A DNA stretch of 64,000 bases from a bacterium. GTDB taxonomy: Bacteria; Patescibacteriota; Patescibacteriia; JACQRZ01. The stretch spans positions 39,489 through 103,488 of the forward strand of contig JAHFJA010000002.1 in assembly GCA_023246095.1 (NCBI GenBank), read 5' to 3'. Position 1 is the stretch's first letter; every line of letters starts with the position of its first letter. This document shows, in pieces, positions 1-64,000 of the stretch. A program made the translations under genes and the position numbers. The notes beneath the pieces were generated by a model. That model did not search any database, had not been told where the DNA came from, and worked only from the letters and a program-made list of their open reading frames with translations.

Positions 1-33
1 ACCAGAGGGGTGAATTTTTTTAGGAAAAATTTA

Positions 34-426
34 TTACATCGCCACCCGATCTTCTATCCCTTTATCTGCCGCCATATCCATCAATACCTCTTGCTGTTCC
101 GCACTTAGGTTCCTAAAAAAACCGGCCTCTTTAAACGCTTCCTTTGTACTAAACCCCGAAGTACTCGCATCATAACTCCTTTTAACACTGTCAATCACCT
201 TCAAAGCGATGTCTCGCTGTGTTTCGGTGGTAAACAATTTTTGAAACTTCTCGTCGTGTTCCGATTCTGCATCACTTATTTCTATAGTAATATCAGGCTC
301 AACTTCAATATTGAGAGGTGGTTCCTCGTCATCAACAGTAATATCGATGTGCTCTGGTTTCTTTGGCTCTTCCGGCTCGTCATCCAGGGTGATCTCAATG
401 TGTGGTAATCGTTCAAAGCCAGCCAT
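34..426 (-). CDS. Hypothetical highly acidic protein with three internal I(E/D)IT(L/V)DDEPEEP-like repeats; immediately downstream of the 1358-aa gene on the same strand
   Basis: ORF track; repeat motifs IEITLDDEPEEP / IDITVDDEEPP / IEVEPDITIEISD read from the translation; 25-nt gap to the upstream gene suggests co-transcription. Confidence 0.45.
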   Translation of the reverse strand: MAGFERLPHIEITLDDEPEEPKKPEHIDITVDDEEPPLNIEVEPDITIEISDAESEHDEKFQKLFTTETQRDIALKVIDSVKRSYDASTSGFSTKEAFKEAGFFRNLSAEQQEVLMDMAADKGIEDRVAM

Positions 427-451
427 AACTCTGTTGGTTAATTATTATCTC

Positions 452-3400
452 CTACTTCGATACTGCTTGCGTCTCAGCTAAAATCTTTTGTGCCCACTCC
501 TCGGATAATAACTCTCGGCTGTGGTTTTCCATGAATGCCTTAAAGAAGACGACACCAGGGTTGGACATATCGTTTGGATTCTTAGCGTGACGTAATGCGG
601 CGATATAATCATCAAGACGCTTTTCCATATTACCCGACAAGTACCCTACTTTATTTCCATAGTACTCATGAAATAGCGTTTCAGATCCTTTTTGTCGAAG
701 AAGCCCATATAACCCATCTTTATCAGACGTACCCCAATGATGAGAAATCACGTTCTCATAAATAGGTGCATAGAGCGTGTCAGGTTGAACATCTACCTGA
801 TACCCCAAAGCATGGCCTGAGTCGCCCGCAAAATACATATTTGTTGGGGCTCCATGATCGACATTAAAATACAACACATCACCACCATGGATCTTTAATT
901 CCCCCGCGCCCGTACCAAAAAAGGTCTCAGCCTTACTTATTAGGTCTTTATTATCATCAACTAGTTTCGGAGCGTACTTGTGAATATACTCCCCAAGAGA
1001 AAGCTCTCCAAGATCATGTGGCACTCTCAATTCATGAATCCCTGAATTTTCTAAAATAGAAGGGTTTCTATCAATTAATTTCAAAACATTTTCAGCATCC
1101 GTACCCAATTCAGTTCCTTTCCATGAAGCTATGTTGCGCAATTCTGATAATTCTTTCGCTGAAGCAAGAGTGTGTTTCGTATTTATTTCACCCCTTATAT
1201 TCTCAAGCCGTTCCTGCCAATTGACTGCGTATTTTGCATACTCTGCTTGTGTGTGACCTATTTTTTCAAGCACTGCAGTAGGCTGGTCTGTAACCCATGC
1301 TTCCCTTGCAACATCAGCAATCTTACCGACACCATAATGCGCTGCCGCACCGGCACCGAGCGCAAAAGCCGTACCCCATCCAGCCGCTTTCAATCGATCC
1401 CATTTAAATTCTTTAAGCTTTTTATCTGCACTCTCTTCCAAAGTCTTTTTATAATCAAGAATTGCTTGAGTTCTAGGGTCCAGTTCTGCGCTTTCCCCTT
1501 CACTCTCTTCTTCATTGAGTACAATCTGAGGAGTAGTCTCAACAGGTGCCTGTATCACCTCGTCGCCAGCTTTAGGTGCCTCAGCTTGAGGTACAAATGA
1601 TTCTTTTTTTAACTCCAACAACCTAAGAAAGATTTCTTCGTACGCGGGTGGCATATCGAGAGCCATCGTCTCTTTTGTTTTAAATCCTTGCGTTATCATC
1701 GCTGCCTGCATATCTGAAAGACACCGCTCTGCCTGACCGACATCGGTAATCCCTTGAATTGTGTCGCGCATTTCCTTTGTTAATTGTGTTTCTTTAAATG
1801 GATCAACACCGAGAAGGCGAACAACACTACTCGATTCAAATTTCTTTCCTCCCGCACGCTCACCCGCCAATGTAGCTGTTGACCAGCTTGCTAAACCTCT
1901 ATAGGCAGCAAACGAACCCCATCCACCGGCGGCGGCACCCGCCGCAGCACCAGCGATACCACCTACACCGGCCATCAGAAGTGCTCTCACACTTGCTTGG
2001 CGTGCAAGGAAACGAAGCGCCCATTCTTTCTTATTTTTTGGTTCTCCCTGAAAACTCCCTTTGCCCTTAAAGTAATTCTCAAGGTTCATATCACCCAACG
2101 CTTTCCAGCCGGCCGCTAGTCTTCCCCATTTTCCTTCCTTGTCCGCACGAACGTCGATTTCTTGGCTCTGTTCATTCATCATGTTTACTAATTCAACACT
2201 CAAATAGGCTGCTCGTTGAGTCTCAAAGTCTGTCTTCGCTTTCTCAAATATTCCCTGTGCTTTCAACAATTCCTCCTCTATCTCTGCTCGCTTTGTTTGT
2301 TTGGCCGCATTGTCAAAAAGCCCAAGAAAACGTTTCGCTTTTTGCAACTCGTCAGATTGTTCTTTAACTTTAGAAAAGTTTGCCTGTGCATCACGATATT
2401 TATTCTTTGCAAGAAAATAGGCATCTTTAAGAGCAGATTCTGGCGTTCTTTCTCCTACAACCTCACCTGTACCCTCTGGTTGTCCCCCGGGTGTTTCTGG
2501 ATTTGTACTTGGTGGCGTCCCTTCGTTATTATTGGTGTTCGCTAGCTCTTGCGTTGCATCTTGTTTTACGACAGATCCATCTACCGGAGTAACGTCAGCG
2601 CTTTTCACCACAGGTTCACCTGTTTTCACTGGCTCTGCCGTCACGACACTGGTCGTTTTTTCAACCTTTGCCGGCTCGACAAGTTGAGGTCTCCGAGCAT
2701 CTGTTGCCATTTTACTCTTACTTAATGGCTGCGGTGATGTTCCTCTCCTACCACTTTTACTGATGGAATACACAATAACATTACCGTTCTCATCAATGCT
2801 GTCGATAACGAAACTCGCATAAATCATCTTAGGGGTCCTAGATGTCGGAAACTCAATTATGTCTCCTTTTTTCCAAACAGGCTCACCTTTTTCTGGTTCT
2901 GGGGTATTCACCTGCTCTGGTTTTGGTATATCAATAACCTTATTGGGATCACCTGTCACGTCTAAGATCGCATTATTTTGATTCCCTACGCCGTCTCTTG
3001 CTTCTGTAAGCGCCTGACTAAAAACTGTTTTCTCCTTATTACTCAATTTTTGAAATGAATCAAATGAATCGAGATATTTATCTACGTCAAAAGCAACCGC
3101 CTCTGGATGTCTTTTCGACTGTTCATATAGAAGTCTCAAAGAAGGAAGAACCTCTGCTAATACCGCTTGTACATTTCCACCCACCAAGTCTTTAATACCT
3201 TCTTGTTTCAATTGTTGAGTTAATTCATTCTTAAAATCCTCTGTAGCAATATCACTATTGTAGGATGCATTGGCCACGAGAAAATCATTTACATTAAAAA
3301 ATTTATTTTCCGCGACGGCTTCCTGATAGGCCTTCTTTGAGAGAGTAAGAAGATTCTTCATTAATTCTCCTTGCCCGGGGATAAAGTCTTTTCCTTGATC

Positions 3401-4528
3401 TAAAATAGGTTCTTTGGGGACATTTTTGGCGTCAGTATCCCGTGTTTGTAGTTTTTCCTTTTCTAGTATTTCCGATACAGCCTTTTTTATACCCATAACC
3501 TCTGGAATTTGATCCAGTGCCGAAACATTATTTCGAGCGGCCTCAATCGCGCTTTTGAGATCTGAAGAACTTACATTATCGACATTTTTAATGTCTGTCC
3601 TTTCCATTTCGTCGATAATGTTCAAAAGGTCGCCAGTCGTTCTTGCACCATTAAACGCTTCTTCGAATAGTATCTTTTTCTCATCTTCCGTACCGTATTT
3701 TTTTATCAACTCACGATGAACAATGTAATCCTGAAACACACCTTTCTCTTTCCCCAACCATTTTTTAGTTCCTTCGCTTATTTGTACATTGTTGCGAATC
3801 CCTTTTTCGTTTCCTGTTGCAATAAAATCAAGATTCTCAACGATATTGGCTCGAAGATCTTTAGTTAGATCCTTAGTGTCAAGATAGTTGGGGATGTCAT
3901 ATTCATAACCCCCGACTTTTGCCTTCACACGGCACCTTATAACCACATCCTTTTTAATCTCACCTGCTTCGGCAGCTTGTTTAAGATTATCTACCACCTC
4001 CTGGTCAATCGCAAGCGAAAAACCGCCCCTTTTATTGAGCTCTTGGGTAAATTGATTAGATATATTTTCCGCTTCCCCTATTTCATTTTTAGAGTTCTTT
4101 TTGAGCGCTTCCGGTAGATTAAGTCCAAGACTGTCTGCATTTACGTCTACATCTTTCAATATCACGTTGCCGTCTTTTTCTATTTTTTTCTTTTTTGTCT
4201 TATGAAGATAGTAGTCACCACTTTTTTCATCTTGGTCAAACTTATACTTGAAGAAAGTGTTTTGTTCCTCTTGCTGTTCATTTTTTGGTGTGGCCTCCTT
4301 ATCTACCTTTTTAGACCGCTCAATACCAAGCTTTTCTGCAATACGATTCTTCATATCGTCATCCAATTCATCGCTATCTTCTACACTCATATCAAAAATA
4401 TACTTGTGCGGGTTCGCTTCTCCTGTAGGGGCTAAAGAAAGAGCGTCATTTACCTCTTGAACGCGCGTTTCAATCTCCGCTTCTCTCTCACGGGAAATTT
4501 GTTCTGGGGTTTTTGGTGCTTCTGACAT
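452..4528 (-). CDS. Giant (1358 aa) hypothetical protein: K/E-rich N-terminal ~700 aa that looks coiled-coil, two Gly/Ala-rich hydrophobic segments that look like transmembrane helices, and a ~300-aa C-terminal globular region; no P-loop found
   Basis: Uninterrupted ORF of 4.1 kb. Hydrophobic segments AGVGGIAGAAAGAAAGGWGSFAAY and GWGTAFALGAGAAAHYGVG. No GxxxxGK[ST] motif seen. Confidence 0.6.
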   Translation of the reverse strand: MSEAPKTPEQISREREAEIETRVQEVNDALSLAPTGEANPHKYIFDMSVEDSDELDDDMKNRIAEKLGIERSKKVDKEATPKNEQQEEQNTFFKYKFDQDEKSGDYYLHKTKKKKIEKDGNVILKDVDVNADSLGLNLPEALKKNSKNEIGEAENISNQFTQELNKRGGFSLAIDQEVVDNLKQAAEAGEIKKDVVIRCRVKAKVGGYEYDIPNYLDTKDLTKDLRANIVENLDFIATGNEKGIRNNVQISEGTKKWLGKEKGVFQDYIVHRELIKKYGTEDEKKILFEEAFNGARTTGDLLNIIDEMERTDIKNVDNVSSSDLKSAIEAARNNVSALDQIPEVMGIKKAVSEILEKEKLQTRDTDAKNVPKEPILDQGKDFIPGQGELMKNLLTLSKKAYQEAVAENKFFNVNDFLVANASYNSDIATEDFKNELTQQLKQEGIKDLVGGNVQAVLAEVLPSLRLLYEQSKRHPEAVAFDVDKYLDSFDSFQKLSNKEKTVFSQALTEARDGVGNQNNAILDVTGDPNKVIDIPKPEQVNTPEPEKGEPVWKKGDIIEFPTSRTPKMIYASFVIDSIDENGNVIVYSISKSGRRGTSPQPLSKSKMATDARRPQLVEPAKVEKTTSVVTAEPVKTGEPVVKSADVTPVDGSVVKQDATQELANTNNNEGTPPSTNPETPGGQPEGTGEVVGERTPESALKDAYFLAKNKYRDAQANFSKVKEQSDELQKAKRFLGLFDNAAKQTKRAEIEEELLKAQGIFEKAKTDFETQRAAYLSVELVNMMNEQSQEIDVRADKEGKWGRLAAGWKALGDMNLENYFKGKGSFQGEPKNKKEWALRFLARQASVRALLMAGVGGIAGAAAGAAAGGWGSFAAYRGLASWSTATLAGERAGGKKFESSSVVRLLGVDPFKETQLTKEMRDTIQGITDVGQAERCLSDMQAAMITQGFKTKETMALDMPPAYEEIFLRLLELKKESFVPQAEAPKAGDEVIQAPVETTPQIVLNEEESEGESAELDPRTQAILDYKKTLEESADKKLKEFKWDRLKAAGWGTAFALGAGAAAHYGVGKIADVAREAWVTDQPTAVLEKIGHTQAEYAKYAVNWQERLENIRGEINTKHTLASAKELSELRNIASWKGTELGTDAENVLKLIDRNPSILENSGIHELRVPHDLGELSLGEYIHKYAPKLVDDNKDLISKAETFFGTGAGELKIHGGDVLYFNVDHGAPTNMYFAGDSGHALGYQVDVQPDTLYAPIYENVISHHWGTSDKDGLYGLLRQKGSETLFHEYYGNKVGYLSGNMEKRLDDYIAALRHAKNPNDMSNPGVVFFKAFMENHSRELLSEEWAQKILAETQAVSK

Positions 4529-4633
4529 ACCGATGTTGATAAAGTCATTATAATTGATAATTATACCTTATTTTATAAAGTTTCCTAAATTTCCTTATAA
4601 TTATAGGCCATCCAAATTTAGTCCAGTAAACAC

Positions 4634-4662
4634 TTGACAAAATATGACAAATGTGCTATACT
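4634..4662 (+). promoter_or_regulatory. Sigma70-like promoter TTGACA-17nt-TATACT upstream of the 4708 gene
   Basis: TTGACA at 4634-4639 and TATACT at 4657-4662 with a 17-nt spacer; AAGGAGG ribosome-binding site at ~4694 before the ATG at 4708. Confidence 0.45.
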
Positions 4663-4707
4663 TTTATATAGAAAATCAGATTATTATAAAGAAAAGGAGG
4701 CCTAACC

Positions 4708-5826
4708 ATGGCTAAAGTTACAAAAAAAATCATTGAAACCTTTACAATTGAAGATTTACTTTTTGGGAATCCCTTTCCAAAACGTAAAGATTACAGAGAA
4801 GGATTCCAAAAAGAATCCGGAGAATACAAAATCCATCCAGTGGAGAGGTTCTTGCCAAATATCGGTGTCCCCTATCAATGTATCGTTAAGGTGGTCGAAT
4901 ATCCTAACGGTAAAAAGATTGGTCATGCTGAATTAGGGCCTGACGCAATTGTTAACAAGGATAACATTCGTGACAGTATTCCACCTGTAACCGTTACATT
5001 TGAGCAAGGAAAACACACACTGTTTGCGTATCACCCTGAAACAGGAAAGGCAATTACACCATTCCCTCGCTGGAAGTACTTTTTCAACTCCGAACCTAAA
5101 ATCGGTCAAACCTACACATTAGACTTGATAGATGAAGGGAACAAGTACTACGGAATTCCTACCATGGCAGGCATCCAGGTAAGTGCGACCGGAACAGCAC
5201 TTGCGATTAAGGCTGAGCTTAGTAGAAATTTAATGTTATATGACCTTGAACATGTTATAGATGCCGACGGAACATACCAACATTTTAAAAACATCCTACA
5301 TTTAGAGGATGACTTTACAGCCGAGATCGTTAAACAATCGTTCAATAAACTGTCGAAAAATTGTAACCCCAACAATTTGAAGACATCAGCCACCATGAGA
5401 GCTTTTATGGAAAGAAAAGCTCCCGTACTGCAACTGGCCAGAGCAATGGCTTACACACGTTTAGGTATTGAAAATGATGGCATAAACGTTCTTGTTTCCC
5501 ATTTTGGCAGCACAACTGAAATCATTCAGACGATTCTTAATGGCGAAATCCATAAAGAACCTGACAATACCGAAACAGAACAAACAACACCAGTCTTAAA
5601 AAAAAAGACCACCTTAAATGATAGGCAAGTCAAAGTCCAACAGATCGCTGATGAAATCCGCAAAAATGCAGCATCATTAAAGAACGTAGAAAATCCTTTA
5701 AAAACTGCTTTTGACACATGGATAGCTCAGTCTTCTGAAGATCATGACGCTTTTCTTTATAGACAAGTCGCTAAAGAATTAGGTGACGTCAAGTATTACG
5801 AACACAAAATACCCGTCATCGCCTAA
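4708..5826 (+). CDS. Hypothetical protein (372 aa), no recognisable motif
   Basis: ORF with strong Shine-Dalgarno (AAAGGAGG) and upstream consensus promoter. Confidence 0.6.
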   Translation: MAKVTKKIIETFTIEDLLFGNPFPKRKDYREGFQKESGEYKIHPVERFLPNIGVPYQCIVKVVEYPNGKKIGHAELGPDAIVNKDNIRDSIPPVTVTFEQGKHTLFAYHPETGKAITPFPRWKYFFNSEPKIGQTYTLDLIDEGNKYYGIPTMAGIQVSATGTALAIKAELSRNLMLYDLEHVIDADGTYQHFKNILHLEDDFTAEIVKQSFNKLSKNCNPNNLKTSATMRAFMERKAPVLQLARAMAYTRLGIENDGINVLVSHFGSTTEIIQTILNGEIHKEPDNTETEQTTPVLKKKTTLNDRQVKVQQIADEIRKNAASLKNVENPLKTAFDTWIAQSSEDHDAFLYRQVAKELGDVKYYEHKIPVIA

Positions 5827-5917
5827 ACGTCCCTATGGACGCTAATGTACATAATCTTACATTAACGTCCTGGGGATTGTTTTTTTACCAAAAAAATAGG
5901 GGTGTCCTTTGGATCCC

Positions 5918-8593
5918 CTATTCCTTCGCCTTCTCTATCGCATCCTTATGATGTCTATGATAAAAGTCTCGGAAAAACACCTCCGCCTCTTCACGAGAAT
6001 CATGATCTTTGGCAACCAATCCTTCCAGTCGGTGGCGTAATGCTACGCGCCCCGCCTCAGGAAGCAAATCGATCTTCTTTTCATAATAATTCAAAAATAT
6101 ATCAGTGAAATCTTTGATGTAATCCATGAACATTTCCTCGCCTCCATCATGGACCATTTTCCAGAGAACATACTCCGGAGTTCCTTCGACAAAGCCTTCA
6201 AACTCGTCAATTTCCAAAAATCCCGCTTCCTTTCCCGATGTATTGGCATACCATATCTGCCCGTTTGCATCCACATATACCCTATCGCCCGCATTGCCCA
6301 ACCGTAACCACTGACGGGGATTTTCAGGTACGACCGTAAAGCCCATCTGCTCATACACCTGACGGAGCGTCATATATACTTTCTGTTCCCCTTCTCCTTG
6401 ATCAGGGAACAGATCACCATGTGCCCAGACAATACGGCGCAATGCACCAAGCAACGTCTCTGCACGTTGAAGCTCAATATATACCATGCCCGCTTTTTCT
6501 ATTCCTCCCTTATCATGCCAGTAATTCCACATATGAAGCGCGCGTTCCCCCATTGCCGTTCCTTGCCAACGACTCAAGGCAAAGACGCGTGATAATTCAT
6601 GCAAGTTCTCGGGAGAAGGTTGATGACTTATATCCTCCAAAAACTTCATGCCGTCAAGTTTGACTGAGGCATATTCTTTCAATGTCTTTCCTTGGCGGAG
6701 CAAACTTTCCACCAGTGCAATGGACGCTTTCTCTCTTCCGAGGCCGTGTGCCACACTAATAGTTCCTTCAGGATTGGTTACCACGCTCACATATTTTTCA
6801 TACAGTTGGGTATACAAATCGCAATATGTCGTGTGATGGCGTTCCATCGAAAGTACCTCCCCTCTTAATCGGGCGTGAAACTCAAGCATGGTCACCATAT
6901 CGCGCATATGAGAAAGATCCACCATCTCATCAAGAGTACGGCGTTGAGAAAACGACATTTCCGGCACTCGACACGCTTCTATACCAAAACTTCCTCTCAA
7001 TCCCTCCCGCAACACACTCAAGTCAGCACTGGCAGCAGCAGCGATACGCACCGCCTGATTAGGATCCCTATCAGTCGCGACACCCAACGGCGCACCCAAC
7101 AATCCGGCAATCGTGGATCCTTCCAATGTAACCATATTCAACAACGTCCGAAATTCGAGTTGCATATCGAGGTTATCCGTCCCATGTCGCAACCATTCTT
7201 CGTATTTCTCATATCGTTCTTCCGAAATCAAATGCCCAATGCGTGTTTGTGAAAACATTGCCTGGCCTTGAAATACCCAAAATGAAAGCGACAAAAATTT
7301 CCGTTGAATCACCACATCGAGATGGATCGCTCCCAACATCGTAGCGATCTGACGTGTCACGACAAATACCGCGTACTCAAGACGTGCCTTATCGTATCGT
7401 TCTTTTGTTTCACGATATAGTTTTACCTGTTTGACGAAATCATCATGTTGGAACTCTTTACGAAATGATCCAAAAATACCTTCAAATGGTTTTAATACCT
7501 TGGCTGCGGCAACAAACGCTTTTTTTGCTTCAATATATTCCGAAGGAGTAGCGGAACGAGTAGCATCATCGATCACCATTGGCAACGCAGGGCGAGAAAC
7601 AACCGATATTCGTGGCCGTGTACGGGGTACTTTCACTACCTCCTGAGGTTTGACTTCGGCAACAGGAGGAAGGATAACAGGGGCAGGTGTCGCTTTTTCA
7701 ACTACTTCCAGTGTCACCGCCTCTAATACCGTTGGTTCGGGTTCTTTGACTGGCACTAATCCTTGTCCGCCTTCTATAGTCAATACGGGTGTATGAGGAA
7801 CTTCCAAAAGCAGTGGTTTCTCTTCCTCTTTGGGTGTTTCGACGGGGGCGGCAACAACAACAAGGGCAATCTCTGTTTCTGGTTCTGACGAGACAAGTAC
7901 CTCTTCGATGACCTTCTTCGCACCATTATGCCCATGCATCGCAACCTTTTGCGCCCTCGCTTCTTCTTTCTGTTCTTCATCACTGCCGAATTTCTTCACT
8001 AACTCATGGGATATGACATCATCAAGAAATTGATCTCTCACCACCTCTCTCCATTTTTTATATGCCTTATTGCTAAAATTCTGATGCGCTACGGCCATTT
8101 GGAAACTCTCTTTCTCCTCTGGACTTTCAAAGGCTTGAACCGACACGTCCACCCGGGAAGGATGAATATACAACTCAGTGGTAGGTGCTCCGTCAATCGA
8201 GTACGAAAAATACACATGATCGGGTGCTTCTTTTTGTAGGTGAAGCTTATAATTATCTCTCTGTCCCAAATCATGTCGAATGCGCTCTGCATATCCTAAT
8301 ACCTCGTCACGAAAATCAGCATCAGAAAATTTTTCCTCCAACGAAGCGGGGATTTTTATATGTGTCTCTGTCGTCTGAGCGGTATGTTCCAAACCACGCT
8401 GTTCTTCGAAATCTTGAAATATACAAAACGCGTTGGCGTCTTTATTCAAGGAATAGCCTAGAAAATGTTTTGTCGTTATAACACTGCCGGAAGCCATTTG
8501 TGGAGCAACGCCTGTCTTTGAAGGGCGGCCACGGCGGCGTTTGAGAGCAATGTCACTTCCGATAGGGGCGGAAAGTGTTGATGTTGATGGCAT
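5918..8593 (-). CDS. Hypothetical 891-aa protein with N-terminal AT-hook-like RRRGRPSK motif, a central Pro/Glu/Val-rich linker and a large C-terminal region
   Basis: Long ORF; AT-hook GRP core read from the translation; no catalytic motif recognised. Confidence 0.55.
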   Translation of the reverse strand: MPSTSTLSAPIGSDIALKRRRGRPSKTGVAPQMASGSVITTKHFLGYSLNKDANAFCIFQDFEEQRGLEHTAQTTETHIKIPASLEEKFSDADFRDEVLGYAERIRHDLGQRDNYKLHLQKEAPDHVYFSYSIDGAPTTELYIHPSRVDVSVQAFESPEEKESFQMAVAHQNFSNKAYKKWREVVRDQFLDDVISHELVKKFGSDEEQKEEARAQKVAMHGHNGAKKVIEEVLVSSEPETEIALVVVAAPVETPKEEEKPLLLEVPHTPVLTIEGGQGLVPVKEPEPTVLEAVTLEVVEKATPAPVILPPVAEVKPQEVVKVPRTRPRISVVSRPALPMVIDDATRSATPSEYIEAKKAFVAAAKVLKPFEGIFGSFRKEFQHDDFVKQVKLYRETKERYDKARLEYAVFVVTRQIATMLGAIHLDVVIQRKFLSLSFWVFQGQAMFSQTRIGHLISEERYEKYEEWLRHGTDNLDMQLEFRTLLNMVTLEGSTIAGLLGAPLGVATDRDPNQAVRIAAAASADLSVLREGLRGSFGIEACRVPEMSFSQRRTLDEMVDLSHMRDMVTMLEFHARLRGEVLSMERHHTTYCDLYTQLYEKYVSVVTNPEGTISVAHGLGREKASIALVESLLRQGKTLKEYASVKLDGMKFLEDISHQPSPENLHELSRVFALSRWQGTAMGERALHMWNYWHDKGGIEKAGMVYIELQRAETLLGALRRIVWAHGDLFPDQGEGEQKVYMTLRQVYEQMGFTVVPENPRQWLRLGNAGDRVYVDANGQIWYANTSGKEAGFLEIDEFEGFVEGTPEYVLWKMVHDGGEEMFMDYIKDFTDIFLNYYEKKIDLLPEAGRVALRHRLEGLVAKDHDSREEAEVFFRDFYHRHHKDAIEKAKE

Positions 8594-8613
8594 GGGACAA
8601 GCAAATCAAAAAA

Positions 8614-8958
8614 CTATGGGGCGATCTCTTGGGCTTTTTCTATAAGATCTCTTTTTACTGCGATAAGTTCCTGTTTATATATATCATCCAACGAAGAAAC
8701 AGCATTTCGTAAATACGTTCCTACTTCTTCACCTTGTACACCGTCTTTCTCAATCAACGTATTGAGTTCATCGCGCTGTCCGTCATTGAGCATTTCGATA
8801 ATTCGCGCCATCGCCCGCTTTTGTACCAGTGTCGCCGCATCGTTGAGTAGTTGTAATTTTTGATCATCTGACAACGACTCTAAACCAAGTGCGACAACGA
8901 GGTTTACGTTAAGAATTTCTTGGTCAGTCATACGTAGAAGAAGAATGAATATATCCAA
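8614..8958 (-). CDS. Small hypothetical protein (start may be at internal Met, MTDQEIL, at 8931)
   Basis: ORF track only. Confidence 0.4.
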   Translation of the reverse strand: MDIFILLLRMTDQEILNVNLVVALGLESLSDDQKLQLLNDAATLVQKRAMARIIEMLNDGQRDELNTLIEKDGVQGEEVGTYLRNAVSSLDDIYKQELIAVKRDLIEKAQEIAP

Positions 8959-9049
8959 AGTATATCAGTACCTAAAAAAAATACCAACATTCTTTTGGAT
9001 AAAAGAATTGGACCACCCGATGACATCTCTCGTTCACGTCTCCAAACTG

Positions 9050-9078
9050 TTGACGCCGAGAACTTTTTGATGTATAGT
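9050..9078 (+). promoter_or_regulatory. Sigma70-like promoter TTGACG-17nt-TATAGT upstream of infB
   Basis: -35 at 9050-9055, -10 at 9073-9078. Confidence 0.4.
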
Positions 9079-9101
9079 TCCCGCATATCGCATCATCGAA
9101 A

Positions 9102-11114
9102 ATGATGCCCACTCACCCTATGAATATCACTGAACTCGCGCGAAAATTAAGAACGACCACCAATGAACTGAGGGAAGCTCTCCCCCAGATGGGTTTTGAC
9201 ATTGGACTTCGCGCTATCAAAGTCGACGATGTCATTGCTCGCAAAATCATGCACACATGGCCAGCGTTCAACATGGCTCGTCTCAAGAAAAAAGAAAAAG
9301 AGTCTGACGAGGCAGCGATTATTGAAAACATCGCCACAAAAAAAGAGATCACCATAGCCACCACCGTCACGGTTCGTGATTTTGCCCAATTACTTGATAT
9401 CCCCGTCACCAAGCTTCTTGTCGTGCTCATGAACAATGGTATCCTCACCGCCCTCAATGAGAAAATCGATTACGAGACAGCCTCCATCATTGCCGAAGAT
9501 CTTGGGTATACTCCCCTTCGACTTAACGAGGAAGAGTCAGTGATGTCGGCCGGTATGACCGACCTTGTGCGTGATACGCTCGTTACTGAAAAAGAACACT
9601 TGCTCCCCCGTCCCCCTATCGTAGTGGTCATGGGTCACGTTGATCATGGAAAAACAAAACTTCTTGATGCGATCCGCTCGACAGACGTCATGAGTGGTGA
9701 ATCAGGAGGAATCACGCAGCACATCGGTGCCTATCAAATTTACAAAAAGTTCAAAGGTGGCAAAGAGAAACGCGCCATAACTTTTATCGACACCCCTGGA
9801 CACGAAGCCTTCACCACTATGCGTTCCCGTGGTGCAAAAATTGCCGATATCGCCATTCTCGTTGTCGCGGCTGATGACGGAGTAAAACTCCAAACCATCG
9901 AAGCGATCAAAATCATTAAAGCAGCAGGACTCCCTTTCGTTGTCGCCATTAACAAAATTGACAAACCCGATGCTAACTTGGACAAGGCAAAGCGTGAATT
10001 ATCTGATAATGGACTTATCCCTGAAGACTGGGGCGGCAACACTATGTGCGTTGGTGTCTCGGCAATAACAAAAGAAGGAATTGATGATCTTCTTGAACAC
10101 GTCCTCCTTATCGCAGAACTTGAAAAAGACAATATTGTTGCCAATCCTTCCGGTGACGCCCTTGCGGTAGTCATTGAATCCAACGTCGACCGACATACGG
10201 GGCCCGTCGCAACTCTTCTTATACAAAACGGCACCCTGCATACCCAGGACTATTTAGTCATTGACGATGCTTTTTATGGCAGAGTCCGCGCTATGAAGTC
10301 CTATTCAGGCAAAGAAATTACTTCAGCTCTCCCGTCCGATCCCGTCCAAATCATCGGCATGAAAGCAGCACCGATCATCGGATACGTCGTGCAGAGCTAC
10401 AAAGAACTTCCTAAGCATATTGATAAAAAACTCAAACTAACGTCCTCAGCAGCGGTAGTTGTCACCCCAAAGAAGTCAAAGGCAAAAGACGACATGCCGA
10501 GTGTCAATATCATTCTCAAGGCAGACACGTTGGGATCTTTGGAAGCAATCGCCAACTCGTTGCTCAAAATTGATCACCCTGAGGTCAGAATCAATATAAC
10601 CGTCAAAGATATCGGTAATATAACGTCGTCTGATGTTCTCAATGCTGAGGCAACCGGTAGCTATATCGCGGGATTTCATGTGAGTGCCCACCCTTCAGCC
10701 CACGCGATAGCCACAGAAAAAAATGTTGAAATCAAATACTACAAGGTTATTTATGAGCTATTAGACGAAGTAAAAGCTCGCATTGAGAAGCTCCTTGCCC
10801 CGTTGGTCACACGTGTCGATGTCGGCGATATCAAAATACTGGCAGTATTTCGTACCGATCCCCGCTCTATGATTGTGGGAGGTGCTATCACGGAAGGTAC
10901 CTTTACCCCTGGAGTTAAGGTGATTGTATTACGTGACGGCCAGGAAGTCGGCACCGGCAGCATCACTGGCTTGCAACTCGGGAAACAGGATGCAACCAAA
11001 GCTATTTCCGGACAAGAGTGCGGTATCAAATATCAAGGAGACCCGGTTATCCAAATCGATGATATCCTCCATGGTTACAAAGAAGAACGCTCGGTACGAA
11101 AACTGGAAGATTAA
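9102..11114 (+). CDS. infB: Translation initiation factor IF-2
   Basis: G1 motif GHVDHGKTKLLD, DTPGHEAF and NKID GTPase motifs; 670 aa; followed by rbfA as in canonical operons. Confidence 0.95.
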   Translation: MMPTHPMNITELARKLRTTTNELREALPQMGFDIGLRAIKVDDVIARKIMHTWPAFNMARLKKKEKESDEAAIIENIATKKEITIATTVTVRDFAQLLDIPVTKLLVVLMNNGILTALNEKIDYETASIIAEDLGYTPLRLNEEESVMSAGMTDLVRDTLVTEKEHLLPRPPIVVVMGHVDHGKTKLLDAIRSTDVMSGESGGITQHIGAYQIYKKFKGGKEKRAITFIDTPGHEAFTTMRSRGAKIADIAILVVAADDGVKLQTIEAIKIIKAAGLPFVVAINKIDKPDANLDKAKRELSDNGLIPEDWGGNTMCVGVSAITKEGIDDLLEHVLLIAELEKDNIVANPSGDALAVVIESNVDRHTGPVATLLIQNGTLHTQDYLVIDDAFYGRVRAMKSYSGKEITSALPSDPVQIIGMKAAPIIGYVVQSYKELPKHIDKKLKLTSSAAVVVTPKKSKAKDDMPSVNIILKADTLGSLEAIANSLLKIDHPEVRINITVKDIGNITSSDVLNAEATGSYIAGFHVSAHPSAHAIATEKNVEIKYYKVIYELLDEVKARIEKLLAPLVTRVDVGDIKILAVFRTDPRSMIVGGAITEGTFTPGVKVIVLRDGQEVGTGSITGLQLGKQDATKAISGQECGIKYQGDPVIQIDDILHGYKEERSVRKLED

Positions 11115-11117
11115 CGT

Positions 11118-11456
11118 ATGGAAAAACGCATTTCCAAAATCAATGAACTCATTCGATCAGAACTTTCTGGGATTATCGCTCGTACGGTCGAATTTCGTCT
11201 GGGTACACTAGTGACTATCACCTCCGTTGAATGCGATCCCGAAGCAAAAGAAGCAATGGTGCACATCACTGTATTTCCGTCTGATCGCGAACAAGAAGTC
11301 ATCACCCTTCTCAAAAAACTCTCCGGCCCCCTCCAGCATACCCTCAACCGCAAACTTTCCATGCGCTATGTCCCCCAACTTTCCTACCGCATCGACCAAG
11401 AACAAGTCGAAGGCTATGCAGTTGAAGCGCTTTTAGATAGTATTAAAGAGAATTAA
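11118..11456 (+). CDS. rbfA: Ribosome-binding factor A
   Basis: 112 aa, typical RbfA size and position immediately after infB; KH-like core sequence. Confidence 0.85.
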   Translation: MEKRISKINELIRSELSGIIARTVEFRLGTLVTITSVECDPEAKEAMVHITVFPSDREQEVITLLKKLSGPLQHTLNRKLSMRYVPQLSYRIDQEQVEGYAVEALLDSIKEN

Positions 11457-11468
11457 TACCATTACCCT

Positions 11469-12053
11469 ATGAAGAACTATCACATGATCCCCACCGTGAT
11501 TGAAAAATCATCAATGGGCGAACGCGCGTATGATATCTATTCCCGCCTTTTGAAAGAGCGCATCATCTTTCTTGGCGATGCGATCGATGACGATGTTGCC
11601 AATACCGTCATTGCTCAGCTGATTTTCCTCGAGAGCGAAGATAAAGAAAAAGACATCAAACTCTATATCAACTCTCCCGGAGGTTCCGTGAGTGCCGGTT
11701 TGGCAATCTACGACACCATGCAATTCATCAAACCGGATGTTTCAACGATCTGTATTGGTATGGCCGCATCTATGGGTGCCGTACTTCTTGCAGCCGGCGC
11801 GAAGAAAAAACGCTATGTTCTCCCTAACGCCGAAGTTATGATCCACCAAGTTATGGGCGGTGCCGAAGGACAAGCAACGGATATCAAAATCAAAGCAGAA
11901 CACATCCTTCGCATTAAAGACAAATTAAACGGCATCCTTTCAAAACACACCGGGCAACCCGTCAAAAAAATCGACACCGACACCGACCGCGACAACTTCA
12001 TGAGCGCCGAAGAGGCAGTGAAATATGGATTGGTGGATAAGATTATACAGTAA
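11469..12053 (+). CDS. clpP: ATP-dependent Clp protease proteolytic subunit
   Basis: Catalytic-Ser motif GMAASMG and catalytic-His context MIHQ; the YINSPGGSV motif. Confidence 0.95.
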
Positions 12054-12074
12054 ACGCTGTTTCATTTTCTACTC

Positions 12075-12106
12075 AAAAAACTGCTCTCAAAAGCAGTTTT
12101 TTGTTT
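12075..12106 (+). terminator. Rho-independent terminator after clpP
   Basis: aaaactgct / agcagtttt stem followed by a T-tract. Confidence 0.6.
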
Positions 12107-12135
12107 ATGTACAAACGTTTTTCAACCATGTATGC

Positions 12136-12164
12136 TTGACAAAAAGAGTAAAATATGCTATTTT
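12136..12164 (+). promoter_or_regulatory. Sigma70-like promoter (TTGACA ... TATTTT) for the 12223 gene
   Basis: TTGACA at 12136-12141; A/T-rich -10 candidates 15-17 nt downstream. Confidence 0.35.
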
Positions 12165-12222
12165 CTTGATTAGAGAGTGACTAAACGTTACTTGAAATTA
12201 TAAAAAACAAAGGAGAATTGGA

Positions 12223-12990
12223 ATGGAACTGAGAATAGTTGACATCACTTTTGAAAGCATGGTGAAAGCGGTTCAAAAGCACATAGGTAATAAAATCATT
12301 GGCACTGATTTACACCCTAGGGCCCTTGAATACTTAGAGGTGTTCAAAAACAACCCCAATGGGGACCTTAGTATTGAATTAGAAGATTGGCTTTTTGGAA
12401 CAGAAGAAGGCGCAAGCTTTAGATCGGCTATAATCTACAAACCAGAGACAATTTTTGAAATAGCTGCGCCTGAACGTTTCCCCACACCCGAGGACGTTAT
12501 TGCTTTCATCGGAACAATAACCAAAGGAAAGGAGTGTAAAGAAAACAAAGACCGGAGAGGAAAAGATGACAAAGGTGTTATTTATTTCATGGAATTCCAA
12601 GTCTCCGGCGAAAGTAAAGGAGAAATGGATGAATATGAATACGTGAAAAAAGGGACCACTCCAAATGGTAAGATATACTCTAAAACAGAAATTTCGGTAG
12701 CTTACTACATTGATGGTGAACCTAGGGGTGGTCAAAACGTAGCAAAGTATGTTGATGGTTCATGGGAGATATATCCAGATGCCGACATAGCGTACTGGAA
12801 AAACTACGCTTTAAACGACCTTCGGAAGTCATTCCCTGTTGAAAAATTCGATACCATACGAAAATTAGATCCTGCCAGCAAAGACTTTAGTGACATTACC
12901 GCACAGGCCAAGCTATTCGGTATTCCTACTATAACCTCGGAAGAAGACCTTATGGCGTTGAAAACAATCATGTATCCAAACGAAGTATAA
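12223..12990 (+). CDS. Hypothetical protein (255 aa), stand-alone cassette with its own promoter and terminator
   Basis: ORF with AAAGGAGAA Shine-Dalgarno; flanked by terminators. Confidence 0.55.
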   Translation: MELRIVDITFESMVKAVQKHIGNKIIGTDLHPRALEYLEVFKNNPNGDLSIELEDWLFGTEEGASFRSAIIYKPETIFEIAAPERFPTPEDVIAFIGTITKGKECKENKDRRGKDDKGVIYFMEFQVSGESKGEMDEYEYVKKGTTPNGKIYSKTEISVAYYIDGEPRGGQNVAKYVDGSWEIYPDADIAYWKNYALNDLRKSFPVEKFDTIRKLDPASKDFSDITAQAKLFGIPTITSEEDLMALKTIMYPNEV

Positions 12991-13009
12991 CTACTCCAAA
13001 AAAAATAAA

Positions 13010-13040
13010 TAGGGCATTAAAACAATGCTCTATTTTATTT
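13010..13040 (+). terminator. Probable terminator (tagggcatt/aatgctcta stem with one mismatch, then a T-tract)
   Basis: Inverted repeat read from the sequence. Confidence 0.4.
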
Positions 13041-13350
13041 ACACAATATAAAGATCAAAAAACACCAATGATACACATCAAACAACCTCACCTTGCGTAA
13101 AACCCACTACTATGCTAGGCTGAGAGGAGTAAAAATATTAAATTTTGTGTGTCAAAACGAGCGTAAATAGGTGCAAATGATGCGTTCATGTAACGATTTT
13201 CTCAACTATGACTCTTTATTCATCTCATGTAATTAATAGTTTTGAACAGGTCCCCCCACGATAATTCTCGTCTGCGGGGTCGTTTCGTGTACCCACATAT
13301 CTCTAGAATAGCACTTTACATACGCTCCTTTGTACCACGTACAGGAGTAT

Positions 13351-14871
13351 ATGATCACCACAATTATTATAGGCCTTGTGGCATTGGCAGCAGGCATTGG
13401 CATCGGGTATATATACCGTCACCAAATGGCCCTCAACCGTGTTAACAGTGCCGAGACCAAAGCGGAGCAAATCATTAGTGAAACAAAAGTACAACAGAGA
13501 GATCTCTTGATCCAGGCAAAAGATAAAGCCATGGCGATCATCGAGGAAGCAAAGAAAGAAGAAGTTGAGCGCCGAAAAGAACTTGGAGCTAGTCAATCAC
13601 GAATCGAACGTCGTGAGGCTCTTTTTGATCAAAAATTAATTGAGCTCCAAGACCGACACCAGAAGATCCAGGAAAAAGCTGCCGCCGTTGAAGCCCTCAG
13701 AGGTGAAATTGAGCAAGTAAAACAAAGCCACATCACAACGCTTGAAAAGATTGCCCAGATGGACCGCAACAGTGCAAAGACCATGCTCCTTGATCAAGTC
13801 GAGAAAGAAGCGCAAGAAGACATGATTGCACGTGTCAAAAAGGTTGAAAGACTAGGCATAGAGGAGATGGGTCAAAAAGCAAAGAGTATCCTCGGTGATG
13901 CCATCCAGCGATATGCCCAAAGCGTCGTCTCAGAAACCACCACCTCGGTTGTTCATATCCCCAACGATGAAATGAAGGGACGTATTATTGGCAAAGAGGG
14001 ACGCAACATCAAAGCGATAGAAAATCTTACCGGCGTCGAAATCCTTATCGATGATACCCCTAATGCAATCACCGTATCGGGTTTTTCCCCTATCCGCCGA
14101 AACATCGCACGTATTGCCATTGAAAAGTTAATCAAAGACGGGCGTATCCATCCCGGACGTATTGAAGAAACCGTTGAAGAAGCAAAACAGGAATTAGCCT
14201 TGGATATTAAGAAAGCGGGCGAAGACGCTATATTTGAATTGGGGGTAACCGGTGTCGATCCTCGTCTTGTTCAAATTCTCGGCCGTCTCAAATACCGCAC
14301 CAGTTTTGGACAGAATGCATTAGTACACTCAATCGAGGTAGGCCATCTATCAGGATTTTTAGCAGAAAGTATCGGTGCTGACCCTATCATCGCCCGAAAA
14401 GGTGGACTCCTTCATGATATTGGAAAGTCGGTAGACCATGAAGTCCAAGGTACCCATCCTCAAATCGGCTATGACATTATGAAGAAATTTGGCCTTCCTG
14501 AAGAAGTTGCCTACATGTCGATTGCCCATCATGAAGATAATCCTCATTCACTTGAAGGAATTGTCGTCAAAGTTGCTGACGCACTTTCTGCAAGCCGACC
14601 TGGTGCCCGCAAGGACACCGCCGAACGTTATGTACAGCGTGTGACAGAACTTGAAAACGTTGCCAATAGTTTTGAAGGTATTGATCGCGCTTACGCTATT
14701 TCTGCCGGACGCGAAATCCGTGTATTTGCCCACCCCGACCATATCGATGATATCGGTGCCCTTAAACTCGCTAAAAACATTGCTAAGCGCATCGAGGATG
14801 ACTTGCAATACCCTGGTGAAATCAAAGTCACCTTGATTCGAGAAAAACGATTCGTTGAGTACGCACGCTAA
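13351..14871 (+). CDS. rny: Ribonuclease Y (N-terminal TM helix, KH domain, HD domain)
   Basis: HD motif LLHDIGK; KH-type GKEGRNIKAIE motif; N-terminal hydrophobic helix; ATG at 13351 preceded by GGAG (the ORF-track start at 13330 is a TTG). Confidence 0.9.
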   Translation: MITTIIIGLVALAAGIGIGYIYRHQMALNRVNSAETKAEQIISETKVQQRDLLIQAKDKAMAIIEEAKKEEVERRKELGASQSRIERREALFDQKLIELQDRHQKIQEKAAAVEALRGEIEQVKQSHITTLEKIAQMDRNSAKTMLLDQVEKEAQEDMIARVKKVERLGIEEMGQKAKSILGDAIQRYAQSVVSETTTSVVHIPNDEMKGRIIGKEGRNIKAIENLTGVEILIDDTPNAITVSGFSPIRRNIARIAIEKLIKDGRIHPGRIEETVEEAKQELALDIKKAGEDAIFELGVTGVDPRLVQILGRLKYRTSFGQNALVHSIEVGHLSGFLAESIGADPIIARKGGLLHDIGKSVDHEVQGTHPQIGYDIMKKFGLPEEVAYMSIAHHEDNPHSLEGIVVKVADALSASRPGARKDTAERYVQRVTELENVANSFEGIDRAYAISAGREIRVFAHPDHIDDIGALKLAKNIAKRIEDDLQYPGEIKVTLIREKRFVEYAR

Positions 14872-14877
14872 ACTATT

Positions 14878-15672
14878 ATGAACATTCTTTTTATTGGTGA
14901 TATTGTCGGAAAGATCGGACGGAAAGCAGTGGTCAATCTGCTTCCAGAGCTGCGTAAAGAACACAGTGTTGACTTTGTAATCGCAAATGTAGAAAACCTT
15001 GCTCACGGCAAAGGAGTCACTCATTCAACCCTTGCGGAAATCATGTCAGCTGGCGTCGATTTTGGCACATCAGGCAATCACATCTGGAACAAAAGTGAGG
15101 GACTCGAAATTTTAGCAAAGCCCGACTCCCCTATCATCCGTCCGGGAAATTACCCCCCAGGTTGGCCTGGTGTTGGAGAAAAAGTCCTTACTATTGGCAC
15201 AAAATCGATACTTGTGATAAACTTGTTAGGAAGGATGTTCATGAAGGTCAGCACAGACTGCCCCTTCAGAGCATTAGACTCGATCCTTACAAGGCATCAC
15301 GAGAAACAATTTGCAGCCATAATCGTGGATTTCCATGCGGAAACCACATCAGAAAAACAGGCGTTCGGTCTATATAGCGACGGACGCGTAAGCGCGGTAT
15401 TGGGTACTCATACTCACGTCCCTACTGCCGACGAGCGCATCCTTCCAAAAGGTACTGCATATATAACCGACGTTGGATTTGTTGGTGCAACACATTCGGT
15501 GTTAGGATTTAGCCCCGAAACCGGGATCCAAACTCACCTTTTGCAAACACCCCCCAAGCCTGTCATTCCTGAATCAGGTACAGCAAATTTCTGTGCTGTT
15601 TTGATCACGGTAGATGAAAATACCGGGAACGCAACACATTTTTCTCGTATTTATAAGGAAGTTGAGATTTAA
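14878..15672 (+). CDS. ymdB: YmdB-like metallophosphoesterase (TIGR00282 family 2',3'-cyclic-nucleotide phosphodiesterase)
   Basis: N-terminal GDIVG(K)xGR and NVENxAHGKG metal-binding motifs; conserved position directly downstream of rny. Confidence 0.8.
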   Translation: MNILFIGDIVGKIGRKAVVNLLPELRKEHSVDFVIANVENLAHGKGVTHSTLAEIMSAGVDFGTSGNHIWNKSEGLEILAKPDSPIIRPGNYPPGWPGVGEKVLTIGTKSILVINLLGRMFMKVSTDCPFRALDSILTRHHEKQFAAIIVDFHAETTSEKQAFGLYSDGRVSAVLGTHTHVPTADERILPKGTAYITDVGFVGATHSVLGFSPETGIQTHLLQTPPKPVIPESGTANFCAVLITVDENTGNATHFSRIYKEVEI

Positions 15673-15701
15673 TTTGTTATTAATTTTTTAAGGAAACGTG
15701 T

Positions 15702-15998
15702 ATGGCAAAACTCAAAAAGTCAGAACTGGTAGACATGCTCGCCACTAAGGTAGACGCATCAAAGAAGCAAGCAGAGGATATGATCGAAGCTTTGCTTGAG
15801 ATCATCACCAGCTCATTGCAGAATGGTGATGAAGTTACCTTCACTGGCTTTGGTTCATTCATGGCCAAGATGCGAAAAGGACGCGTCGGCATCAACCCAA
15901 AGAACCCCACCGAAAAGATCAATATCCCTGCAAGCATCGTTCCTCGTTTCAAAGCAGGAAAAGGCCTCAAAGATGCACTTCAGGAAAAGAAGAAATAA
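15702..15998 (+). CDS. hup: HU-family DNA-binding protein
   Basis: 98 aa; the FTGFGSF arm motif and the RKGRVGINPKNPTEKINIPAS DNA-binding arm motif. Confidence 0.9.
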   Translation: MAKLKKSELVDMLATKVDASKKQAEDMIEALLEIITSSLQNGDEVTFTGFGSFMAKMRKGRVGINPKNPTEKINIPASIVPRFKAGKGLKDALQEKKK

Positions 15999-16015
15999 TT
16001 GTTTCCCAGCCACTA

Positions 16016-16045
16016 AAAATACCCCTTTCGGGGTATTTTTGTTTT
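16016..16045. terminator. Bidirectional rho-independent terminator between hup (+) and the FKBP gene (-)
   Basis: Perfect hairpin aaaatacccc-tttc-ggggtatttt with T/A tracts on both sides. Confidence 0.6.
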
Positions 16046-16067
16046 CCACAGGTTATCTTTATTTTCT

Positions 16068-16601
16068 CTACTTTCCTTTGATACTTAACAACTCAACCTC
16101 AAAGAAGAGATCGGAACCAGCGGGAATACTGCCTCTCTCGACCATGCCGTATGCCATTCGTGCAGGAATAGACAATGAACGCTTTCCGCCCACCTTCATA
16201 CCTTCAAACCCTTTGTCCCACCCTTCGATCACCATACCGGCACCAAGCTGGAATTCAAACGGTTGTTTACGCACATATGAACTATCAAATACAACACCGT
16301 TAGCAAGTTTTCCACTGTAGTGGACTGTCAATATATCTCCCTTTACCGCTGTAGCTCCCGTACCCACGACCGTATCATTGATCTCAAGATCCGTAAGTGG
16401 TTTTTTAACTGTTGCCTCAGAAGAAACTACTGATTCAGGAGTTGTGTTCATATTTTCATTAGGGTTTTGAGAATTAGGATTGGGGGTAGTAATGATATTT
16501 GATTGAGTGTCTGGTTTCTTTGGAGAAGACGTATACACAAACACGATTGCACCCACCACAACAACAATCGCAAGAACGGGAATTAAGATTTTTTTATTCA
16601 T
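16068..16601 (-). CDS. FKBP-type peptidyl-prolyl cis-trans isomerase with N-terminal membrane anchor or signal
   Basis: FKBP domain signature VHYSGKLANGVVFDSS...GWDKGFEGMKVGGKR...LFFEVELL. Confidence 0.85.
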   Translation of the reverse strand: MNKKILIPVLAIVVVVGAIVFVYTSSPKKPDTQSNIITTPNPNSQNPNENMNTTPESVVSSEATVKKPLTDLEINDTVVGTGATAVKGDILTVHYSGKLANGVVFDSSYVRKQPFEFQLGAGMVIEGWDKGFEGMKVGGKRSLSIPARMAYGMVERGSIPAGSDLFFEVELLSIKGK

Positions 16602-16647
16602 AAAAATATGTATTAATTACAGTATGAAACTAGTATATCAGATTCTT

Positions 16648-17706
16648 CTAACATCCCCAACTATTTGCTTTCAACTTATTATAATTCCCTTCAACCCGAG
16701 GGGCATAAACCCGAGTTTCCTTATACCCGGTGTTAACCTCGCATTCCCACAACGTCGTCCCAGAACAAGACGAACTGAGTCTATTTGCACCTGGCCCGCC
16801 ATTATATGCTGCTGCTAAATACTTAATCTGTGTCATATCACATCCAGATTGTGAATTAGTCGACCCACCATTGCAACCACCCGTTTTCAAGTCGCTCAAG
16901 TAAGCAGCAGCAGTGCGTGCATTGGTAAGTGGGTCAAAACTACTGCCCCCCGTAATATTATGACGGGACCTCACATCCGCCGCAGTGGCGGGCATAAGTT
17001 GAATAAGCCCCTGTGCCCCAACGGAACTTTGCGCGTTGGGGTTACCGCTTGACTCTGCAAACATAAATGCCTTTAAGAGTGTGCAATCAACACCCGGAAA
17101 TTCCGTGCTTGCACTTTTTAAGGCCGTATCGTATGTTGTGAGATTTTGAGATATACTCGCACTACCAACACCTTTCTCACCCCCACCACTACTTTGTTGC
17201 TGACGAATTTCCGCCACAGTAATGTCCATCTTTTGTATTGCCCCCAAACGTATCACTGGCCATTGAACCAGAACCGGATTGATAAGGTACAAGATAGAAT
17301 AAGCACCGAGAGTAAGAACGAGACCAATCAATGCATTCGATATAATTTTTATTGCTTTTTGTGTTTGCCCCGAAGAGCCTCTTGAAGTCATCCACTGCAT
17401 CCCTCCTACCATTAGCATTACCACGGCGATTATAGCCACCGCAGTAATTAACCACGCGTACAATTGTCCAAAATAGGTGGCCATACCTGTTGCCACAATA
17501 GTATTACCATCAGCAGTGATAAGTTTAACCTTTTCATCATACCCGTGAAAAGGAACTTGAAGTTTAAAATCGGGAAACAAACTCGAAGATTTTATAGCAT
17601 CATCAACAGCAAATACGCGATGAGGTGTAGCAATCCCCACAAAAAACAATATAACGATAGCCAACACCCCCACAAGGAAATATCTTACAAAAGACGAATG
17701 ACGCAT
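16648..17706 (-). CDS. Fusion protein: N-terminal TrbC/VirB2-like pilin module joined to a C-terminal SLT-family lytic transglycosylase domain
   Basis: Pilin-type motif MLMVGGMQWMTSRGSSGQTQKAIKIISNALIGLVLTLGAYSIL; SLT motif AESSGNPNAQSSVGAQGLIQLMPATA. Confidence 0.7.
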   Translation of the reverse strand: MRHSSFVRYFLVGVLAIVILFFVGIATPHRVFAVDDAIKSSSLFPDFKLQVPFHGYDEKVKLITADGNTIVATGMATYFGQLYAWLITAVAIIAVVMLMVGGMQWMTSRGSSGQTQKAIKIISNALIGLVLTLGAYSILYLINPVLVQWPVIRLGAIQKMDITVAEIRQQQSSGGGEKGVGSASISQNLTTYDTALKSASTEFPGVDCTLLKAFMFAESSGNPNAQSSVGAQGLIQLMPATAADVRSRHNITGGSSFDPLTNARTAAAYLSDLKTGGCNGGSTNSQSGCDMTQIKYLAAAYNGGPGANRLSSSCSGTTLWECEVNTGYKETRVYAPRVEGNYNKLKANSWGC

Positions 17707-17749
17707 AATATATAAAGTTATCTATAATCAGTATACCATCTTAACAAAA

Positions 17750-17780
17750 CAAAAAAGTAGCACGTGGCTACTTTTTTGTA
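17750..17780. terminator. Palindromic hairpin aaaaaagtagc-acgtg-gctactttttt, probable terminator of the minus-strand tRNA pair
   Basis: 11-bp perfect stem with flanking A/T tracts. Confidence 0.4.
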
Positions 17781-17815
17781 GAATATAATATAAAATTTTG
17801 ATAATACAACATTTT

Positions 17816-17891
17816 TGGTGCGCCCAGAGGGATTTGAACCCCCGACCGTTTGCTTAAGAGGCAACTGCTCTACCAACTGAGCTATGAGCGC
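17816..17891 (-). tRNA. tRNA-Lys (anticodon CTT), CCA encoded
   Basis: Manual cloverleaf fold of the reverse complement: GCGCTCA acceptor, GCTC/GAGC D-stem, anticodon loop CTCTTAA, T-loop TTCAAAT, 76 nt. Confidence 0.8.
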
Positions 17892-17951
17892 ATAACAGGG
17901 ACATCCTATCGTCCGACGTGTGAAGTGTCAATTGTCATACAATAACACTTT

Positions 17952-18028
17952 TGGTGCGCCCGGAGGGATTCGAACCCCCGACCCTCTGGTCCGAAGCCAG
18001 ATGCTCTAATCCACTGAGCTACGAGCGC
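17952..18028 (-). tRNA. tRNA-Arg (anticodon TCG), CCA encoded
   Basis: Manual cloverleaf fold: acceptor GCGCTCG/CGGGCGC, anticodon stem TCTGG/CCAGA with loop CTTCGGA, T-loop TTCGAAT, 77 nt. Confidence 0.75.
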
Positions 18029-18086
18029 ATGTACCCAACCACTATACACGGCCATCCAAATAAAACAACCTGTTTATCCATTTATA

Positions 18087-19154
18087 CTATTCTTGAACCT
18101 CGTCTTGTTCTACATGCTTCAATGTTTCTGGGTGCACCATATATGATAAAGCTTCATCATGGCTAATCAATCCTTTTTTATATAAATCTTTCACACTGGT
18201 ATCCATAGTACACATCCCTTTTCCTGCATTTGTTTGTAACACTGTTTCAATCTGCTGCAACTTATTTTCCCGGATTAATGTCGCAACAGCAGGTGTATTA
18301 AGAAGCACTTCACGCACCGCAATACGCTGTTCGTTTTGCGTAACTACTAATCTTTGAGAAACAACTCCTTTAAGTGTCGTTGCAAGCTGCAAGCGAATCT
18401 GTGTTTGTTGGGAAGGAGGAAAAACATCAACAATACGGCTGATAGTTTCGGCGGCACTAAACGTGTGCAAGGTTGCAAACACCAAATGACCCGTTTCTGC
18501 CAATGTGATCGTTGCTGCAATAGTTTCTAAGTCTCGCATTTCCCCGACCATAATAACATTAGGATCTTGGCGTAAAACATACTTCAAACTTTCACTGAAC
18601 GATCGCATATCTTGTCCCAACTGTCGCTGCCGGATAATAGACTTATTGGGAGTAAAAAGAAACTCAATCGGATCTTCAAGAGTTATGATGTTTTCTCCGC
18701 GATTATTATTGATCGCATCAATCATGGAGGCAAGAGTAGTTGATTTACCACACCCTGCCGGACCCGTAATCAAGACAAGACCATTTTTCATGTTGATGAA
18801 ATTTTGTGCCGCCTCAGGAATATGCAAATCATCCATCGTGGGAATATCTACAGGTATAAGACGCGCCACAAGACCAACACTATTTTTTTCCCACATGAGG
18901 TTAATACGAAAACGCCCTACCCCTTCAATCTCGTGTGAAACGTCCAGCTCTTTTCCGTCATCAAAAAACTCTCTCTGCATTGGTGTCAGAACACTATACG
19001 CAAGATCTTGTACCGAACCTGGGGTCAGCACGTCTTGTTCTTCGATTTCTCGCAGACGCCCACCTGCACGAATAATAGGCCGCTTCCCCACATAGAGATG
19101 CAGATCAGAAGCGGCATGTTGTTGTGCGTAGGTAAGTAATTGATTGAGCGTCAT
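18087..19154 (-). CDS. pilT: PilT-family type IV pilus retraction ATPase (likely start at MTLNQLL; ORF extends to 19208)
   Basis: Walker A LITGPAGCGKSTTLASMIDAIN and the N-terminal AASDLHL motif; ~355 aa. Confidence 0.8.
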   Translation of the reverse strand: MTLNQLLTYAQQHAASDLHLYVGKRPIIRAGGRLREIEEQDVLTPGSVQDLAYSVLTPMQREFFDDGKELDVSHEIEGVGRFRINLMWEKNSVGLVARLIPVDIPTMDDLHIPEAAQNFINMKNGLVLITGPAGCGKSTTLASMIDAINNNRGENIITLEDPIEFLFTPNKSIIRQRQLGQDMRSFSESLKYVLRQDPNVIMVGEMRDLETIAATITLAETGHLVFATLHTFSAAETISRIVDVFPPSQQTQIRLQLATTLKGVVSQRLVVTQNEQRIAVREVLLNTPAVATLIRENKLQQIETVLQTNAGKGMCTMDTSVKDLYKKGLISHDEALSYMVHPETLKHVEQDEVQE

Positions 19155-19223
19155 AGACTTGAGTATAATTGGTAGTGATAGCCTGACACGAGGGAAAACG
19201 GTTGTCAATCCGACTACTCGTAC

Positions 19224-21518
19224 TTAATATATGCGGGTAAGTTGGATACCAGTATAGTAATGAGTCAAGATTTGACCAAACGTACTGCCTGCTGCTGCCA
19301 TCGCTACGGCACCGCGCGCTGACATTCCAACCCCGTGACCCCACAACTTCAATCCTGCACAAAATGGATCGTCTACGCTCTTTAACCACGGCTTTGCACT
19401 TCCTGCCCACACTTCTTCCCATGAACGAGTCCGTCCGTCACTATTTGAGAAATACGGAGTAATAACGATCGAACCGTTATACATAACAACAATTCCTTTT
19501 GTTTCATCCACTGCCCTTGAAAACTGGGGCATACGAACTTCTGCGCCATACCCACGGTACACCTGGTCTGCATCAGTGTTACGAACATTGAAGTTTTCGC
19601 CGGGATATTTGTTGGTACGCATCACAATCTTTGCATAGGTACGAGCAGCAATGACAAGGGATTTCTGGAATTCGTACGGTGAACTATTTGAAGTTTCCCC
19701 TGAACCCTTGAGATATTTCTCTAATGACAAGTCGTTAATCAACCACACTCGATCTTTAGATTCTGAATATCGCACTTCTACCACCGCACGAAATCGATTA
19801 TCGTTTAAAGTTGAACTCCATCCGGGATGATCAGTATAGGATACGATTTCAAAGATAGTATCTTGATCTGGTAAACCAACAAGTGGTGATCCAGTCCCTA
19901 CAAACCGAAGATACGTGGGTGATGTTGTAGTCAAAGAATCTGTCGTCAAAGTATAGATCTTTTGTGCGAAGTCAAAGCTCACTGTTGCAATACTTCCGGC
20001 CTGCAATGCTGCGATAATTTGTCCTTGTCCATTTCGCACGTCAAACGGCTTATTTGCAGTGACCTTTATTGGTTCACGGGAGTTAAAGATTCCAACGCGG
20101 ATATTTGATTCGCTCTCAGTAATAGCATCGACAACTGATGAACCTACCGTTGGGGTAATCACTGGGGCGTTAACAATCGGAGTATCTATAATAGGGGTAG
20201 GGATACCCTCTTGAGCGATTTGGACTTTTGGCGCCCCTTTGACCACCTGCACAGAGAGTACTGCAGTAGCTGAACTCAACGGGACAGAACCTCGATACAA
20301 CGTAAACGTTTCATTATAATTTCCTAAACTTGTCGGTGCTTCAACTTTAAAGGGTGTATAGATTACCTCTCCCGGCTTAACGTCTGTTTTCAGCGTAGCA
20401 ACCCACACCCCGTCATCCCAGGTAGAATGATGGAGATAACTTTCGACACGGGCCGAAGAACGAATACGAATAGGTGTTTCTCCTGCCTTCCACGTAGCGG
20501 TACCGGTATTTTTCCACCCAATCTGAAAATCAGCAGCTTGCAGCTGCCCAATAGTAAGATTTGTTGCCGACTGAATAAGTTTGGTCGCACTAAATGTCCC
20601 ACTTCCACTATCTGATATGACAGTAGGGGCGGTGGGTACAACATTAGAAACGGTTGAAACAACAGGCACCGACTTTGAACTAATTTGTGTATCAGGCACC
20701 CCGCTTCCCACCACCACCGTCAGTGTTGTGTCAGTGCCACTCACCTTCTGTCCAGCGTAACTCAAATAAAAGGTATCAGTATACACTCCATTCGCATCAG
20801 GGGCTTCAATAGTAACCGCAATGTAAATAAGTTCCCCTGGTTTTGCATTTGAAATCCAATCTTTCACCACTGTCGTTGACGCCCATGAACTATGTGCAAG
20901 ATAACTGCTTGTAGCTGATGAAGATCGCAAGCTCAAACCTTGAGAAGGCCACACTGTTGAACCTGTATTTTTTAAACCAATCATGAGATTAGCAGTACCT
21001 TTTTTCCCAAGGCTCATTGTTGATGCGCTCTGAATAAGACGAGTAGCGCTGACGGACTTACTTGCAGTCGTTGATGCGATAACAACCTTTGGGGTGGCCG
21101 CCTTAACTGTTGTCACTTTTTTAGTTGCGACAACAGAACTACTTTTAGTAGTGCTTGTCTTAGTATTTCCTTTTACAATAGAGAAATATGTACGCCCTTT
21201 CCCTGTGTAGGCATCCTTGTTGCTATTGTAATATGCGCTCCTATCGAGAGTACTATATTGAGTTACTGCGTTAACCTCCTGAATTGACGCTGATCTTGCG
21301 AGCCATGAATATACCAAACTATCTGAGTCCGGGATACGTGCTTTGGTTATTTTTTGAGTAACAACGTGTAATGTGAACGAGAGTCCTGCTACAATAAAAA
21401 GAGAAATTGCCATAGCGACAAGCACGCCTGACCATGACACCATCCCCTTTTTCGAATTGAGATTGATCATCCCGTTCGAGTTGTAGTTGTTTGGATTGTA
21501 ATTAAAAACGCCGTTCAT
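19224..21518 (-). CDS. Membrane-anchored protein with two Ig-like repeats and a C-terminal SpoIID/LytB domain
   Basis: C-terminal motifs LVIAARTYA, QVYRGYG, PYFSNSDGRTRSWEEVWG and WGHGVGMSARGAVAMAAAG; N-terminal TM helix. Confidence 0.75.
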   Translation of the reverse strand: MNGVFNYNPNNYNSNGMINLNSKKGMVSWSGVLVAMAISLFIVAGLSFTLHVVTQKITKARIPDSDSLVYSWLARSASIQEVNAVTQYSTLDRSAYYNSNKDAYTGKGRTYFSIVKGNTKTSTTKSSSVVATKKVTTVKAATPKVVIASTTASKSVSATRLIQSASTMSLGKKGTANLMIGLKNTGSTVWPSQGLSLRSSSATSSYLAHSSWASTTVVKDWISNAKPGELIYIAVTIEAPDANGVYTDTFYLSYAGQKVSGTDTTLTVVVGSGVPDTQISSKSVPVVSTVSNVVPTAPTVISDSGSGTFSATKLIQSATNLTIGQLQAADFQIGWKNTGTATWKAGETPIRIRSSARVESYLHHSTWDDGVWVATLKTDVKPGEVIYTPFKVEAPTSLGNYNETFTLYRGSVPLSSATAVLSVQVVKGAPKVQIAQEGIPTPIIDTPIVNAPVITPTVGSSVVDAITESESNIRVGIFNSREPIKVTANKPFDVRNGQGQIIAALQAGSIATVSFDFAQKIYTLTTDSLTTTSPTYLRFVGTGSPLVGLPDQDTIFEIVSYTDHPGWSSTLNDNRFRAVVEVRYSESKDRVWLINDLSLEKYLKGSGETSNSSPYEFQKSLVIAARTYAKIVMRTNKYPGENFNVRNTDADQVYRGYGAEVRMPQFSRAVDETKGIVVMYNGSIVITPYFSNSDGRTRSWEEVWAGSAKPWLKSVDDPFCAGLKLWGHGVGMSARGAVAMAAAGSTFGQILTHYYTGIQLTRIY

Positions 21519-21719
21519 ACAAAAATGCGGCGCCGACCGTTCGAGTTCATTGGTATAAGTACCTTATTGTGTCATAGATACTTAGTAAACTCACGCATTA
21601 AATATACCATTTTCCTCCCCTTTCGTCAATCATCACTATGTGTATAAATATGGTATCCAGCGAAAAAATGCTATAATGAAAAGAACGAATAGCTGTATCA
21701 CATTATTGTTCACTATCTT

Positions 21720-23150
21720 ATGTCGAAGGCACAGGCGATTCTAACCCACACGGTTATACAAATCATCTCCAAAGGACTCAATATTGCACTGGGATTGGCA
21801 GCCTTTTCACTGTTAACCCAATATTTAGGACAGGAAGGCTTTGGGCAGTACACCATCATAACCACATTTTTGGGTATATTTGGCGTTATGGCTGATATGG
21901 GCCTTTCCATCATTGCCATTCAGATGATGAGTGAACAACCCGAAAAAGAAGGAGATATTTTTAACACAGTACTTTCTATCCGGATTGTCACCGCACTTAT
22001 CGCTCTGGGAATTGCTCCTTTTATCGCTCTTCTCTTCCCTTACACAGGCATAGTAAAAGTCGGTATTGCCCTCACCTTTCTTTCTTTTTTCTTTTCATCG
22101 CTCATTCAGCTTTTTACCGCCCTCTTTCAACAACGAGTGGCTATGGTATTCCCCTCTTATGCGGATGCTGTCGGCCGGCTTATTCTTTTAGGTGGAGTCA
22201 TCGCCGCGATGGTGTTTCATCGAGGATTGTATGAGATTCTTATAATAACAGTACTAGCAAATGCCACCCAGTGTCTTCTTCTTTATATCAAAGCACGAAA
22301 AATTTTCCCTATTACTATCGCCATCGACCGCGCGATTGCCCGTGATGTATTTACCCGCAGTTGGCCTATCGCCCTATCGGTAACCTTTAATCTTATTTAT
22401 CTAAAAGCAGACATCCTCATCCTTTCCCTCTTTCGTCCCGAAGGAGATGTAGGTCTGTATGGTGCTTCATATCGCATACTTGAGGTGTTAGTTACCATTC
22501 CTATGATGTTTATGGGTATCACTCTTTCGAGTTTTGCAAATGCTTGGGCCCAAAAAGATTACGCACGATTTAGTCGTTATTTGCAAAAAAGTTTTGACGC
22601 CATGATTATCATTGCAGTCCCCCTCGTCGTGGGTACCATCATCGTTGCTCCTGATCTTATGACTTTTATCTCTGGTAAAGAATTTGCAGTGTCGGGACAA
22701 ATCTTACGCATACTGATCGTCGCATCGGGGATGGTGTTTGTCGGTACTCTCTTTGGGCACCTCATAAATATCATAAACGCACAAAAAACAATGCTGTGGG
22801 GTTACGCAGCGGGAGCAATCGGTGGTCTAGTTGGATATCTCATATTCATTCCTCTCTTTTCATTTTGGGGAGCGGCATGGATGACCGTCGTGACCGAAGG
22901 AGCCATTATGGTTATTGGTTTTATAGTTTTTTATCGACGAACCCACTTGCGGCCAAAACTTAAGCGACTACCCGCGATCATTGCTGCTAGTGGTATAATG
23001 GGACTGCTTGTTTGGTTTAGTTCGACCCATCTTCCTTTGCTCATAGTCTTGCTTATTGGCATTATCTCCTACCCTCTTGTTCTTTTGCTACTAAAAGGCA
23101 TATCTATTCATGAGGTCCGACTCCTCCTTCCTTCCAAAAAAAGCTTATAA
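21720..23150 (+). CDS. MOP-superfamily polysaccharide or lipid-linked oligosaccharide flippase (Wzx/MurJ-like), ~14 predicted TM helices
   Basis: 476 aa, highly hydrophobic throughout; N-terminal region resembles the polysaccharide biosynthesis protein family. Confidence 0.65.
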   Translation: MSKAQAILTHTVIQIISKGLNIALGLAAFSLLTQYLGQEGFGQYTIITTFLGIFGVMADMGLSIIAIQMMSEQPEKEGDIFNTVLSIRIVTALIALGIAPFIALLFPYTGIVKVGIALTFLSFFFSSLIQLFTALFQQRVAMVFPSYADAVGRLILLGGVIAAMVFHRGLYEILIITVLANATQCLLLYIKARKIFPITIAIDRAIARDVFTRSWPIALSVTFNLIYLKADILILSLFRPEGDVGLYGASYRILEVLVTIPMMFMGITLSSFANAWAQKDYARFSRYLQKSFDAMIIIAVPLVVGTIIVAPDLMTFISGKEFAVSGQILRILIVASGMVFVGTLFGHLINIINAQKTMLWGYAAGAIGGLVGYLIFIPLFSFWGAAWMTVVTEGAIMVIGFIVFYRRTHLRPKLKRLPAIIAASGIMGLLVWFSSTHLPLLIVLLIGIISYPLVLLLLKGISIHEVRLLLPSKKSL

Positions 23151-23179
23151 TATAGAGGTTTAGCTGTTTAAGGCAGTCT

Positions 23180-23205
23180 ATTGCCTTTTTACGGAGTGCG
23201 TGGTA
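23180..23205 (+). terminator. Probable terminator (aaggca-gtctat-tgcctt then a T-tract)
   Basis: Hairpin read from the sequence. Confidence 0.35.
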
Positions 23206-23248
23206 TTATTGCCGTACTAATTCACCCAATTACCAAACCATATCACGT

Positions 23249-23809
23249 ATGAAACACTATGAGCTTCTTACGTTGGTGAGTGGGAAGTACGCCGAACACG
23301 AACTGGAACCGGTCACTACGTTGATCGATGATACTCTTCGCAAGCACGGCGCACTCATTCAATTCACCAACTCTTGGGGACGAAGGAAACTTGCGTACCC
23401 AGTAGACCATAATTTTTATGGCTACTACATCTTCTCGGAGTTTGATTGCGATCCAAGTACGGTCAACTTGATCAACAGAGACTTGGAGCTTTCCAATGAA
23501 ATCCTCCGGCACCACATCGAAATTAAAGTTCCTGGCCTTGCCCCTCTCATCCCATTTGGCGGTGCAAAAGAAACTCTCTCGCTTTCGCCTCGCGAACGGG
23601 AGCATCGTGGATCATCGAGCGATCGCCCTTCTGAATCCCCTAAACAAATCAGGGCAGTTGTCGATCAAGCAGTCACTGATGTTACCGGAGACCTTGACCA
23701 AAAAACATCAGAATCAGTCGGAACACCTCCATCACTCGAGCCTGTTTCGGTAGACACCGATGAGCTCAATAAAAAACTTGATGAAATCCTTAACAATGAA
23801 ATCGTCTAA
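23249..23809 (+). CDS. rpsF: 30S ribosomal protein S6 with long acidic C-terminal extension
   Basis: WGRRKLAYPV motif and overall S6 core; first gene of the rpsF-ssb-rpsR cluster. Confidence 0.85.
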   Translation: MKHYELLTLVSGKYAEHELEPVTTLIDDTLRKHGALIQFTNSWGRRKLAYPVDHNFYGYYIFSEFDCDPSTVNLINRDLELSNEILRHHIEIKVPGLAPLIPFGGAKETLSLSPREREHRGSSSDRPSESPKQIRAVVDQAVTDVTGDLDQKTSESVGTPPSLEPVSVDTDELNKKLDEILNNEIV

Positions 23810-23838
23810 ATTGAGATAACCTCTAACCATACCCATCT

Positions 23839-24288
23839 ATGGACCTCAACAAAGTGATGCTTATCGGACGCCTTACAAAAGATCCTGAAATGCGTACTAC
23901 GCCTTCAGGCCAGCAGGTAGCCAGTTTTTCAATGGCTACGAATCGCTATTTCAACGACCAAGCTGGTGCACGCCAAGAAAAGGTTGAGTTCCATAACGTT
24001 ACCGCATGGGGCAAGCTGGCAGAAATCTGCTCACAATATCTTGGCAAAGGACGACGTGCATATATTGAAGGTCGTCTTCAGACTCGTGACTGGGTCGGAC
24101 AGGACGGTGTCAAACGTTACAGCACTGATATCGTTGCCGAGAACTTGATTATGCTTGATGCGCCAACCGGTACTGGCGGAGGAAATGGTGGCACTCGCCC
24201 TATGAACTCACAGCCAACTGCGACACGGATGGATAACCAAGGAGAAGTGGTAGAGGAAGAGCACACGCTCGAAACAATCCCATTTTAG
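23839..24288 (+). CDS. ssb: Single-stranded DNA-binding protein
   Basis: OB-fold core (LIGRLTKDPE ... NVTAWGKLAE ... YIEGRLQTRDW), Gly-rich tail ending in IPF. Confidence 0.9.
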   Translation: MDLNKVMLIGRLTKDPEMRTTPSGQQVASFSMATNRYFNDQAGARQEKVEFHNVTAWGKLAEICSQYLGKGRRAYIEGRLQTRDWVGQDGVKRYSTDIVAENLIMLDAPTGTGGGNGGTRPMNSQPTATRMDNQGEVVEEEHTLETIPF

Positions 24289-24309
24289 TTCGATTCCCTC
24301 TTTATATTT

Positions 24310-24531
24310 ATGATGAAACAATCACCAATCAAAAAACATTGCCGACTCTGCGCTCATAACGTCCTTCATGTAGACTATAAGGACGTGCAAACATTGCGAC
24401 GCTTTATTTCCTCATACGGTAAAATTACTCCACGTCGTCGTAATGGTCTTTGCGCTTCACATCAACGAAAGACAGGAAATGCCATCAAGAATGCTCGTAT
24501 CATGGCTCTTCTTCCGTTTGTAGTACGATAA
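24310..24531 (+). CDS. rpsR: 30S ribosomal protein S18
   Basis: 73 aa; the [13 protein letters not shown] and [10 protein letters not shown] motifs. Confidence 0.9.
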
Positions 24532-24558
24532 AACGTCTTACCTGTAACGTACAACCCC

Positions 24559-25128
24559 ATGGCAGTCCTCCCAAACCTTAACTCGATTCGAGTAGGTCTT
24601 AATGTCTTGGTCAATAATGAGCCGTATCAAGTGTTAACGGCTAACTTCGTGCGCATGCAACAAAGAAAGCCGGTTATGCAAACCAAGCTTCGTAACCTTA
24701 TCAATGGCAAGGTCTTAGAAATCAGTTTCAAACCAGGCGATCGTATTGAAGAAGCAGACATGATGAAAAAACCCGCTGACTTTTTGTATCAAGATCCCAG
24801 TGGTGTGTATTTCATGGACAAAGAAAGCTACGAACAATTCAATGTTGAAGCACAGACCCTTGGTGATCGAACAAAACTTCTGAAAGAAGGAAGCTCTGTC
24901 AGTGTTCTCTACTTCAATGACAAACCTATCACGATTGAACTACCTCCTAAAGTAGAGCTCAAAGTGGTTTCTGCTCCTCCAGGACTCAAAGGTGACACCG
25001 CAAGTGGTGGGTCAAAGCAAGTAACTCTTGATGGTGGATTTGTTACCAACGCTCCTTTGTTTATCAAAGAAGGTGATGTACTGAGGATCAATACCGAGAC
25101 GGGTGAATACGTAGAGCGCGTAACATAA
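24559..25128 (+). CDS. efp: Elongation factor P
   Basis: 189 aa; the conserved FMDKESYEQF motif and overall EF-P architecture. Confidence 0.85.
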   Translation: MAVLPNLNSIRVGLNVLVNNEPYQVLTANFVRMQQRKPVMQTKLRNLINGKVLEISFKPGDRIEEADMMKKPADFLYQDPSGVYFMDKESYEQFNVEAQTLGDRTKLLKEGSSVSVLYFNDKPITIELPPKVELKVVSAPPGLKGDTASGGSKQVTLDGGFVTNAPLFIKEGDVLRINTETGEYVERVT

Positions 25129-25148
25129 TAATTATTTTTCCTACATGT

Positions 25149-25176
25149 AAAAAGGAACCGTTTCGGTTCCTTTTTT
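25149..25176. terminator. Bidirectional terminator between efp (+) and the SDR gene (-)
   Basis: Perfect hairpin aaaaaggaaccg-tttc-ggttcctttttt. Confidence 0.6.
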
Positions 25177-25181
25177 GATAA

Positions 25182-25934
25182 TTATTTTGAATATTTTACC
25201 TTTAGGTCTTCCAACTCGTGGATTCCAATATAAGGAATAACTTCCCCCGTAACATGAGCCGCATCTGGTGATAACAACCACATAATTAACTGTGCGACCT
25301 CTTCTGGCTTAGCAATATAAGGAGCTGGATCCTTACTTCGTGTTTTCTCACTCACCATGGGCGTATCTACATATCCTGGAGAGACCGCATTAACTCGAAC
25401 TTGAGGATATTCCTTTGCTATACAACGGGTCATGATATCCAAGGCGGCCTTTGACATCGCATAATCTATTGAACGTCCTCTTGGCATGTGTCCAGACAAC
25501 GAAGAGATATTTACAATCGCTCCTTTATTGACTGAAAGATCGGGAATAAAGCGCTGACATAAAAAGAATGGTATTCTTGCATTAACGTTCATGCACCATA
25601 TCCAATTGGTCTGCGTTACAAGCGGGAATTCTTTTTGAAAAGACTTCACCCCTGCATTGTTTATCAACACATCTATTGCACCGATCGTATATTGTTTACT
25701 TACCACCGCCTGATGGAGCGTATCTATCGAATCAGACTGCAAGAGGTCAACTCCGACGATTTTTACTTCCCCACCATACTCCTTGAGCTGCCTCGCAAAC
25801 GCCAGAATATCTTTATCTCTTTCACGACAATGCAAGAATAGATTGGCACCATTTTCGGCACACGCACGCGCAATTGCCCTGCCAAGTCCACCGCCTGCTC
25901 CTGTTATCAATACTGTTTTATTTTTTAAGAACAT
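25182..25934 (-). CDS. Short-chain dehydrogenase/reductase (SDR) family oxidoreductase (ORF extends to 25979; Rossmann motif begins after the internal Met)
   Basis: TGAGGGLG nucleotide-binding motif, NNAG motif, YAMSKAAL catalytic YxxxK. Confidence 0.8.
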   Translation of the reverse strand: MFLKNKTVLITGAGGGLGRAIARACAENGANLFLHCRERDKDILAFARQLKEYGGEVKIVGVDLLQSDSIDTLHQAVVSKQYTIGAIDVLINNAGVKSFQKEFPLVTQTNWIWCMNVNARIPFFLCQRFIPDLSVNKGAIVNISSLSGHMPRGRSIDYAMSKAALDIMTRCIAKEYPQVRVNAVSPGYVDTPMVSEKTRSKDPAPYIAKPEEVAQLIMWLLSPDAAHVTGEVIPYIGIHELEDLKVKYSK

Positions 25935-26032
25935 ATTGTTCCCCTCCTCAGCTAGAATACCGTGAGTGATAGTATACAACAGAATATGAGGAGGTCAACA
26001 GTACGTTTCCTTGATGTGCCAATTCTGCACAA

Positions 26033-26881
26033 TTAAAATAATTTGAATTTCTGAACCACTTCTTGTGGTACAAAAAAATTCTTAGACATTTTTTTACGTA
26101 ACCGTCGTGCTTTCACTCGATTACGTTCAACGATAAGACGCACTTTTTTCTTTTCAATGCCAATCTCGTGCAAGCGCTCCTCGAGTATGGCCATGGTGGT
26201 ACTTTTTTGATAACAGTCTTCTATTTTTTTTACGAGGAGCTTGGATAAACGCGTCGTTACGATATAGTCGTTAAAAATGGCAGGATAATCTGTTTTTGAA
26301 AAATATTCGACACTTGTCGCTACTTGCATATACTCATTCTGCAATTCTTTTTTCATTGCACGATCATGAATCGTGTCGCCACCCAGTTGGCAAAAAGCAT
26401 ATACTTTTTTCTCTGCAAATGAAGAGAAATAAGCATACTCGCTTACCTTGCGGGTTTCGTTGAGATGAATCCATATCTCATGAGGTTCATAAAGAAATAT
26501 CGGCTCCTCTGGATGAGCTTGGTGAAGAGGGAATACTATATTTTTCCAATACTGATCCAAATGAACAAGCGAAGAGAGCTCAAAACTAATTTTTTCACCA
26601 TCTGACAAACTCAAACCAAAGGCTGTTTTACTTAATCTTTCGACCACCCTATTCCTCCACTCTTCGTTTAAGGAATATATAGTTGCTCGCTTTATTATTA
26701 TCTCTTGAGATAAAAGAATACCCAGACTTTTATAAAGACCTTGGATCGTTACATGCATAGATTCATCGTGAAGAAGTTTCTGCAGGTCTTTTACGGCGTG
26801 GGCATTGTTGAGAAGAAGTCTAATTACCCTGTCTTCAAGTGACTCTTTTGTTGAAAAAATCATATATTTAAAGTATAGCAT
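26033..26881 (-). CDS. Hypothetical protein (282 aa)
   Basis: ORF track; no motif recognised. Confidence 0.5.
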   Translation of the reverse strand: MLYFKYMIFSTKESLEDRVIRLLLNNAHAVKDLQKLLHDESMHVTIQGLYKSLGILLSQEIIIKRATIYSLNEEWRNRVVERLSKTAFGLSLSDGEKISFELSSLVHLDQYWKNIVFPLHQAHPEEPIFLYEPHEIWIHLNETRKVSEYAYFSSFAEKKVYAFCQLGGDTIHDRAMKKELQNEYMQVATSVEYFSKTDYPAIFNDYIVTTRLSKLLVKKIEDCYQKSTTMAILEERLHEIGIEKKKVRLIVERNRVKARRLRKKMSKNFFVPQEVVQKFKLF

Positions 26882-26983
26882 ACTTTAAACTTTTTGTTTA
26901 ATTTCTTGCCATTTTAGCCTCTATTTTTCTAATATTGACCATTTACGTCATAATTACTTTATAAGTAAAAGTTAAATAAAAAT

Positions 26984-27658
26984 ATGACAAATTTATCAAA
27001 ACAATATAACAATTTTAGTGAATCATTTTCTCATTATGTCTCTAGTACAGATGACGTAATTAGAAAACCATTTTATCAATCTCTTTCCTTTGACTTTAAA
27101 GGTAAGAAGTTGCTCGATATGGCGTGTGGGGACGGACAAGATATTTCGGAGTACGAAAAGCGCGGGGCCCAATGTTTTGGAGTTGATGCTTCTGAAAACC
27201 TTATAGCAGAAGCGAAAAGAAATCGCCCTAATATTGATTTCAAGGTTGGTGATATGCGCACTCTCCCCTATCAAGATAACTCTTTTGATGTCGTGCTTTC
27301 AAAGTATGCCTTGGGGACTGTTGAGGATATAGGTGCGGTATTTTCTGAGGCATCACGTGTCTTAAAGAGTGGGGGCATGTTTGCCTACCTCACCACTCAC
27401 CCAATGCGTCTTTTTATGGAACAACCAGGTGATGTTAAAAAGGATTACTTCACCCAAAAAGATGTTGACATGGTGTTATTTGGTGGGGCATTTACCATCA
27501 CAGAGCCGAGTCATACGTTCAATGAATTTTTGAGTCCAAAGTACTTTAACCATTTCGACATGGTTTACTTTTCGGAGCATCACGACCCTCAATCTGCCGA
27601 TCTTCCTGGTCGCGACATCTATCCCGACTTCTTTATCGTCGTGGGGAAAAAGAAATAA
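26984..27658 (+). CDS. Class I SAM-dependent methyltransferase
   Basis: Motif I LLDMACGDGQD; the PYQDNSFDVV motif II/post-I region. Confidence 0.8.
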   Translation: MTNLSKQYNNFSESFSHYVSSTDDVIRKPFYQSLSFDFKGKKLLDMACGDGQDISEYEKRGAQCFGVDASENLIAEAKRNRPNIDFKVGDMRTLPYQDNSFDVVLSKYALGTVEDIGAVFSEASRVLKSGGMFAYLTTHPMRLFMEQPGDVKKDYFTQKDVDMVLFGGAFTITEPSHTFNEFLSPKYFNHFDMVYFSEHHDPQSADLPGRDIYPDFFIVVGKKK

Positions 27659-27661
27659 TAT

Positions 27662-28189
27662 ATGAACATCGCTATTATTTCTTCAGCACATCCTGATGTG
27701 CCAGATTTCATTGTGCCTACACTCAATAAATTAATTGAACAATTGAAAACAATGCCAAACATGAAACTTCTCACTGGAGGATCCCTTGGTGTACCTGGCC
27801 AAATCGTACAAAAAGCCAATAAAGCAGGTATTCATACCATCGCCTACTCTCCTGATGAAAATATTGAGAACCATCATCGTCGTCACGACAATCTTGCGTT
27901 GCATCACTTCAATGAAGTCAAACATTTTTGTGGCTTCACTATGCGAAGCCTTGCGATGTTGCAGGATGCTGATGGAGTACTGGCACTCAATGGTCGTATG
28001 GGAACTTTGTCCGAATTTACCATCGCACTTGAAGAGGGAAAACGAGTAGCTGTCCTCACGAACACGGGCGGTGTCGCTGACCATCTTCAAAACATCACCG
28101 GCGTGATACAGAAAGATTTTTCAAAGAATCTGTTCTTCTCGGACGATCCTAAAATGGTAATACAATGGCTTGCAGAAAACCACGATTAA
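27662..28189 (+). CDS. LOG/SLOG-like Rossmann-fold protein (TIGR00725-like)
   Basis: The LLTGGSLGVPG motif and the DADGVLALNGRMGTLSEF motif characteristic of the LOG/DprA-like fold. Confidence 0.5.
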   Translation: MNIAIISSAHPDVPDFIVPTLNKLIEQLKTMPNMKLLTGGSLGVPGQIVQKANKAGIHTIAYSPDENIENHHRRHDNLALHHFNEVKHFCGFTMRSLAMLQDADGVLALNGRMGTLSEFTIALEEGKRVAVLTNTGGVADHLQNITGVIQKDFSKNLFFSDDPKMVIQWLAENHD

Positions 28190-28198
28190 AATTCAGTT

Positions 28199-28237
28199 TA
28201 AACAAAACGAGCCCATCAGGTGCTCGTTTTGTTTTTA
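28199..28237 (+). terminator. Rho-independent terminator (aaacaaaacgagc ... gctcgttttgttt)
   Basis: 13-bp perfect stem plus a T-tract. Confidence 0.6.
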
Positions 28238-28311
28238 TGATCCCTTGTTTTTGTGCTCGTTATCTAGTAGTGTGTCTATAGTAAAAAGATTAATAGTAGC
28301 AGCAACTCAAT

Positions 28312-30129
28312 ATGCCAAACACCATTCCACTCCCTCGCCACGCAGGAAAAGAGATGAAAGATTTTCTTGAAACGCGTTCATCTCATGGATATTCATTAAA
28401 CTACGATGATACCATGATGTCATTTCTTAATAATGACACGGGGGTAAGCCAGCTTTATATATATTCATTCGGTGCTAGTACCAAAAAACAGCTGACATCC
28501 TACGATGATGCTATCTCATTTGGTGAATTCTCTCCCACAGAAAACAAACTCATATTTGGCATGGCGCAGGGCGGGAATGAGAATACACAACTCTATCTTT
28601 TTGACCTGATCACACATGCAGTGAGCCCGATTACTGCCAATAAAGAAGTACAATATAAATTCAGCGGATGGTCATACGATGGTACCTCTATTATGTATGC
28701 CCACAATGAACGAAACGGTACTGATTTTGACGTGGTTGTTATGAATGTCGAGACTCGAGAAGTACGTACTATTTTTGATCAAGGTGGTTTTTGTAATCCT
28801 GCGGGGTTTTCTCCTAACGGCAGATACGCCGTGATTATAAAAAGTTACGCGTCATATAATCGCGACCTATACCTAGTAGATATTAGTGAGGGTATTACGA
28901 CCTTACTGACACCACACGATGGAAACGCAAAATATAGCATGCCGCACTGGCTTCCTGATTCCAGCGGATTCTTTGTGCGTACTGACGAAAACCAAGATAT
29001 CGTCGGCGTTGCATTTCATGATATCAAAACAAGCGAGCGAACATACAGACTTAACAGTAAGTGGGAATGTGAGGAACTTTCGCTTTCGTATGATGGTAAA
29101 AAAATAGCATTAGTTATGAATGAAGATGGCTATGGCACTATCGAAATCCGTAATGCGACTGACTTCCAAACACTCCCTCATCTCGAATTTCCCAAAGGTA
29201 TCATCCATGGCGCGCAATGGTCGCATGATGGAAAAAAATTAATGTTTGAATTTAACAATGCGAAACACAACAATGATATTTATTCGTGGTCAATGGAAAC
29301 TAATGAAATCACCCGTATCACCCATAGTCTCTGTGCATTGAATCCTGATGACCTTATTGAACCTGAGCTTATTCATTTTTCCTCATTTGATGGTTTGGAA
29401 ATTCCCGCATTTCTGTATCTCCCCGTGGCAACTGATGATAAAAAAATTCCTGTCATTGTTAACATCCATGGTGGACCTGAAGGACAAGATAGACCGAGCT
29501 TTAATTCGTTGACCCAATTTTTCCTCCATCGAGGATATGCTGTTGTCCGTCCCAATGTACGAGGGAGCTCCGGATATGGCGAAAAATATATGGCGCTTGA
29601 CGATAGAGAAAAACGAATGGACTCTGTCAAAGACCTTGAGTATTTACACAAGTACCTTTCAAGCAGACCTGAAGTCGACGATAAAAAAATTGCACTCATG
29701 GGCGCAAGTTATGGTGGATATATGGTACTTGCTGGACTTGCATTCCAGCCTGACTTATGGGCGGCGGGGATAGATATCGTTGGTATTTCTCATTTAGGAA
29801 ATTTCCTTAGAAACACCTCTTCCTACCGGCGTGCTATGCGCGAAGCTGAATACGGATATCTGGCAACTGACGAAACATTCCTTGAAGCGTTTTCTCCGCT
29901 CAATTCTGTAAATAAAATTAAAGCACCGCTCATTGTCATCCATGGCGCCAATGATCCTCGTGTACCATTATCCGAGGCAGAGCAGATCGTAGCTAGCCTG
30001 AAGGCGAGGGACATCGATGTACAATTTCTCGTCTACGAGGATGAAGGACACGGTCTCGCAAAATTAAAAAACAGGCTCGATGCCTATCCAAAAGTTGCTG
30101 AGTTTCTCGATGAGCATTTGAAGGGGTAG
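28312..30129 (+). CDS. S9-family serine peptidase (prolyl oligopeptidase / acylaminoacyl peptidase type) with N-terminal beta-propeller
   Basis: Nucleophile elbow GASYGGYM; Asp in IHGANDPRVP and His in DEGHG form the catalytic triad order Ser-Asp-His. Confidence 0.85.
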   Translation: MPNTIPLPRHAGKEMKDFLETRSSHGYSLNYDDTMMSFLNNDTGVSQLYIYSFGASTKKQLTSYDDAISFGEFSPTENKLIFGMAQGGNENTQLYLFDLITHAVSPITANKEVQYKFSGWSYDGTSIMYAHNERNGTDFDVVVMNVETREVRTIFDQGGFCNPAGFSPNGRYAVIIKSYASYNRDLYLVDISEGITTLLTPHDGNAKYSMPHWLPDSSGFFVRTDENQDIVGVAFHDIKTSERTYRLNSKWECEELSLSYDGKKIALVMNEDGYGTIEIRNATDFQTLPHLEFPKGIIHGAQWSHDGKKLMFEFNNAKHNNDIYSWSMETNEITRITHSLCALNPDDLIEPELIHFSSFDGLEIPAFLYLPVATDDKKIPVIVNIHGGPEGQDRPSFNSLTQFFLHRGYAVVRPNVRGSSGYGEKYMALDDREKRMDSVKDLEYLHKYLSSRPEVDDKKIALMGASYGGYMVLAGLAFQPDLWAAGIDIVGISHLGNFLRNTSSYRRAMREAEYGYLATDETFLEAFSPLNSVNKIKAPLIVIHGANDPRVPLSEAEQIVASLKARDIDVQFLVYEDEGHGLAKLKNRLDAYPKVAEFLDEHLKG

Positions 30130-30137
30130 TATTGAAT

Positions 30138-30398
30138 TTACCCCAACAATACTTCTTCTTCTTTCAAAATTTCTTCAAGCCCACTAAGATCATTGTTTTT
30201 GAGACATTCAATTTTCCTGATGGTGTTTTTTATGATAACCGGTATAACTTCGGGTTGTTCTTTGAATATCTTAATTATGTTTTCCTGTTCGCTGGGTGAT
30301 ATATAATGAACAACGGAGTTCCATGCCGACAACTCTTCTTTTGAAAGATTAGCCTGGTCACCATATTCGCTGGCCACGGTAGTTAATTCTGATATCAT
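30138..30398 (-). CDS. Small hypothetical protein
   Basis: ORF track only. Confidence 0.35.
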   Translation of the reverse strand: MISELTTVASEYGDQANLSKEELSAWNSVVHYISPSEQENIIKIFKEQPEVIPVIIKNTIRKIECLKNNDLSGLEEILKEEEVLLG

Positions 30399-30399
30399 A

Positions 30400-31176
30400 T
30401 CATTTATTGTCGAGATATTTTCTACTCTTAAAATGTTTATTTTCTATCAACTTCCCCTCTAAAATATGTATCCTCGTCAATGACCCATCTGTATCTTCAC
30501 TTATGATTTCAATCATCAGATCATTTGGGGTAGGTCCGATCCGCACAACGTTAAATACAACATTACTTGTCCAGTCCCGCAAATTTTCACCTTCATGAGG
30601 TAACCCTTCATCGAACGCACCTGTAGTGTCAAAAATAGCTTCTTTATTATCTGCTAGTGTTTTAACGCTATAGGCACCCAACTCAACCTTTTGTCGTTTT
30701 AACTCAGCAAAAAGAGTGGAACGATTTTCAAAAACAATCACCGGTTGTGTATAAGAATGCTTCTCTATCGCCTCTTTGCTTGCTTCCATTTTTGTTCTTG
30801 AATCAAATTCGCTTTCTATAGACTCCAACTCTTTTTTTTCACTTTCATTTAACAATTTTGTCTTTTGTTTTTCAAGCACATCATACCCTTGCGAAGAAAT
30901 TTGTGGGGAATCCAACAATTTCCCTTTAGCAAAGGCTTCTTTTTCACCCATTGCACCGATCAAAGTGATCACTCCCGTAGCGATAGTGATCATAAGCCTT
31001 TTATTGGCAAACGAGGCAGTAGACTTAGCGGTCTTTTCTAACCAACTATTGCCAGTCTCCTTAGTTGAAAGATTCTCTACTAGTTTTGGTACCGAAATAT
31101 CTGGTGTAGCTCCTTTTTGTGCGGCAACTACTTCTGTTTGTATCTCCTGTGGATTCTGTGGTGTTTCTATCCCCAT
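30400..31176 (-). CDS. Hypothetical protein with one TM helix
   Basis: ORF track; hydrophobic segment LMITIATGVITLIGAMG. Confidence 0.45.
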   Translation of the reverse strand: MGIETPQNPQEIQTEVVAAQKGATPDISVPKLVENLSTKETGNSWLEKTAKSTASFANKRLMITIATGVITLIGAMGEKEAFAKGKLLDSPQISSQGYDVLEKQKTKLLNESEKKELESIESEFDSRTKMEASKEAIEKHSYTQPVIVFENRSTLFAELKRQKVELGAYSVKTLADNKEAIFDTTGAFDEGLPHEGENLRDWTSNVVFNVVRIGPTPNDLMIEIISEDTDGSLTRIHILEGKLIENKHFKSRKYLDNK

Positions 31177-31206
31177 ACAATCATTAGATAAAAGATTATG
31201 CGAGAA

Positions 31207-32313
<1,107 letters not shown>

Positions 32314-32333
32314 ATCCGTTTACGTACTATGAA

Positions 32334-33011
32334 TTATTGAATAATGGAACCCCGAAGAAAGGACACGTTGTTATCCTGATCGTACCGAATTGTTCGATAA
32401 ATTGTCTGCTCTTTACTATGTTTTTTTACTGCAGATATTTTTAATGTATTCACGCCTTGTGCTAATTGGATCTCTTGCTTAAATGACCCATCTTCTTGCT
32501 TCATAACCGGCTGATCGTTGATAGTGAGCTGCGCGTCTATTGTTGTGTGGCCTTGAACAACCACATTTCGGTCATTACTGGTCAGGTTATCAGATGGACT
32601 CACTACGTCTAAAACAGGAGGAGTAATCGTTGCCACACCCAGCCACACAATGTATCCAAAGCAACTCAGCGCCAATACCCCCAATCCTACAAATTTTAAT
32701 ATACGAGGACCTACCCAAAAATTTGCCCGACTGACACGATACTGAGGAACAGTATGTCCCTTTTCAGCGGTCAAAGCACGGGTTTTTCTCACCAGAGGAC
32801 CTGTTTCTAAGCCGAGAAAGTGAGCATAGGCCTTCACATATCGCGTCGCGTATATACTACCAGGCAAAATATCAAACCGATTCTGTTCAATACAGGTCAA
32901 ATACTGTGCTCTGATGCCAAGTTCATTAGCGATATGGTGTATGCTCAGTTTTTGTTGTTCTCGTACTTTTTTCAAAATATCCCCAACGGTTTTTGTCTGT
33001 TTGTTCAGCAT
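32334..33011 (-). CDS. RodZ-like protein: N-terminal XRE-type HTH, single TM helix, C-terminal extracytoplasmic domain
   Basis: HTH region SIHHIANELGIRAQYLTCIEQNRF; central hydrophobic helix. Confidence 0.55.
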   Translation of the reverse strand: MLNKQTKTVGDILKKVREQQKLSIHHIANELGIRAQYLTCIEQNRFDILPGSIYATRYVKAYAHFLGLETGPLVRKTRALTAEKGHTVPQYRVSRANFWVGPRILKFVGLGVLALSCFGYIVWLGVATITPPVLDVVSPSDNLTSNDRNVVVQGHTTIDAQLTINDQPVMKQEDGSFKQEIQLAQGVNTLKISAVKKHSKEQTIYRTIRYDQDNNVSFLRGSIIQ

Positions 33012-33078
33012 GGAGTAACAATAATTATCCCTAGTATACGCCCGTTATTCAGAGGGCGTCAAGGGGAAAAATACACGA

Positions 33079-35367
33079 TCAACGATATGGTTCATCTTCT
33101 CTATACTCAGCCTCTTCGCCGGTATCAGTAGATGTGTCAAGCATGTCCAATTCATCCAAATTCCCTACCAAAATCTCACGAGGCCGAGCCCCATCACCCG
33201 GACCAATAATCCCCTGTGCTTCCAATAAATCAAGGAGTCGGGCAGCTCGTGCATAGCCAACACGCAGACGACGCTGTAACAATGACGCCGATGCTTTTTT
33301 TGCTTGCATGACCACTTCCTTCGCTTGAGGTAATAACTCGTCATCGTCATCATCTCCGTCACCCATGTTTCCTCCGACTTTGGCGATCTTCTCGGTTACA
33401 TCTTCCTCGTATTGCGCTTCTCCCTGCTCGCGCAAATAATCAGTCACGCGACGAATTTCTTCGTCCGCTGCATACACACCCTGAATACGTTGAGGCCGTG
33501 AGCTCTCGGATGATACATACAACATATCCCCCCTTCCCACCAAACGTTCTGCACCTGGGGTGTCTAAAATAGTTCGAGAATCAATTTGCGATGGGACGGA
33601 AAATGCAATACGGGCAGGGATATTGGCCTTAATCAAACCAGTAATAACATCGGTCGATGGGCGCTGTGTCGCAAGAATTAAGTGGATGCCTACCGCGCGC
33701 GCCATTTGCGCAAGGCGTACAATCAGATTCTCTACTTCTGGTCCGCACGTCACCATAATATCGGCAAGCTCATCGATGATAATAACGATATACGGCAATT
33801 TCTCTTTCATGTCGCGATTATATGTCGCGATATCGCGCTTTTTCTGGGATGATAAAATCTCAAAGCGACGATCCATCTCCCCGATCGCCCACTTGAGTGC
33901 ATTGACCGCCTTTTTCACGTTCGTAACTACCGGCGTTAGAAGGTGAGGTATATCATTATAGATCGGCAACTCGACACGCTTTGGGTCAACCATGATAAAT
34001 CGCAATTCATCAGGACCATTTTGATATAAAAGACTAATGATGATTGAATTCATACAAACCGTCTTTCCTGAACCAGTTGAACCCGCGATCAACAAGTGAG
34101 GCATCCGTAAAATATCGGCGAATCGTGGCGTACCTGATACATCTTTCCCTAGTGCAATATTTAGGTTGCTTGATCGGCGTTTAAATTCTTCAGAAGTCAA
34201 CAACTCATTCATGGTGACCATCGCTGTTTTTTTGTTCGGTACTTCAATCCCCACCAACGATTTTCCAGGGATGGGTGCTTCAATACGAATAGGGTGTGCA
34301 GCAAGAGAAAGAGCAAGATCATTGTGCAGCGAAAGGATGGATGCAACCTTCACTCCGTCCGCGGGCTTGAACGTAAACTGAGTCACCGTCGGTCCCACGT
34401 TCACTTCGGCCATTTCAACAGCAATACCAAAGGTCTCAAAAGTCCGCTGAATAATTAACTTGCTCTTCCCTATATCCGTGCTTTGAGGTTGATATTTTTG
34501 CGTATTAAGAAGATCCATGGGGACCTGAATTTTTTTATGAATGATTTTTGGCTTGACGATCGGTAGTTCTTCTTCGCGCGCCGTTCCCGAATCAGGCGTT
34601 TTTGCTACCGCAATCGTGGAAAAAACTGGCACAGGCTCCTCTTGGGCTGCCTCTCCCTCACGTTCCACCGCTTGATCTTGTGTGTCATCCTGCCCCTCAC
34701 CCTTTTCTCGCTTGAACCGGGCGAACATCGAGGTAAAACGATTGCCAATATCTTTCAGTGCACTTACGTGTCCGCTCAGCGAGGATAGTGACGTATTAAA
34801 AATAACCAAAAGCGCGCTGACAAATATTGCGACTAAAATAATGAGTCCTCCCCAAAATCCTAATGTTACATGGAGGGGGTATGCAAATGCAAAACCGAAA
34901 ATACCTCCCCCACCACCCTGGAGTGCAGTACTCCATGCGACTTCCGGATCAATGCCTATATGCCAAAACGCTGCGAAACTCACTGCGACAATAATAAGAC
35001 CAACGGTATTCATCCCTTTCACACTATATCGATCAGGCCGCAAAAATACATAGGCAAGCAAAAGCAATAACAAAGGAAATATTATCTTTATGCGGCCAAA
35101 CAATATCCCCATCATGGAGCTCATCCAAACACCAATACTGCCGGCCATCTCGAATACGCTCAACAAACCTAATAGGCCTAGGGCAAATAAAAAAACGATA
35201 CCGACCGCCTTCTTGGTGTCGGGACTGATGCTTGCCCACCATACAGAAATGGAAGACGAGCCCTGCGGTTCTTCGCGCCTGCTTCGAGGGCGGTGCGGTT
35301 GAGTAATCTGTGCCATGGGAACACGGTATAATGCTTGTATTATAGCGTGTTCGGGATCCTGAGGCAA
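33079..35367 (-). CDS. ftsK: DNA translocase FtsK/SpoIIIE
   Basis: N-terminal TM helices; Walker A GSTGSGKTVCMNS; C-terminal gamma winged-helix LLQRRLRVGYARAARLLDLLE. Confidence 0.9.
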   Translation of the reverse strand: MPQDPEHAIIQALYRVPMAQITQPHRPRSRREEPQGSSSISVWWASISPDTKKAVGIVFLFALGLLGLLSVFEMAGSIGVWMSSMMGILFGRIKIIFPLLLLLLAYVFLRPDRYSVKGMNTVGLIIVAVSFAAFWHIGIDPEVAWSTALQGGGGGIFGFAFAYPLHVTLGFWGGLIILVAIFVSALLVIFNTSLSSLSGHVSALKDIGNRFTSMFARFKREKGEGQDDTQDQAVEREGEAAQEEPVPVFSTIAVAKTPDSGTAREEELPIVKPKIIHKKIQVPMDLLNTQKYQPQSTDIGKSKLIIQRTFETFGIAVEMAEVNVGPTVTQFTFKPADGVKVASILSLHNDLALSLAAHPIRIEAPIPGKSLVGIEVPNKKTAMVTMNELLTSEEFKRRSSNLNIALGKDVSGTPRFADILRMPHLLIAGSTGSGKTVCMNSIIISLLYQNGPDELRFIMVDPKRVELPIYNDIPHLLTPVVTNVKKAVNALKWAIGEMDRRFEILSSQKKRDIATYNRDMKEKLPYIVIIIDELADIMVTCGPEVENLIVRLAQMARAVGIHLILATQRPSTDVITGLIKANIPARIAFSVPSQIDSRTILDTPGAERLVGRGDMLYVSSESSRPQRIQGVYAADEEIRRVTDYLREQGEAQYEEDVTEKIAKVGGNMGDGDDDDDELLPQAKEVVMQAKKASASLLQRRLRVGYARAARLLDLLEAQGIIGPGDGARPREILVGNLDELDMLDTSTDTGEEAEYREDEPYR

Positions 35368-35387
35368 GAACCTCTTTCTGTAAAATG

Positions 35388-35819
35388 TTACTTTTGTAAA
35401 TCTATCTTTCCTTTACTTACGAGGGTCCACCTATCTCCATCTTTTGCATAAATAGCAGGTCTGACCATTTCCCATTTATCAGTGGTATACATCTCTTCTC
35501 CTTTGATATCTATACCATCAAATGCAGACTGAAAGCGTTCCTCAGCTTTTGTAATATTAAGAGATCGAGGAATCATGACCATAAACTGGTTATCCTTATC
35601 GGGGATAGGGACTGCCATATATTCCTTTAGTGCAGAGTTTGGATCCAATGAAATCGTTTCTACAGACTGTTTACTATCTGTTATCTTCTCCTGGAAATCG
35701 TGCGAATTCTTACTGTCATTATAAAGATCCCGGTCTGCTCTCACTTCAGGAAGCTTATAGTCCTTTACTTCTACTTTTTTCTCTTCCGAATTAACCATGC
35801 TTGGTGATTCAAAATTCAT
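35388..35819 (-). CDS. Hypothetical protein (143 aa)
   Basis: ORF track only. Confidence 0.45.
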   Translation of the reverse strand: MNFESPSMVNSEEKKVEVKDYKLPEVRADRDLYNDSKNSHDFQEKITDSKQSVETISLDPNSALKEYMAVPIPDKDNQFMVMIPRSLNITKAEERFQSAFDGIDIKGEEMYTTDKWEMVRPAIYAKDGDRWTLVSKGKIDLQK

Positions 35820-36039
35820 ATATATACGGCTTCAGTTAATTATGACTAGTAGACATATAAAAGTGTATCACAAAGCAAACAAAAAATCCCCTTACCTCGA
35901 CAAGACGTAAGTCTGTATTGAAACAGACCGGAGGAGAGAGAATTGTTCTTGTCGAGGTAAGGAGACATTTGTGGAACGAACGTGCGATCACTATAGCACA
36001 AAAAAGCCACTTTGTCAAGAGTGTTTGTATTCGAGAAAC

Positions 36040-36072
36040 ACAAGAAAACCCCTCTTTTCTGAGGGGTTTTCT
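36040..36072 (-). terminator. Rho-independent terminator of rpoC
   Basis: Perfect hairpin gaaaacccctc-ttttctg-aggggttttc 19 nt past the rpoC stop. Confidence 0.6.
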
Positions 36073-36090
36073 ATACGATCCTAAACTGTC

Positions 36091-39000
36091 TTACTTCTTC
36101 TTATTACGTCGCTGTTCGTACCCTGTTCCCACAGGAATCAGGCGACCGATAATGACGTTTTCTTTCAACCCTTCGAGATGGTCAACTTTTCCCGTCACTG
36201 CAGCGTTGATCAATACACGTGCGGTTTCTTGGAAAGATGCAGCTGACAACCAGCTTCGCGTCGCAAGAGATGCTTTGGTAATACCCATCAATAATTCTAA
36301 TGCTTGAGCAGGTTTACCCTTTGCTTTTCTTGCTTCCTCATTCACTTCCATCCATTCTGAGTACTCGATGATTTCACCAGGAAGAAGGTCGGTATCTCCT
36401 GAATCAGTAATTTGTACACGGGAGAACATCTGGCGTGCAATGATTTCTAAGTGCTTATCATTAAGGCGTCCTGCCTGAGAGGCATAGATATTTTGGATAC
36501 CGTTGATGATATACTTCTGAGTTGCCAACTTGCCTTTGTATCCATACAAATCTTGCAAATCGACACTTCCTTCAGTCAATGCGTCCCCTGCTGCAACAAG
36601 GTCACCATCTTGTACCCACAAGGTAAGAGTTGTCGGAATGATATACTCGCGTGTTCCTCGCACAGTGGCGGTAAGTTTAACGCCATCTTTTTCAATTTTT
36701 ACCGTACCGGGATGCAACGCTTTTACATCAATACCATATTCAGTAATAAACAATGTGTCGCCTTCCATTACTGCGTCATCTTCCTGTACTTTCATGACCA
36801 AATCACCCTTCTTACCTTTCTTTGGTGCTGGCTCTTCTCCTTCCACCTTTGCTTTACGGACAATCTTGAATCGATATAAATCGGATCGCACTTCGTCGTA
36901 TTCAATACTTACTACTTTCTGGCCCTGAGTTGTCTGTGCTACTTCTTTTCCTTTTTCATCGACGATGGACTTCCTCTTTTCCAAAATCGAAACTTTTCCT
37001 GAGACTTCAGTGACGATTGCTTTTACTTTTGGAATACGCGCTTCAAAAAGTTCTTCTACACGAGGAAGACCCTGGGTAATATCGACACCCGCCACACCAC
37101 CAGTATGGAAAGTTCTCATAGTAAGCTGTGTACATGGTTCACCAAGCGACTGCGCTGCAAGAATACCCACGGCCATACCAGAAAGTGCGGGAGCGTTGGT
37201 AGCCAAGTCAAGTCCGTAACATTGAACACATACACCTCTTACCGATGCACAAGTAAGTAATGATCGGAGTTTAAGTTCTTCAATACCTGCTGCTTTAACG
37301 AGATCTGCGGCTGCGCGATCAAATATTTGATCTTTTTGAACGATCACTGTCCCTTTCGAATCTTTGATATCTTCAAAACAAGCACGTGCCAAGAGTCGAT
37401 CGTAGAAATCAACATCAATCTGATCACTTTCTTTTTTCGTCACGGTGAGTCCTTCTGTTGTACCACAGTCGCCAATCGCAGTTACTACATCTTGTGCAAC
37501 GTCAACCAAACGACGGGTAAGATATCCTGCGTTGGAGGTACGAAGTGCAGTATCGGCAAGTCCTTTACGCGCACCGTGAGTGGAGATGAAGAATTCCAAA
37601 ATTCCCAAACCTTCTTTGAAACTGCTCGTAACGGCCAACTCAATAATGTCTCCCGATGGGTTTGCCATGAGACCTTTCATACCAATGATCTGGTTGAGCT
37701 GTGACCAACTTCCGCGAGCACCCGATTCAATGATGGAATAAAGAGCATTGTCTTTGTGAAGTGAGCGCTCACTCTTTGCATACACTTTATCTTTTGCTTC
37801 AGTCCATACACTAATAATACGCGCGCGGCGTTCTGCGAAAGTCAGTAACCCCATTTCATATTGCTGTTCTACTTCGGTAATCTTTAATTCTGCCTCTTTG
37901 ATAAATCCCTCTTTCTCTACCACCGGAGGAACGTCGAACATACCAAAGGAAAGTCCTGCTTTCGTGAGATATGAGTAGCAGAGATTTTTCATAGCATCCA
38001 AAAGTTCAGCGGTTCTGTCTTGTCCGCAACGATTGAGACACAACGATACCATTTCACTCAATACCTTCTTTCTTAATTCTTTGTTGTAAAACCCTACTTC
38101 TGGAGGAAGAATGTCATTGAACAAAATACGGCCGATTGTGGTCTCAAGACGAGTCGATGTTTTTTCTTCAGGTGAAAGTCGTACAGCTAATTCTGGGGAG
38201 ATACGAATACTAATCTTTTCGCGCAAACCAATAACATCAGTGGCATAAGCGAGCTTTGCTTCTTGTTCACTGCTGAAACGTTTAATACTTTCTGGTGCGC
38301 GGTCATCTTGATCTGAACCAGTGGAGCTCATATAGAATGCACCCCATACGATGTCTTTATCTGCCTGGGCAATAGGAGCACCGGTCGCTGGCTTGAGAAG
38401 GTTGTGGCTCGCAAGCATGAAACTTCCTGCTTCCTGGCGTGCTTCTTCTGAAAGCGGTACGTGGACTGCCATCTGGTCACCATCAAAGTCAGCGTTAAAT
38501 GCCGCACATACCATTGGGTGTACCTGGATAGCTTTTCCTTCAATGAGGATTGGGCGAAACGCTTGAATACCGAGACGGTGGAGAGTCGGTGCGCGGTTGA
38601 GAAGAACATACGCACCATCTACCACTTCTTCAAGAATATCCCACACTTCATCGCGTCCGCTTTCAATAAAACGAGAGGCACTGCGAACATTGTAGACATA
38701 TTCACGTTCAATAAGTTTGCTGATCACGAATGGTTTGAACAATTCAAGCGCCATACGTTTTGGCAAACCACACTGATCAAGGCGAAGAGTCGGACCAACA
38801 ACGATTACACTGCGTCCGGAATAGTCGATACGCTTACCCAAAAGGTTTTGTCGGAATCGACCACGCTTCCCTTTCAACATGTCTGCAAGTGACTTCAATG
38901 TGCGTTTTTGTCCTGTTGAAGCTACAACAGTCTTTCCGTGACGAGCAGAGTTATCAATGAGAGCGTCTACCGCTTCCTGCAACATACGTCGTTCGTTACG

Positions 39001-40110
39001 ACAAATCACTTCTGGCGCACGGAGGTCAACCAATTGTTTGAGACGATTGTTTCGATTGATAACACGACGATAGAGATCATTAAGATCGGACGTCGCGAAT
39101 CGTCCCCCATCCAATGCAACCATAGGACGCAAGTCAGGAGGAATGATTGGCACCGTCGTCATGATCATCCATTCAGGACGAATGTTGTTTTTGCGCAAGT
39201 TCTTTACCAAAATTGCACGGCGGATCAATTTTTCCTTTTTGAGTCCTTGTGCGCTGAGCATCTGCTCCTTCATTTCCGCTTCCATCGCTTCCAGATCCAT
39301 ACGGACAAGCAAATCTTTGATTGCTTGAGCACCAATGCCTGCCTCAAAAATATGCCCATATTTCATGGAAAGTTCACGATAACTTTCTTCACTCATGATA
39401 CGCAACGGCTTGAGGTTCTTCAATTCTTCTTCTTCCATTTTAAAACTCTGCTCGAGCTCAACTAATTCTTTTTCTTTTGCTGCTTCGTAGCCTGCCACTG
39501 CAGTACTAATTGCTGCCGGTTTCGCTTTTTCAGCTATCTCCGCATTATTTTCTACAACCGAACGTGCTTCGTTTATTTTTCGATTGTATTCTGTCTCAAT
39601 CTGATTTTTCTTGTTTTTAAATTCTTGTTTCACCTGTTCAACGGTCTGCACCTTAAGATCTTCGTTCACGTCAGACACGATGAAGCTGGCAAAATAAATG
39701 ACCTTCTCCAGATTTTGAACTGAGATGTCAAGAAGCGTTCCAATCTTGGAAGGAACTCCGCGTAAAAACCAAATATGAGATACCGGTGCTGCCAAATCGA
39801 TGTGACCCATTCGTTCACGGCGCACAATCGAACGGGTGACTTCTACTCCGCACTTGTCACACACGATTCCTTTGTATCGAACTTTTTTATATTTTCCACA
39901 ATAACATTCCCAGTCTTTTGTTGGACCGAAAATACGTTCAGAAAATAATCCATCCTTTTCCGGCTTTTGAGTACGATAATTAATCGTTTCAGGTCGTGTT
40001 ACTTCTCCGAATGACCAACGATGGATATCAGCAGGAGATGCGAGACGCAAACGTATTGCCTCAAAATCGAGCACTTGTTGGAAATCCTTTTTTTCGAGAT
40101 TGTTGTTCAT
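36091..40110 (-). CDS. rpoC: DNA-directed RNA polymerase subunit beta'
   Basis: NADFDGDQM catalytic motif; Zn-binding CxxC near N-terminus; 1339 aa. Confidence 0.97.
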
Positions 40111-40131
40111 AATAATTTCAATAAGGATGGA

Positions 40132-43100
40132 TTATTCCTGCTCTAGTGATGGCGGTTGCGCTACCTGGCCATCCTTCAAGAGTTCGACATCTAACGCAAG
40201 ACCTTTGAGCTCGCGAACGAGCACGTTAAATGCTTCAGGGACGTTTTGTTTGATAATTTTTTCACCCTTGATAATTGCTTCGTATGCTTTCGAGCGACCC
40301 TGGACGTCGTCGGATTTGATCGTCAAAATTTCTTGCAGCGTGTGTGCTGCACCGTATGCTTCCAACGCCCATACTTCCATTTCTCCAAAACGCTGACCAC
40401 CTTGCTGAGCTTTACCTCCCAAAGGCTGCTGAGTAATCAACGAGTACGGACCAATTGAACGCTGGTGAATCTTATCTTCAACCATGTGATTAAGTTTAAC
40501 CATATACATAACCCCCACCACTGTTGGCTGATCAAATGATTCGCCGGTACGGCCATCATACAGTTGTACTTTCCCGTTGGTCGGATGATTCGCTTTAGCA
40601 AGTTCTGCACTAATGATGTCTTCCGGAATACCATCGAGAACCGGTGTTGCAACTTTATACCCCAGCGTGTTGGCAGCCAGACCAAGGTGGATTTCGAGAA
40701 TCTGTCCAAGGTTCATACGTGAAACAACACCCAGTGGACTCAACATGATATCAATCGGCGTTCCATCCGCCATGAACGGCATATCTTCCTGAGCTACCAC
40801 ACGAGAGATAACACCTTTGTTTCCGTGACGTCCCGCCATCTTATCACCAACCTGAATCTTACGAAGGTTTGCAACCGTAACTTGGACTGTCTTAAGTACT
40901 CCCGCGGTAAGCTTATCCCCTTGTTCACGTGAAAATATTTTTACATCAATAACTTTTCCGCGTTCTCCGTGTTCAAGATAAAGAGAAGAGTCGCGAACAT
41001 CTTTTGCTTTTTCTCCAAAAATTGCGCGCAATAATTTTTCTTCCGGCGATAATTCAGTTTCACCCTTCGGTGTAATTTTTCCTACAAGAATGTCGCCCGC
41101 TGATACTTCTGCACCGACGCGGACGATACCATCTTCATCAAGGTCTTTGAGTTTTTCTTCAGACACGTTTGGAATATCGCGAGTGATGATTTCAGGACCA
41201 AGTTTTGTGTCGCGCACTGCCAATGTGTAGTCTTCGATGTGAATAGAAGTGAATCGATCACGCTGAACAAGCCGTTCTGAAACAAGAATAGCGTCTTCAT
41301 AGTTACCACCCTCCCATGACATGAATCCAACCACGACATTTTGTCCCAGAGCAAGCTCTCCCCCTTCAGTGGCGGGACCATCTGCCAACACCTGTCCTTT
41401 TGTCACGCGGTCATTGAGACTAATGATTGGTTTTTGGTTTATACATGTGGAGTTGTTTGATCGTTGAAATTTTACCAAGTCATAGTTGTACACTTCATTG
41501 TCGTCTCCCTGAATACTGATCCGATCCGCTTCAACTCCTACAATCGTTCCATCAGCATCCGCAATAGCCAAGTGCCCTGAGTCATATGCAGCACGAGCTT
41601 CAACACCTGTTCCAATAATCGGTGACTGTGGACGCACCAAAGAAACGGCCTGACGTTGCATGTTTGTTCCCATCAATGCACGAGTTGCATCGTCATGTTC
41701 CAAAAATGGAATCAATGAAGTCGCCACACTCACAATCTGGTTCGGTGCAACGTCCATGAAGTCTATATTATGAGTGTTATCAATGGACGGATAACCACGA
41801 CGACGTACTTCAGCACGATCGGTGAGGAAATAACCTTTTTCATCAATAGGAGTCGTTGCGGCAGTAGTCGTATACTTTTCTTCCATGAATGCATCAAGAT
41901 GCACGATCTCCGCTGTTGCGCGAGGGTTAACCCAGATATGAGAAATCGCGTCTTTATGAGTTGCAAGTTTTTTTGCAAGACTGTCAGTCACCTGTTCGCC
42001 TGCCTTTGCAAGAACTTCACCGGTTGAAGGATGTTTGACTTCTACTCGAATAATTTCCCCAAGGGTCTGTTCCTCGTTGTTTTCAATCTTTGATTTCACG
42101 CGACGATAGGGTGTTTCAATAAACCCAAACTCGTTCAAACGAGCGTATGATGCCAAGTGGCCTACCAAACCAATGTTTGGACCTTCAGGAGTAGCAATAG
42201 GACAGATACGACCGTAGTGAGTTGCGTGCACGTCACGAACTTCAAAACCTGCTCGTTCACGAGAAAGTCCTCCTGGCCCCAATGCCGACAAACGACGTTT
42301 GTGCTCAAGCTCTGCAAGCGGATTCGTCTGATCCATGAACTGGGAAAGCTGAGATGACATGAAAAATTCTTTCACCGCACCAATGACCGGTCGTGCGTTG
42401 ATAAGTTTTGTTGGACTTAGATGATCAATATCTAATGTGCTCATACGATCCTTAACGATGCGCTCCATACGCACCAGACCGATACGAAAACGGTTTTGAA
42501 CCTGCTCACCAATAGCGCGAATACGACGATTGCCAAGGTGGTCAATATCATCGGGTTCTTTTTGTGAATTGTTGTATGAAATGATTTCGCTAATGACATG
42601 AGCGACATCTTCAGGACGCATAATACGTCCATCTTTTTTACGTGCAGGAATATCTTCATCAAAACGCTGGTTCATTTTATGGCGTCCTACTGCACCCAAA
42701 TCATATCGGTCAAAACGGAAGAACATATCGTGCACAAGCTGACGTGCATTTTCTGGTGTTGCCATGTCTCCAGGACGCACGCGACGGTAAATTTCAACCA
42801 GTCCGCTGGCTTCGTCGGTAGCCGTATCTTTCAAAAGAGTGGCTTCTATGTGTTGGTTGTCAGGGTGTGTATCGACAGCCTTGAACAAATCAATGATCTG
42901 TTCACTCGATCCATAGCCCATAGCACGGAGAAGTGAGGTTGCGGCAACTTTTCTCTTGCGATCAATCTTTACCCAGATGACATTGTTTTCATCGGTTTCA
43001 AATTCAAGCCACGCACCACGGTTTGGAATGATTTTTGCACCATAATAACTCCGTTCTGAACCACGGAGATGCTCTGAAGTAAAAAATACTCCCGCTGAAC

Positions 43101-43503
43101 GGATAAGCTGTGAGACGATAACGCGTTCCACTCCGTTAATCACAAACGTTCCCCTATCCGTCATGATAGGAAAATCACCCAAATATATGTCTTGTTCCTT
43201 AACTTCCTCAGTACGTTTGTTTATCAAACGTGTCTTTACCCACAGTGCACTTTCAAATGTAAGATTCTTTGCACGACTTGTTTTTTCGTCAAACTTCGGT
43301 TCGTCGAGGTAATAGTCTAAAAAATATAATTCGATGTCTCGTCCAATGAAATCCTTGATAGGAGAAATTTCATCGAGAAGCTCGCGTAACCCTGTGTCTA
43401 AAAACCAATGATACGAATCGCGCTGCACTTCGATGAGATTAGGGAGCTGCTGGATGTTATGCTCCTTAGTAAAGTACTTCCGACGGGAAGGAGTCGTCGC
43501 CAT
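40132..43503 (-). CDS. rpoB: DNA-directed RNA polymerase subunit beta (start at MATTPSRR; ORF extends to 43530)
   Basis: Conserved beta-subunit blocks (GEMEVWALEAYGAA and others); directly upstream of rpoC. Confidence 0.97.
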   Translation of the reverse strand: MATTPSRRKYFTKEHNIQQLPNLIEVQRDSYHWFLDTGLRELLDEISPIKDFIGRDIELYFLDYYLDEPKFDEKTSRAKNLTFESALWVKTRLINKRTEEVKEQDIYLGDFPIMTDRGTFVINGVERVIVSQLIRSAGVFFTSEHLRGSERSYYGAKIIPNRGAWLEFETDENNVIWVKIDRKRKVAATSLLRAMGYGSSEQIIDLFKAVDTHPDNQHIEATLLKDTATDEASGLVEIYRRVRPGDMATPENARQLVHDMFFRFDRYDLGAVGRHKMNQRFDEDIPARKKDGRIMRPEDVAHVISEIISYNNSQKEPDDIDHLGNRRIRAIGEQVQNRFRIGLVRMERIVKDRMSTLDIDHLSPTKLINARPVIGAVKEFFMSSQLSQFMDQTNPLAELEHKRRLSALGPGGLSRERAGFEVRDVHATHYGRICPIATPEGPNIGLVGHLASYARLNEFGFIETPYRRVKSKIENNEEQTLGEIIRVEVKHPSTGEVLAKAGEQVTDSLAKKLATHKDAISHIWVNPRATAEIVHLDAFMEEKYTTTAATTPIDEKGYFLTDRAEVRRRGYPSIDNTHNIDFMDVAPNQIVSVATSLIPFLEHDDATRALMGTNMQRQAVSLVRPQSPIIGTGVEARAAYDSGHLAIADADGTIVGVEADRISIQGDDNEVYNYDLVKFQRSNNSTCINQKPIISLNDRVTKGQVLADGPATEGGELALGQNVVVGFMSWEGGNYEDAILVSERLVQRDRFTSIHIEDYTLAVRDTKLGPEIITRDIPNVSEEKLKDLDEDGIVRVGAEVSAGDILVGKITPKGETELSPEEKLLRAIFGEKAKDVRDSSLYLEHGERGKVIDVKIFSREQGDKLTAGVLKTVQVTVANLRKIQVGDKMAGRHGNKGVISRVVAQEDMPFMADGTPIDIMLSPLGVVSRMNLGQILEIHLGLAANTLGYKVATPVLDGIPEDIISAELAKANHPTNGKVQLYDGRTGESFDQPTVVGVMYMVKLNHMVEDKIHQRSIGPYSLITQQPLGGKAQQGGQRFGEMEVWALEAYGAAHTLQEILTIKSDDVQGRSKAYEAIIKGEKIIKQNVPEAFNVLVRELKGLALDVELLKDGQVAQPPSLEQE

Positions 43504-44012
43504 ATAGTGGTGATAAAACTTAGCCTGCACCGGTCGTGCTCCTATATATAGAGGTCACGGCTAAAAGCGCGAGCATGGAGAGTTAAAAAGGGTGCGCCCA
43601 TACCAGACAATAGGGCAAAAGGAAATCACTCCTCTCTTTTGCTTACTACTATCATACGGCTGCCACGATAAAAGCTATGTAAGAACAAAAAATGCCCACC
43701 CAACAGGGGTGAGGAATTAAACCCGACTAAAATGATTGTGCCAAACGTGAAAATCCCATGGTATGCTTCCTTCCTTTATTACAACAAGAAGCGGTGTGTA
43801 TAAGCCATACTACCAGAATTTCGGAGAAAGTCAAGGAGAATAGGAGCAAGTAGGGCTGTCAACAAGGACAAGAAGCACTATTCATTATATTTTAGGCCCT
43901 TAATCATAAGGTTTTCGTCCGAAAATACCTTGACATCGAGTCACTGCACACGAAAATGTATCAACAGTTGGACCCCCTTAGTGCACATGTTATCCACAGC
44001 CACGAATCCTTA

Positions 44013-45365
44013 TTATACTGAGGATTTGGTGTTTTGCTTGATTGCCAAACGTGCCTCTCTCCTCTCATCCCATGCCTCTTTAGAACCACCGTGCCCCATG
44101 ATTGCTTGTTCAGCACCCTTGCCTGTCAAAAGAACAAAATCGCCTGTTTTGGCCAAACTACAGGCCGTATTTATGGCCTGCCGTCGATCCTGTATCACGA
44201 AAAGATTCTGCCCTTCTATTTTACCACCCTCAATGGCACCTTCCGCAACCTGTCTCACAATAACCTCCGGGTCCTCATCATAGGGATCTTCATTGGTCAC
44301 AATGACAATATCTGCGAAACGAGCTGCCATACCTCCCAAGACAGGCCTGCGCGCTAAATCACGCCCACCACCCGCCGAACCCAAGACATGGATAAAACGT
44401 CCTGTAGACCCCTTATAGACCTTCTCGAGATAATCATAGAGCGCCTGCAACGATGCCGGCTCAGGTGCATAGTCCACTAGGACTCGATACTCTTGTCCTT
44501 CTTCGATCCACTCCATTCGCCCCGGCAGTCCATGAGTAGACTGAAGTGAATCACGAAGAGTATCAATGGAAATTCCCAACTCCTGGACTGTCACATAGGC
44601 CGCTGCACTATTATATACGTTAAATAATCCTTCTAAACCCGTCTGTATACGATATTGATCCAACTGGAATGATGATCCTTTCTCACTGAACTCAATATTT
44701 TTTATTTCATATTGATGACCAAGAGAGTGATTCACTAATGTGTTCACCCCAAATCCAACCTTCTTGTCTGCACCAAAACTAAGAAAATAGCCGGCGTGCT
44801 CATCGTCGGTATTGGCGATAATGACTTTAGGCACTGGATGACCATCAAGAGTCTTTCTATAGGACGATAAGAGCGTAGAAAATAATTTTGCCTTAGCCGC
44901 TTTGTACTTCTCAAAACCTCCATGCGACTCTATGTGCTCAGGGGTCAAATTGGTAAAAAGTGCAACGTCAACATCAATACCGGCAAGCCTCCCTTGCACC
45001 AAACCCTCCGACGAAACTTCTATAACAGCGTGGGTGCATCCGTCTTTCACCATATCGGCAAGAAGAGACTGTAATTGGCTGCGTCCCAACATTGTCATTT
45101 TTGATGTATTTACCCATTCTCGCTCCCCCACCCGAAACATCACACTACTGGCAAGACCAACCTTCTTACCCGCCGCTTTCAAGAGATCGGCAATAAGAAT
45201 ACATGTGGTACTTTTTCCATTCGTGCCCGTAACGCCAACCACGATCAATTTCCGTGAAGGAAAACCATATCTCCATGCAGCAAAAAAAGTAAGGACCGTA
45301 TGATAGAGACGGAATAGTCCTTTTGGCGCAACCGCACGAATAATGTTTTTTATAGTATGAATCAT
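44013..45365 (-). CDS. MurE-family Mur ligase homolog lacking the N-terminal domain 1 and with DNPR replaced by EDPY
   Basis: P-loop GVTGTNGKSTT at residue ~45; blocks VIEVSSEGL, FTNLTPEHIESHG, GRMEW, VDYAPEP align to the B. subtilis MurE blocks recalled from memory. Confidence 0.65.
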   Translation of the reverse strand: MIHTIKNIIRAVAPKGLFRLYHTVLTFFAAWRYGFPSRKLIVVGVTGTNGKSTTCILIADLLKAAGKKVGLASSVMFRVGEREWVNTSKMTMLGRSQLQSLLADMVKDGCTHAVIEVSSEGLVQGRLAGIDVDVALFTNLTPEHIESHGGFEKYKAAKAKLFSTLLSSYRKTLDGHPVPKVIIANTDDEHAGYFLSFGADKKVGFGVNTLVNHSLGHQYEIKNIEFSEKGSSFQLDQYRIQTGLEGLFNVYNSAAAYVTVQELGISIDTLRDSLQSTHGLPGRMEWIEEGQEYRVLVDYAPEPASLQALYDYLEKVYKGSTGRFIHVLGSAGGGRDLARRPVLGGMAARFADIVIVTNEDPYDEDPEVIVRQVAEGAIEGGKIEGQNLFVIQDRRQAINTACSLAKTGDFVLLTGKGAEQAIMGHGGSKEAWDERREARLAIKQNTKSSV

Positions 45366-45913
45366 ACACCAATAAGTTTACGAAAAACTTGCACCGTCGC
45401 TTTCACATCATCAAGCGCACGATGAGTGGGACGATGAGAAATATTAAAATACGACGACATGGATGCGAGACTGTAACTTGGTAAATACAGCACTTTCTTT
45501 GCAATAAGTCGCGTATCCAAAATATGCCTATATTCAAGTGGCATACTATGCCGTATAGCTTGAAAATGCAATATCGGCAAGTCAAACGCTTTAACATTCT
45601 GACCTCCTACGATCCCCTCACCCAAGAATGAATTAAACTCATTCAAAACCTCTCTCATGGGAACACCTTGCGAGCGTAACGTATCGGGGTCAAGATTGTT
45701 TACTCCAAACGCTCCCCTGTCAGGGATGCCATCAAAATACACATACCGATGAAACGGTATTCCCACCGGTTCTTCTTTGGACAAAAGTTCGCCAGGTGAA
45801 AATTTTAATGCTCCAATTTCCAAAACGTCGGTGCTTACCGCAAGACCGTTTGTTTCAAGGTCAAAAAAAATAACCGAGTAATCAGAGATAAGTTCATGGA
45901 TTTCTTGCATCAT
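45362..45913 (-). CDS. DnaQ-like 3'-5' exonuclease (DEDDh)
   Basis: Exo I VIFFDLETNGL and Exo III HRALDDV motifs; 4-nt overlaps with both neighbours. Confidence 0.8.
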   Translation of the reverse strand: MMQEIHELISDYSVIFFDLETNGLAVSTDVLEIGALKFSPGELLSKEEPVGIPFHRYVYFDGIPDRGAFGVNNLDPDTLRSQGVPMREVLNEFNSFLGEGIVGGQNVKAFDLPILHFQAIRHSMPLEYRHILDTRLIAKKVLYLPSYSLASMSSYFNISHRPTHRALDDVKATVQVFRKLIGV

Positions 45914-46869
45914 AATGATCGCTTTACATGGCGCAATAACGTATAGAGAATATATGGAAGTTTCTTAAATGGTATATCAAATGTTCCTGGATAGGTTATC
46001 ACTTCTCCCCCAAACCCTTTCTTGAATCGCGTTACCCCCGCAAGCGGATGAGTGGAACTATCATCAGGAGCTACGCCCCAGAAATCATAATATCTATATC
46101 CTACATTTTTCGCATCGACCATGGCCTGCCACTGTAACAGATACGGTGCCATAACTTCTTTGTGCTCTTGCGTACTCGCACCGTAAAGGTAATACATAGT
46201 ATCACCGAAACCCACCATCACTGCCATTGCCACAACGCTCCCTTGCCATTTTGCCTGATAGAGCGTGATATACGGAAAACTGGTCAGAAGTTTCTGGTAA
46301 TACTCGCGTGAATGCACTGATATCTTATTGCGCTTTGCCGTCTCACTGCTTAACGCCCACCACATGGCAAGTTCATCCGAGGTTATTTCATTATATTTTT
46401 TTGCCGCCACTATAACTCCTTTCTTTTGAGAAAGATGAATATTGTATCGCGTTTTTGGATGCATTACCGACAACAGTTCATTTTCTGTTTTTGAAAGATC
46501 AACAATGCGTGTGTGTGAAGGTTCCACGTCGCGAACATGCGTCGCTTTCATTGGTACAGACTCAATTGGTTCTATGCGCGCAAATTGTGCACCTTGTTCA
46601 TGTGACCATTTGATAAATTCTTTTGACCAGACATCGCTTGGTACACCAACAGGACCACGAGGACACATCAAATAAAACATGGTTCCCTTAAGAGGATACG
46701 CGATAGCCAGACAACGAACCGATTCTTTTTGTTCACCCCCTCCTAGATACCACACACGCCTCCCTAGTGATTTTTGAAATACTCCCCATTCATAGGATTG
46801 CAAAAACTGAGCATGGGGCTGTCCTGCTATATATGCATTCCATTCTTGTGGAGTACCGGAAAATTCCAT
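45910..46869 (-). CDS. FemAB-family peptidoglycan peptide-bridge aminoacyltransferase (FemX/MurM-sized, no coiled-coil insert)
   Basis: Blocks CPRGPV, YYLYGASTQEHKEVMAPYLLQWQAM and VTRFKKGFGGEV match FemA blocks recalled from memory. Confidence 0.75.
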   Translation of the reverse strand: MEFSGTPQEWNAYIAGQPHAQFLQSYEWGVFQKSLGRRVWYLGGGEQKESVRCLAIAYPLKGTMFYLMCPRGPVGVPSDVWSKEFIKWSHEQGAQFARIEPIESVPMKATHVRDVEPSHTRIVDLSKTENELLSVMHPKTRYNIHLSQKKGVIVAAKKYNEITSDELAMWWALSSETAKRNKISVHSREYYQKLLTSFPYITLYQAKWQGSVVAMAVMVGFGDTMYYLYGASTQEHKEVMAPYLLQWQAMVDAKNVGYRYYDFWGVAPDDSSTHPLAGVTRFKKGFGGEVITYPGTFDIPFKKLPYILYTLLRHVKRSL

Positions 46870-46873
46870 GAGA

Positions 46874-47455
46874 TTATCCTTTACTTAATAGCTGCAATGC
46901 CGCCTTGAGTCTGTTTTGCATACCAATAATGTCGGGAGACATTTCATTGATTACTATTTGGACATTATGGACGGAATATCCAAGACCTACCAACGCATCA
47001 ATCACATCGGCATCATCACGATACGATTGATCGCCATCCGTATCTACTCCATATTCTTTTGCCAAACGTTCTTTGAGTTCAAGAACGACACGCTGTGCTG
47101 TTTTTTGTCCAATCCCGGGAACTCGCTGCAATAAACTTGCATCGCCGTTGATGATGGCACTACGGAGATGACTCGAAGAAGCAACATTGAGTGCAGCCAC
47201 TCCTGTCTTTGGCCCCACCCCACTTACCGAGATAAGGTGCGTAAATAACTCAAGGTCTTGCTGATTTGAAAAACCATAAAGCTCACGCGCATCCTCACGA
47301 ATATGTTCGTGAATATATAACTGAAGTTGTTCACCCACCGATACCTCATGAGTAACAGAAAAAGAAGTATACACAATATACCCCACTCCATATACTTCTA
47401 ACAAAAGTGTGGGGGGCGTTATTGTGTGTACTGTACCGTTGAGATATCCAATCAT
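46874..47455 (-). CDS. ruvA: Holliday junction branch-migration complex subunit RuvA
   Basis: N-terminal OB domain MIGYLNG; HhH motifs SVSGVGPKTG and VPGIGQKTAQRVV. Confidence 0.9.
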   Translation of the reverse strand: MIGYLNGTVHTITPPTLLLEVYGVGYIVYTSFSVTHEVSVGEQLQLYIHEHIREDARELYGFSNQQDLELFTHLISVSGVGPKTGVAALNVASSSHLRSAIINGDASLLQRVPGIGQKTAQRVVLELKERLAKEYGVDTDGDQSYRDDADVIDALVGLGYSVHNVQIVINEMSPDIIGMQNRLKAALQLLSKG

Positions 47456-47460
47456 AATAA

Positions 47461-50376
47461 TTATTCCAAAGATACCTGTACGTTATAACTCTCAAGTTTT
47501 ATAGGAGTCATACTTTCTTTCGCTTCCCCTACAACTACTGATGATGCTGATACCTGACGAACAAGATCCTCGCTGTTTCGAAGTACGAGTTCTTCAATTT
47601 CCGCATCCGCATGAATAGTTACAACAACGCGATCTTGAATCGTCAGCCCTTTATCTTTACGTAACGCATTTATCTGTCGCACTATATCGCGAAGCAAACC
47701 CTCTTCTCTCAACTCTTCAGTTATCAGCGTATCCAACACAACAGAATAATGAGAGTCATCACTACTTTCTATTGTGGAACCAGCGGGAAGTTGTTCCACC
47801 AACTCTATGCGTTTCACGTTTACCTCTTCAGAAAGAAGATAGTATAGATCAGAATCAATTGAGGTCTTGGTGATGTACAGCGTGTTTAGTGGTTGTCGAA
47901 CCTTGATACCCGCTTTGGAACGAACTGAGAGGGCACGCTCGATCAATATGCGAACTGTTTCCATTTGTTCGATGTTTTCTCTATGCACGAGTTCGGGAGA
48001 AAATGCCGGCCATGTTTCCAAATGAACCGATGGTTTTTTTGCACTCCACGGGCCAAGACCTCGATATACTTCATCGGCCATGAATGGACATAGTGGTGCC
48101 AACAATTTTGCCGTCTCGCGCAAAATGAAAAATAACGTTGCCCCCGCGTCAATCCGGCTATCCGCCGATTCATCTTTGATGCGATCACGAATACGTCGAA
48201 CATACCATTGGGAAAGTTCGGTGATGAATTCAGACACTATTCGCGTAGCAGCAGACAGATCATAACTTTCCAACCTTTCGGTCATTTCTTGTACAGTAAG
48301 TTCAAGCCTTGATAGAGCCCAGCGATCAAGCGGGTCGCGAACCGTACTCATGTCATACCCTTCAAACTGTTCCGGTGTAGGAAAATACATCGAGTAAAAC
48401 GTAAATACATTCCAAAAAGTATTTACCACTTTGCTATATACTTCACGCACTTCCTTTTCGGAAAAATTTAAATCTTCAGATTTTACAATGGGCGATGACA
48501 TAAGATAAAACCGTAGTGCATCAGCACCATACTCATTCATCACCGCCATGGGGTCAGGATAGTTTTGCAATCGCTTGCTCATTTTTTGTCCGTCTTCGGC
48601 GAGCACAATGCCGTTTACCAAAACATTTTTAAACGCCTGCTTTCCTACAAACGCACTTGAGATGACGTTAAGATAATAAAACCAACAACGAGTCTGATCG
48701 ACACCTTCTGCGATAAAATCGGCCGGAAAATTAACTCCCCCTTCCGGATCAAAATCTTCCAGTGGTTTCCCCAGATAATGATTCTGCGCAAATGGCATTG
48801 ATCCGGAATCAAACCATGTATCCAACACTTCCGGAATACGATTCATCTGCCCCCCACAAGAACACGGAAAAACAATGAGATCAACAATGTGTTTATGAAG
48901 ATCGTTAACTTCTTGTCCTGAACGTTCTTTGAGCTCAGCCAATGACCCAATCACCTCCACTGTGTCACAGTGATCACACTTCCAAACAGGCATGACCGAT
49001 GCCCAGAACCGTTCTCTTGAAATCGCCCAATCGCGCGCACCTTCAAGCCACTGTCCCGCGCGACCCTCTTTTAGGTGTGTAGGAAACCAGTACGTCTTAC
49101 TATTGTTATCAAGCAATGTATCCTTTACTTGGGTCACTTTCACAAACCATGAAGACTTTGCGTAATTTAATAACGGAGTATCACAACGCCAACAGTGCGG
49201 ATATGAGTGCTCATATTTTTCTTTGGAAAACAGTAGTTGTTTGCTCGCTAAGTATTTGATGATTTCTACATCAGCCGCTTGATGATCATCTTTTGATTTG
49301 ACGAGCTGTCCTGCCCAATCCGTCACATCTGCAGTAAAGCGGCCATCCATACCAACGTGTTGAATAAACGGTAAGTCCTTTTCTAGTCCAAGACGATAAT
49401 CATCTTCACCAAACGCCGGAGCAATATGGACAACACCAGTCCCATCAGTGTCCGTCACAAATGAAGCAGCCTGTATCGTGTACAGCTGTTCACTATTTTT
49501 CAAATTCTTATCTTGAAAAAAAGGAAACAGTGGTAGATATGTTTTACCGATATATGATTGGATATCAATACTGTGTTGCAGTACTGTATATGGTTTGTCT
49601 GAAAAAACTTTTTCAACGAGAACTGATGCAACAATATACTTGCCTCCCTCCCACTGGACAAGGTCATAATTAATTTCAGGATTTATTGCCAGCGCAACAT
49701 TTCCCGGCAACGTCCATGGTGTCGTTGTCCATGCAAGAAAATGCGTATCAGGTGAATCAGTGAGAGTAAACTTGGCGATAACAGAAAGATCCTTAATTGT
49801 CTTGTACCCTTCCGCAACTTCTGAATGTGATAATGTCGTCTCACATCGCGGGCAAATATGCATCGACTTGTACCCTTCATACACTAACCCTTTATTCCAC
49901 AACTCTTTAAACACCCACCACACAGATTCCATAAACCCCAGATCCATGGTCTTGTAGTCGTTATCCATATCAACCCAGCGACCAAGCCGTCTGATATATG
50001 ATTTCCAGTCTTGAGCATACTCCAATACTTTCGAACGGCATTGTTCGTTAAACTTGTCGACGCCATAGGCGACGATGTCCTTCTTTGATTGGAACCCCAA
50101 TTCTTTTTCTACAAGATTCTCAATAGGCAAACCATGACAATCCCACCCCCACCGGCGAGGAACATTAAATCCTTGCATTGTCTTGAATCGAGGGATAACA
50201 TCTTTCAAACAGCTCGCCACGATATGACCATAGTGAGGTAACCCCGTTGCAAAAGGAGGACCATCATAAAATACAAACGTCGGCGATTCTTTTCGCTGAT
50301 CAAGACTTTTTTGAAATATCTGCTCCTCTTCCCAGAAGGCCAAGATACGTTCTTCCATTGATGGTATTTCTTTCAT
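47461..50376 (-). CDS. ileS: Isoleucyl-tRNA synthetase, type 2 (eukaryote/archaeal-like HYGH variant)
   Basis: HIGH-region PPFATGLPHYGH, KMSKRLQN (KMSKS) motif, 971 aa. Confidence 0.85.
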   Translation of the reverse strand: MKEIPSMEERILAFWEEEQIFQKSLDQRKESPTFVFYDGPPFATGLPHYGHIVASCLKDVIPRFKTMQGFNVPRRWGWDCHGLPIENLVEKELGFQSKKDIVAYGVDKFNEQCRSKVLEYAQDWKSYIRRLGRWVDMDNDYKTMDLGFMESVWWVFKELWNKGLVYEGYKSMHICPRCETTLSHSEVAEGYKTIKDLSVIAKFTLTDSPDTHFLAWTTTPWTLPGNVALAINPEINYDLVQWEGGKYIVASVLVEKVFSDKPYTVLQHSIDIQSYIGKTYLPLFPFFQDKNLKNSEQLYTIQAASFVTDTDGTGVVHIAPAFGEDDYRLGLEKDLPFIQHVGMDGRFTADVTDWAGQLVKSKDDHQAADVEIIKYLASKQLLFSKEKYEHSYPHCWRCDTPLLNYAKSSWFVKVTQVKDTLLDNNSKTYWFPTHLKEGRAGQWLEGARDWAISRERFWASVMPVWKCDHCDTVEVIGSLAELKERSGQEVNDLHKHIVDLIVFPCSCGGQMNRIPEVLDTWFDSGSMPFAQNHYLGKPLEDFDPEGGVNFPADFIAEGVDQTRCWFYYLNVISSAFVGKQAFKNVLVNGIVLAEDGQKMSKRLQNYPDPMAVMNEYGADALRFYLMSSPIVKSEDLNFSEKEVREVYSKVVNTFWNVFTFYSMYFPTPEQFEGYDMSTVRDPLDRWALSRLELTVQEMTERLESYDLSAATRIVSEFITELSQWYVRRIRDRIKDESADSRIDAGATLFFILRETAKLLAPLCPFMADEVYRGLGPWSAKKPSVHLETWPAFSPELVHRENIEQMETVRILIERALSVRSKAGIKVRQPLNTLYITKTSIDSDLYYLLSEEVNVKRIELVEQLPAGSTIESSDDSHYSVVLDTLITEELREEGLLRDIVRQINALRKDKGLTIQDRVVVTIHADAEIEELVLRNSEDLVRQVSASSVVVGEAKESMTPIKLESYNVQVSLE

Positions 50377-50508
50377 AAAAAAATAGACGATGATTACATA
50401 TCGTTATCCTACGACGAGAAGGCCGAAAAATCAAGTTATGCCCATGAAAATGACTCATTACTACTTCAAATATGCTATACTACAATATTGTCATAATATT
50501 ATTACCCT

Positions 50509-51132
50509 ATGCCAAAAGCAACGATGCCCCCTACCAAGAAAAAGAGTACGAAGAGCGCACCTGCCCGTGTTCGTAAGACAGCTCCAGAACAAGCGGAAGT
50601 TCCTGAGATCACTATTCCTCGCAGTAACCAGGAATATCTCCATTGGACAATTTTTGTCGTCGTGTCGGTGTTAGTAGCATTTACTGTTATCTATGCTGGT
50701 CGATCTGATTCTTCCAGTAATGCCGCAATGATTCCTTCACCAACTACTCAGAGTAAATCGACTACAAAAGAAGCTCCCCCTTATGTCCCTGAACCAACCA
50801 GCAAAACAGCTCAGAGCGAACAAGGAGTGATTGGTAAAGTTTTAAGCGTTACCGCTGACACACTGACATTAGAAAGCATCGCTCCTACCAAAGAAGGAGC
50901 AGCTATCGGCACGGTCTATACCACAAAAATCACGAGCGCAACAAAATTTGTCTACCACCCTGTCACCAGCAAAAAGGATAGCACAACAAAAACATTTGGT
51001 GCAGAAGCGGGTAATCTAGCGAATATCAAAAAAGGTATGTACGCATCAGCGACGACTCTTTCTGATGTAAACAAGCAGACAACGTTTGATGCGATCGAGG
51101 TGAACTATTCCGAAGCAAGTCCGTTGGAGTAG
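50509..51132 (+). CDS. Hypothetical membrane protein with basic N-terminus and one TM helix
   Basis: ORF track; hydrophobic WTIFVVVSVLVAFTVIYAG. Confidence 0.45.
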   Translation: MPKATMPPTKKKSTKSAPARVRKTAPEQAEVPEITIPRSNQEYLHWTIFVVVSVLVAFTVIYAGRSDSSSNAAMIPSPTTQSKSTTKEAPPYVPEPTSKTAQSEQGVIGKVLSVTADTLTLESIAPTKEGAAIGTVYTTKITSATKFVYHPVTSKKDSTTKTFGAEAGNLANIKKGMYASATTLSDVNKQTTFDAIEVNYSEASPLE

Positions 51133-51154
51133 AGATACTGCCCCGCCGACAACG

Positions 51155-51188
51155 CAAAAAATCCCGCAACTTGAGTGCGGGATTTTTG
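51155..51188. terminator. Bidirectional terminator aaaaaatcccgca-acttgag-tgcgggattttt
   Basis: Perfect 12-bp stem between convergent genes. Confidence 0.6.
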
Positions 51189-51207
51189 ACACACTTTTTG
51201 CAATACC

Positions 51208-51564
51208 TTACTCCTTTATTGGGCTAAGAAGTTTCTTCAATGTCGGTATATCCTCCTTCAATGTGTCCCACAGTATTGGTAACTCAATGTCGTCGTAGTG
51301 ATGAATCAATTTATCTCGCATTCCTGCCATTTCTCTCCAAGGAATATCCGGATATTGTTTTTTCATCGACAATGAAATACGTTTTGCCGCTTCACCGATT
51401 ATTTCAATACGCCGAATAATAGCATCTTGTGTTTTAGTATCACCAGCGAAAGAAGTTTTCTTTACACCCTTAATATAACTTTCTATCGCATAGATAGAAT
51501 CGGCAATATGCTTAACGTATAACTGATCCCTCTTAGAAGAGTCGTTTTTTTTCTTTGTTGACAT
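51208..51564 (-). CDS. hepT: HepT-family (DUF86) toxin RNase
   Basis: Rx4HxY motif RDKLIHHY; 118 aa; overlaps the upstream MntA-like gene. Confidence 0.75.
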   Translation of the reverse strand: MSTKKKNDSSKRDQLYVKHIADSIYAIESYIKGVKKTSFAGDTKTQDAIIRRIEIIGEAAKRISLSMKKQYPDIPWREMAGMRDKLIHHYDDIELPILWDTLKEDIPTLKKLLSPIKE

Positions 51565-51823
51565 TTGAGCGCATGTGTTTACAAAGACTCTCTTCGGTTA
51601 TGAGATCCACTCTCTTACCAATGAGGTCCTCTATTTGAAATTGCAAACCGAGAAGTCCTAAAAGGGTAACTTTCTTATTCTTTTTGAATGTGACAAGAAG
51701 ATCAAGATCACTCGTTTTTTTTGCATCTCCTCGCGCGTACGAGCCAAATATATGAGCGCGAGAAACTCCCGATTTCTTTAAAATCGGTATTGTATTTGAA
51801 AATTGTTGTATAGCTTGTTCCAT
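51533..51823 (-). CDS. mntA: MntA-family minimal nucleotidyltransferase antitoxin
   Basis: The GS-hG motif block FGSYARGDAKKTSDLDLLV with acidic residues; 96 aa; upstream of and overlapping hepT. Confidence 0.75.
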   Translation of the reverse strand: MEQAIQQFSNTIPILKKSGVSRAHIFGSYARGDAKKTSDLDLLVTFKKNKKVTLLGLLGLQFQIEDLIGKRVDLITEESLCKHMRSNVNKEKKRLF

Positions 51824-52307
51824 ATACCCATACTACCTAAAATTGGATAAAAATACAATCGCCCCCCCCTGTTTACGTCTCGACTGAGCTGTTTTCTTAT
51901 CCACAAGTACAGCATTATTGCCAAAAATTTCTTCATGATATAGTGGCAATATTAAATATAACGTCACACTTTTATGACGGTTTATAAATGCGATTTGTGC
52001 TTGCAAGAGATATCTCACGCAGAAGACAATATTTACATTGGCCGAAAAATCTTGCGATGGGTGACTTTATGCACTGAGTGCGGTAAGCCGGCATTGGATT
52101 TTTTGGAATCAGTAGAACTAAAACTTGAAAAGAAGTCTTCCTTGTAACAGATGCACGGGAGTCATAGACTCGTATCCTTGAGGCATCATAATCGTATCAA
52201 AATGATACGATTCTATGACCAGGAATGTGTTTAGGCTGACGTGATAATTCACCCAAGAAGTCAGATGGCCTCTTGGATTTTCCATAAAAAAATATAACCG
52301 ATATTTT

Positions 52308-52340
52308 GAAATCCCACAAACCATAGTGCGGGATTTTTAA
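52308..52340 (-). terminator. Terminator-like hairpin of the same AAATCCC(G/A)CA...TGCGGGATTT family
   Basis: aaatcccaca-aaccatag-tgcgggattttt. Confidence 0.4.
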
Positions 52341-52364
52341 ATATAGAAAGGGGCACATTCGTAA

Positions 52365-52730
52365 CTACACATCATTCTTTATATATTGTACTGCCTCGCT
52401 TTTGGTGATTATTTCTTTATTACGAAGAAGTGTTGCAGTGTTAATTTTTATCTCGTTCTTTGTGTCTTCAATCTTATCCATCAAACGGTGCTCCATCTTT
52501 CCCATGTCTGCTCTCAGCAAACCTAAATCCTCTTTTGTAGCAAAATGCTCAATATCTTTCTTTGTGGCAAAATCACGAAGATCATCTTTTGTAGCAAAGT
52601 TTTCAAGGTCTTTCTTTGTCGCCATATTAGCAAATCCCTTTCCCACCATCAGAGCAAAATCGTCAAAACGAGCTTCGAGGGTTGTATTAAGAATCTGTGT
52701 AAATTCTTCTTTTGAAAGTGGGGTGTCCAT
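52365..52730 (-). CDS. Hypothetical protein with four tandem 9-aa repeats (ATKKDLENF / ATKDDLRDF / ATKKDIEHF / ATKEDLGLL)
   Basis: 27-nt periodic DNA repeat visible at ~52530-52640; ORF track. Confidence 0.5.
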   Translation of the reverse strand: MDTPLSKEEFTQILNTTLEARFDDFALMVGKGFANMATKKDLENFATKDDLRDFATKKDIEHFATKEDLGLLRADMGKMEHRLMDKIEDTKNEIKINTATLLRNKEIITKSEAVQYIKNDV

Positions 52731-52925
52731 ATAATGTTATTAATGGCACTAAGATATAAGAAACTATATCAAACCTTCAAAAAAACAACAACCGTTATAT
52801 TCGACGTACATTGTGCTATAATACATACATCTGACCCTTAACAAATTATTCTTAATTCATGAATTTATAACTATTATGTCAAAGATGCCCTTTAGGGTGC
52901 CAGGACCTATGCAGATACCTACTTA

Positions 52926-52952
52926 AAAATCCCGCATTCATGTGGGATTTTT
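52926..52952 (-). terminator. Terminator-like hairpin aaaaatcccgca-ttca-tgtgggattttt (same family)
   Basis: Read from the sequence; downstream of the 52983 gene. Confidence 0.4.
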
Positions 52953-52982
52953 AATTTATAATGTTTTTTGAAAGGACTATAC

Positions 52983-53588
52983 TTATTTCTTAGTATAAGG
53001 ATTATTTTTTGAATATATGACTTGCTCAGGAGTTTGATTTAACAAAGTAGGATCTGTCGTATTGACTTGAATATAATCTCCTTTTTTGACATCCTCACGT
53101 TTTCCAATTGTCATAGTTATTTTTTTGTTTACATCAGAAACTGGTGTAACAAAGCTTGTTTGCTCATTTAAAGAAAAAGTATAAATTTTTCCACTAAGTG
53201 TCCCTGGGGTTGTTTGTATCTTCATATTGTTCTCGTACGCCCTCATTACCAAAGTTTTATCATTAACACTATCAACCTCTCCGACAACAGGCAATCCAGC
53301 AACGACAGATACTCTAGTTGCTGGTTGGGCTACTCTTGTTTTTTCCCCCAAGCCTAATAACTGTTTCATTGTAGTTGGGGTAGTGTTTTGTTCGTTCTTA
53401 GTTATCGGTTTACTAAGCTTTTCCAGATTGGAAATCTCTGCCATATTTGTCGGTTCGCTATCGATGCTCGTTTTATTGATTTGCAGTGTCAATCGAACTG
53501 TTAAAAACAATGATACCAGCGAAATGACACCGAATAAGCCAACGATTAGAAAAAATAAAGTCTGAGGTTTTTTTGAACTTATCATCAT
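52983..53588 (-). CDS. Hypothetical single-pass membrane protein (likely start MMISSKKPQ; ORF extends to 53639)
   Basis: ORF track; TM helix TLFFLIVGLFGVISLVSLFLTV. Confidence 0.45.
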   Translation of the reverse strand: MMISSKKPQTLFFLIVGLFGVISLVSLFLTVRLTLQINKTSIDSEPTNMAEISNLEKLSKPITKNEQNTTPTTMKQLLGLGEKTRVAQPATRVSVVAGLPVVGEVDSVNDKTLVMRAYENNMKIQTTPGTLSGKIYTFSLNEQTSFVTPVSDVNKKITMTIGKREDVKKGDYIQVNTTDPTLLNQTPEQVIYSKNNPYTKK

Positions 53589-53617
53589 ATATAATTTGTG
53601 GTAGTTATATATCTCAA

Positions 53618-56215
53618 TTAAAAATCTGAACCAATACAATCCTTGTCAAAATATATTCCACCAGGACTAAACAAATTACCATTTTCGTACCTAGCACTAC
53701 ACGTCATATATCGATACATCGATGGAAGACCCGAACCTACTGTTGCTGGGTGCATATCTATTTTTAATATACCGAGATCCATTTCAAGAGCTACTCCAAC
53801 AAATAAGTTTCGACCTACATATGTCTCATTAGCTGAAGACAAATCTCCACCAGAAACAATATCGCCATCAGCAACAATATTACGCCCAACAGTAAGATCT
53901 CGCCCCACATCGGTATCTCTACCTGAATGTAAGCGATCTCCACCTATTTCTCCTGTTACACCAATATTCCCTCCGTGAGTAAGGTCAGTTAAACTACCTA
54001 TTAAAGCTATATCTTTCCCGTTTGCTACATATCCAGCATCAAGAACTGCTTGAAGATCACCAGATCCCCCTGTCCCTGTACCCCCCGGCCAATCTGTTCT
54101 ACAAACACCACCGATACAGACATTTCCCTTGAAATTTGCAAGCCCCTCAAACGTGGCTTGCTCTCTAAACCAAGAAAAATCGTCAACTTGTAGTGCATTT
54201 TGATGCAGCCCTCCAATCATAGGTAGTGCCTCAATTTGTAATCCACCTTGAAGGTTAATTTTATTGTTCGTAACAGCCCCCAGGTCTGTAACTTGTTGCA
54301 ACGTGCCCACTGAACCGCTTCCTGACGGATATGTGATAACGTTTGTAATTGACGTACTATCATTGGTATCTCCAAGATTATCTTTGCCACACCCCCAACC
54401 AGTGCCATTATACTTGAGTACTTGCTGGCTGGAACAGGAAGGCAACTGCATAGGTGATGGCCAACCAATTCTGCAATCTGTTCCTATACAAACCGTTGGT
54501 GCCTTTAATTGCATATTTGACGTAATAGCACCCGTAGCCGTGATTATACCGCCTGATACAATCTGGCCAGTAGTAGTAACGGAACCGGCACTTAGTGTAC
54601 GGATCTGCATATCTTGAGTTGGTGCCTGATTGTTAATAGCAAGAACATCACCAAGACCTTGATTTCCTACCTTAAGAACAAGCCGGTCCGGTGACCAAGT
54701 ACTGATACATGTTGCTCCATTAAGACATATCGAGGGTGTAGTCACCGAGGTTGTTGCAGTAATCGCTCCTGCGGTTAACGCCCCACTACCCGCATTAATA
54801 CCAGCTCCGTTGGTGACAATACCCCCATTGGCCGACAAAAGTCCCGTAAACGTCCCCGTACCTCCGCTAATAGGACCAGTTCCAGCATTAATACCAGCTC
54901 CGTTGGTGACTACACCCCCATTAGCAGTTAAGAGTCCTGTGATAGTGGTGGCGCCTGTAACACCAAGTTTACCTTTTAGTGTCGTATCATTCGATACATC
55001 TAACGTTCCATTGATGGCGGTATTGCCCCCGATAGTCAAACGATTCCCTGCTACAGGCGGTGTTCCGATACCGACCAATCCATTTATTTGAAGATTCCCA
55101 TAACTACCGGAAGGACTCGTCCCGTTTACACTCAATAAATCCCCCGTTGATGCGCCCTCCAGAACACTCACTGCATTAACTCCCGTCCCCACTCCGATCT
55201 GGTACTTTCCTGTTTTGGAAGCAGTACCCGACTGTATCGTCCCATTCACATCAAGTGGTACTGCGGGGTTTGCTCTCCCAATACCCACAAGTCCGTTTAT
55301 CGCAACATTAGTATAAGCATTAGAACCCCCAATTGGCCCGTTGATGTTCAGTAAGCTTCCATCAGCCACGGAAGATTCTATTGCCGACTTACCTCCAATT
55401 TGAAATTTTCCTAGATTATTAGCCGTACTTGATTGCACTGTCCCGTTTACATCAAGCGCTGTCGCGGGACTAACATTCCCGATCCCCATCCTATTATTCA
55501 AAAGCGTAACAAACTTGTTTATAATCCCCCCATTTTTTATGTCCAAATTCCCTGCGGCTTCCATATTTCCGTCAGTGTCGACGCGAAACTTTTTAACAAA
55601 CCCTTTTTCAAACAACAGAAAATTCGGCGTAGTAAGCGGGTTACCTGTAGAGAACGTATTATTATGCACATTTCCAAACAAAAGATTTGTCCCTGCAGCC
55701 AAGATAGGACCCGGGCTAATAGGGCCCAGAGCAACATCAAACACGGTACCCAAAGTTGTCATACCCCCGATAGCGGTTGTCTCATCCCCATCTTGGTCCA
55801 GCACGACCCCGTGTGTCGTAAAGCGTCCCTTGTTCGTCACGTCTTGAAGTGAAGGACTGATGTTCAGCCAATCACTTCGACAATCAGGACTCGAGGCAGG
55901 TCCAAAACAAAGAGTGGAAACAACAAGCCTGCCCCCTGCACTACTTCCCAACACCATATCACCCAAAAATTTGGAAGCATCGGCGCTAATATCAAGAACA
56001 CTTTTTAACCCCCCAGGACCAGCACCCGTATCTGGTTGTCCGTAGGGAGGAAGCTGTACCGGCTCTTTAAACGCTGCCTGTGCAACCTGGTGACCCATGA
56101 ACACGAACAAGGCAACCGCGACCACCAAAAAAGGAAGCAGTACTTTTTTTGTAGTGGCTATCCCCTTCTTCGACTTTAGTTCTGATGATGTTGATATGTT
56201 CTTTATCTCTTTCAT
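53618..56215 (-). CDS. Giant (865 aa) secreted Gly/Thr/Asn-rich repeat protein, beta-helix / fibre-like
   Basis: N-terminal signal/TM LLPFLVVAVALFVFMGHQVAQA; repeated GIGxxxPxxxLDVNGT(V/I)QS units; two ~31-aa tandem repeats NGG(V/I)VTNGAGINAG(T/S)G. Confidence 0.6.
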   Translation of the reverse strand: MKEIKNISTSSELKSKKGIATTKKVLLPFLVVAVALFVFMGHQVAQAAFKEPVQLPPYGQPDTGAGPGGLKSVLDISADASKFLGDMVLGSSAGGRLVVSTLCFGPASSPDCRSDWLNISPSLQDVTNKGRFTTHGVVLDQDGDETTAIGGMTTLGTVFDVALGPISPGPILAAGTNLLFGNVHNNTFSTGNPLTTPNFLLFEKGFVKKFRVDTDGNMEAAGNLDIKNGGIINKFVTLLNNRMGIGNVSPATALDVNGTVQSSTANNLGKFQIGGKSAIESSVADGSLLNINGPIGGSNAYTNVAINGLVGIGRANPAVPLDVNGTIQSGTASKTGKYQIGVGTGVNAVSVLEGASTGDLLSVNGTSPSGSYGNLQINGLVGIGTPPVAGNRLTIGGNTAINGTLDVSNDTTLKGKLGVTGATTITGLLTANGGVVTNGAGINAGTGPISGGTGTFTGLLSANGGIVTNGAGINAGSGALTAGAITATTSVTTPSICLNGATCISTWSPDRLVLKVGNQGLGDVLAINNQAPTQDMQIRTLSAGSVTTTGQIVSGGIITATGAITSNMQLKAPTVCIGTDCRIGWPSPMQLPSCSSQQVLKYNGTGWGCGKDNLGDTNDSTSITNVITYPSGSGSVGTLQQVTDLGAVTNNKINLQGGLQIEALPMIGGLHQNALQVDDFSWFREQATFEGLANFKGNVCIGGVCRTDWPGGTGTGGSGDLQAVLDAGYVANGKDIALIGSLTDLTHGGNIGVTGEIGGDRLHSGRDTDVGRDLTVGRNIVADGDIVSGGDLSSANETYVGRNLFVGVALEMDLGILKIDMHPATVGSGLPSMYRYMTCSARYENGNLFSPGGIYFDKDCIGSDF

Positions 56216-56327
56216 ATTGCAGATCGTAGATGCCCTTGTGGATAGGGTCTCAGATTATTATAGAGAAAGTATACCATGAAATATATAAATGGATAATATT
56301 TTTCGACGAAGATACCAAAATCACTTC

Positions 56328-57038
56328 TCATCTCAAAACCGATTGATAGTTCTTAAGCAAAAATACTGTTTCGGTTTTGAGATGCGTCTTGACCCACGCT
56401 TTATTTTTTTCATTCAAAAGCTCACCTAATCCTTGCAATATCTGTGCATCTTTCACTTGTTCGACAAGAGAAATACAGTCATCGATGTACTCTTTCAGGC
56501 TTTTTGTCGTCCACTTCGCCAACACCTCTCTGTCAATATCCCAGTTATTTTTTGCAAAGTACCACACATCGTAGATATCACGCATTGCGGTTTCGCTTCG
56601 CAAGGTCAACGCAGCAAGCTTGCTTGCGAATAGATATGGCCTTTTGGCAACGAACATTGAAATCCCCAAATACTCTTTTAGTTCATATTCCTCCTTGAGG
56701 TCAGGCACCACCCTTCTTGTACTTATCTCAATTTTAATATTGTGGTCAGTATCCCCGTAAGAAAGAAGACAAAAGATAGTATTCATTTTTATGTAACTGT
56801 CTTTGATAATGCCATATCGCTCTAAAATCGTTTTAATCCTCTCGAAGATTAATGTATAAGTATCTTGATCGCCACCAATCACATCAAAATCCAAATCAAC
56901 TGAAAATCGTGGCAACTCGTAAAAAAAATATGCACACGTACCCCCTTTAAAACCCAAAAATGGCGCAATTGACACATCAGCATATATGTCTCGCAAAATC
57001 CGTCCCATTATGAGTTGGTGTTTTTCTCTATTCAGCAT
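56328..57038 (-). CDS. abiEii: AbiEii/AbiGii-family nucleotidyltransferase toxin (DUF1814)
   Basis: GFKGGTCAYFFY...RFSVDLDFD motif (GG...S.DLDF of the AbiEii NTase). Confidence 0.75.
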   Translation of the reverse strand: MLNREKHQLIMGRILRDIYADVSIAPFLGFKGGTCAYFFYELPRFSVDLDFDVIGGDQDTYTLIFERIKTILERYGIIKDSYIKMNTIFCLLSYGDTDHNIKIEISTRRVVPDLKEEYELKEYLGISMFVAKRPYLFASKLAALTLRSETAMRDIYDVWYFAKNNWDIDREVLAKWTTKSLKEYIDDCISLVEQVKDAQILQGLGELLNEKNKAWVKTHLKTETVFLLKNYQSVLR

Positions 57039-57642
57039 ATTTTTTTTGATATCTCCTCAATCGTCTGACGAGCTGTTCGTTCCCATATAGCGAGACCAAA
57101 TCAAAACACTTATCCCAATTAACAGGACGAAGATTATCAAAATGGTAGTCGGGAAAAAGATATATCATATCCAAAAATGCTCGCTCTGCCGAGGCAATAC
57201 CATACGTGCCTTTGTTCTCTATCCCCATTCCATTAAACAACACAGTGTCTTTTAATGTTCTAAATATGATAGTTGTCGAATCGATAACCATTGTTTTCGA
57301 CCAGGGGCCGGCAACAAAAATTGCGTCATAATACTGAAACACCATACCTTCTTCTCGAAGCACGGATTCAAAACTGATATATGAAGGAGTATAGATACTC
57401 GTCGCGAGTTCTTTTGAATTATAATTCTTATCTTTTGCAAACACACCACGAGTAAGGCGGATTAAGTCTCCTTGTTTAACATAATATGATATCTTTGATT
57501 TCAGGTTATTTCGATTCGTTTCTCCCCATAATAAAGCTAAATCCTTGCTCGTAAGGATTGTTTTGGGGGACTGGTACAATATAGCAATCAAGTTATCCAT
57601 GACGATATGTTTGATGGAAGTACTATACACTCTTACTTCCAT
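57028..57642 (-). CDS. abiEi: AbiEi-family antitoxin / transcriptional regulator (possible start at 57600)
   Basis: LIRLTRGVF (RG.F/Y) and PSYISFESVL motifs shared with the paralog at 60993; overlaps the toxin start by 11 nt. Confidence 0.65.
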   Translation of the reverse strand: MEVRVYSTSIKHIVMDNLIAILYQSPKTILTSKDLALLWGETNRNNLKSKISYYVKQGDLIRLTRGVFAKDKNYNSKELATSIYTPSYISFESVLREEGMVFQYYDAIFVAGPWSKTMVIDSTTIIFRTLKDTVLFNGMGIENKGTYGIASAERAFLDMIYLFPDYHFDNLRPVNWDKCFDLVSLYGNEQLVRRLRRYQKKYAE

Positions 57643-57811
57643 TATACATTATTAGTTGCTCCCTGTCAACTACACGGATCAAAATTATTTTTAAGTCTAT
57701 AACTTAGAGTAAGTCAGTGTGAATAAGGTTAGTTCACTAGACTAGTTATGTACTAATTAAGGTAGTTCTCCAAAAAAATATACCTGTACTACCGTTCAAT
57801 CCGTAACAAAA

Positions 57812-58294
57812 CTATACGTTAAAATGATCCAGATATCCTTTTATGTTTAGGGTCGTTTCGTCAAGTATTATGTTTTCAACAAGGACTTTGAAGACCCACT
57901 GAGTAATCCCCCACGCCGAGAGGATGACGGCCAAACCGAGAAGTGCGTATTTAAGGATGTGTTGTGCTTTTTCTACATTGTCTTTTTCTCCATGCGCGGT
58001 CATCCAAAGAAAGCCTGCATAGAGGATAAGGGAGACGGAGAGAATAGCAAGAAAACCAAGAATGTATTTAAGTACATTTGCTATCAGTGTAATTGGTTCA
58101 AGCTTATTCTGTGGTAAGGTGGTACCTTTAGTGCCCGTAGTATTCTTGAACTCACCTCCTGTGAGTATATCGGACAGAGACACCGCATACGAGGAAATAG
58201 GCATTACGGTCACGACCATACTACCCAAAGTAAAGGTCAGCATACCAATGGCAATAAACGTGCGTGCTTTTTGTATTGATGAAAATATATTCAT
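57812..58294 (-). CDS. TrbC/VirB2-like (T4SS-type) pilin paralog 1
   Basis: N-terminal signal/TM; C-terminal motif LYAGFLWMTAHGEKDNVEKAQHILKYALLGLAVILSAWGI. Confidence 0.7.
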   Translation of the reverse strand: MNIFSSIQKARTFIAIGMLTFTLGSMVVTVMPISSYAVSLSDILTGGEFKNTTGTKGTTLPQNKLEPITLIANVLKYILGFLAILSVSLILYAGFLWMTAHGEKDNVEKAQHILKYALLGLAVILSAWGITQWVFKVLVENIILDETTLNIKGYLDHFNV

Positions 58295-58296
58295 AT

Positions 58297-58779
58297 CTAG
58301 GTACCCGTAACGGCTTTAGCGATTGTTAAAAGAACCCAGTAGGTCAGTCCCTGTGCCGCAATGATAATTACTAAACCAACGACTGCCGTCTGGAGGAGAT
58401 CTTGTGCTTTTTTTACCTTCTCTTTTTCACCCTGTGCCGTCATCCAGAGATATCCTGCATAAAGAGTGAGAATGAGAAATATTATGCCAAGAAACCCAAG
58501 AAATATTTGAATAACACTCCCAATAATCATACCTATTGAGTTGGTAGGTGCACCCGACGTAGCTCCACAGGTCTTCCCCCATGCACCACCCGCCGTTTGG
58601 AGATAATCTAATATTCCTTTGTCAGCACAATCAGAGGTGGTAACAGCAAATCCATTAATACCCGCAAGAGCGAGGGTGAATACCATCGCACTCATGCCAA
58701 TATATCGAACCGCATGACTCATGCGCTCCGCGACGGACTTGGCTAAAATAGTATTTTCTTTTGTTACCTTCTTTTTCAT
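58297..58779 (-). CDS. TrbC/VirB2-like pilin paralog 2
   Basis: Motif LYAGYLWMTAQGEKEKVKKAQDLLQTAVVGLVIIIAAQGL. Confidence 0.7.
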   Translation of the reverse strand: MKKKVTKENTILAKSVAERMSHAVRYIGMSAMVFTLALAGINGFAVTTSDCADKGILDYLQTAGGAWGKTCGATSGAPTNSIGMIIGSVIQIFLGFLGIIFLILTLYAGYLWMTAQGEKEKVKKAQDLLQTAVVGLVIIIAAQGLTYWVLLTIAKAVTGT

Positions 58780-58812
58780 ATCGAAGATATCGCAGATGCC
58801 TTTCGGGTATTA

Positions 58813-59232
58813 TTACTTCACTCCCGTGATGGGTTTAAGGCTTTCCACCACGAAATAGGCAATGGCGTAGGAGGACAAAACGATGATAAGCCCAATCACT
58901 GCCGTCGTGATCATTCCGCGCGCTTTTTCTACCTTTGTCTTATCCCCTTCTGCGGTCATCCACTTGGTGCCGGCATAGAGTAAGATAATCAACAGCACGA
59001 TACCCATTATACCGAGAATCACTTTTATCACTGCGCCAATAATAAGCGGGACTGAGTCGGCGGTTGCCGTCACTTTTGCTGCTGTTTTAGCTTGGTCAAA
59101 TACAGAATTAATGTCATTCTTTGCTGCTATCTGAGTACGGGGAATATTGGTTGTCAGTGTTGTCGTCGCAAACGCACCACTTCCTGCCAACATACTTACC
59201 GAAACAATAATTGCAAAAAAAATCTTTTTCAT
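58813..59232 (-). CDS. TrbC/VirB2-like pilin paralog 3 (start at MKKIFFAII; ORF extends to 59388)
   Basis: Motif LYAGTKWMTAEGDKTKVEKARGMITTAVIGLIIVLSSYAI. Confidence 0.7.
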   Translation of the reverse strand: MKKIFFAIIVSVSMLAGSGAFATTTLTTNIPRTQIAAKNDINSVFDQAKTAAKVTATADSVPLIIGAVIKVILGIMGIVLLIILLYAGTKWMTAEGDKTKVEKARGMITTAVIGLIIVLSSYAIAYFVVESLKPITGVK

Positions 59233-59234
59233 AC

Positions 59235-59672
59235 CTAGTGAGCAGCGGTTATTGGCCCTACTAGTCGAGATAAGACGAAAGCAGTGATCGCGTAAGCAGA
59301 CAGCACAATGATAAGACCCAGTACCGCATGAAATATAAGACCGCGTGCTTTTCCTACCTTTGTCGTATCCCCTTCCGCCACCATCCATAGGATACCGCCA
59401 TACACGACAAGGATCAGAAATACCAAACCAAGAACAGATAAAATGATCTGGATGGAAACACCGATTATTGCGGGAAGTGTTTGTTCATCAAGATTATTAA
59501 AGCCAAAAAAACCTTTGAACCCTTCCGCGCTTTTATTCAAACTATCTAGCGGTGGGGTTGAAAGAGGAACAGCAAATACAGGGATTGGAATCCCTGGCGC
59601 AAAAACAAGAACGCCTGCTATCAGAGTTGATAGCAGGGCGCCGATGCCGACTTTGAAGAAAGTCTTGTTCAT
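59235..59672 (-). CDS. TrbC/VirB2-like pilin paralog 4
   Basis: Motif VYGGILWMVAEGDTTKVGKARGLIFHAVLGLIIVLSAYAI. Confidence 0.7.
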   Translation of the reverse strand: MNKTFFKVGIGALLSTLIAGVLVFAPGIPIPVFAVPLSTPPLDSLNKSAEGFKGFFGFNNLDEQTLPAIIGVSIQIILSVLGLVFLILVVYGGILWMVAEGDTTKVGKARGLIFHAVLGLIIVLSAYAITAFVLSRLVGPITAAH

Positions 59673-59696
59673 GGGAGTAAAATCTATGTGCGCAGC

Positions 59697-60113
59697 TTAT
59701 TTAATGATAGTCGCAGGAACACTAAACGCGTATTGTGCAATGCCCCATGCAGAGAGAATAATAACAAGCCCAATAACTCCCTGTATCAACATTTTTTGTG
59801 CGGATTCAACTTGTTCATCTTTACCTCCTGCGGTCATCCATTTGAAACCTGCAATCAAAATGATAATCACGGCGATAATACCGAGAAACCCAAGAACAAA
59901 ATTAATAACCGATACCACTGTCTCGTAGGGGGCAATAGCTGTCGAATCATGACCTGGCAATGGTGCATTTTTTGAATCGTTTAATCCATATCCAGTCGTT
60001 GGGACAACCGGCGCCGCCGCATTCACCATCGACACAGGCAAAAGTCCAAAACCTACCGTCAATACACTCGCGACAAGGAACGTTCGTACTACGTTTTTGA
60101 GAGTTGTTTTCAT
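59697..60113 (-). CDS. TrbC/VirB2-like pilin paralog 5
   Basis: Motif LIAGFKWMTAGGKDEQVESAQKMLIQGVIGLVIILSAWGI. Confidence 0.7.
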   Translation of the reverse strand: MKTTLKNVVRTFLVASVLTVGFGLLPVSMVNAAAPVVPTTGYGLNDSKNAPLPGHDSTAIAPYETVVSVINFVLGFLGIIAVIIILIAGFKWMTAGGKDEQVESAQKMLIQGVIGLVIILSAWGIAQYAFSVPATIIK

Positions 60114-60214
60114 ACAACGTACAAGGAAATTAAAAATAAATTCTTATTAAGTACTTATAGTATAGCAGACTGTTTTAAGAGCGGAAGTGAATTACTTTTT
60201 ACTACTTCATCTAA

Positions 60215-60991
60215 TCATAGTGGTGCCTGCGTAATGAACTCACGAAATAGTTCAACTTTCCGAACATCACTCGCATCGAACAAAAAAGGTTGTATGTCTC
60301 GTCCTAGTTCTTTAAAATCCAGTCCAGCCGTTGATTCCAACATTCTCGCGCGGAGCCCTTCCGGATCCCCTACCCCAATCTTTGCCTGAAGATACTCATA
60401 GTTCGGTTTGGTAAACGAGGAAAGGAAGACAATGTCATAAAAATCACGACCTTTCGCGCGCTTGCGATTTATCGCCGCAAACATCTTCTGAGAAAGTAAT
60501 ATGTCAGGAGGGGTAACGAAAATCTCCGAAAATACGTCAAACTTGTTAAGAATTTTCTTGTCTGGTTGATAAGAGACGCCATGAGCCAGACTGTCAACTT
60601 GTATGAGAATCTTTTCTTCCTGATATGGTGACAGTTCATTCACAAATAGTATATCAGGCAACCGCACTCGACACCGATAGGCGTCTTTACCAACAGTATC
60701 GATTTCAACGCGCAAACCTTGCCGCTCCAGTTCAACTTGGATGATGTGCGCAAGCTCTTCAAACTCGCCGTCTTCCAGATTGAAATTATCAAAGTCTAAA
60801 TCTTCCGAAAATCGGGTATTCCCATATATAATTCGTAACGCAGTACCACCCAAGAACGCCAGTTTAGCGGCATGCGGGGAAGCAAAAATAATTTCAAGGA
60901 TCTTATACTGAAGGTACTCTCGAAGAATACCCCGTTTGAATGGACGTAACGACTCCGGATATTGTTGTTCGATTTGCTGCAAGGTCAACAT
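60215..60991 (-). CDS. abiEii: AbiEii/AbiGii-family nucleotidyltransferase toxin (DUF1814)
   Basis: Canonical FLGGTALRIIYGNTRFSEDLDFD motif. Confidence 0.85.
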   Translation of the reverse strand: MLTLQQIEQQYPESLRPFKRGILREYLQYKILEIIFASPHAAKLAFLGGTALRIIYGNTRFSEDLDFDNFNLEDGEFEELAHIIQVELERQGLRVEIDTVGKDAYRCRVRLPDILFVNELSPYQEEKILIQVDSLAHGVSYQPDKKILNKFDVFSEIFVTPPDILLSQKMFAAINRKRAKGRDFYDIVFLSSFTKPNYEYLQAKIGVGDPEGLRARMLESTAGLDFKELGRDIQPFLFDASDVRKVELFREFITQAPL

Positions 60992-60992
60992 A

Positions 60993-61613
60993 TCATTTTG
61001 ATTGTTTAATCAACGAGATAAGATCTTCTGTTCTCCTTAGAAACCCCCTACTTGTATACACCATGGCATATTTCCGAAATTTTTTTATGTCGGCTTTTTC
61101 TAAAAACTCTTCACTATTGAACCTCCATTCGTAAAAATCTTCAGGCTTAATAATATTTGGGTGGAGATATACATAATCGAGCACTGCTTTTTCAATCTCC
61201 GCAATTTTGTACGTATATCCATTCTTTGTTTCCAGTCGATACCCAAAAAAATACTCCGCTTTAATTTGTTGGTATGAAAATTCCGTAACCGGTGACTTAA
61301 AACTGGCCGTCTTCTTACTGGACGCCGAGGTAATCGAATATACCCCCTCCGGAATCAAACCATAATACGACAACGCCATTTCAAAAGATACGTACGATGG
61401 CGGGTATAACCGATTTGCAATCAAAAACAATACCTCTTCGCTCAAAGGAAGATCGGCAAACATGTAATAACCACGACGCAGCTTCTTGATATATCCCTTA
61501 TTTTGCCACTCATTAAGCTGATGACGATAAAAAGTTGGATCGATCTTGCGAATATCCACCAAGGAAAAAACAGCAAAGTCTTTCAACTCTCCTTGTAATT
61601 GTTGGTACTTCAT
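60993..61613 (-). CDS. abiEi: AbiEi-family antitoxin (start at MKYQQLQ; ORF extends to 61679)
   Basis: KKLRRGYYMF and PSYVSFEMALSYYGLIP motifs; 1-nt gap to the downstream toxin. Confidence 0.7.
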   Translation of the reverse strand: MKYQQLQGELKDFAVFSLVDIRKIDPTFYRHQLNEWQNKGYIKKLRRGYYMFADLPLSEEVLFLIANRLYPPSYVSFEMALSYYGLIPEGVYSITSASSKKTASFKSPVTEFSYQQIKAEYFFGYRLETKNGYTYKIAEIEKAVLDYVYLHPNIIKPEDFYEWRFNSEEFLEKADIKKFRKYAMVYTSRGFLRRTEDLISLIKQSK

Positions 61614-61711
61614 AGATTTCCGAAACGTACTATATTTAGTACTCTTTGGAATTATAACAACAGAGAAAGAATCGCGCAAACGATATCATGTCTACACATC
61701 GGTGTGTTACT

Positions 61712-62068
61712 TTATTTCCCCAACAAAGCAGTGAGGAGGAATCTGACGATTGCGGCGCTGGCGAAGATGACCGCCATACCGATTGCGGCCCATATCATGG
61801 TATCCATGCCTTTTGTTACTTTTCCTTTATCCCCTGCCGAGGTCATCCAGAGAATACCGCCATAAACAAAGACCACCAGTGCGATTGAGCCGGACAGGCC
61901 GAGAAATGCATTGATAACCAAGCCAATAAATTCCGCGGGGCTATTCACTGCGAGAGGGTTTTCAAGAGTCACGTTACCAGCAGCGGCGTATGCGAAGTGA
62001 GTGGTAAGGAGGGTGATGCCGGCTATCGCTGTTGATAGGGTGACGGTACTATTTTTGGGGAGGGGCAT
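61712..62068 (-). CDS. TrbC/VirB2-like pilin paralog 6 (short, 118 aa)
   Basis: Motif VYGGILWMTSAGDKGKVTKGMDTMIWAAIGMAVIFASAAI. Confidence 0.7.
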   Translation of the reverse strand: MPLPKNSTVTLSTAIAGITLLTTHFAYAAAGNVTLENPLAVNSPAEFIGLVINAFLGLSGSIALVVFVYGGILWMTSAGDKGKVTKGMDTMIWAAIGMAVIFASAAIVRFLLTALLGK

Positions 62069-62086
62069 ATTTCTTGCTAATTCGAT

Positions 62087-63418
62087 TTAATAGATTATTG
62101 CGTTGGGACAGTCTACTTTCCATCTTTCATCCATGCCAATAAATTCTGTGGTTCCACAGGATGTCGCATTAGGACAGTAGAACTTATTATGAATTGTTAC
62201 GTCCAAAAACGCCTTATTTTGACAGTCAGTAGATGAGATAGACTCGCTGGTATGAAATGCAGTCCCTGATCCATTGGTATTATACGATACACAGCATACC
62301 CCATTTGAAATAACTACAGGAGCGCCACATTTCCCTGCGGTACACTGTCCTGTCTTACATTGTGCAGGGTCTGTACATGCTTCATTATCGTTCTTTTTTA
62401 ACTCACAAGTACCATTCGCAGGGTCGTTTGGGTTAGTACAGTACTGAGTCCCCGCACATTGCGCTTGCATTGGTGGAACCTCACATTTTTGACCCGTTAA
62501 TTTTATCGGCAACACACAGCAACACTTGTTTCCTGTAATAAGATATGACGATACAAACACTCGATTCTTGTTTGTCTGATTACTCGCGACCGCGTCACAA
62601 ACAGCGCTTCCAAAACCACAATCACTGTTAGCTATAAAATGATCCGTACTAGTACAAGACTCATCTTTACAATGATAGCAATACGGTGCTGCGCCCACCC
62701 CTGTACTAAACTCAAATTTTCCCGCACCACACATTTGCAATGCTTTGGCCGAGGCCTCGGCGTACGTTACATAACAGCCACCCTGACTTTGCGCTTGAGT
62801 TTGAGCTAGTTGTATCTCCGGCACCACCCCAATCGTTCCAAAGTGTATCGGCGTACAAATATCTGCTTGATATGACCATTTGCTAGTACCATTAAAAATT
62901 CCTCCCAGACGACCTGCAAGTGTCTTGTCGCCCGTTTCTTTTTTAATCAAACTAGTCATAACAAAGTTTACCGCCATCCAGCTGGTAAACACAATCACGA
63001 GCCCAATCGCGGCGTTGACCATCGTCTCTGTCCCTTTTGTCACTTTCCCTTTATCCCCCGCCGAAGTTAAATACTGAAAGCCCCCCAACACCACCATCAA
63101 AAGCGCGACACTGCCGCTTATGCCCAGAATAAACGTTGCGATATTGATAGCAAGCTGAATAAACGCATCCAAGGTATAATTACAACACAACATATCGCAC
63201 ATCGGGATGATCTTGCTTATAAGCTCACCTGATTGCGGTGCACACATTGCCGGTCCCCCTGCACATCCCCCAGGAACAAACGACGCTGTTGATTTACCCG
63301 CCAATGTCGAATCTGCCCACACCAGCGTAGCAGTAGCGCCGATGCTGGCGATAACCATAACGCCAAAAAGAAATGACAGTATGGCGAGGCGGTATTTTTT
63401 TGGATGACGAAGTTTCAT
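62087..63418 (-). CDS. TrbC/VirB2-like pilin module fused to a ~300-aa Cys-rich C-terminal ectodomain
   Basis: Motif LGGFQYLTSAGDKGKVTKGTETMVNAAIGLVIVFTSWMAV, followed by a domain with >35 Cys (CCCVLP, CTAGKCG, CCVSY and others). Confidence 0.65.
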   Translation of the reverse strand: MKLRHPKKYRLAILSFLFGVMVIASIGATATLVWADSTLAGKSTASFVPGGCAGGPAMCAPQSGELISKIIPMCDMLCCNYTLDAFIQLAINIATFILGISGSVALLMVVLGGFQYLTSAGDKGKVTKGTETMVNAAIGLVIVFTSWMAVNFVMTSLIKKETGDKTLAGRLGGIFNGTSKWSYQADICTPIHFGTIGVVPEIQLAQTQAQSQGGCYVTYAEASAKALQMCGAGKFEFSTGVGAAPYCYHCKDESCTSTDHFIANSDCGFGSAVCDAVASNQTNKNRVFVSSYLITGNKCCCVLPIKLTGQKCEVPPMQAQCAGTQYCTNPNDPANGTCELKKNDNEACTDPAQCKTGQCTAGKCGAPVVISNGVCCVSYNTNGSGTAFHTSESISSTDCQNKAFLDVTIHNKFYCPNATSCGTTEFIGMDERWKVDCPNAIIY

Positions 63419-64000
63419 TGCGAGTAGCTTTGAGAGATAGTCTGCTGGGCTCTATAGATGAGACCTGACATAACACTACGCTCGTCTGAGATATCTCCCC
63501 CTTTACTAGTCAACGCCGTGTCGATCATATCCAAAAACGCTTTTTCTGCTGACGACGCATCGAGGCCATGATACCAGTTATCCGCGATGAGAAGTTGCGA
63601 TGCAAACGGCCGTGTCACGTCATTTTTTAACTGTTCATCAATCATCGCGCGGAGCGCAGTCGGTGCTTGAGTTTTTTCCAAATAGGATTTTACATTCTCC
63701 TGTGCTGTGGCAAACATGATAAAATCCCATGCCATGTCTTGATATTTTGATTTATTGGATACTCCCTCTGCCCAGTAATTGGCGTATGTTTTCTTAAGTT
63801 CTGGTTGTTTTTGCGGTAACGGAGCGACTTCAAACTGCAAACCCGGTGCTTTGGTCTTGATTTGGGCTATGTGATACGAATACCCGAACATCATCGCAGC
63901 ACGTTCTTGGGAAAAACTCTCTACACTGTTTGGTTGGTCTTGATTCCATGTATACACATCTGCTTTGGTTACCCACGCAAAATCAGTATAGAAACGCAGT
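63415..64000 (-). CDS. 3' portion of a gene running off the window end; C-terminal region resembles an ABC-transporter extracellular solute-binding protein
   Basis: Reading frame open to the window edge; an AMMFGYSYHIAQIKT-type segment; identification weak. Confidence 0.3.
   Translation of the reverse strand, partial: LRFYTDFAWVTKADVYTWNQDQPNSVESFSQERAAMMFGYSYHIAQIKTKAPGLQFEVAPLPQKQPELKKTYANYWAEGVSNKSKYQDMAWDFIMFATAQENVKSYLEKTQAPTALRAMIDEQLKNDVTRPFASQLLIADNWYHGLDASSAEKAFLDMIDTALTSKGGDISDERSVMSGLIYRAQQTISQSYSQ

What the first reader, a model, noticed from the sequence alone, without database searches (positions are those of the whole stretch)
53618..56215. Giant secreted Gly/Asn/Thr-rich beta-helix-like repeat protein with near-perfect internal DNA tandem repeats
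The 865-aa product has an N-terminal signal/TM segment and then hundreds of residues of repeats: three units of the GIGxxxPxxxLDVNGT(V/I)QS type, and a ~31-aa tandem repeat NGG(V/I)VTNGAGINAG(T/S)G. The latter is encoded by a ~45-nt DNA segment repeated with 93-nt periodicity (about 54790-54960), which could be prone to slippage or recombination. The C-terminus has short G-D/R-rich repeats (DLTVGRNIVADGDIVSGGDL). This resembles phage tail-fibre, adhesin or S-layer-like fibres. It sits directly upstream of the AbiE and pilin genes and is followed by a small membrane protein. It could be a surface fibre or a receptor-binding protein of prophage origin.
Basis: seen in the sequence. Interest (0 to 1): 0.55.

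Follow-up and report, generated by a model that had tools for sequence, protein, structure and literature searches.

The report
Secreted mosaic fibre adhesin, ultrasmall bacterium
This gene most likely encodes a secreted, tail-fibre-like surface fibre of an ultrasmall Patescibacteria (CPR) bacterium, with a conserved base and a swappable tip, so it is a plausible but unproven host-attachment protein and not a prophage part.

Summary
The 865-aa ORF (53618-56215, minus strand) is real, and so are its repeats, but the DNA repeat was overstated. It has two copies 93 nt apart, 78% identical over 80 nt, with a 26-nt exact core.

The protein has a Sec-type signal peptide, one hydrophobic segment and six local Cys pairs. 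It matches no Pfam, PHROG or NCBIfam family. An exhaustive search of 1.84 billion proteins found 47 hits, and only one resembles it over much of its length.

A profile of its VGIGxxxPxxxLDVxG units hits only the crystal structures of Bdellovibrio MAT (mosaic adhesive trimer) fibres and MyRF. These units form the capping loops of trimeric beta-helices. Relatives that share modules often end in a Peptidase_S74 chaperone. This protein does not.

The surrounding genes are chromosomal housekeeping genes of a Patescibacteria genome, and nothing nearby is phage. The gene lies at the 3' end of a VirB2-like pilin array, with an AbiE pair inserted in between. At the orthologous locus in two related genomes the N-terminal module is conserved and the C-terminal part is replaced.

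Best reading: a MAT-like fibre adhesin without S74. The link to the pilin array is confined to this lineage and has not been shown to be functional. Structure prediction largely failed.

The parts
53618..56215 (-). Fibre gene, 865 aa including the stop codon
   Evidence: ORF list. An identical protein is on record in NCBI, ENA and Logan.
56075..56215 (-). Signal peptide, residues 1-47: a Lys-rich n-region, the hydrophobic stretch VLLPFLVVAVALFVFMG, then AQA|A
   Evidence: Sequence inspection. It is the only strongly hydrophobic 19-mer in the protein. The same layout and an A-A-(F/W) junction occur in P0004, P0008 and P0031. Cleavage is inferred, not shown.
55526..56074 (-). Conserved N-terminal module, residues 48-230. 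It contains AFKEPVQLPPYGQP, the first Cys hairpin (C103-C112) and LQDVTNKGRFTTHGVVLDQDGDETTAIGG. It is the presumed base or anchor end.
   Evidence: About 55% identical to P0004 over residues 49-230 and 40% identical to P0008 over residues 49-120, while the C-terminus has no match. The start module is shared with P0031 and with the archaeal S74 fibre P0030.
55028..55525 (-). Three capping-loop units of about 67-71 aa, residues 231-396. (V/M)GIGxxxPxxxLDVNG at residues 244 and 311, degenerate at 382.
   Evidence: Self-comparison and motif scan. Profile A4 hits MAT fibre structures 8OND, 8OJN, 8OML, 8OL4 and 8ON4, and MyRF 7DC3 and 5YHU. The sequence alone hits 8OML at E 0.033. AF2 pLDDT is 80-89 at these loops only.
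54746..55027 (-). Beta-helix-like G/T/N-rich region with the 31-aa repeat in two copies, residues 397-490
   Evidence: Similar to P0002, P0007, P0012, P0013, P0033, P0036 and P0040. 4 of the 47 proteins scanned score as Bactofilin-type beta-helix.
54768..54940 (.). The DNA direct repeat: 54768-54847 and 54861-54940, 93-nt spacing, 78% identity, 26-nt exact core
   Evidence: the repeat finder and base-by-base comparison.
54071..54745 (-). Cys-hairpin region, residues 491-715. C(I/L)xGxxC(R/I)xxW(P/S) occurs at 497-507, 576-585 and 700-709, and LPSCSSQQVLKYNGTGWGCGKDN at 591-613. Each hairpin is followed by an LQxV(T/L)xxG segment.
   Evidence: Motif scans. AF2 places short beta-hairpins at each motif. 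The same modules occur in P0004, P0017, P0029, P0041, P0047, P0048, P0005 and P0043. Profiles A6 and A7 match no solved structure.
53777..53992 (-). About 12 hexapeptide repeats of the form x-(D/N)-(L/I)-x-V-G, residues 742-813
   Evidence: Register printed. TRF reports an 18-nt period at 53839-53880.
53621..53776 (-). Orphan C-terminal tip, residues 814-865, with the C839-C860 pair. It is the presumed ligand-binding end.
   Evidence: No homologue for residues about 640-865 among 1.84 billion representatives other than the protein itself. No match to P0004 or P0008.
52983..53588 (-). Downstream 201-aa protein with an N-terminal TM segment. It is probably co-transcribed, but a functional link is doubtful.
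   Evidence: No Pfam hit. It is distantly related to the 207-aa protein at 50509-51132. In L002 and L005 the small TM proteins after the fibre gene lie on the opposite strand.
52923..52954 (.). 14-bp palindromic hairpin with T/A runs, a likely bidirectional terminator ending the fibre and 201-aa unit
   Evidence: Terminator scan.
56328..57642 (-). AbiEi/AbiEii pair inserted between the last pilin gene and the fibre gene
   Evidence: Pfam AbiEii at 3.8e-20 and a weak AbiEi_4 hit. The pair is absent at the orthologous position in L002 and L005.
57812..63418 (-). VirB2/TrbC-like pilin array of seven PF18895 genes, interrupted by a second AbiE pair at 60215-61679
   Evidence: Precomputed Pfam hits, hmmscan and translations.

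Best explanation
The gene encodes a Sec-exported, disulfide-stabilised mosaic fibre. It probably trimerises into a beta-helical shaft and is displayed on the surface of a Patescibacteria (CPR) cell.

Proposed layout:
- The conserved N-terminal module (residues 48-230) is the cell-proximal end. It holds the fibre on the envelope, through a partner that is not known.
- The shaft is a chain of interchangeable modules: capping-loop units of the MAT/S74 type, G/T/N-rich beta-helix turns, Cys hairpins and hexapeptide turns.
- The orphan C-terminal tip is the ligand-binding end.

At this chromosomal locus related genomes keep the base and exchange the rest. This is the pattern expected of a protein that recognises a variable partner such as a host-cell surface.

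Shown here: the anatomy, module homology to MAT and tail-fibre beta-helices, the cellular genomic context, and the pattern of a conserved N-terminus with a variable C-terminus.

Inferred: signal-peptide cleavage, trimerisation, surface display, adhesion and the nature of the target.
For: 1. Export. There is a single N-terminal hydrophobic segment with an AxA site. The 12 Cys fall into six sequence-local pairs. The same N-terminal layout occurs in P0004, P0008 and P0031.

2. Fibre modules.
- Profile A4 of the GIG units hits only Bdellovibrio MAT fibre structures (8OND 8.7e-16, 8OJN 6.7e-12, 8OML 1.3e-8, 8OL4, 8ON4) and MyRF.
- In those structures the motif forms the capping loops of a trimeric beta-helix (PMC10769870).
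- The P0001 segment alone hits 8OML at E 0.033.
- All 16 Foldseek PDB hits of the fragment model are MAT fibres or MyRF, and loops superpose at 0.9 A over about 24 columns.
- Viral hits are S74 or tail-fibre proteins.
- 7 of the 47 proteins scanned carry Peptidase_S74 and 4 of 47 score as Bactofilin-type beta-helix.

3. Cellular, not viral. The flanks are housekeeping genes. There is no PHROG hit and no phage tblastn hit.

4. Conserved base and swapped tip at one orthologous locus. The order is pilin, fibre, small TM proteins, IleRS in the window, L002 and L005. IleRS is 84% identical and the p207 protein 64-69% identical. The fibre N-terminus is 40-55% identical and the C-terminus has no match.

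5. Organism. The P0008 fragment is named 'Patescibacteria group bacterium', and pilin homologues are named Parcubacteria or Patescibacteria. The Hainich groundwater contig names (Hain_H41_01um and 02um) may denote 0.1 and 0.2 um filter fractions. Cultivated members of this group are obligate epibionts that need adhesins (PMC10633639; PMC12206443).
Against: - No usable 3D model was obtained. The full-length AF2 run gave pLDDT 31. The fragment gave 63, confident only at two loops.
- Trimerisation was never tested.
- The N-terminal module has no detectable relatives beyond four proteins, so its anchoring role is a guess by analogy with MAT proteins.
- No cell-wall anchor was found: no LPXTG, SLH or LysM by Pfam.
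- The tip has no recognisable binding fold.
- The Foldseek PDB E-values are not significant overall (best 0.035).
- There are no expression or localisation data.
Confidence: 0.6

Rival explanations
1. It is an adhesin or tip partner of the T4SS-type (VirB2-like) pilus. The conserved N-terminal module would dock onto the pilus or the T4SS encoded by the adjacent pilin array, and the variable C-terminus would set the target range.
For: - The gene lies at the 3' end of a seven-gene PF18895 array on the same strand.
- In L002 and L005 the homologue directly follows the last pilin gene.
- Published surveys found VirB2 arrays but no adhesin in Patescibacteria T4SS (PMC12102498).
- The pilins are essential in Southlakia (PMC10633639).
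Against: - The three linked cases are orthologous loci of one lineage, not independent events.
- Three other lineages' pilin arrays (L007/L008, L011/L012 and L009) have no fibre gene after them.
- No virB4 or other T4SS machinery gene was found among the ORFs annotated in the 64-kb window. Not all ORFs were scanned.
- An AbiE pair separates the fibre gene from the array here.
- The protein bears no similarity to VirB5 or PrgB.
Confidence: 0.1
2. It is a structural envelope or S-layer-type protein of the CPR cell rather than a specific adhesin.
For: - It is secreted, Gly/Thr/Asn-rich and repetitive, with a conserved N-terminus and a variable remainder.
- There is one copy in the 64-kb window.
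Against: - The module homology is to fibres, not to lattice-forming proteins.
- No SLH or other S-layer domain was found.
- The family is extremely rare: 47 hits in 1.84 billion, and only one is related over much of its length. This does not fit a core envelope component.
Confidence: 0.12
3. It is a polymorphic toxin or contact-dependent effector. A conserved N-terminus and fibre would deliver a variable C-terminal toxin, and the downstream 201-aa protein would be the immunity factor.
For: - It has a conserved N-terminus with a replaced C-terminus.
- A small gene lies 30 nt downstream on the same strand.
Against: - No toxin domain was found in Pfam or NCBIfam.
- P0008's variable part is made of Ig-like and Cys-rich repeat domains, not a toxin.
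- The small TM proteins belong to a family scattered around the locus, and they lie on the opposite strand in L002 and L005.
Confidence: 0.04
4. It is a prophage or phage-derived receptor-binding tail fibre.
For: - The shaft modules are shared with viral S74 and tail-fibre proteins.
- AbiE and HepT/MNT modules lie nearby.
Against: - No phage structural, integrase or terminase gene was found among the ORFs annotated in the window, and the flanks are housekeeping genes.
- No PHROG hit and no tblastn hit in 50,697 phage genomes.
- It has a Sec signal peptide.
- The locus is conserved in three related genomes between the pilins and IleRS.
Confidence: 0.03

Closest known systems
Bdellovibrio bacteriovorus MAT (mosaic adhesive trimer) fibres, NS74 subgroup (Caulton et al. 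2024, PMC10769870; PDB 8OJN, 8ONB, 8ONC, 8OND, 8OML, 8ON4, 8OL4, 8ONF)
   Same: - A signal peptide, then a conserved N-terminal domain, then a mosaic beta-helical shaft with V-G-x-x-x-x-P-x-x-x-L capping loops, then a variable tip without S74.
- A similar size (627-1,031 aa for MATs).
- The profile and Foldseek hits go specifically to these structures.
- The same logic of a conserved retention end and a diversified recognition end.
   Different: - No detectable similarity outside the capping-loop units. The N-terminal module and the tip are unrelated at the sequence level.
- The Cys-hairpin modules are not seen in the solved MAT fragments.
- The host is a Patescibacteria bacterium. The literature compares the Patescibacteria T4SS with that of monoderms (PMC12102498), whereas Bdellovibrio is a diderm predator.
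- One copy in the 64-kb window, against 21 paralogues in the Bdellovibrio genome.
Phage and virus tail fibres or tailspikes with the Peptidase_S74 intramolecular chaperone (K1F endosialidase 3GW6, T5 pb1 4UW8)
   Same: - They share the GIG...P...L capping-loop and beta-helix repeat modules.
- 7 of the 47 proteins scanned end in S74.
- The BFVD hits are S74 or tail-fibre proteins.
   Different: - No S74 domain or SDxxxK motif here (and sequence inspection).
- A Sec signal peptide is present.
- The context is chromosomal, not viral.
Myelin regulatory factor (MyRF) ICA region (7DC3, 5YHU)
   Same: It carries the same capping-loop motif preceding an S74-type domain.
   Different: It is a eukaryotic membrane-bound transcription factor. 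Only the roughly 25-residue motif is shared.
Surface adhesins of Gram-positive conjugative T4SS (PrgB type) and the VirB5 pilus-tip protein
   Same: The position next to T4SS-type pilin genes suggests a possible analogous role in target contact.
   Different: There is no sequence or domain similarity. The published Patescibacteria survey found no PrgB-like adhesin. The linkage is not general.

Membership tests
MAT (mosaic adhesive trimer) fibre superfamily | N-terminal signal peptide | tested here: met
   Lys-rich n-region, a 17-residue hydrophobic core and AQA|A. This rests on sequence inspection only; no SignalP run was possible.
MAT (mosaic adhesive trimer) fibre superfamily | The conserved beta-rich domain of about 130 aa, immediately after the signal peptide, that all 21 Bdellovibrio MATs share | not testable with these tools
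   No MAT N-terminal sequence or structure was available, because the PDB entries hold C-terminal fragments only. A conserved module does sit in the same position here. The exhaustive search found relatives of it in only four proteins, at least one of them archaeal. Homology to the MAT domain is therefore unlikely, though the analogy holds.
MAT (mosaic adhesive trimer) fibre superfamily | Beta-helical shaft with capping-loop motif V-G-G/N-pi-x-x-P-x-x-x-L | tested here: met
   Two canonical units and one degenerate unit. Profile hits to five distinct MAT chain sequences from four MAT fibres, down to E 8.7e-16. A single-sequence hit at E 0.033. Local structural match at 0.9 A. The motif here has one more residue between G and P than the published consensus.
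MAT (mosaic adhesive trimer) fibre superfamily | Homotrimerisation | not testable with these tools
   Only monomer AF2 was available, and those models were poor.
MAT (mosaic adhesive trimer) fibre superfamily | Diversified C-terminal tip on a conserved base | tested here: met
   Orthologous-locus comparison: the N-terminus is 40-55% identical and the C-terminus has no match.
MAT (mosaic adhesive trimer) fibre superfamily | Surface display on the producing cell | not testable with these tools
   This needs microscopy or proteomics.
S74 tail fibre / endosialidase-type fibre | C-terminal Peptidase_S74 intramolecular chaperone with SDxxxK | tested here: not met
   No Pfam hit even at E<=1, and no SDxxxK in the sequence.
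Phage tail fibre / receptor-binding protein (virion component) | Encoded within a phage or prophage structural module | tested here: not met
   Housekeeping neighbours, no PHROG family and no match in phage genomes.
Left-handed beta-helix hexapeptide-repeat proteins (Pfam Hexapep) | Match to the hexapeptide-repeat profile | tested here: not met
   Hexad periodicity is visible at residues 742-813 but Pfam gives no hit. The only trace is a weak PDB hit at E 0.04. That chain looks like a gamma-carbonic-anhydrase-like left-handed beta-helix, going by my own recollection of the family rather than a test.
Contingency (slippage) locus | An array of near-identical short tandem repeats able to change copy number | tested here: not met
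   Two copies, 78% identity, 26-nt exact core, and no TRF array. No DGR-type template repeat elsewhere in the window.

The most novel reading that the evidence does not exclude
The fibre is the missing target-contact component of the Patescibacteria VirB2-like (T4SS-type) pilus system. On this reading its lineage-specific N-terminal module docks onto the pilus or secretion apparatus encoded by the adjacent pilin array, and exchange of the C-terminal cassette re-targets the epibiont to new hosts.

A broader version also fits the evidence. The Cys-hairpin, LQxVT and capping-loop modules are shared with archaeal chromosomal fibre genes (L013, L014), so they may form a common fibre toolkit used by cellular organisms beyond phages.
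Probability: 0.12. Interest if true: 0.75.

Novelty: new variant of a known kind. Interest (0 to 1): 0.4.

Why it matters
How ultrasmall Patescibacteria recognise and hold on to host cells is largely unknown. Type IV pili and a few lectin-like proteins have been implicated, and published surveys found no adhesin for their unusual pilus-bearing T4SS.

A MAT-like fibre with a conserved base and a swappable tip, sitting at the end of a VirB2-like pilin array, is a concrete and testable candidate for a host-range determinant.

It also extends the mosaic trimeric fibre idea from a diderm predator and phages to Patescibacteria, and through shared modules to archaeal chromosomes.

On the other hand, fibre-like orphan surface proteins are common in such genomes, and nothing here proves function.

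Tried and rejected
- **Family libraries.** Pfam, PHROGs, NCBIfam and a PDB sequence search with the whole protein gave nothing meaningful.
- **Word-indexed homologue search.** The whole protein returned only itself and one repeat-sharing protein. The same search with the N-terminal profile A5 returned nothing, not even the query, so it is uninformative.
- **Collection scans.** Genome contigs and metagenome-contig scans with the N-terminal alignment found only the P0008 locus.
- **AF2 on the full length.** A 5-sequence alignment gave pLDDT 31, which is unusable.
- **AF2 on residues 225-500.** A 40-segment alignment gave pLDDT 63, confident only at the GIG loops. Global TM-scores are therefore meaningless, and only the local matches and the identity of the hits were used.
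- **Cys-module profiles.** Profiles of the Cys-hairpin and CxxGQxLKWxGxxWxC modules against the PDB gave no match.
- **Prophage idea.** Rejected on context and a phage-genome tblastn.
- **DGR-type diversification.** No template or variable repeat pair in the window.
- **General pilin-to-fibre linkage.** Rejected after inspecting three other lineages' arrays.
- **Independent assembly check.** L001 is the same sequence. The ENA contig's DNA was not retrievable.
- **Literature look-up of sample accessions.** Nothing found.
Full report
**1. Observation**

The ORF at 53618..56215 on the minus strand is real. It starts with ATG and encodes 865 aa. The product is 16% Gly, 9.8% Thr and 7.2% Asn.

It has one strongly hydrophobic stretch, at the N-terminus (residues about 22-44), preceded by a Lys-rich segment and followed by AQA|AF. 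Its 12 cysteines form six sequence-local pairs: 103/112, 497/503, 576/581, 594/609, 700/705 and 839/860. This pattern fits an extracellular, disulfide-bonded protein.

The internal repeats are these:
- Units of 67-71 aa carry (V/M)GIGxxxPxxxLDVNGT(V/I)QS at residues 244 and 311. A degenerate third unit starts at residue 382.
- A 31-aa unit is present twice, at residues 420-481.
- About twelve hexapeptides of the form x-(D/N)-(L/I)-x-V-G span residues 742-813.

At the DNA level only the 31-aa unit is recognisable. Two 80-nt copies (54768-54847 and 54861-54940) lie 93 nt apart, 78% identical, with a 26-nt exact core. Tandem Repeats Finder (TRF) does not call this an array. It reports only an 18-nt period with 2.4 copies at 53839-53880, inside the hexapeptide region.

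The observation therefore holds, but 'near-perfect tandem repeats', 'giant' and 'three LDVNGT units' are overstated. The second assembly that carries the gene (L001) is 100% identical to the window over 15.4 kb. It gives no independent check on assembly collapse.

**2. Homology**

The protein matches no Pfam, PHROG or NCBIfam family and no PDB sequence.

An exhaustive phmmer search of 1.84 billion cluster representatives gave only 47 proteins at E<=1e-3, including the query itself. Only P0004 (713 aa, E 1.3e-77) resembles it over much of its length. P0008 and P0031 share the N-terminus. All other hits share single repeat modules. Nothing matches residues about 640-865.

When 47 proteins (46 of these hits plus the query) were scanned against Pfam, 7 carried Peptidase_S74, the intramolecular chaperone of tail fibres and endosialidases. 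Four scored as Bactofilin-type beta-helix.

I built a profile from 38 GIG units, two of them from this protein (A4). It hits, in the whole PDB, only the following:
- Bdellovibrio bacteriovorus MAT fibre structures: 8OND/Bd2133 at 8.7e-16, 8OJN/Bd3182 at 6.7e-12, 8OML/Bd1334 at 1.3e-8, 8OL4/Bd2439 at 2.3e-5 and 8ON4 at 6.2e-5.
- The myelin regulatory factor (MyRF) ICA region: 7DC3 and 5YHU.

In the MAT structures this motif (published consensus V-G-G/N-pi-x-x-P-x-x-x-L) forms the capping loops on the edges of a trimeric beta-helix. The authors also noted its presence in MyRF (PMC10769870). Residues 225-407 of the query alone hit 8OML at E 0.033.

**3. Structure prediction**

The full-length AF2 run with a 5-sequence alignment failed, with mean pLDDT 31. 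It placed short beta-hairpins at each Cys motif and little else.

A second run covered residues 225-500 with 40 homologous segments. It reached pLDDT 63, with 80-89 only around the two canonical GIG loops.

Foldseek of that model against the PDB returned 16 hits. All were MAT fibres (Bd3182, Bd2133, Bd1334, Bd2439) or MyRF. The global scores were not significant (best E 0.035), but local loop superpositions reached 0.9 A over about 24 columns.

Against viral models the best hits (E down to 1.8e-4) were proteins annotated as S74 domain, intramolecular chaperone, tail fibre or fiber, from cyanophages, prasinoviruses and uncultured Caudovirales.

A monomer model cannot represent an intertwined trimer. 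I therefore use only the identity of the hits, not the geometry.

Profiles of the two Cys-containing modules, C(I/L)GxxC(R/K)xxWP and LPxCxxGQxLK(W/Y)xGxxWxCxxD, match no solved structure.

**4. Genomic context**

Nothing nearby is phage. Downstream lie a 201-aa protein with an N-terminal TM segment (30 nt away) and a strong palindromic terminator at 52923-52954. Further on come a 121-aa repeat protein, an MNT/HepT pair, a 207-aa TM protein, and then IleRS, RuvA, FemAB, an RNase T-like exonuclease, a Mur ligase and RpoC/RpoB. RecA, FtsK, IF-2 and RNase Y lie further along.

Upstream on the same strand are an AbiEi/AbiEii pair (56328-57642) and a seven-gene array of VirB2/TrbC-like pilins (PF18895). 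A second AbiE pair interrupts the array.

Such arrays, of 2-11 genes, have been described as a feature of Patescibacteria, especially Microgenomatia and Saccharimonadia. That survey found no PrgB-like adhesin (PMC12102498). In Southlakia epibionticum the T4SS pilins are essential for epibiotic growth (PMC10633639).

Several lines point to a Patescibacteria genome:
- NCBI names the P0008 fragment '[Patescibacteria group bacterium]'.
- The pilin homologues are named '[Candidatus Parcubacteria bacterium]' or '[Patescibacteria group bacterium]'.
- P0008's contigs come from Hainich groundwater. Their names (Hain_H41_01um, Hain-H41-02um) may denote 0.1 and 0.2 um filter fractions.
- IleRS of that genome is 84% identical to the window's.

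The window therefore most likely comes from a Patescibacteria genome. This is inferred, because the window contains no rRNA.

A tblastn search of the fibre against 50,697 phage genomes found nothing.

**5. Comparative anatomy of the locus**

The loci of P0004 (L002) and P0008 (L005) are orthologous to the window. In all three the order is last pilin gene, then fibre gene, then small TM proteins, then (where the contig extends far enough) the 205-207-aa protein and IleRS.

Neither has the AbiE pair, so that pair is a secondary insertion in the window's lineage.

| Compared protein or region | Identity to the window's copy |
|---|---|
| IleRS | 84% |
| 207-aa protein | 64-69% |
| Last pilin | 48-51% |
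| Fibre, residues 49-230, vs P0004 | about 55% |
| Fibre, residues 49-120, vs P0008 | 40% |
| Fibre shaft, vs P0004 | partly alignable; P0004 lacks residues about 225-324 |
| Fibre C-terminus, residues 716-865 | no match to either |

After about 105 residues P0008 continues with a coiled coil, Big_13/Ig-like domains and Cys-rich repeats. The base is conserved while the shaft and tip are exchanged. The MAT authors list this as the logical signature of a surface recognition system.

**6. Is the pilin linkage functional?**

The three linked cases belong to one lineage and count as a single evolutionary observation. I looked at pilin arrays of other Patescibacteria, found through homologues of the last pilin:
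- L007/L008 and L011/L012 have seven pilins followed by a convergent EamA gene.
- L009 has a solute-binding protein and six pilins, followed by unrelated high-GC genes.

None has a fibre gene after the array. No virB4 or other T4SS machinery gene was found among the window's ORFs that I annotated; not all were scanned. The pilus-adhesin idea therefore remains a minority hypothesis.

**7. Wider distribution of the modules**

The start module is a Cys hairpin followed by LQxVTxxG..TT..(I/L)DxDGDExTxIGG. It recurs in P0030, an S74-terminated fibre on an archaeal contig next to ribosomal proteins L37e and S8e and an LSM gene. The ORF upstream of P0030 also carries GIG motifs.

The Cys-hairpin and CxxGQxLKY modules recur in P0047, on an archaeal contig next to MCM and eRF1 genes. 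P0041 is named Nitrosopumilaceae archaeon.

These modules are thus part of a pool shared by cellular genomes of bacteria and archaea, and by viruses.

**8. Mechanism proposed**

- Sec export with SPase I cleavage after A47 (inferred).
- Oxidative formation of six local disulfides (inferred from spacing).
- Trimerisation into a beta-helical shaft punctuated by capping loops. Homology to MAT and S74 fibres is shown for the loops. Trimerisation itself is inferred.
- Retention on the envelope through the conserved N-terminal module (by analogy with MAT proteins).
- Ligand binding by the orphan tip (inferred from position and variability).

The protein lacks S74, so it would belong with the 'NS74' kind of fibre, which folds without the chaperone.

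The rivals are an S-layer or envelope protein, a pilus-associated adhesin, a polymorphic toxin and a prophage fibre. They are weighed in their own section. The prophage reading is effectively refuted.

**9. Verdict**

This is a real, well-delimited gene for a secreted mosaic fibre. It is a new variant of the MAT and tail-fibre-like adhesin kind, with lineage-specific base and tip and structurally uncharacterised Cys-hairpin modules.

Interest is moderate. It is a concrete candidate for a host-recognition determinant in an epibiotic lineage where such determinants are sought. Its function is inferred only, structure prediction failed, and the most exciting link, to the T4SS-type pilus, is not general.

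Noticed in passing
window 57812-63418 (- strand): Seven-gene array of VirB2/TrbC-like pilins (PF18895). The first gene (62087-63418, 443 aa) fuses the pilin domain to a long Cys-rich C-terminal extension. A solute-binding protein gene precedes the array, as it does in the related array of L009.
   Followed up: partly
window 56328-57642 and 60215-61679: Two AbiEi/AbiEii toxin-antitoxin pairs sit inside and at the end of the pilin array. The AbiEii copies are only 28% identical, so they were acquired separately. Both are absent at the orthologous positions in L002 and L005.
   Followed up: partly
window 51208-51823: An MNT (NTP_transf_2/Polbeta) and HepT-like toxin-antitoxin pair lies between the fibre locus and IleRS. 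With the two AbiE pairs it makes three TA or defence modules within 11 kb, which suggests an insertion hotspot.
   Followed up: no
window 52365-52730 (repeat at 52527-52627): A 121-aa protein has 27-nt (9-aa, FATK(E/D)DL-type) tandem repeats. An orthologue of 127 aa is present in L002, and there is no Pfam hit.
   Followed up: no
window 452-4528 and 5918-8593 (- strand): Two large, acidic, Lys/Glu-rich orphan ORFs (1358 and 891 aa) have no Pfam family and no obvious signal peptide.
   Followed up: no
L005 (CAYHKW010000005.1): The record title says 'uncultured Gammaproteobacteria bacterium'. However, NCBI names the P0008 fragment, whose full-length form this contig encodes, 'Patescibacteria group bacterium'. 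The gene content (a PF18895 pilin, and synteny with the window) also disagrees with the title, which is probably a mislabel.
   Followed up: partly
L013 1056-4888 and L014 7214-8585: Archaeal contigs also encode fibre proteins built from the same GIG, Cys-hairpin and LQxVT modules. L013 carries ribosomal L37e, S8e and LSM genes. L014 carries MCM and eRF1. One of the fibre proteins has an S74 end and one lies next to a Gp53-like_C protein. The modules are therefore shared across domains in cellular chromosomes.
   Followed up: partly
L004 1527-4786: P0031 (446 aa) has the related N-terminus AAWQEPTEAPPGGNVPAPINVG and a Cys/Trp-rich C-terminus that resembles the variable region of a DGR target (recalled from memory, not tested). 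A second fibre-like gene with CIGADCRTSW and GIG motifs follows it directly.
   Followed up: no

Follow-up and report, generated by a model that had tools for sequence, protein, structure and literature searches.

A chromosomal array of seven VirB2/TrbC-type pilin paralogs coupled to a solute-binding protein gene in a Patescibacterium

Arrays of VirB2-type pilin genes are widespread in Patescibacteria, where relaxase and coupling protein are missing (PMC12102498, PMC10633639, PMC12857230). Quinonero-Coronel et al. (2025, Microb Genom 11:001409; PMC12102498) described 441 of them, with 2-11 genes of approximately 25% identity, and defined an array as at least two VirB2/T4SS_pilin genes of low paralog identity lying in tandem or one non-pilin gene apart; published arrays are indeed sometimes interrupted by one such gene. 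In other Patescibacteria classes, pilin genes have been found beside virB4 in 1135 of 1948 assemblies (PMC12102498). The extraction of resources from hosts by these ultra-small bacteria is an open problem, and the T4SS cluster with its pilin series is essential in the single tested species, the cultivated Southlakia epibionticum (Wang et al. 2023, Cell 186:4803; PMC10633639). A VirB2-type pilus has never been observed in any Patescibacterium (PMC12857230, PMC11665869). The role of the T4SS and its pilins in these organisms has been termed completely unknown (PMC11665869), and a function in uptake has been speculated on in reviews (PMC12857230, PMC11665869).

The window considered here, that is, the whole 64-kb stretch of DNA that was analysed, contains a typical new example of these catalogued arrays and not a new kind of system. 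The novelty claimed for it in the original prediction was overstated, as such arrays had already been published (PMC12102498, PMC10633639, PMC12857230). The relevant features are as follows.

63415-64000, minus strand: 3′ part of the gene for a membrane-anchored SBP_bac_1/8 solute-binding protein (SBP; Pfam SBP_bac_8/SBP_bac_1)
62087-63418, minus strand: pilin paralog 1, 443 aa (PF18895, E 5.1e-11)
61712-62068, minus strand: pilin paralog 2, 118 aa (PF18895, 43.1 bits; PF04956 TrbC, 32.2 bits)
60993-61613, minus strand: AbiEi-like antitoxin gene inside the array, 206 aa (NCBIfam TAA_AbiEi, E 2.2e-7, below cut-off)
60215-60991, minus strand: AbiEii nucleotidyltransferase toxin gene inside the array, 258 aa (PF08843, E 6.5e-20)
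59697-60113, minus strand: pilin paralog 3, 138 aa (PF18895, 39.2 bits; TrbC, 26.8 bits)
59235-59672, minus strand: pilin paralog 4, 145 aa (PF18895, 25.0 bits)
58813-59232, minus strand: pilin paralog 5, 139 aa (PF18895, 33.7 bits)
58297-58779, minus strand: pilin paralog 6, 160 aa (PF18895, 27.9 bits)
57812-58294, minus strand: pilin paralog 7, the array's final gene, 160 aa (PF18895, 33.8 bits)
56328-57600, minus strand: second AbiEi/AbiEii pair, directly downstream of the array (AbiEii, E 3.8e-20; AbiEi, E 4.7e-8)
16648-17706, minus strand: pilin-SLT fusion with an eighth T4SS_pilin domain (Pfam: T4SS_pilin at residues 77-140, SLT at 204-309)

As had been predicted, seven co-oriented pilin ORFs occupy 57812-63418 on the minus strand, with products of 118-443 aa and short gaps between neighbouring pilin genes (18, 24, 2, 33, and 2 nt); paralog 3 is preceded by an AT-rich spacer of 101 nt. 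The start of paralog 5 is placed at the ATG at 59232, which yields a signal peptide and one of the 2-nt gaps; the mechanical ORF reaches 59388, and the 139-aa gene call is also present in the ENA contig. The GC content of the array is close to that of the remainder of the window, whose context is housekeeping (rpoB/C, FtsK with a gamma domain, IleRS, IF-2, RecA, ClpP). The cassette is chromosomal, ancient, and operon-like, and it is characteristic of a single Patescibacteria lineage, probably the class ABY1, judging from the names of the nearest relatives (Magasanik-, Uhr-, and Falkowbacteria). It falls under the published definition of a VirB2 array, its two-gene AbiE interruption slightly exceeding the published single gene. 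The likeness to the catalogued arrays and to the Southlakia series extends to the families involved (PF18895/PF04956), the tandem co-orientation (seven genes here versus 2-11), the mean identity of about 25%, the occasional non-pilin interruption, the chromosomal location, and the lack of a relaxase. Unlike the published arrays, this locus and its relatives are coupled to an SBP gene instead of lying beside virB4, and their paralog order is conserved.

The assignment to the VirB2/TrbC type, as originally proposed, is borne out by profile searches. Pfam T4SS_pilin (PF18895) is matched by all seven products (E 2e-5 to 4e-11), six of which, at 27.9-43.1 bits, exceed its gathering score of 26.6 bits. 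The exception, paralog 4, lies just under the cut-off, is 76% identical to a PF18895-annotated ortholog in the related locus L002 (where the ortholog of paralog 3 is 66% identical), and matches a custom pilin-core HMM at 4e-28. For TrbC (PF04956, gathering score 27.9 bits), paralog 2 passes and is the most canonical VirB2/TrbC-like member of the array, paralog 3 falls just short, and the other five have no match. All seven also hit the Mycoplasma ICE pilin-like conjugal transfer protein (NCBIfam NF045849, the Mbov_0395 family) over 61-74 residues with 19-35 bits, and since the cut-off is 40 bits the window genes are not members. That family resembles them as a VirB2-like hairpin protein of a wall-less or monoderm lineage, but the window genes lack an ICE context.

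Alignment and hydropathy agree with the predicted architecture. Each product begins with an N-terminal hydrophobic segment acting as signal or anchor, continues with an exposed part that varies, and includes a conserved module, in which two hydrophobic helices enclose a short charged loop with many Lys, Asp, and Glu residues. The C-terminal module common to all seven reads LYAG/VYGG-x-LWMT(A/S)-x-G(D/E)K-x-KV-x-KA...GL-x-I(I/V)L(S/A), and five alignment columns are strictly invariant. An AF2 model of paralog 2 (118 aa) is a hairpin of helices 44-78 and 81-116 with pLDDT 70-84. Fold searches with this model returned generic helical hairpins only (ATP synthase c subunits, designed bundles) and did not recover VirB2/TraA structures, and a profile search of PDB sequences gave no match. 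Paralog 1 combines the signal or anchor, a Cys-containing variable segment, and the T4SS_pilin hairpin (approximately residues 81-160) with a 283-aa C-terminal extension that contains 25 Cys and is nearly orphan (3 matches among 1.84 billion representatives); its positional orthologs are P0007, P0008, and P0009.

The window pilins share with Gram-negative VirB2/TrbC/TraA (PF04956) a long signal peptide, two hydrophobic helices, a short charged loop, and a small size, and one of them passes the TrbC cut-off. They differ in their monoderm-like host, in the presence of seven divergent paralogs in place of one major pilin, in the variable exposed N-termini and the Cys-rich extension, and in showing neither adjacent VirB machinery nor any sign of cyclisation or of a pilus.

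The paralogs are 25-36% identical to the first gene in full-length alignment and 26-58% identical pairwise, and their DNA similarity (60-76%) is confined to 58-89 nt of the core. Because it is limited to this short core, the duplication is old, as the original prediction had held. In 73 related loci, the pilin-domain ORFs number 6 in the median and 14 at most, and 443 of 445 are co-oriented. Among 32 complete arrays, the best match of paralog 1 occupies the corresponding position in 21, that of paralog 2 in 22, and that of paralog 3 in 23, whereas positions 4-7 have matches at later positions only. Orthologs are 55-76% identical, as compared to 26-58% among paralogs; within ortholog pairs the core retains 70-81% identity, and most exposed segments are at 20-33%, with one pair reaching 58%. 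The conserved paralog order points to distinct subunits that assemble together more than to variants that can replace one another, and a fixed order across so broad a clade is a first lead, arguing for a multi-subunit structure.

The second lead lies immediately upstream. The SBP gene runs past the end of the window (484 aa in full, with a complete copy in the related locus L001), and its stop codon and the start codon of paralog 1 overlap in an ATGA, so the array is translationally coupled to it. The nearest solved structures are sugar, maltose, and trehalose ABC binding proteins. Of the 50 related loci that were eligible, 40 have an SBP gene with the array, mostly directly upstream and separated by -4 to +10 nt, and the SPP-SBP-array synteny is kept in relatives; an ABC permease is not found among the annotated recurrent flanking gene families. 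Coupling to an SBP gene and not to virB4 thus provides, in this lineage, a concrete candidate partner for the idea of an uptake conduit. Both leads rest on the comparison of the window with the 73 related loci, and neither the array-SBP coupling nor the conserved paralog order was found in the literature searched.

With regard to the assembly machinery, Pfam searches of window ORFs of at least 100 aa revealed no VirB4, VirD4, relaxase, or integrase, and neither a Walker A motif nor a polytopic profile was found in the unannotated ORFs of the window. VirB6 is likewise absent from the window, and VirB4, VirB6, and VirD4 are also missing from the 10 kb before the start of the window and from within 10 kb of the 73 related arrays. 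The only FtsK-family protein of the window has a gamma domain, which makes it the chromosomal FtsK. Given that no T4SS ATPase lies near this array or its counterparts in the related loci, reliance on a T4SS can only be inferred in this lineage. The earlier statement that the 64 kb hold no conjugation genes stands for VirB4, VirD4, and relaxase; it overlooked the pilin-SLT fusion, 40 kb away from the array, which by its domains is a predicted VirB1-like lytic transglycosylase on a VirB2-like membrane hairpin. This architecture recurs across many Patescibacteria protein clusters, and in another Patescibacterium a homologue (P0041) and a second pilin-domain gene sit within a PrgI/TraC-like/VirB4 cluster.

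The reading that we prefer, with a probability of roughly 60%, is that the array encodes the non-redundant subunits of a T4SS-type, heteromeric structure, either a fibre on the cell surface or a channel stalk, which would serve host-cell contact or exchange and not conjugation. Each pilin would be exported via its Sec-type signal or anchor segment and inserted as a helix-loop-helix hairpin, with the fast-evolving N-terminal segment and, in paralog 1, the Cys-rich C-terminal domain outside the cell. The positional orthologs in relatives and the tight gene packing lead us to infer that the paralogs are non-redundant and co-assemble, one long subunit with a display domain at position 1 joining six short ones. 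The builder would be the Gram-positive-like (MPF-FATA-related) chromosomal T4SS for which most Patescibacteria have genes elsewhere. The gene for the membrane-anchored sugar-type SBP heads the cassette.

Appreciably less probable is a variation cassette, in which the paralogs are alternative major pilins, one or a few in use at a time, that diversify the surface for host strains or defence evasion. This is how Quinonero-Coronel et al. 2025 (PMC12102498) read such arrays, and it accords with exposed N-termini and a paralog 1 extension that evolve far faster than the core. The virB2 paralogs of Bartonella and Anaplasma offer a parallel, as they are also several tandem, divergent copies which are non-conjugative and linked to host interaction; however, they belong to complete virB operons or are associated with them and have been read as antigenic variation, whereas the paralog identities of the window are positionally conserved. 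This conservation of order and identity over a class-level clade speaks against variation, as do the tight packing (down to gaps of 2 nt) behind a translationally coupled SBP gene and the fact that the paralogs are too dissimilar in DNA for switching by recombination. A search for invertible or repeat elements was negative.

It is rather unlikely that the array specifies a T4SS-independent membrane- or envelope-spanning complex without any pilus, in which hairpin proteins and SBP capture and import host sugars or oligosaccharides. The operonic SBP linkage, the similarity of the SBP to sugar-binding proteins, and the lack of an ABC permease among the annotated recurrent flanking families and of T4SS ATPases beside the arrays speak for it, as do the uptake role raised in reviews and the use of the T4SS_pilin hairpin as a membrane anchor of enzymes (SLT, 3D domain). 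On the other hand, VirB2-like proteins are not known to form transporters, the linkage to the SBP gene may reflect nothing more than co-regulated surface functions, and in other classes the pilin genes commonly neighbour virB4, as noted above. A speculative variant of the fibre itself has similarly low odds: SBP and ordered VirB2-like subunits may together make up a heteromeric structure for "feeding", a fibre or conduit in which the SBP catches host saccharides at a VirB2-type structure or passes them through it. The T4SS-pilin module would then have been turned to nutrient uptake and might work without a neighbouring T4SS.

That the array is left over from an integrated conjugative element, or was carried in by one, is very improbable, in line with the original view. 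The homology to conjugative pilins and the toxin-antitoxin and other mobile-type genes nearby would suit it, but the flanks are housekeeping, the synteny is kept in relatives, the genes expected of such an element were not found among the ORFs searched, and the array matches the window in GC content. Ordinary type IV pilins can be dismissed with near certainty despite the PilT ATPase at 18087-19208, as none of the seven paralogs has a class III G/FTLIE signal or an N_methyl (PF07963) match and two C-terminal transmembrane helices, incompatible with PilA architecture, refute that identity by sequence.

As to the AbiE genes, the original prediction correctly recognised one module inside the array and missed the second pair. 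In the array-internal AbiEi, the start is ATG 61613 (maximal ORF to 61679), the 206-aa gene call occurs in ENA and Logan contigs, and Pfam AbiEi_4 matches weakly (E 0.077). Both AbiEii proteins are above cut-off, whereas the AbiEi proteins reach 31-33 bits against an NCBIfam cut-off of 150; these AbiEi matches are nevertheless real, and in both pairs, whose members are adjacent or overlapping, AbiEii is preceded by AbiEi, as in AbiE type IV toxin-antitoxin systems. The second pair is only 28-35% identical to the first and has its own consensus sigma-70-like promoter (57669-57641, 12 of 12 positions matched); it is unrelated to the first and outside the pilin system. Arrays are interrupted by selfish insertions, and the AbiE pairs would have no pilin role; in the closest relative, a Bro-N gene occupies the slot of the array-internal AbiE.

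The array was recovered in the ORF calls as originally predicted: all seven reading frames lie on the minus strand, within 57812-63418, and the observation of a seven-gene array is confirmed. The genes are listed here in transcription order.

Pilin paralogs of the array
62087-63418, minus strand: paralog 1, 443 aa
61712-62068, minus strand: paralog 2, 118 aa
59697-60113, minus strand: paralog 3, 138 aa
59235-59672, minus strand: paralog 4, 145 aa
58813-59232, minus strand: paralog 5, 139 aa
58297-58779, minus strand: paralog 6, 160 aa
57812-58294, minus strand: paralog 7, 160 aa

The longest ORF of paralog 5 extends to 59388; its true start is the ATG at 59232, which yields the signal peptide and agrees with the public gene call. 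The genes are tightly packed, as had been noted, with pilin-to-pilin gaps of 18, 24, 2, 33 and 2 nt. The common C-terminal module is visible in the alignment of the seven proteins, which contains only five invariant columns, and the proposed signal and transmembrane layout corresponds to a hydropathy plan identical in 7/7 proteins. A Sec-type N-terminal hydrophobic segment is followed by a variable polar stretch and by two hydrophobic helices, which flank a short Lys-, Asp-, and Glu-rich loop and form a helix-loop-helix membrane hairpin. Identity between paralogs is 25-36% overall and 26-58% locally over the core. Recognisable DNA repeat is confined to 58-89 nt of the core, at 60-76% identity; the expansion is therefore old, in line with the earlier claim.

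The VirB2-like assignment is based on sequence profiles, together with genomic association in other Patescibacteria. All seven proteins match the Pfam profile PF18895 (T4SS_pilin), six of them above the cut-off of 26.6 bits and the seventh (gene 59235-59672) at 25.0 bits. The TrbC/VirB2 model, whose cut-off is 27.9 bits, is exceeded by the 118-aa protein (32.2 bits) and narrowly missed by the 138-aa protein (26.8 bits). Sub-threshold matches to the NCBIfam "pilin-like conjugal transfer protein" of Mycoplasma ICEs were obtained for 7/7 paralogs. In the AF2 model of the 118-aa protein, helices 44-78 and 81-116 form a hairpin with a pLDDT of 70-84. Taken together, the original interpretation is supported, with minor corrections.

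The close relatives are the related loci L002 and L007, both from GCA_964357385.1 (Hainich groundwater), and L006. They have synteny in common, with the order SPP, solute-binding protein (SBP), long pilin, short pilin, and more pilins. Orthologs are 55-76% identical, as against 26-58% for paralogs. The seven-paralog alignment was too divergent to seed a genome scan, and a scan of the genome collection with the 443-aa paralog 1 as query gave no matches. The wider scan, limited to one genome per species and with pilin ORFs called by a pilin-core HMM, comprises 73 loci. Those with informative names are mostly Magasanik-, Uhr-, Falkow-, and Kerfeldbacteria, with Dojkabacteria and "Paceibacter" also represented; the first four are presumably members of the GTDB class ABY1. 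Among loci L007-L079, many MAG records with these arrays are titled "uncultured Gammaproteobacteria bacterium" and single ones Planctomycetota or Acutalibacteraceae, titles that are probably placeholders or taxonomically incorrect.

The 73 loci hold a median of 6 pilin-domain ORFs (maximum 14; at least four in 61/73), of which 443/445 are co-oriented, and consecutive pilin genes are separated by a median gap of 27 nt. The best match of paralogs 1, 2, and 3 is at their own array position in 21, 22, and 23 of the 32 complete arrays, respectively, and matches of paralogs 4-7 fall at later positions only. The paralogs are ancient and conserved in order. Later pilins have a median length of 147 aa, and the first gene after the SBP gene is often longer: roughly half of the arrays have a first product of more than 230 aa, whose pilin domain near the N-terminus is followed by a C-terminal extension. 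A type IV pilin-like protein with an N_methyl motif and a CarboxypepD_reg domain is encoded in the related locus L049 (89-1882); its homologues, which form one gene family, are placed some 4 genes upstream of the arrays in 8 related loci. Since this N_methyl gene recurs near arrays in Magasanikbacteria-type loci, two pilus-type gene sets are neighbours there.

The preferred reading, with a probability of about 0.6, is that the seven proteins would be distinct, co-assembling subunits of a T4SS-type fibre or stalk, which a T4SS encoded elsewhere would make and which would serve host contact or exchange. The long first subunit may display a disulfide-rich domain. In paralog 1, the C-terminal extension contains 25 cysteines, has no match in Pfam, and is almost an orphan, with no more than 3 relatives in 1.84 billion representatives. 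Its sole non-orthologous relative, a weak match, is P0010, a protein of 863 aa in which four Dickkopf_N-type cysteine-rich repeats are combined with Peptidase_M19. The Dickkopf-like repeat is common to P0010 and the extension, which may accordingly hold a Dickkopf-like disulfide-rich module. The AF2 model of the 443-aa protein, built on a 4-sequence alignment, reached a mean pLDDT of 37.

Conservation is uneven along the proteins. Ortholog pairs share 70-81% identity in the helical core, 23-33% in the exposed N-terminal segment for 5/6 pairs (58% in the remaining pair, whose segment is very short), and 20-31% in the paralog 1 extension. The fast-evolving segments probably lie outside the cell. 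Such hypervariability would agree with a variation cassette, in which the paralogs serve as alternative, diversifying pilins, but the conserved order, tight coupling, and low DNA identity fit it poorly and make it an unlikely explanation.

The most conserved neighbour of the arrays is an SBP_bac_1/8 gene, present in 47/73 loci and in 40 of the 50 eligible ones, namely those with at least four pilins and enough upstream sequence. It usually lies directly upstream and co-oriented, -4 to +10 nt away, and heads the tight operon. In the window (63415-64000, minus strand), its stop overlaps the start of paralog 1, an arrangement of translational coupling. The full gene, on the contig L001 (1203-2657), encodes a protein with an N-terminal membrane anchor that resembles ABC binding proteins for sugar, maltose, and trehalose; the SBP gene is an orphan, with no ABC permease seen near it. 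An uptake complex of SBP and hairpin proteins that works independently of a T4SS could be imagined on this basis and is considered quite improbable.

VirB2 arrays of Patescibacteria have already been described, and the present one is therefore a typical addition to a known kind. Quinonero-Coronel et al. 2025 (PMC12102498) applied the same two Pfam models to 3,035 Patescibacteria genomes and reported a mean pilin identity of 25% (maximum 54%), pilin genes near virB4 in only 1135/1948 assemblies, and relaxases mostly absent. Wang et al. 2023 (PMC10633639) found the pilin series in the T4SS cluster of Southlakia to be essential. A 2025 review (PMC12857230) considers this the first possible pilus-forming T4SS in a monoderm, and a 2024 perspective (PMC11665869) calls the T4SS role "completely unknown." Neither the SBP coupling nor the conserved paralog order was found in the literature searched; both are modest, testable additions.

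The window is chromosomal, with housekeeping genes that include rpoB/rpoC, gamma-domain FtsK, IleRS, a MurE-type ligase, FemAB, RuvA, IF-2, RbfA, ClpP, RNase Y, RecA, SSB, and EF-P. The earlier statement that VirB4, VirD4, and relaxase genes are missing from the 64 kb stands for ORFs of at least 100 aa, and VirB6 was likewise sought there and not found. Neither a Walker A motif nor a polytopic profile occurs in the twelve window ORFs without a Pfam match. The sequence of the window itself is also present in SRR14366756 and ERZ27297709. On ENA/Logan contigs, SPP and SBP genes follow the window end, and ribosomal, IF3, SmpB, and sigma-70 genes precede its start, with no T4SS genes in this flanking sequence. 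Within 10 kb of the arrays, no VirB4 or VirD4 was found in the 73 related loci, where gamma-domain FtsK proteins are the sole large annotated P-loop ORFs. An ICE remnant is very improbable and essentially excluded. PilA-type pilins, already rejected in the original prediction, are the least probable reading and likewise essentially excluded, with no class III prepilin signal and no N_methyl match in any of the seven paralogs.

The window was also said to lack any other conjugation gene, and this did not hold: an eighth T4SS_pilin domain is fused to an SLT lytic transglycosylase.

Genes around the pilin-SLT fusion
16648-17706, minus strand: pilin-SLT fusion, 352 aa
17819-17891, minus strand: tRNA gene, between the fusion and the PilT gene
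17955-18028, minus strand: tRNA gene, between the fusion and the PilT gene

This architecture is found in many Patescibacteria protein clusters, some relatives carrying a 3D domain instead. In the related locus L080, a homologue lies within a cluster of PrgI, TraC-like, VirB4 (DUF87, AAA_10), DsbA, RadA, and RecG genes, together with a second pilin-domain gene; the fusion is therefore the VirB1-equivalent of a Patescibacteria T4SS. No VirB4 gene stands beside it in the window. The VirB2-like hairpin may, as this suggests, be a general anchor for envelope enzymes of Patescibacteria T4SS. A T2SSE ATPase at 18087-19208 was considered as VirB11 and rejected: in length and motifs it agrees with PilT, it is set apart from the fusion gene by two tRNA genes, and it looks like the PilT of type IV pili.

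The AbiE module reported inside the array was found there, and the count of one had to be raised to two, as a second module lies directly downstream.

AbiE modules
60993-61613, minus strand: AbiEi, weak profile match, inside the array
60215-60991, minus strand: AbiEii, profile match, inside the array
56328-57600, minus strand: second AbiEi/AbiEii pair, directly downstream of the array

The second pair has a promoter at 57669-57641 with a perfect TTGACA-17-TATAAT. The two pairs are only 28-35% identical and were therefore separately acquired. In L002, a Bro-N gene fills the slot occupied by AbiE, and the genes that interrupt arrays in relatives (Bro-N, PDDEXK_3, 23S_rRNA_IVP, DUF559) are small and of selfish or mobile type; the internal pair is therefore best seen as an insertion rather than a component of the pilin system. 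Interrupted arrays occur in the related loci L011, L034, L038, L047, and L002/L007. Direct repeats flanking the insertion were sought and none were found. The largest intergenic gaps tend to follow pilin position 2 or 3 (25/38 arrays); a strict hotspot after paralog 2 is weakly supported, with just 3/13 large gaps in relatives at that point.

Other features of the window
51208-51564, minus strand: HepT-like RNase toxin gene, alongside which the public gene call puts an NTP_transf_2 (MNT-like) gene
452-4528, minus strand: large protein, 1358 aa, with a very acidic N-terminus
5918-8593, minus strand: large protein, 891 aa
53618-56215, minus strand: surface fibre- or adhesin-like protein, 865 aa, with one N-terminal transmembrane segment

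At least three toxin-antitoxin modules lie in the 50-62 kb region, where GC is lower (0.36-0.39) than anywhere else in the window. The 1358-aa and 891-aa proteins lack both a family match and a Walker A motif and have no more than one hydrophobic segment each, and the former shows no similarity to the large protein heading the L080 T4SS cluster. The 865-aa protein is encoded just downstream of the array and the second AbiE pair. It has long Gly/Thr/Asn-rich repeats and no match in Pfam or NCBIfam, and resembles a large surface fibre or adhesin.

Follow-up and report, generated by a model that had tools for sequence, protein, structure and literature searches.

In a 64,000-nt stretch of bacterial DNA (the window), a row of pilin genes holds an intact two-gene AbiE toxin-antitoxin pair of a well-known kind. 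The pair forms a self-contained cassette of about 1.5 kb (60202–61701) that comprises a promoter, an inferred operator, abiEi and abiEii. The best overall explanation, which is very probably correct, is a horizontally acquired AbiE cassette that would regulate its own expression, whose toxin would be neutralised by AbiEi, and whose location among pilin genes is incidental. The original prediction of an AbiEi/AbiEii module is borne out by family models, catalytic motifs, predicted folds, gene order and a promoter palindrome. Of its label "type IV", the AbiE assignment stands, while the type itself is under revision (2026 preprint, 10.64898/2026.01.19.700257).

Results

Both open reading frames lie on the minus strand of the window, exactly where they had been placed. 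abiEi (60993–61613) is predicted to encode a 206-aa antitoxin and transcriptional repressor, with an N-terminal winged helix and a C-terminal toxin-neutralising domain, and abiEii (60215–60991) a 258-aa DUF1814 nucleotidyltransferase toxin. The abiEi open reading frame spans 60993–61679 (minus strand), with an internal ATG at 61613 that yields the 206-aa product (MKYQQLQ...); public gene calls for the identical sequence use the same start. This product includes KKLRRGYYMFADL and YPPSYVSFEMALSYYG, and the 258-aa product includes AFLGGTALRIIYGNTRFSEDLDFDNF. The abiEi stop codon TGA occupies 60995–60993, a single base follows (60992), and the abiEii ATG begins at 60991. Because these positions were read directly from the sequence, the 1-nt gap between antitoxin and toxin is real. 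As originally proposed, this order is canonical: in 86 of 87 loci, abiEi directly precedes abiEii and shares its strand, the remaining locus being cut by a contig end, and the spacing between the two genes ranges from −26 to +12 nt.

AbiEii matched Pfam PF08843 (E=6.5e-20, 72.5 bits, cut-off 22.5), as the predicted DUF1814/NTase_AbiEii assignment would have it. PADLOC PDLC02313 aligned with residues 1–255 across its 254-position profile, end to end (E=4e-96), and 6524 homologues were found. Eleven residues are invariant in 48 sequences that include a divergent second toxin from the window: G48, G49, R60, S62, D64, D66, K169, R176, R182, D183 and D186. These residues fall in motifs I–IV (L47-G48-G49; R60...D64-L-D66; K169..A172...R176; R182-D183-F-Y-D186), which correspond to the motifs needed for AbiEii toxicity by mutagenesis (hGG; R..DhD; K..A...R; +DxxD; PMC3985639). 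In a profile alignment to 9hlo_B, the conserved AbiEii residues coincide with S. agalactiae G49/G50, R63, T65, D67, D69, K173, R180 and D192, residues that proved essential (PMC3985639). T65 is the phospho-site of S. agalactiae AbiEii (10.64898/2026.01.19.700257); it aligns with the invariant S62 (R60-F-S62-E-D64). A Ser/Thr phospho-acceptor position two residues before the first catalytic Asp is found both in S. agalactiae AbiEii (T65) and in MenT3 (S78). Judged by alignment, then, AbiEii holds every residue required for toxicity together with a predicted Ser/Thr phospho-acceptor. The nucleotidyltransferase motif named in the original prediction is present, although in the form GG...DLD and not GS...D.D, and no catalytic residue is missing. 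The AF2 model of AbiEii (pLDDT 93.9, pTM 0.90) agrees: its nine best PDB matches in Foldseek are all JHP933 or MenT3/TglT (E 4e-9 to 6e-8).

The antitoxin is harder to recognise. AbiEi matched PADLOC PDLC02241 over residues 1–200 (E=5.5e-59) and PDLC02272 (E=2.3e-55), both at full length, whereas a Pfam search returned no match to any Pfam AbiEi model, and NCBIfam NF047376 scored 31 bits (E=1.8e-7), far under its cut-off of 150. The expectation that AbiEi family models would recognise the protein is thus upheld for PADLOC and fails for Pfam. Together, the PF08843, PDLC02313 and PDLC02241 matches mean that the gene identifications are not due to chance. We found 543 AbiEi homologues, and JGI gives homologues the name "predicted transcriptional regulator of viral defense system". 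A sequence-only search found no solved relative of AbiEi. Its AF2 model (pLDDT 84.1, pTM 0.72) had as top PDB match 6Y8Q, an AbiEi seen by fold comparison alone (E=2.2e-7, 201 aligned columns, TM 0.56–0.62), and the next related match was Rv2827c (E=0.06). The predicted fold has two domains, an N-terminal winged helix and a C-terminal domain, and the AbiEi assignment accordingly combines the PADLOC models with a modelled fold of moderate TM (0.56–0.62).

Upstream of abiEi, we read a putative minus-strand promoter at 61651–61679, consisting of a −35-like TTGCGC (61679–61674), a 17-nt spacer and an extended −10, TGTTATAAT (61659–61651). Since its −35 matches the consensus at just 3 of 6 positions, a consensus scan did not report it. 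At the equivalent position, 79 aligned upstream regions from other genomes show a −35 of TTGa.. and a −10 of TGCTAT.ATAAT. Between the −10 and the start codon lies a 34-nt palindrome, TTCCAAAGAGTAC-N8-GTACGTTTCGGAA (61618–61651, minus strand), in which 10 of 13 arm positions are complementary. Among 77 distinct upstream regions, most carry an equivalent palindrome at the corresponding place, and its arms co-vary between lineages.

We infer from this pattern that the palindrome is probably the AbiEi operator. AbiEi homologues are documented as binding inverted repeats in their own promoters (PMC3985639, PMC7319586), which favours an operator over a 5′ untranslated-region RNA hairpin that governs translation or mRNA stability. 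The hairpin reading draws on the location of the palindrome, which is downstream of the −10, and so probably transcribed, and finishes 4 nt ahead of the ATG; as RNA it would fold at −12.2 kcal/mol (z=−2.9 against shuffles). Its arms do not evolve like a stem, however. Across cassettes, G.T mismatches (47) barely outnumber A.C mismatches (37), with 130 of other kinds, so the wobble preference typical of an RNA stem is absent. An exclusively RNA role is therefore improbable, and the two roles could coexist with the palindrome still serving as a candidate operator.

The genes flanking the cassette encode T4SS_pilin/TrbC-type pilins (PF18895). Directly upstream of the insert is pil2 (61712–62068, minus strand), which encodes a 118-aa T4SS-type pilin (PF18895, E=4.4e-11), and directly downstream is pil3 (59697–60113, minus strand), which encodes one of 138 aa (E=7.2e-10). 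Counted from low to high coordinates, the site is indeed that between pilin paralogs 5 and 6, as first described; in the older, conserved pilin row it lies between the second and third genes. Orthologues of pil2 are 80% identical in the genome L090, 76% in L089 and 59–63% in L091, and for pil3 the corresponding values are 65% (L090) and 52% (L091). The cassette leaves both genes undamaged, and the 100 nt upstream of pil3, conserved in all three genomes compared, is kept intact.

Comparison with related genomes at this exact site, which the original prediction had proposed, was informative. The order in L091 is SPP-SBP-pil1...pil7-(p865-like)-IleS-RuvA-FemAB, with a pil2|pil3 spacer of 93 nt; the junction is empty, and the syntenic locus lacks each of the three toxin-antitoxin modules of the window. 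In the closer relative L090, an unrelated Bro-N gene occupies the same junction. With an empty junction in L091, Bro-N in L090 and the cassette in unrelated contexts at 86 other loci, the evidence supports horizontal acquisition and insertion at pil2/pil3, with an incidental pilin neighbourhood, and the original suggestion that an element invaded the array holds up. L091 is only distantly related, however (its IleS is 44% identical), and a loss there in place of a gain in the window genome is also conceivable. The best match among the genome contigs searched had 79% identity. G+C content did not differ between cassette and flanks, and hence gave no compositional signature of foreign DNA.

Short repeats mark both junctions. 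The left repeat, TAAAGTAACACAC (61702–61714, minus strand), takes in the stop codon of pil2. Its end lies 88 nt from the abiEi ATG, an offset shared with clear flanking repeats at other loci. The right repeat, TAAAAAGTAATTCAC (60187–60201, minus strand), sits at the start of the conserved pil3 upstream region, and from it onward the window can be aligned both to the L091 site, which is single-copy, and to the right junction of L090. The 13-nt junction repeat of the window is not significant on its own. A 13-nt core, TAA-A/T-GTAA-Y-N-CAC, brackets two different cargoes in two genomes, AbiE in the window and Bro-N in L090, and on a speculative reading the pil2|pil3 junction might receive insertions repeatedly. 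If the insertion is recent, empty-site strains would hold a single TAAAGTAAT.CAC.

Elsewhere, the cassette occupies contexts as different as a transposase and restriction-modification neighbourhood (locus L002) and the space between adk and map, inside a ribosomal-protein operon (locus L007). One copy is on a plasmid, in Runella slithyformis (47.5% identity). A search of IMG/VR and GenBank phages found no relatives, leaving a phage origin with no evidence. Direct repeats of host sequence flank about 15% of copies (11 of 71 loci, compared with 3 of 369 shifted controls) and vary in length from 16 to 66 bp. Across 79 loci, conservation did not extend upstream beyond the −35 or past the stop codon, and no transposase gene lies within the cassette. 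With no conserved ends, variable repeats and no transposase, the cassette does not qualify as a transposon or insertion sequence.

The same 10 kb of the window holds two further toxin-antitoxin modules, both absent from L091. At the opposite end of the pilin run is a second, divergent AbiE pair (56328–57642, minus strand), which consists of abiEi-2, an open reading frame at 57028–57642 whose likely start, ATG 57600, gives 190 aa, and abiEii-2 (56328–57038, 236 aa), both on the minus strand. It matched PADLOC PDLC02255 (E=7e-56) and PDLC02324 (E=1.2e-71), and Pfam PF08843 (E=3.8e-20). A consensus scan placed a perfect TTGACA-17-TATAAT promoter at 57669–57641, after which comes a palindrome, GGAAGTA-N11-TACTTCC (57640–57616). 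The antitoxins of the two pairs are 35% identical and the toxins 28%, and the pairs fall in different PADLOC subfamilies; we therefore reject a recent duplication as their origin. The other module is an MNT/HepT pair (51208–51823, minus strand) of a 96-aa NTP_transf_2 protein (51533–51823; PF01909, E=4e-17) and a 118-aa HepT (51208–51564; PF01934, E=9.8e-29). Neither module had flanking direct repeats above background in the window, and no Rfam families were detected in its 50–64 kb portion.

Discussion

Experimental work on AbiE of S. agalactiae and MenAT of M. tuberculosis suggests, by analogy, the following mechanism. The operon would be transcribed from the extended −10 promoter and repressed when the winged-helix domain of AbiEi binds the 34-nt palindrome. 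The AbiEi C-terminal domain, together with a conserved loop (GLIPEG, residues 85–90), would bind AbiEii and bring about its auto-phosphorylation on Ser62, beside the catalytic Asp64/Asp66, so that nucleotide binding is blocked. Should the supply of AbiEi end, through phage shut-off of host expression or DNA loss, AbiEii would be left unphosphorylated and could add nucleotides at tRNA 3′ ends, which would stop translation and growth. This would lead either to abortive infection or to the cassette-bearing DNA segment being retained. In S. agalactiae, AbiEii auto-phosphorylates when AbiEi binds to it, and on that basis AbiE would count as a type VII system (10.64898/2026.01.19.700257). For the window pair, the predictions of toxicity, neutralisation, DNA binding, phosphorylation and phage resistance all come from distant homologues, at about 15–17% identity in structural alignments.

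The cassette might bring the cell no benefit, as a purely selfish addiction element or a remnant in decay, and persist by killing cells that lose it or pending deletion. Three toxin-antitoxin modules crowd into 10 kb of variable region, cassette contexts are arbitrary, down to the interior of a ribosomal-protein operon, and AbiE is known to stabilise plasmids (PMC3985639). Moreover, a defence role is not assured, since in E. coli the S. agalactiae system did not protect against 32 coliphages. Decay, on the other hand, is hard to reconcile with full-length genes that retain all essential residues, or with toxins that are 54–80% identical across different candidate phyla, a level that implies strong purifying selection. 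Lactococcal and Serratia AbiE systems do confer phage resistance (PMC3985639, PMC7725324), and addiction and defence are not mutually exclusive. On balance, we consider a cassette of no benefit to its host a possibility of some weight, yet an unlikely one.

A benefit tied to the pilins themselves is far less credible. Under such a link, the module would guard a phage-receptor or DNA-uptake structure, or be co-regulated with the pilin genes; it shares their strand, the two AbiE pairs bracket 5 of 7 pilin genes, and the lack of a convincing terminator between abiEii and pil3 makes read-through possible. Against this, pil3 retains its own conserved upstream region, and the syntenic L091 array does without both AbiE pairs. 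The association also fails in both directions, as none of 86 other cassettes of the family has a pilin gene within 10 kb and none of 67 metagenomic pilin arrays contains an AbiEi- or AbiEii-like gene. We therefore reject it, and the earlier idea that the module protects a surface-structure locus from phage finds no support. Large gaps in those 67 arrays mostly hold a conserved solute-binding-protein gene and not foreign genes; a first metagenome scan, with a 443-aa pilin-domain protein as query, gave no matches. The notion that the pilin array is a conjugative element with an addiction module is likewise unsupported: the surrounding 35 kb is chromosomal housekeeping DNA (rpoB, rpoC, ftsK, recA, ileS, ruvA and a murE-type ligase), and the annotated part of the window (26–64 kb) contains no T4SS ATPase.

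A horizontally acquired, autoregulated cassette at an incidental site thus remains our preferred reading, and it fits alongside known systems. The AbiE modules of S. agalactiae and Lactococcus lactis (COG5340 antitoxin, COG2253/DUF1814 toxin; Dy et al. 2014, PMC3985639; Arrowsmith et al. 2026 preprint) have the same antitoxin-first, two-gene operon, toxin motifs I–IV with the phospho-acceptor position, an antitoxin of likewise about 200 aa whose fold, as predicted for the window protein, matches 6Y8Q at full length, and an inverted repeat in the promoter region. Identity to the window pair in structural alignments is about 16%, and the spacing from motif I (GG) to the motif II DxD is two residues shorter in the window toxin. 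S. agalactiae carries two 23-bp repeats around its −35, whereas the window has one 13+13-nt palindrome, which follows the −10 and precedes the ATG; the window antitoxin, by contrast with those of these systems, escapes all Pfam AbiEi models.

MenA3/MenT3 (TakA/TglT, Rv1044/Rv1045) and other M. tuberculosis MenAT share the DUF1814 toxin fold (Foldseek E ~2e-8, 6J7R, 6Y5U), a Ser/Thr phospho-acceptor beside the catalytic aspartates and a COG5340-type antitoxin. By analogy, tRNA acceptor ends would be the target of the window toxin too, at about 14–15% identity and with mycobacterial toxins of about 290 aa as against 258 aa. JHP933 of Helicobacter pylori (PDB 4O8S, 4OK0) is the best match to AbiEii both by sequence profile (E=4.8e-10) and by fold (E=4.2e-9, TM 0.55–0.60), with the motifs GxTAL...RFSEDLDFD and K...R..RD.YD in common at about 17% identity; unlike the window toxin, it has a plasticity-zone and conjugative-element context. 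In MNT/HepT (MntA/HepT) type VII modules (PMC7641770), of which one copy lies 9 kb from the cassette in the same variable region, the toxin is likewise neutralised through chemical modification, but the families are unrelated to AbiE, and the nucleotidyltransferase is the antitoxin in MNT/HepT and the toxin in AbiE.

Few toxin-antitoxin and defence modules are as common as AbiE. The cassette alone is an ordinary finding that matters little, as thousands of members of its subfamily are already on record, many with annotation. The antitoxin half of that subfamily is nonetheless missed by Pfam and appears as "hypothetical protein" in NCBI records, so surveys using those models would score orphan toxins.

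How the cassette travels is a more speculative subject. The segment from about 88 nt upstream of abiEi to the abiEii stop might be a discrete mobile unit that crosses many phyla, is recombinase-free and leaves 16–66 bp target duplications, an idea that we rate as doubtful. If true, it would amount to an undescribed insertion route of small defence or addiction cassettes, possibly by Campbell-type re-insertion of excised circles or by a recombinase acting in trans; our literature search for a described mechanism behind toxin-antitoxin cassettes with direct repeats at their flanks brought up nothing relevant. All the same, the sharp boundaries of the cassette and the frequent target duplications beside it give a lead on how two-gene modules spread. 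With its empty site and alternative cargo, the pil2/pil3 junction offers a clean case of toxin-antitoxin cassettes inserted and tolerated in a conserved surface-structure gene row, and that case comes from a probable Patescibacteria (CPR) genome.

An AbiE pair between pilin genes

On the minus strand, abiEi (206 aa) runs from an ATG at 61613 to a TGA at 60995–60993 and abiEii (258 aa) from an ATG at 60991 to a TGA at 60217–60215, as read from the ORF list and the sequence. The same starts are used by public gene calls in two other assemblies with identical sequence. The original prediction had proposed an AbiEi antitoxin followed, after a 1-nt gap, by its AbiEii toxin; the ORF coordinates and sequence bear out this order, with a single base between the abiEi stop and the abiEii ATG, and all three peptide strings that it quoted are found in the products. 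The flanking genes encode T4SS_pilin/TrbC-type pilins (PF18895).

The toxin scored 72.5 bits on Pfam AbiEii (PF08843; cut-off 22.5, E=6.5e-20) and also matched PADLOC AbiEii (PDLC02313; E=4e-96, residues 1–255 on a profile of 254 positions). The antitoxin matched PADLOC AbiEi profiles PDLC02241 (E=5.5e-59) and PDLC02272 (E=2.3e-55), both at full length; as profile matches, these are all well above chance. For the antitoxin, a Pfam search of the 206 residues returned no match, and NCBIfam NF047376 gave 31 bits, under its cut-off of 150. Pfam AbiEi models likewise give no match to this antitoxin subfamily (543 homologues, e.g. P0131–P0249), whose members are called "hypothetical protein" in those NCBI records that bear a name, with the partner toxin annotated. 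Pfam-based surveys would therefore list such AbiEii toxins as orphans.

Toxin and antitoxin anatomy

We aligned 48 toxin sequences, including 46 homologues at 66–80% identity and a divergent second AbiEii from the window (AbiE-2). Residues G48, G49, T50, R60, F61, S62, D64, D66, F67 and D68 are invariant, as are K169, R176, R182, D183 and D186. Searched against PDB sequences, the resulting profile matched JHP933 (E=4.8e-10) and 9hlo_B, "Abortive infection protein AbiGII" (E=5e-5), whose residues at the aligned positions agree with the published S. agalactiae AbiEii numbering. The alignment pairs G48/G49 with G49/G50, R60 with R63, S62 with T65, D64/D66 with D67/D69, K169 with K173, R176 with R180 and D183 with D192. 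In S. agalactiae AbiEii, alanine substitution of G49, R63, D67, D69, K173, R180 or D192 abolishes toxicity, and the AbiEii motifs are hG[GS]...DhD, K..A...R and +DxxD (Dy et al., PMC3985639). The catalytic motif, whose absence had been named as grounds for rejecting the assignment, is present and aligned with these essential residues, so an objection from missing catalytic residues fails. The AlphaFold2 model of the toxin is of high confidence (pLDDT 93.9, pTM 0.90) and has DUF1814 nucleotidyltransferases as all nine of its best PDB matches (JHP933, MenT3/TglT; E 4e-9 to 6e-8).

PDB sequence searches with the abiEi single sequence and with its profile gave no match. At its N terminus the AlphaFold2 model (pLDDT 84.1, pTM 0.72) has three helices and a beta-hairpin, in our reading a predicted winged helix, and the C-terminal domain is of mixed alpha/beta structure. 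The best PDB match of the model is S. agalactiae AbiEi (6Y8Q; E=2.2e-7 over 201 columns, TM 0.56–0.62), and the next related match is Rv2827c (1ZEL, E=0.06), probably the antitoxin component of a MenAT system in mycobacteria. Within the abiEi family alignment, G85-L86-I87-P88-E89-G90 is nearly invariant. The numbering of this stretch nearly coincides with that of the D85/E86/I87 loop required for antitoxicity in S. agalactiae AbiEi (10.64898/2026.01.19.700257), and the two may be equivalent. Taken together, the PADLOC matches of both proteins, PF08843 in the toxin, the catalytic motifs and the predicted folds support the AbiEi/AbiEii identity, and the pair, AbiE-1, is intact and unremarkable within a family that is very common and already annotated.

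Putative promoter and operator, and proposed mechanism

Upstream of abiEi, on the minus strand, the sequence reads as a −35-like TTGCGC (61679–61674), a 17-nt spacer and an extended −10, TGTTATAAT (61659–61651), then a palindrome, TTCCAAAGAGTAC-N8-GTACGTTTCGGAA (61651–61618), with the abiEi ATG four nucleotides on. When the upstream regions of 79 homologous cassettes in other genomes were aligned, they shared this layout: cTTGa, TGCTAT.ATAAT and a 13+13-nt palindrome with an A/T-rich spacer of 8–10 nt. The arms vary by lineage yet remain complementary (GAGTAC/GTACTC, ATATGTT/AACATAT, GTATTCC/GGAATAC), at a mean of 10.2 of 13 positions. An RNA hairpin is a minor alternative, and the palindrome does fold as RNA (−12.2 kcal/mol, z=−2.9); however, G.T (47) and A.C (37) occur at about equal frequency among mismatched arm positions, unlike what a stem under selection would give. 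This pattern favours reading the palindrome as a putative DNA operator that co-evolves with its repressor, consistent with the known autoregulation of AbiEi at promoter inverted repeats (PMC3985639; PMC7319586). In one cassette (L035), the promoter and palindrome unit, ~130 nt upstream of abiEi, is tandemly duplicated as two copies of ~55 nt.

By analogy with homologues, AbiEi would repress its own operon at the palindrome, and its binding to AbiEii would lead to auto-phosphorylation of S62, blocking nucleotide binding. Were AbiEi synthesis to stop, active AbiEii would add nucleotides to tRNA 3′ ends and translation would halt; the cell could gain by abortive infection, the DNA segment could be retained, or both could apply. 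This type VII mechanism, antitoxin-triggered auto-phosphorylation of the toxin, has been demonstrated for S. agalactiae AbiE, whose AbiEii transfers pyrimidines (10.64898/2026.01.19.700257), and for MenA/MenT (PMC11375011 and PMC7205606). Transfer of nucleotides to tRNA 3′ ends by homologous toxins, with a resulting translation stop, is described in PMC7450476 and PMC10435456.

Insertion at the pil2|pil3 junction

The pilin row is syntenic in three other loci, among them L091 and L090. L091 (GCA_030688365.1), whose genes are one-to-one orthologues by reciprocal BLAST, has the order SPP–SBP (76%)–pil1–pil2a/2b–pil3–pil4–pil5–pil6–pil7–(p865-like)–...–IleS–RuvA (70%)–FemAB; the spacer between pil2b and pil3 is just 93 nt long, pil7 and the gene after it are 19 nt apart, and the locus lacks AbiE-1, AbiE-2 and MNT/HepT. 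L090 (GCA_964357385.1) is a closer relative, with identities of 88% for the solute-binding protein (SBP), 80% for pil2, 65% for pil3 and 70% for pil4. Exactly at its pil2|pil3 junction, in place of AbiE, lies a gene for a 275-aa Bro-N-domain protein (12081–13017).

DNA alignments of the window, L090 and L091 show that ~100 nt upstream of pil3 are conserved and start with AAAGTAAT.CAC. L091 carries a single copy of this motif, right behind the pil2b stop codon, whereas two copies surround the insert in the window, TAAAGTAACACAC on the pil2 side (61714–61702, minus strand) and TAAAAAGTAATTCAC on the pil3 side (60201–60187, minus strand), and in L090, where a matching ~13-nt motif flanks the Bro-N gene (TAATGTAACTCAC ... 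TAAAGTAATTCAC). This bracketing delimits an insert of ~1500 bp (60202–61701), and pil2, pil3 and the stretch upstream of pil3 are intact around it. The window's repeat alone is not significant, with an equal or better score in 28% of non-cognate pairs, and G+C content gives no signal of foreign origin for the cassette.

We conclude that AbiE-1 was inserted into an older pilin array and that the junction took different cargo in different lineages. Because the same motif brackets Bro-N in L090, the junction resembles a site of repeated insertion or exchange. A comparison of related genomes, as originally proposed, thus found one relative without the cassette, L091, which is distant (IleS 44% identity), and one with Bro-N there; together with the varied contexts of the cassette elsewhere, this supports the suggestion that the module invaded the array. 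Its position among pilins, we conclude, says nothing about its function.

Distribution and flanking repeats of the cassette

The AbiE-1 toxin family comprises 6524 homologues and is represented in at least 479 species-level genomes, mostly Patescibacteria of many candidate phyla but also Smithella, Omnitrophota and further groups. The antitoxin gene lies directly upstream of the toxin in 86 of 87 loci, the exception being truncated by a contig end. With the window's own sequence set aside, 86 cassette loci have no pilin gene within 10 kb, and no AbiEi- or AbiEii-like gene occurs in the 67 metagenomic pilin loci (of 80) with at least three pilin genes. Cassettes lie by transposase and methyltransferase/helicase genes (L002) or adjoin phage-like HTH genes (L003). 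In L007 (GCA_030674435.1, 7368–8777), a cassette with a toxin 78% identical to that of AbiE-1 lies where a ribosomal-protein/secY operon ends, with adk on one side and map on the other, a striking site for a toxin gene.

Conservation among copies is confined to a sharply bounded unit, with one edge ~88 nt (85–90 nt) ahead of the abiEi ATG and the other at the abiEii stop codon. In 11 of 71 non-redundant loci (including L013, L016, L018, L025, L028, L042, L047 and L086), the cassette is flanked by direct repeats of host sequence with scores of at least 16, compared with 3 of 369 control pseudo-sites shifted 2.5–7 kb in the same loci (Fisher p=2e-7). The repeats are 16–66 bp of local host sequence. 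In at least seven loci they directly adjoin the cassette, the upstream copy ending 73–104 nt ahead of the ATG and the downstream copy beginning 0–15 nt past the stop. The repeated sequence is a terminator hairpin in L013 and the 3′-terminal part of the upstream ORF in L016, and in L028 it resembles a piece of a tRNA gene.

Cassette copies have neither conserved terminal (inverted) repeats nor a recombinase gene, which rules out a classical transposon. The repeats could come from Campbell-type re-insertion of excised circles within populations, or from illegitimate insertion that duplicated the target, after which the insert was trimmed to the minimal functional unit. This pattern is the only lead here that merits separate study.

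Other modules and the wider region

The surrounding region is chromosomal (rpoB, rpoC, ftsK, recA, ileS, ruvA, femAB, Mur ligase). AbiE-2 lies at the opposite end of the pilin run from AbiE-1, with abiEii-2 at 56328–57038 (minus strand; PF08843, E=3.8e-20; PDLC02324, E=1.2e-71) and abiEi-2 at 57028–57642 as an ORF (minus strand; PDLC02255, E=7e-56). Identity to AbiE-1 is only 28% (toxin) and 35% (antitoxin), which marks AbiE-2 as an independent acquisition. A perfect TTGACA-17-TATAAT promoter (57669–57641, minus strand) is followed by the palindrome GGAAGTA-N11-TACTTCC. Since the longest abiEi-2 ORF (204 aa) begins within the −10, the PADLOC profile aligns to it from residue 16 onwards and ENA calls a gene of 190 aa, the true start is probably the ATG at 57600, giving 190 aa. 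With an MNT (96 aa, NTP_transf_2)/HepT (118 aa) pair at 51208–51823 (minus strand), whose genes overlap by 32 nt, three toxin–antitoxin modules are gathered within 10 kb around the pilin genes and a gene for a large surface protein.

An 865-aa glycine-/threonine-rich repetitive protein encoded immediately beyond the pilin run (53618–56215, minus strand) has a hydrophobic N-terminal segment and no Pfam match; it shares only its C-terminal part (48% over 161 aa) with the 495-aa protein that occupies this position in L091. A 443-aa pilin-domain protein (62087–63418, minus strand), with a T4SS_pilin domain at residues 89–153 and a cysteine-rich C-terminal extension, has only three homologues among 5.8 billion proteins, each encoded by the first gene of a syntenic pilin row. 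Many metagenomic pilin runs (L115, L117, L118, L122, L140, L147, L155, L156, L159, L161) contain a lipoprotein of ~458 aa that resembles the SBP_bac_1 protein encoded just upstream of the window's array, which suggests that the solute-binding protein is a conserved part of these pilin loci.

Follow-up and report, generated by a model that had tools for sequence, protein, structure and literature searches.

Tandem arrays of VirB2-like pilin genes are the most distinctive feature of Patescibacteria type IV secretion systems (T4SS), and one such array raises the question of what a pilin that carries a large additional domain might do. The gene lies in a 64,000-nucleotide stretch of a contig from an ultrasmall bacterium of the Patescibacteria/CPR type (hereafter the window), where an earlier note had described a pilin module fused to a cysteine-rich ectodomain and proposed a pilus tip or adhesin subunit. 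That description was accurate for the open reading frame, the module and the sequence motifs, and inaccurate for the number of cysteines and the position in the array. The interpretation drew partial support, from the architecture and from the predicted extracellular location.

One uninterrupted open reading frame of 443 aa plus stop occupies 62087..63418 of the minus strand (ORF list and translation), and an identical product is recorded in NCBI, ENA and an independent Logan assembly. Orthologues of the same architecture are encoded as single reading frames in at least seven other loci, and the juxtamembrane junction (W181, C188) is conserved. Thus, we reject as exceedingly improbable that an assembly error or frameshift joined a pilin gene to an unrelated gene.

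The gene belongs to a tandem array of seven PF18895 genes extending from 57812 to 63418. It is the last of these, as first described, in plus-strand coordinates only; read along the coding strand, it opens the pilin series. The solute-binding-protein gene upstream ends in an overlap with this start codon (ATGA, in the sequence ...CAATGA...); the 3' part of that gene is present at 63415..64000 (minus strand; PF13416 and PF01547), and the gene is complete, at 484 aa, in locus L001. Downstream, also on the minus strand, lie plain pilins 2 (61712..62068, 118 aa; PF18895 43.1 bits, PF04956 TrbC/VirB2 32.2 bits against a cut-off of 27.9), 3 (59697..60113, 138 aa; PF18895 39.2 bits), 4 (59235..59672, 145 aa; 25 bits, slightly under the cut-off), 5 (58813..59232, 139 aa from the ATG at 59232, as in the ENA call; 32.6 bits), 6 (58297..58779, 160 aa; 27.9 bits) and 7 (57812..58294, 160 aa; 33.8 bits). 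For pilin 5, an alternative longer reading frame of 191 aa would overlap pilin 4.

The filament-subunit module proposed at residues ~95-150 is borne out by a match of residues 89-153 to Pfam PF18895 (T4SS_pilin; 42.9 bits, E 5e-11, cut-off 26.6), with a score close to that of the plain neighbour. Hydropathy peaks at aa 11-34, 91-114 and 136-154, and AlphaFold2 (AF2) places helices at 7-38, 83-118 and 123-158. The first hydrophobic stretch marks a predicted signal peptide or leader (aa 1-35, 63314..63418, minus strand) with a basic n-region (MKLRHPKKYR), a hydrophobic core and then LVWA followed by DS; an AXA-like motif suggests cleavage between LVWA and DS. This N-terminus is conserved in orthologues P0002, P0004 and L011. 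The other two stretches form the cysteine-free pilin hairpin (aa 89-157, 62948..63154, minus strand; AF2 pLDDT about 80), in which a Lys-rich loop (TSAGDKGKVTKGTET, 3 Lys) separates TM1 from TM2. Identity of the hairpin to its orthologues is 75-81%, against 76-80% for the adjoining plain pilin.

The module is a VirB2/TrbC-like type IV secretion pilin and not a type IV pilus pilin. None of the type IV pilin families in Pfam or NCBIfam was matched, and the protein instead has a Sec-type leader and a hairpin; it gave no match to PF04956 (TrbC/VirB2) at E <= 0.1. A likeness to VirB5/TraC did not emerge either, as Pfam and NCBIfam returned pilin matches only and there were no VirB5 structures among the fold matches. 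When the full protein, or a profile made from 26 plain pilins, was searched by sequence against the PDB, only noise came back and no link to VirB2/TraA emerged. Thus, the fibre geometry used below is borrowed from distant relatives.

The protein has 30 cysteines, an even number but below the more than 35 first claimed, with 5 before the hairpin, none within it and 25 after it. The latter amount to 8.7% of 288 residues; the 33 other reading frames of the window, 16,016 aa in all, have 0.59% (binomial P about 3e-21). All 30 map to predicted extracellular segments, and none to the leader, helices or loop, which supports the extracellular location that topology predicts for the ectodomain. The motifs originally quoted are all present (CCCVLP, aa 299-304; CEVPPMQAQCAGTQYC, 312-327; CTAGKCGAPV, 359-368; CCVSY, 375-379). 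The commonest residues of the C-terminal extension are Gly, Thr and Ala, in line with the Gly/Thr richness noted before, and no further hydrophobic helix follows aa 160 (maximum 19-residue Kyte-Doolittle mean 1.0).

These cysteines are distributed over several segments, all on the minus strand. The extracytoplasmic N-segment (aa 36-88, 63155..63313; Cys 52, 59, 74, 78 and 79) carries a conserved IIPxC...CNYTLDAF motif, with C59, C74 and C79 invariant in the subfamily alignment (A3); across the 26 members of the family alignment (A2), C74 is conserved almost throughout. Beyond the hairpin, juxtamembrane segment A (aa 158-205, 62804..62947) has near-invariant W181 and C188 in both alignments and is 57-58% identical to L006 and L002. 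The middle Cys-rich region (aa 206-304, 62507..62803) includes module B (C267, C274 ... CCC 299-301), whose C-x-C...CCC pattern is shared across alignment A1. It is followed by module C (aa 305-368, 62315..62506; 8 Cys, C-x8-C-x5-C-x10-C-x9-C-x5-C-x4-C-x4-C) and module D (aa 369-443, 62090..62314; 6 Cys, G-V-CC ... C ... FYC ... CG ... W ... C).

The expectation of an ordered fold is borne out over the final 139 aa at least (pLDDT 88.4); the AF2 model is poor at residues 194-315, and its confidence is low across the middle region (pLDDT 33-55, aa 206-304). Module D is modelled as a small domain of beta-sheet and helix for which no known fold gave a confident match, and module C is weakly Dickkopf/colipase-like, at scores below usual significance and with no Pfam match. 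The knottin, EGF or lectin-like fold suggested earlier found no significant match for the ectodomain. Foldseek against the PDB gave only helical-hairpin noise for the full-length model (E > 1) and nothing below E 0.9 for the confident C and D model. A Pfam scan of the 26 family members revealed no named ectodomain, with marginal single matches to Dumpy_DPY and DUF7107 only.

Of the 151 pilin representatives closest to the query, at least 29 have Cys-rich C-terminal extensions of 80 aa or more, showing that the architecture extends to a family. These extended proteins were recovered by an exhaustive search of representatives. Word-indexed homology searching was insufficient; whether run with the ectodomain or with a 10-sequence ectodomain profile, it returned only the fused pilin itself and P0137. 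Likewise, a scan of the genome collection with the single fused protein found nothing, while a scan with the subfamily alignment succeeded; the ectodomain alignment was too divergent for search patterns. A profile built from five distant members, with the query excluded, scored the query ectodomain at 36.7 bits, against 3.6 for the best of 2000 shuffles.

Within this family the outer domain varies far more than its surroundings, a positive outcome for the hypervariability check suggested in the note. Close relatives share 76-82% identity in the flanking genes but 40% in the ectodomain, or have the ectodomain replaced by an unrelated one. P0003-P0006 have the closest pilin modules (59-67% identical) yet unrelated ectodomains scoring <=3.9 bits, and more distant pilin modules (42-53%) bear homologous ectodomains. 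As judged from sequence, modules A, B, C and D are shuffled, lost or replaced among relatives, and the hairpin is conserved like that of ordinary pilins. Diversification by a diversity-generating retroelement was considered and rejected for want of a template repeat: no repeat in the window involves 62087-63418, and no reverse transcriptase was seen among the scanned reading frames.

The fused gene sits in a conserved cluster, seen in eight loci and ordered presenilin-type protease, solute-binding protein, fused pilin and then 5-7 plain pilins. In 7 of 8 loci the presenilin/SPP-family protease, with intact YD, GxGD and PAL motifs, is encoded two genes upstream of the fusion, immediately ahead of the solute-binding protein (L011 begins at the fusion gene, so the position is not visible there). 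Seven of the eight loci have the solute-binding-protein gene directly next to the fusion gene or overlapping it, and in L010 two small reading frames separate the two. The solute-binding protein has an N-terminal membrane anchor of its own, and no ABC permease or ATPase gene stands beside its gene in the flanks read. The fused pilin is always the first pilin gene, and the array follows downstream in every locus whose contig extends (that of L010 stops right after the fused gene).

Among the scanned reading frames of the window and of 10 kb past one end, there was no VirB3, VirB4, VirB6 or VirD4. An ATPase at 18087-19208 was rejected as VirB11, since it scores 424.6 bits as a PilT-family type IV pilus ATPase (cut-off 319.1) and 40.7 as VirB11. 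A second fusion in the window, at 16648-17706, joins a pilin module to a lytic transglycosylase (SLT), and its hairpin resembles a plain membrane anchor. Pilin relatives also include single polypeptides with 5-8 pilin modules.

We lean, with confidence slightly short of even, towards a bimodular VirB2-like minor pilin that co-assembles with plain pilins and displays a variable binding domain for host or partner recognition. A role as the host-binding subunit of the array is plausible but unproven; its plausibility derives from an ectodomain that is modular, disulfide-rich and swapped between close relatives. By predicted topology, the Sec-type leader would place the N-segment outside the cell, and the hairpin would enter the membrane with its Lys-rich loop in the cytoplasm, the side that is luminal in a pilus. 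The chain would then re-emerge, and thus the 285-residue C-terminal part would lie outside, where up to 15 disulfides could stabilise it.

A disulfide clamp probably links C74 of the N-segment to C188 of the juxtamembrane tail. Cysteines in the N-segment are not themselves evidence of a clamp specific to the fusion, as most plain pilins have them too, and thus the case rests on short relatives with exactly two mature cysteines, which have one on each side of the hairpin. The W...C tail is also present in short pilins with exactly one other mature cysteine.

The hairpin would enable co-assembly of the fused pilin with plain pilins. In the solved T-pilus (outer diameter 76 Å, rise 13.4 Å, 5 subunits per layer) the VirB2 termini point outward, which would leave the ectodomain protruding from the outside of the fibre. 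We calculate about 640 Å2 of surface per T-pilus subunit, against a cross-section of about 1300 Å2 for a 30 kDa globule. As a domain of roughly 30 kDa would need about twice the surface available per subunit, the fused pilin could be present only in small numbers. Its simplest location would be the distal end of the fibre, the part made first, where the ectodomain could serve as a variable binding element for a host or partner. The borrowed geometry, the poor model of residues 194-315, the lack of a T4SS machine in the window and the lack of a binding-fold match all count against a fibre subunit, and the lytic-transglycosylase fusion was weighed on the same side. We found no source in the literature demonstrating a fibre of PF18895 proteins, and a review mentions only a potential to elaborate pili.

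The same architecture could also serve at the cell surface, and we consider it unlikely, if well worth weighing, that the protein never enters a filament, its hairpin being a two-helix anchor or a T4SS-localising tag and its Cys-rich domain an adhesin, receptor or wall-associated factor. The lytic-transglycosylase fusion would then be a parallel, joining the same module to an enzyme that must act on the cell's own wall; the 5-8-module polypeptides suggest in-membrane assemblies, and the missing T4SS machine near the gene points the same way. However, the hairpin equals plain pilins in conservation and in PF18895 score, where drift would be expected of a simple anchor; this argues against such a role, as does the invariable linkage of the fused gene to a plain-pilin array. 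An assembly for nutrient capture, in which pilins act as a scaffold for a complex of the solute-binding protein with the fused pilin, is improbable. Here the task of the Cys-rich domain would be to dock or retain the binding protein and not to bind a host, an idea resembling the archaeal bindosome; we know of no experimental precedent in bacteria. Such an assembly would fit the adjacency of the two genes and the absence of a permease or ATPase gene, but the binding protein is anchored by its own N-terminus and stays 80-82% identical between relatives whose ectodomains are swapped, a poor fit with a conserved partner interface.

Release of the Cys-rich domain as a soluble toxin, signal or effector, with the fused protein as its pro-protein, strikes us as more improbable still. 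The cut could be made in the type II-oriented second helix by the presenilin-type intramembrane protease encoded nearby, and the conservation of this protease with intact motifs, together with the weak likeness of module C to small secreted disulfide-rich proteins, speaks for such a route. Yet the cleavage is purely inferred, the protease may merely clear the many pilin leader peptides, and the putative clamp between N-segment and tail would hold the domain on.

Beyond the minor-pilin reading that we favour, the cluster as a whole might be a self-contained, previously undescribed surface organelle of a Patescibacteria lineage, a VirB2-type fibre with a covalently fused, swappable recognition domain; we regard this as a decidedly unlikely extension. 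Such an organelle would comprise the protease, the orphan solute-binding protein, the bimodular pilin, the plain array and a large secreted Gly-rich protein. Its cassette-swappable domain would stand in for the missing VirB5/PrgB adhesins, the N-segment-to-tail disulfide would take the role that head-to-tail cyclisation has in P-type pilins, and the intramembrane protease would mature the pilins or remove their leader peptides.

As a pilin whose disulfide-rich outer domain is exchanged rapidly, the fused protein is a tangible candidate for the missing host-range determinant. Its ectodomain could be produced as a soluble target of 140-285 aa for binding tests, and the conserved neighbourhood of presenilin-type protease and orphan solute-binding protein provides a cluster definition that can be searched across genomes. 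Should the protein turn out not to enter a fibre, the pilin hairpin would still be shown to be reused as a carrier of extracellular domains, a view that the lytic-transglycosylase fusion in the same window supports.

Among known systems, the minor subunit PilB of Streptococcus sanguinis (Raynaud et al. 2021, PMC8179133) also bears an adhesive C-terminal module on a pilin module. However, PilB-type modular type IV pilins start with a class III signal peptide, carry one N-terminal helix and belong to another filament superfamily; as the fused pilin lacks the class III motif, the likeness is analogy and not homology. Set against the Dickkopf CRD/colipase fold (and knottin-like mini-proteins), module C has 8 cysteines in place of the 10 of the Dickkopf/colipase pattern and stands in a bacterial context. 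With the conjugative pilins VirB2, TraA and TrbC the fused pilin shares a U-shaped hairpin and a basic loop, with three Lys as in the luminal loops of VirB2/TraA, and its termini would likewise face the fibre exterior; plain pilin 2, next to it, scores above the PF04956 cut-off. In contrast, the fused pilin has neither a PF04956 match nor a sequence link to solved pilins, and known conjugative pilins are 70-120 aa long with no extra domain, their tip adhesin being a separate protein, VirB5.

Also among the closest known systems are the VirB2-like arrays of Patescibacteria, which comprise 2-11 pilin genes (Quinonero-Coronel et al. 2025, PMC12102498). The array here has the same Pfam family (PF18895), the same leader and two-helix hairpin, and tandem divergent genes (seven in this case) interrupted by non-pilin genes. 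Epibiotic growth of the cultivated relative Southlakia epibionticum, the only genetically tractable species, requires such an array (Wang et al. 2023, PMC10633639). The 2025 survey found pilins close to virB4 in only 1135 of 1948 assemblies and detected no PrgB-like adhesins in Patescibacteria (PMC12102498). In the sequence examined here the array has no virB4 beside it and is accompanied instead by the cluster of protease and solute-binding protein. The published array descriptions that we found cover small pilins only (PMC12102498, PMC10633639), and the PF18895 norm is a small single-module protein of about 100-190 aa, whereas the fused pilin reaches 443 aa and carries a 285-aa C-terminal Cys-rich ectodomain.

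We found that the gene at 62087..63418 (-) encodes, in a single unbroken ORF of 443 residues (window ORF list and translation), a pilin hairpin followed by a cysteine-rich ectodomain. The observation made in an earlier note is real, with its cysteine count and array position corrected. All four cysteine motifs quoted there occur in the translated ORF, which holds 30 cysteines rather than the more than 35 claimed: five before the hairpin (aa 52, 59, 74, 78 and 79), none inside it and 25 after it. Cysteine makes up 8.7% of the C-terminal 288 residues, compared with 0.59% in 33 other ORFs of the window (16,016 aa; binomial P ~3e-21 for the enrichment). Hydropathy agrees that no further hydrophobic helix follows, with no stretch of membrane-spanning length past residue 160. 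The gene is the last of its array, as described, in plus-strand coordinates only; read along its own strand, it opens a row of seven pilin genes, and its ATG and the stop codon of the solute-binding-protein gene upstream overlap in the sequence ATGA. An assembly artefact is rejected, as the identical 443-aa protein is present in NCBI, ENA and an independent Logan assembly of run SRR14366756, the same single-ORF layout recurs in related loci (L002/L011, L003, L004, L006, L007, L008/L009 and L010), and the junction between hairpin and extension is conserved, with W181 and C188 nearly invariant in a 26-member alignment.

The two-helix module placed earlier at about residues 95-150 is recovered by Pfam PF18895 (T4SS_pilin), which matches residues 89-153 at 42.9 bits (cut-off 26.6 bits). 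The adjoining plain pilin 2 reaches 43.1 bits and is also above threshold for the TrbC/VirB2 model PF04956, and NCBIfam gives only sub-threshold matches, to the Mbov_0395 pilin-like conjugal transfer family. These matches identify the module as a VirB2-like pilin of type IV secretion rather than a pilin of type IV pili. This link to classical pilins rests on the Pfam models, since a profile of 26 plain pilins found no solved VirB2/TraA structure by sequence. In the AlphaFold2 model (26-sequence alignment), the leader forms a helix at 7-38 and the hairpin helices span 83-118 and 123-158 (pLDDT ~80).

The protein begins with the basic stretch MKLRHPKKYR, then come a hydrophobic core and LVWA|DS. 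The N-segment (aa 36-88) is predicted to lie outside the cell, whether or not the leader is cleaved, the hairpin loop TSAGDKGKVTKGTET inside and the C-terminal part outside. All 30 cysteines map to the two segments predicted to be outside; leader, helices and loop, together ~125 residues, have none. As the outside counts of 5 and 25 are both odd, full pairing requires that one bridge or more join the N-segment to the C-terminal part. The mature forms of four short PF18895 pilins among the database relatives (P0092, P0041, P0047 and P0111) have exactly two cysteines each: one precedes the first helix by ~15 residues, and the other follows a conserved Trp in the C-tail. Such a pattern suggests a disulfide clamping the two outer hairpin ends, which in the fused protein would probably be C74-C188.

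By eye and alignment, the ectodomain was split into a juxtamembrane segment A (W181...C188), a module B within the middle region (C-x-C ... CCC), a module C with 8 cysteines and a module D with 6 (G-x-CC ... C ... FC ... CG ... W ... C). The full-length AlphaFold2 model is of low confidence at residues 194-315. For modules C and D (aa 305-443) the mean pLDDT is 88.4, and 0 residues fall below 50 (21-sequence alignment); therefore the ectodomain is predicted to be ordered over at least its final 139 residues.

Word-indexed homology searches found almost no relatives. An exhaustive search of 1.84 billion representatives returned 13,577 proteins at E <= 0.001, mainly plain pilins. Among the query and the best 150 of these matches, 30 proteins extend at least 80 residues past the last pilin module, and 29 of those 30 have at least 8 cysteines in the extension. 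Against an ectodomain profile built from five distant members (P0017, P0053, P0019, P0012 and P0137), with the query left out, the query ectodomain scores 36.7 bits, and the best of 2000 composition-preserving shuffles 3.6 bits. The query is thus no orphan, and cysteine-rich-extended pilins form a family. Its members combine the modules as B+C+D, B+C, D alone, D twice or B alone, or bear quite different cysteine-rich domains. Some database relatives, as called, carry 5-8 tandem pilin modules per polypeptide, up to 820 aa (P0009, P0013, P0036 and others), and some of these end in a cysteine-rich tail; P0013, for example, consists of 6 modules and a further 230 aa that hold 20 cysteines.

The expected hypervariability was found in comparison with two related loci, L006 and L002, where flanking genes are 76-82% identical and the ectodomain 40% or undetectable. 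Identities to L006 and L002, respectively, are 77% and 76% for the presenilin-type protease, 80% and 82% for the solute-binding protein, 76% and 80% for plain pilin 2, 81% and 75% for the hairpin of the fused gene, and 58% and 57% for its juxtamembrane segment. The ectodomain is 40% identical in L006, where module D is missing from a complete ORF that stops after module C, and has no detectable similarity in L002. Among the matches listed, the nearest hairpins (P0003-P0006, 59-67% identity) bear ectodomains unrelated to the query's (<=3.9 bits), and homologous ectodomains sit on hairpins only 42-53% identical to it. These discordant histories indicate exchange of ectodomain cassettes, with the pilin module beneath them conserved. 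The window contains no DGR-type template repeat. The pilin 2 orthologue of L002 (L002:11658-12176; window 61712-62068) has an extra cysteine-rich N-terminal insertion, YCSCKTGNTT...CSKTCGP (172 versus 118 aa), so the outer N-segments of plain pilins vary too.

The window is chromosomal, with rpoB, rpoC, ileS, ruvA, recA, ftsK, infB, and murE-type ligase and femAB-type genes. L004, a Candidatus Uhrbacteria MAG, is the cluster's nearest named relative, and a close relative, L011, comes from Hainich groundwater. Together with the PF18895 array, these relatives point to a probable Patescibacteria origin. L002 (CAYHKW010000011.1) is titled 'uncultured Gammaproteobacteria bacterium' and holds the same Patescibacteria-type cluster at 76-82% protein identity; its taxonomic label or binning is probably wrong. 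Eight loci have in common the order presenilin/SPP-family intramembrane protease, solute-binding protein (420-490 aa) and fused pilin, with plain pilins following wherever the contig goes on. The first two genes lie at L001:305-2657 in the record reaching beyond the window end (window 63415-64000), and also in L002, L003, L004, L006, L007, L008 and L010. The protease (PF06550) has intact YD, GGGD and PAL motifs in the window's genome; a possible function is to clear or process the leader peptides of the many pilins. The solute-binding protein is membrane-anchored and an orphan, with no ABC permease gene adjoining the pair in the flanks read.

Downstream of the array lies a Gly-rich secreted protein of 865 aa (53618-56215 (-)) without Pfam or NCBIfam match. 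Its N-terminal 160 aa are 48% identical to the protein after the L003 array (7769-9265), and it has the motif C...QVLK...G.WGCG.DN.G in common with L004:17476-19389. As the C-terminal parts of these proteins differ, the cluster may encode here a second variable surface protein. Toxin-antitoxin pairs of the AbiEi-like/AbiEii (PF08843) type sit at two places, 60215-61679 between pilins 2 and 3 and 56328-57642 between pilin 7 and the Gly-rich protein gene, both (-). The L003 and L004 arrays lack such pairs, and L002 has a different 275-aa insert in the same place (L002:12193-13020); the pilin array appears to be an insertion hotspot. A 191-aa ORF (58813-59388 (-)) overlaps pilin 4 by 154 nt and likely starts at ATG 59232 (139 aa), matching the ENA gene call. 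A tandem repeat at 52527-52627, made of three 27-nt units that are 70-81% identical, falls within a 121-aa ORF (52365-52730) with no family match.

We tentatively favour a minor, domain-presenting pilin alongside the plain pilins, because the hairpin is conserved like that of a true pilin, the gene is linked to plain pilins and it comes first in the gene order. The VirB2 subunit of the solved T-pilus forms a U, with both termini outward and a basic loop in the lumen, and the fibre is 76 Å wide with five subunits per 13.4 Å layer (bioRxiv 10.1101/2022.09.25.509369). A C-terminal ectodomain is topologically compatible with such a fibre. The outer surface per subunit calculates to ~640 Å2 from width and layer height, compared with a cross-section of ~1300 Å2 estimated for a 30 kDa globular domain at standard protein density; the ectodomain therefore could not occupy every subunit and would be rare or terminal.

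The main rival, that the hairpin is a mere membrane anchor, is the less likely of the two and draws on a second fusion and on the genomic setting. That fusion (16648-17706 (-)) couples a PF18895 hairpin (aa 77-140) with an SLT lytic transglycosylase domain (aa 204-309) and shows reuse of the hairpin as a carrier for extracellular domains. Its neighbours are two tRNA-like repeats (17794-18008), a PilT-family ATPase (18087-19208; TIGR01420, 424.6 bits) and a SpoIID-domain protein. No T4SS machine is nearby: VirB4, VirB6 and VirD4 were found neither in the window nor in 10 kb past its low end, and the sole FtsK/HerA-type ATPase, which has alpha and gamma domains, is an ordinary FtsK. A functional role with the coupled solute-binding protein is improbable, and release of the ectodomain by the neighbouring protease slightly more so. 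The tip adhesin proposed earlier remains a plausible candidate, partly supported by topology, an ordered fold, an even cysteine count and strong variability; fibre incorporation and binding lie outside that support.

According to one survey (PMC12102498), 383 Patescibacteria assemblies have VirB2-like pilin arrays, of 2-11 genes each, a pilin gene lies near virB4 in 1135 of 1948 assemblies, and PrgB-like adhesins were not detected in the survey's Patescibacteria dataset. In Southlakia epibionticum the pilin array is essential for epibiotic growth (PMC10633639), and a 2025 review mentions only the potential to elaborate conjugative pili (PMC12857230). Pilins with a C-terminal cysteine-rich domain are not mentioned in the literature searched, and absence there is no proof. 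Among known kinds, the fused protein comes closest to the Patescibacteria VirB2-like pilins, with which it agrees except in its size and its distance from a T4SS machine; its likeness to PilB of S. sanguinis (PMC8179133) and other modular type IV pilins is one of design only. The putative disulfide joining the outer ends of PF18895 pilins resembles the head-to-tail cyclisation reported for P-type pilins.
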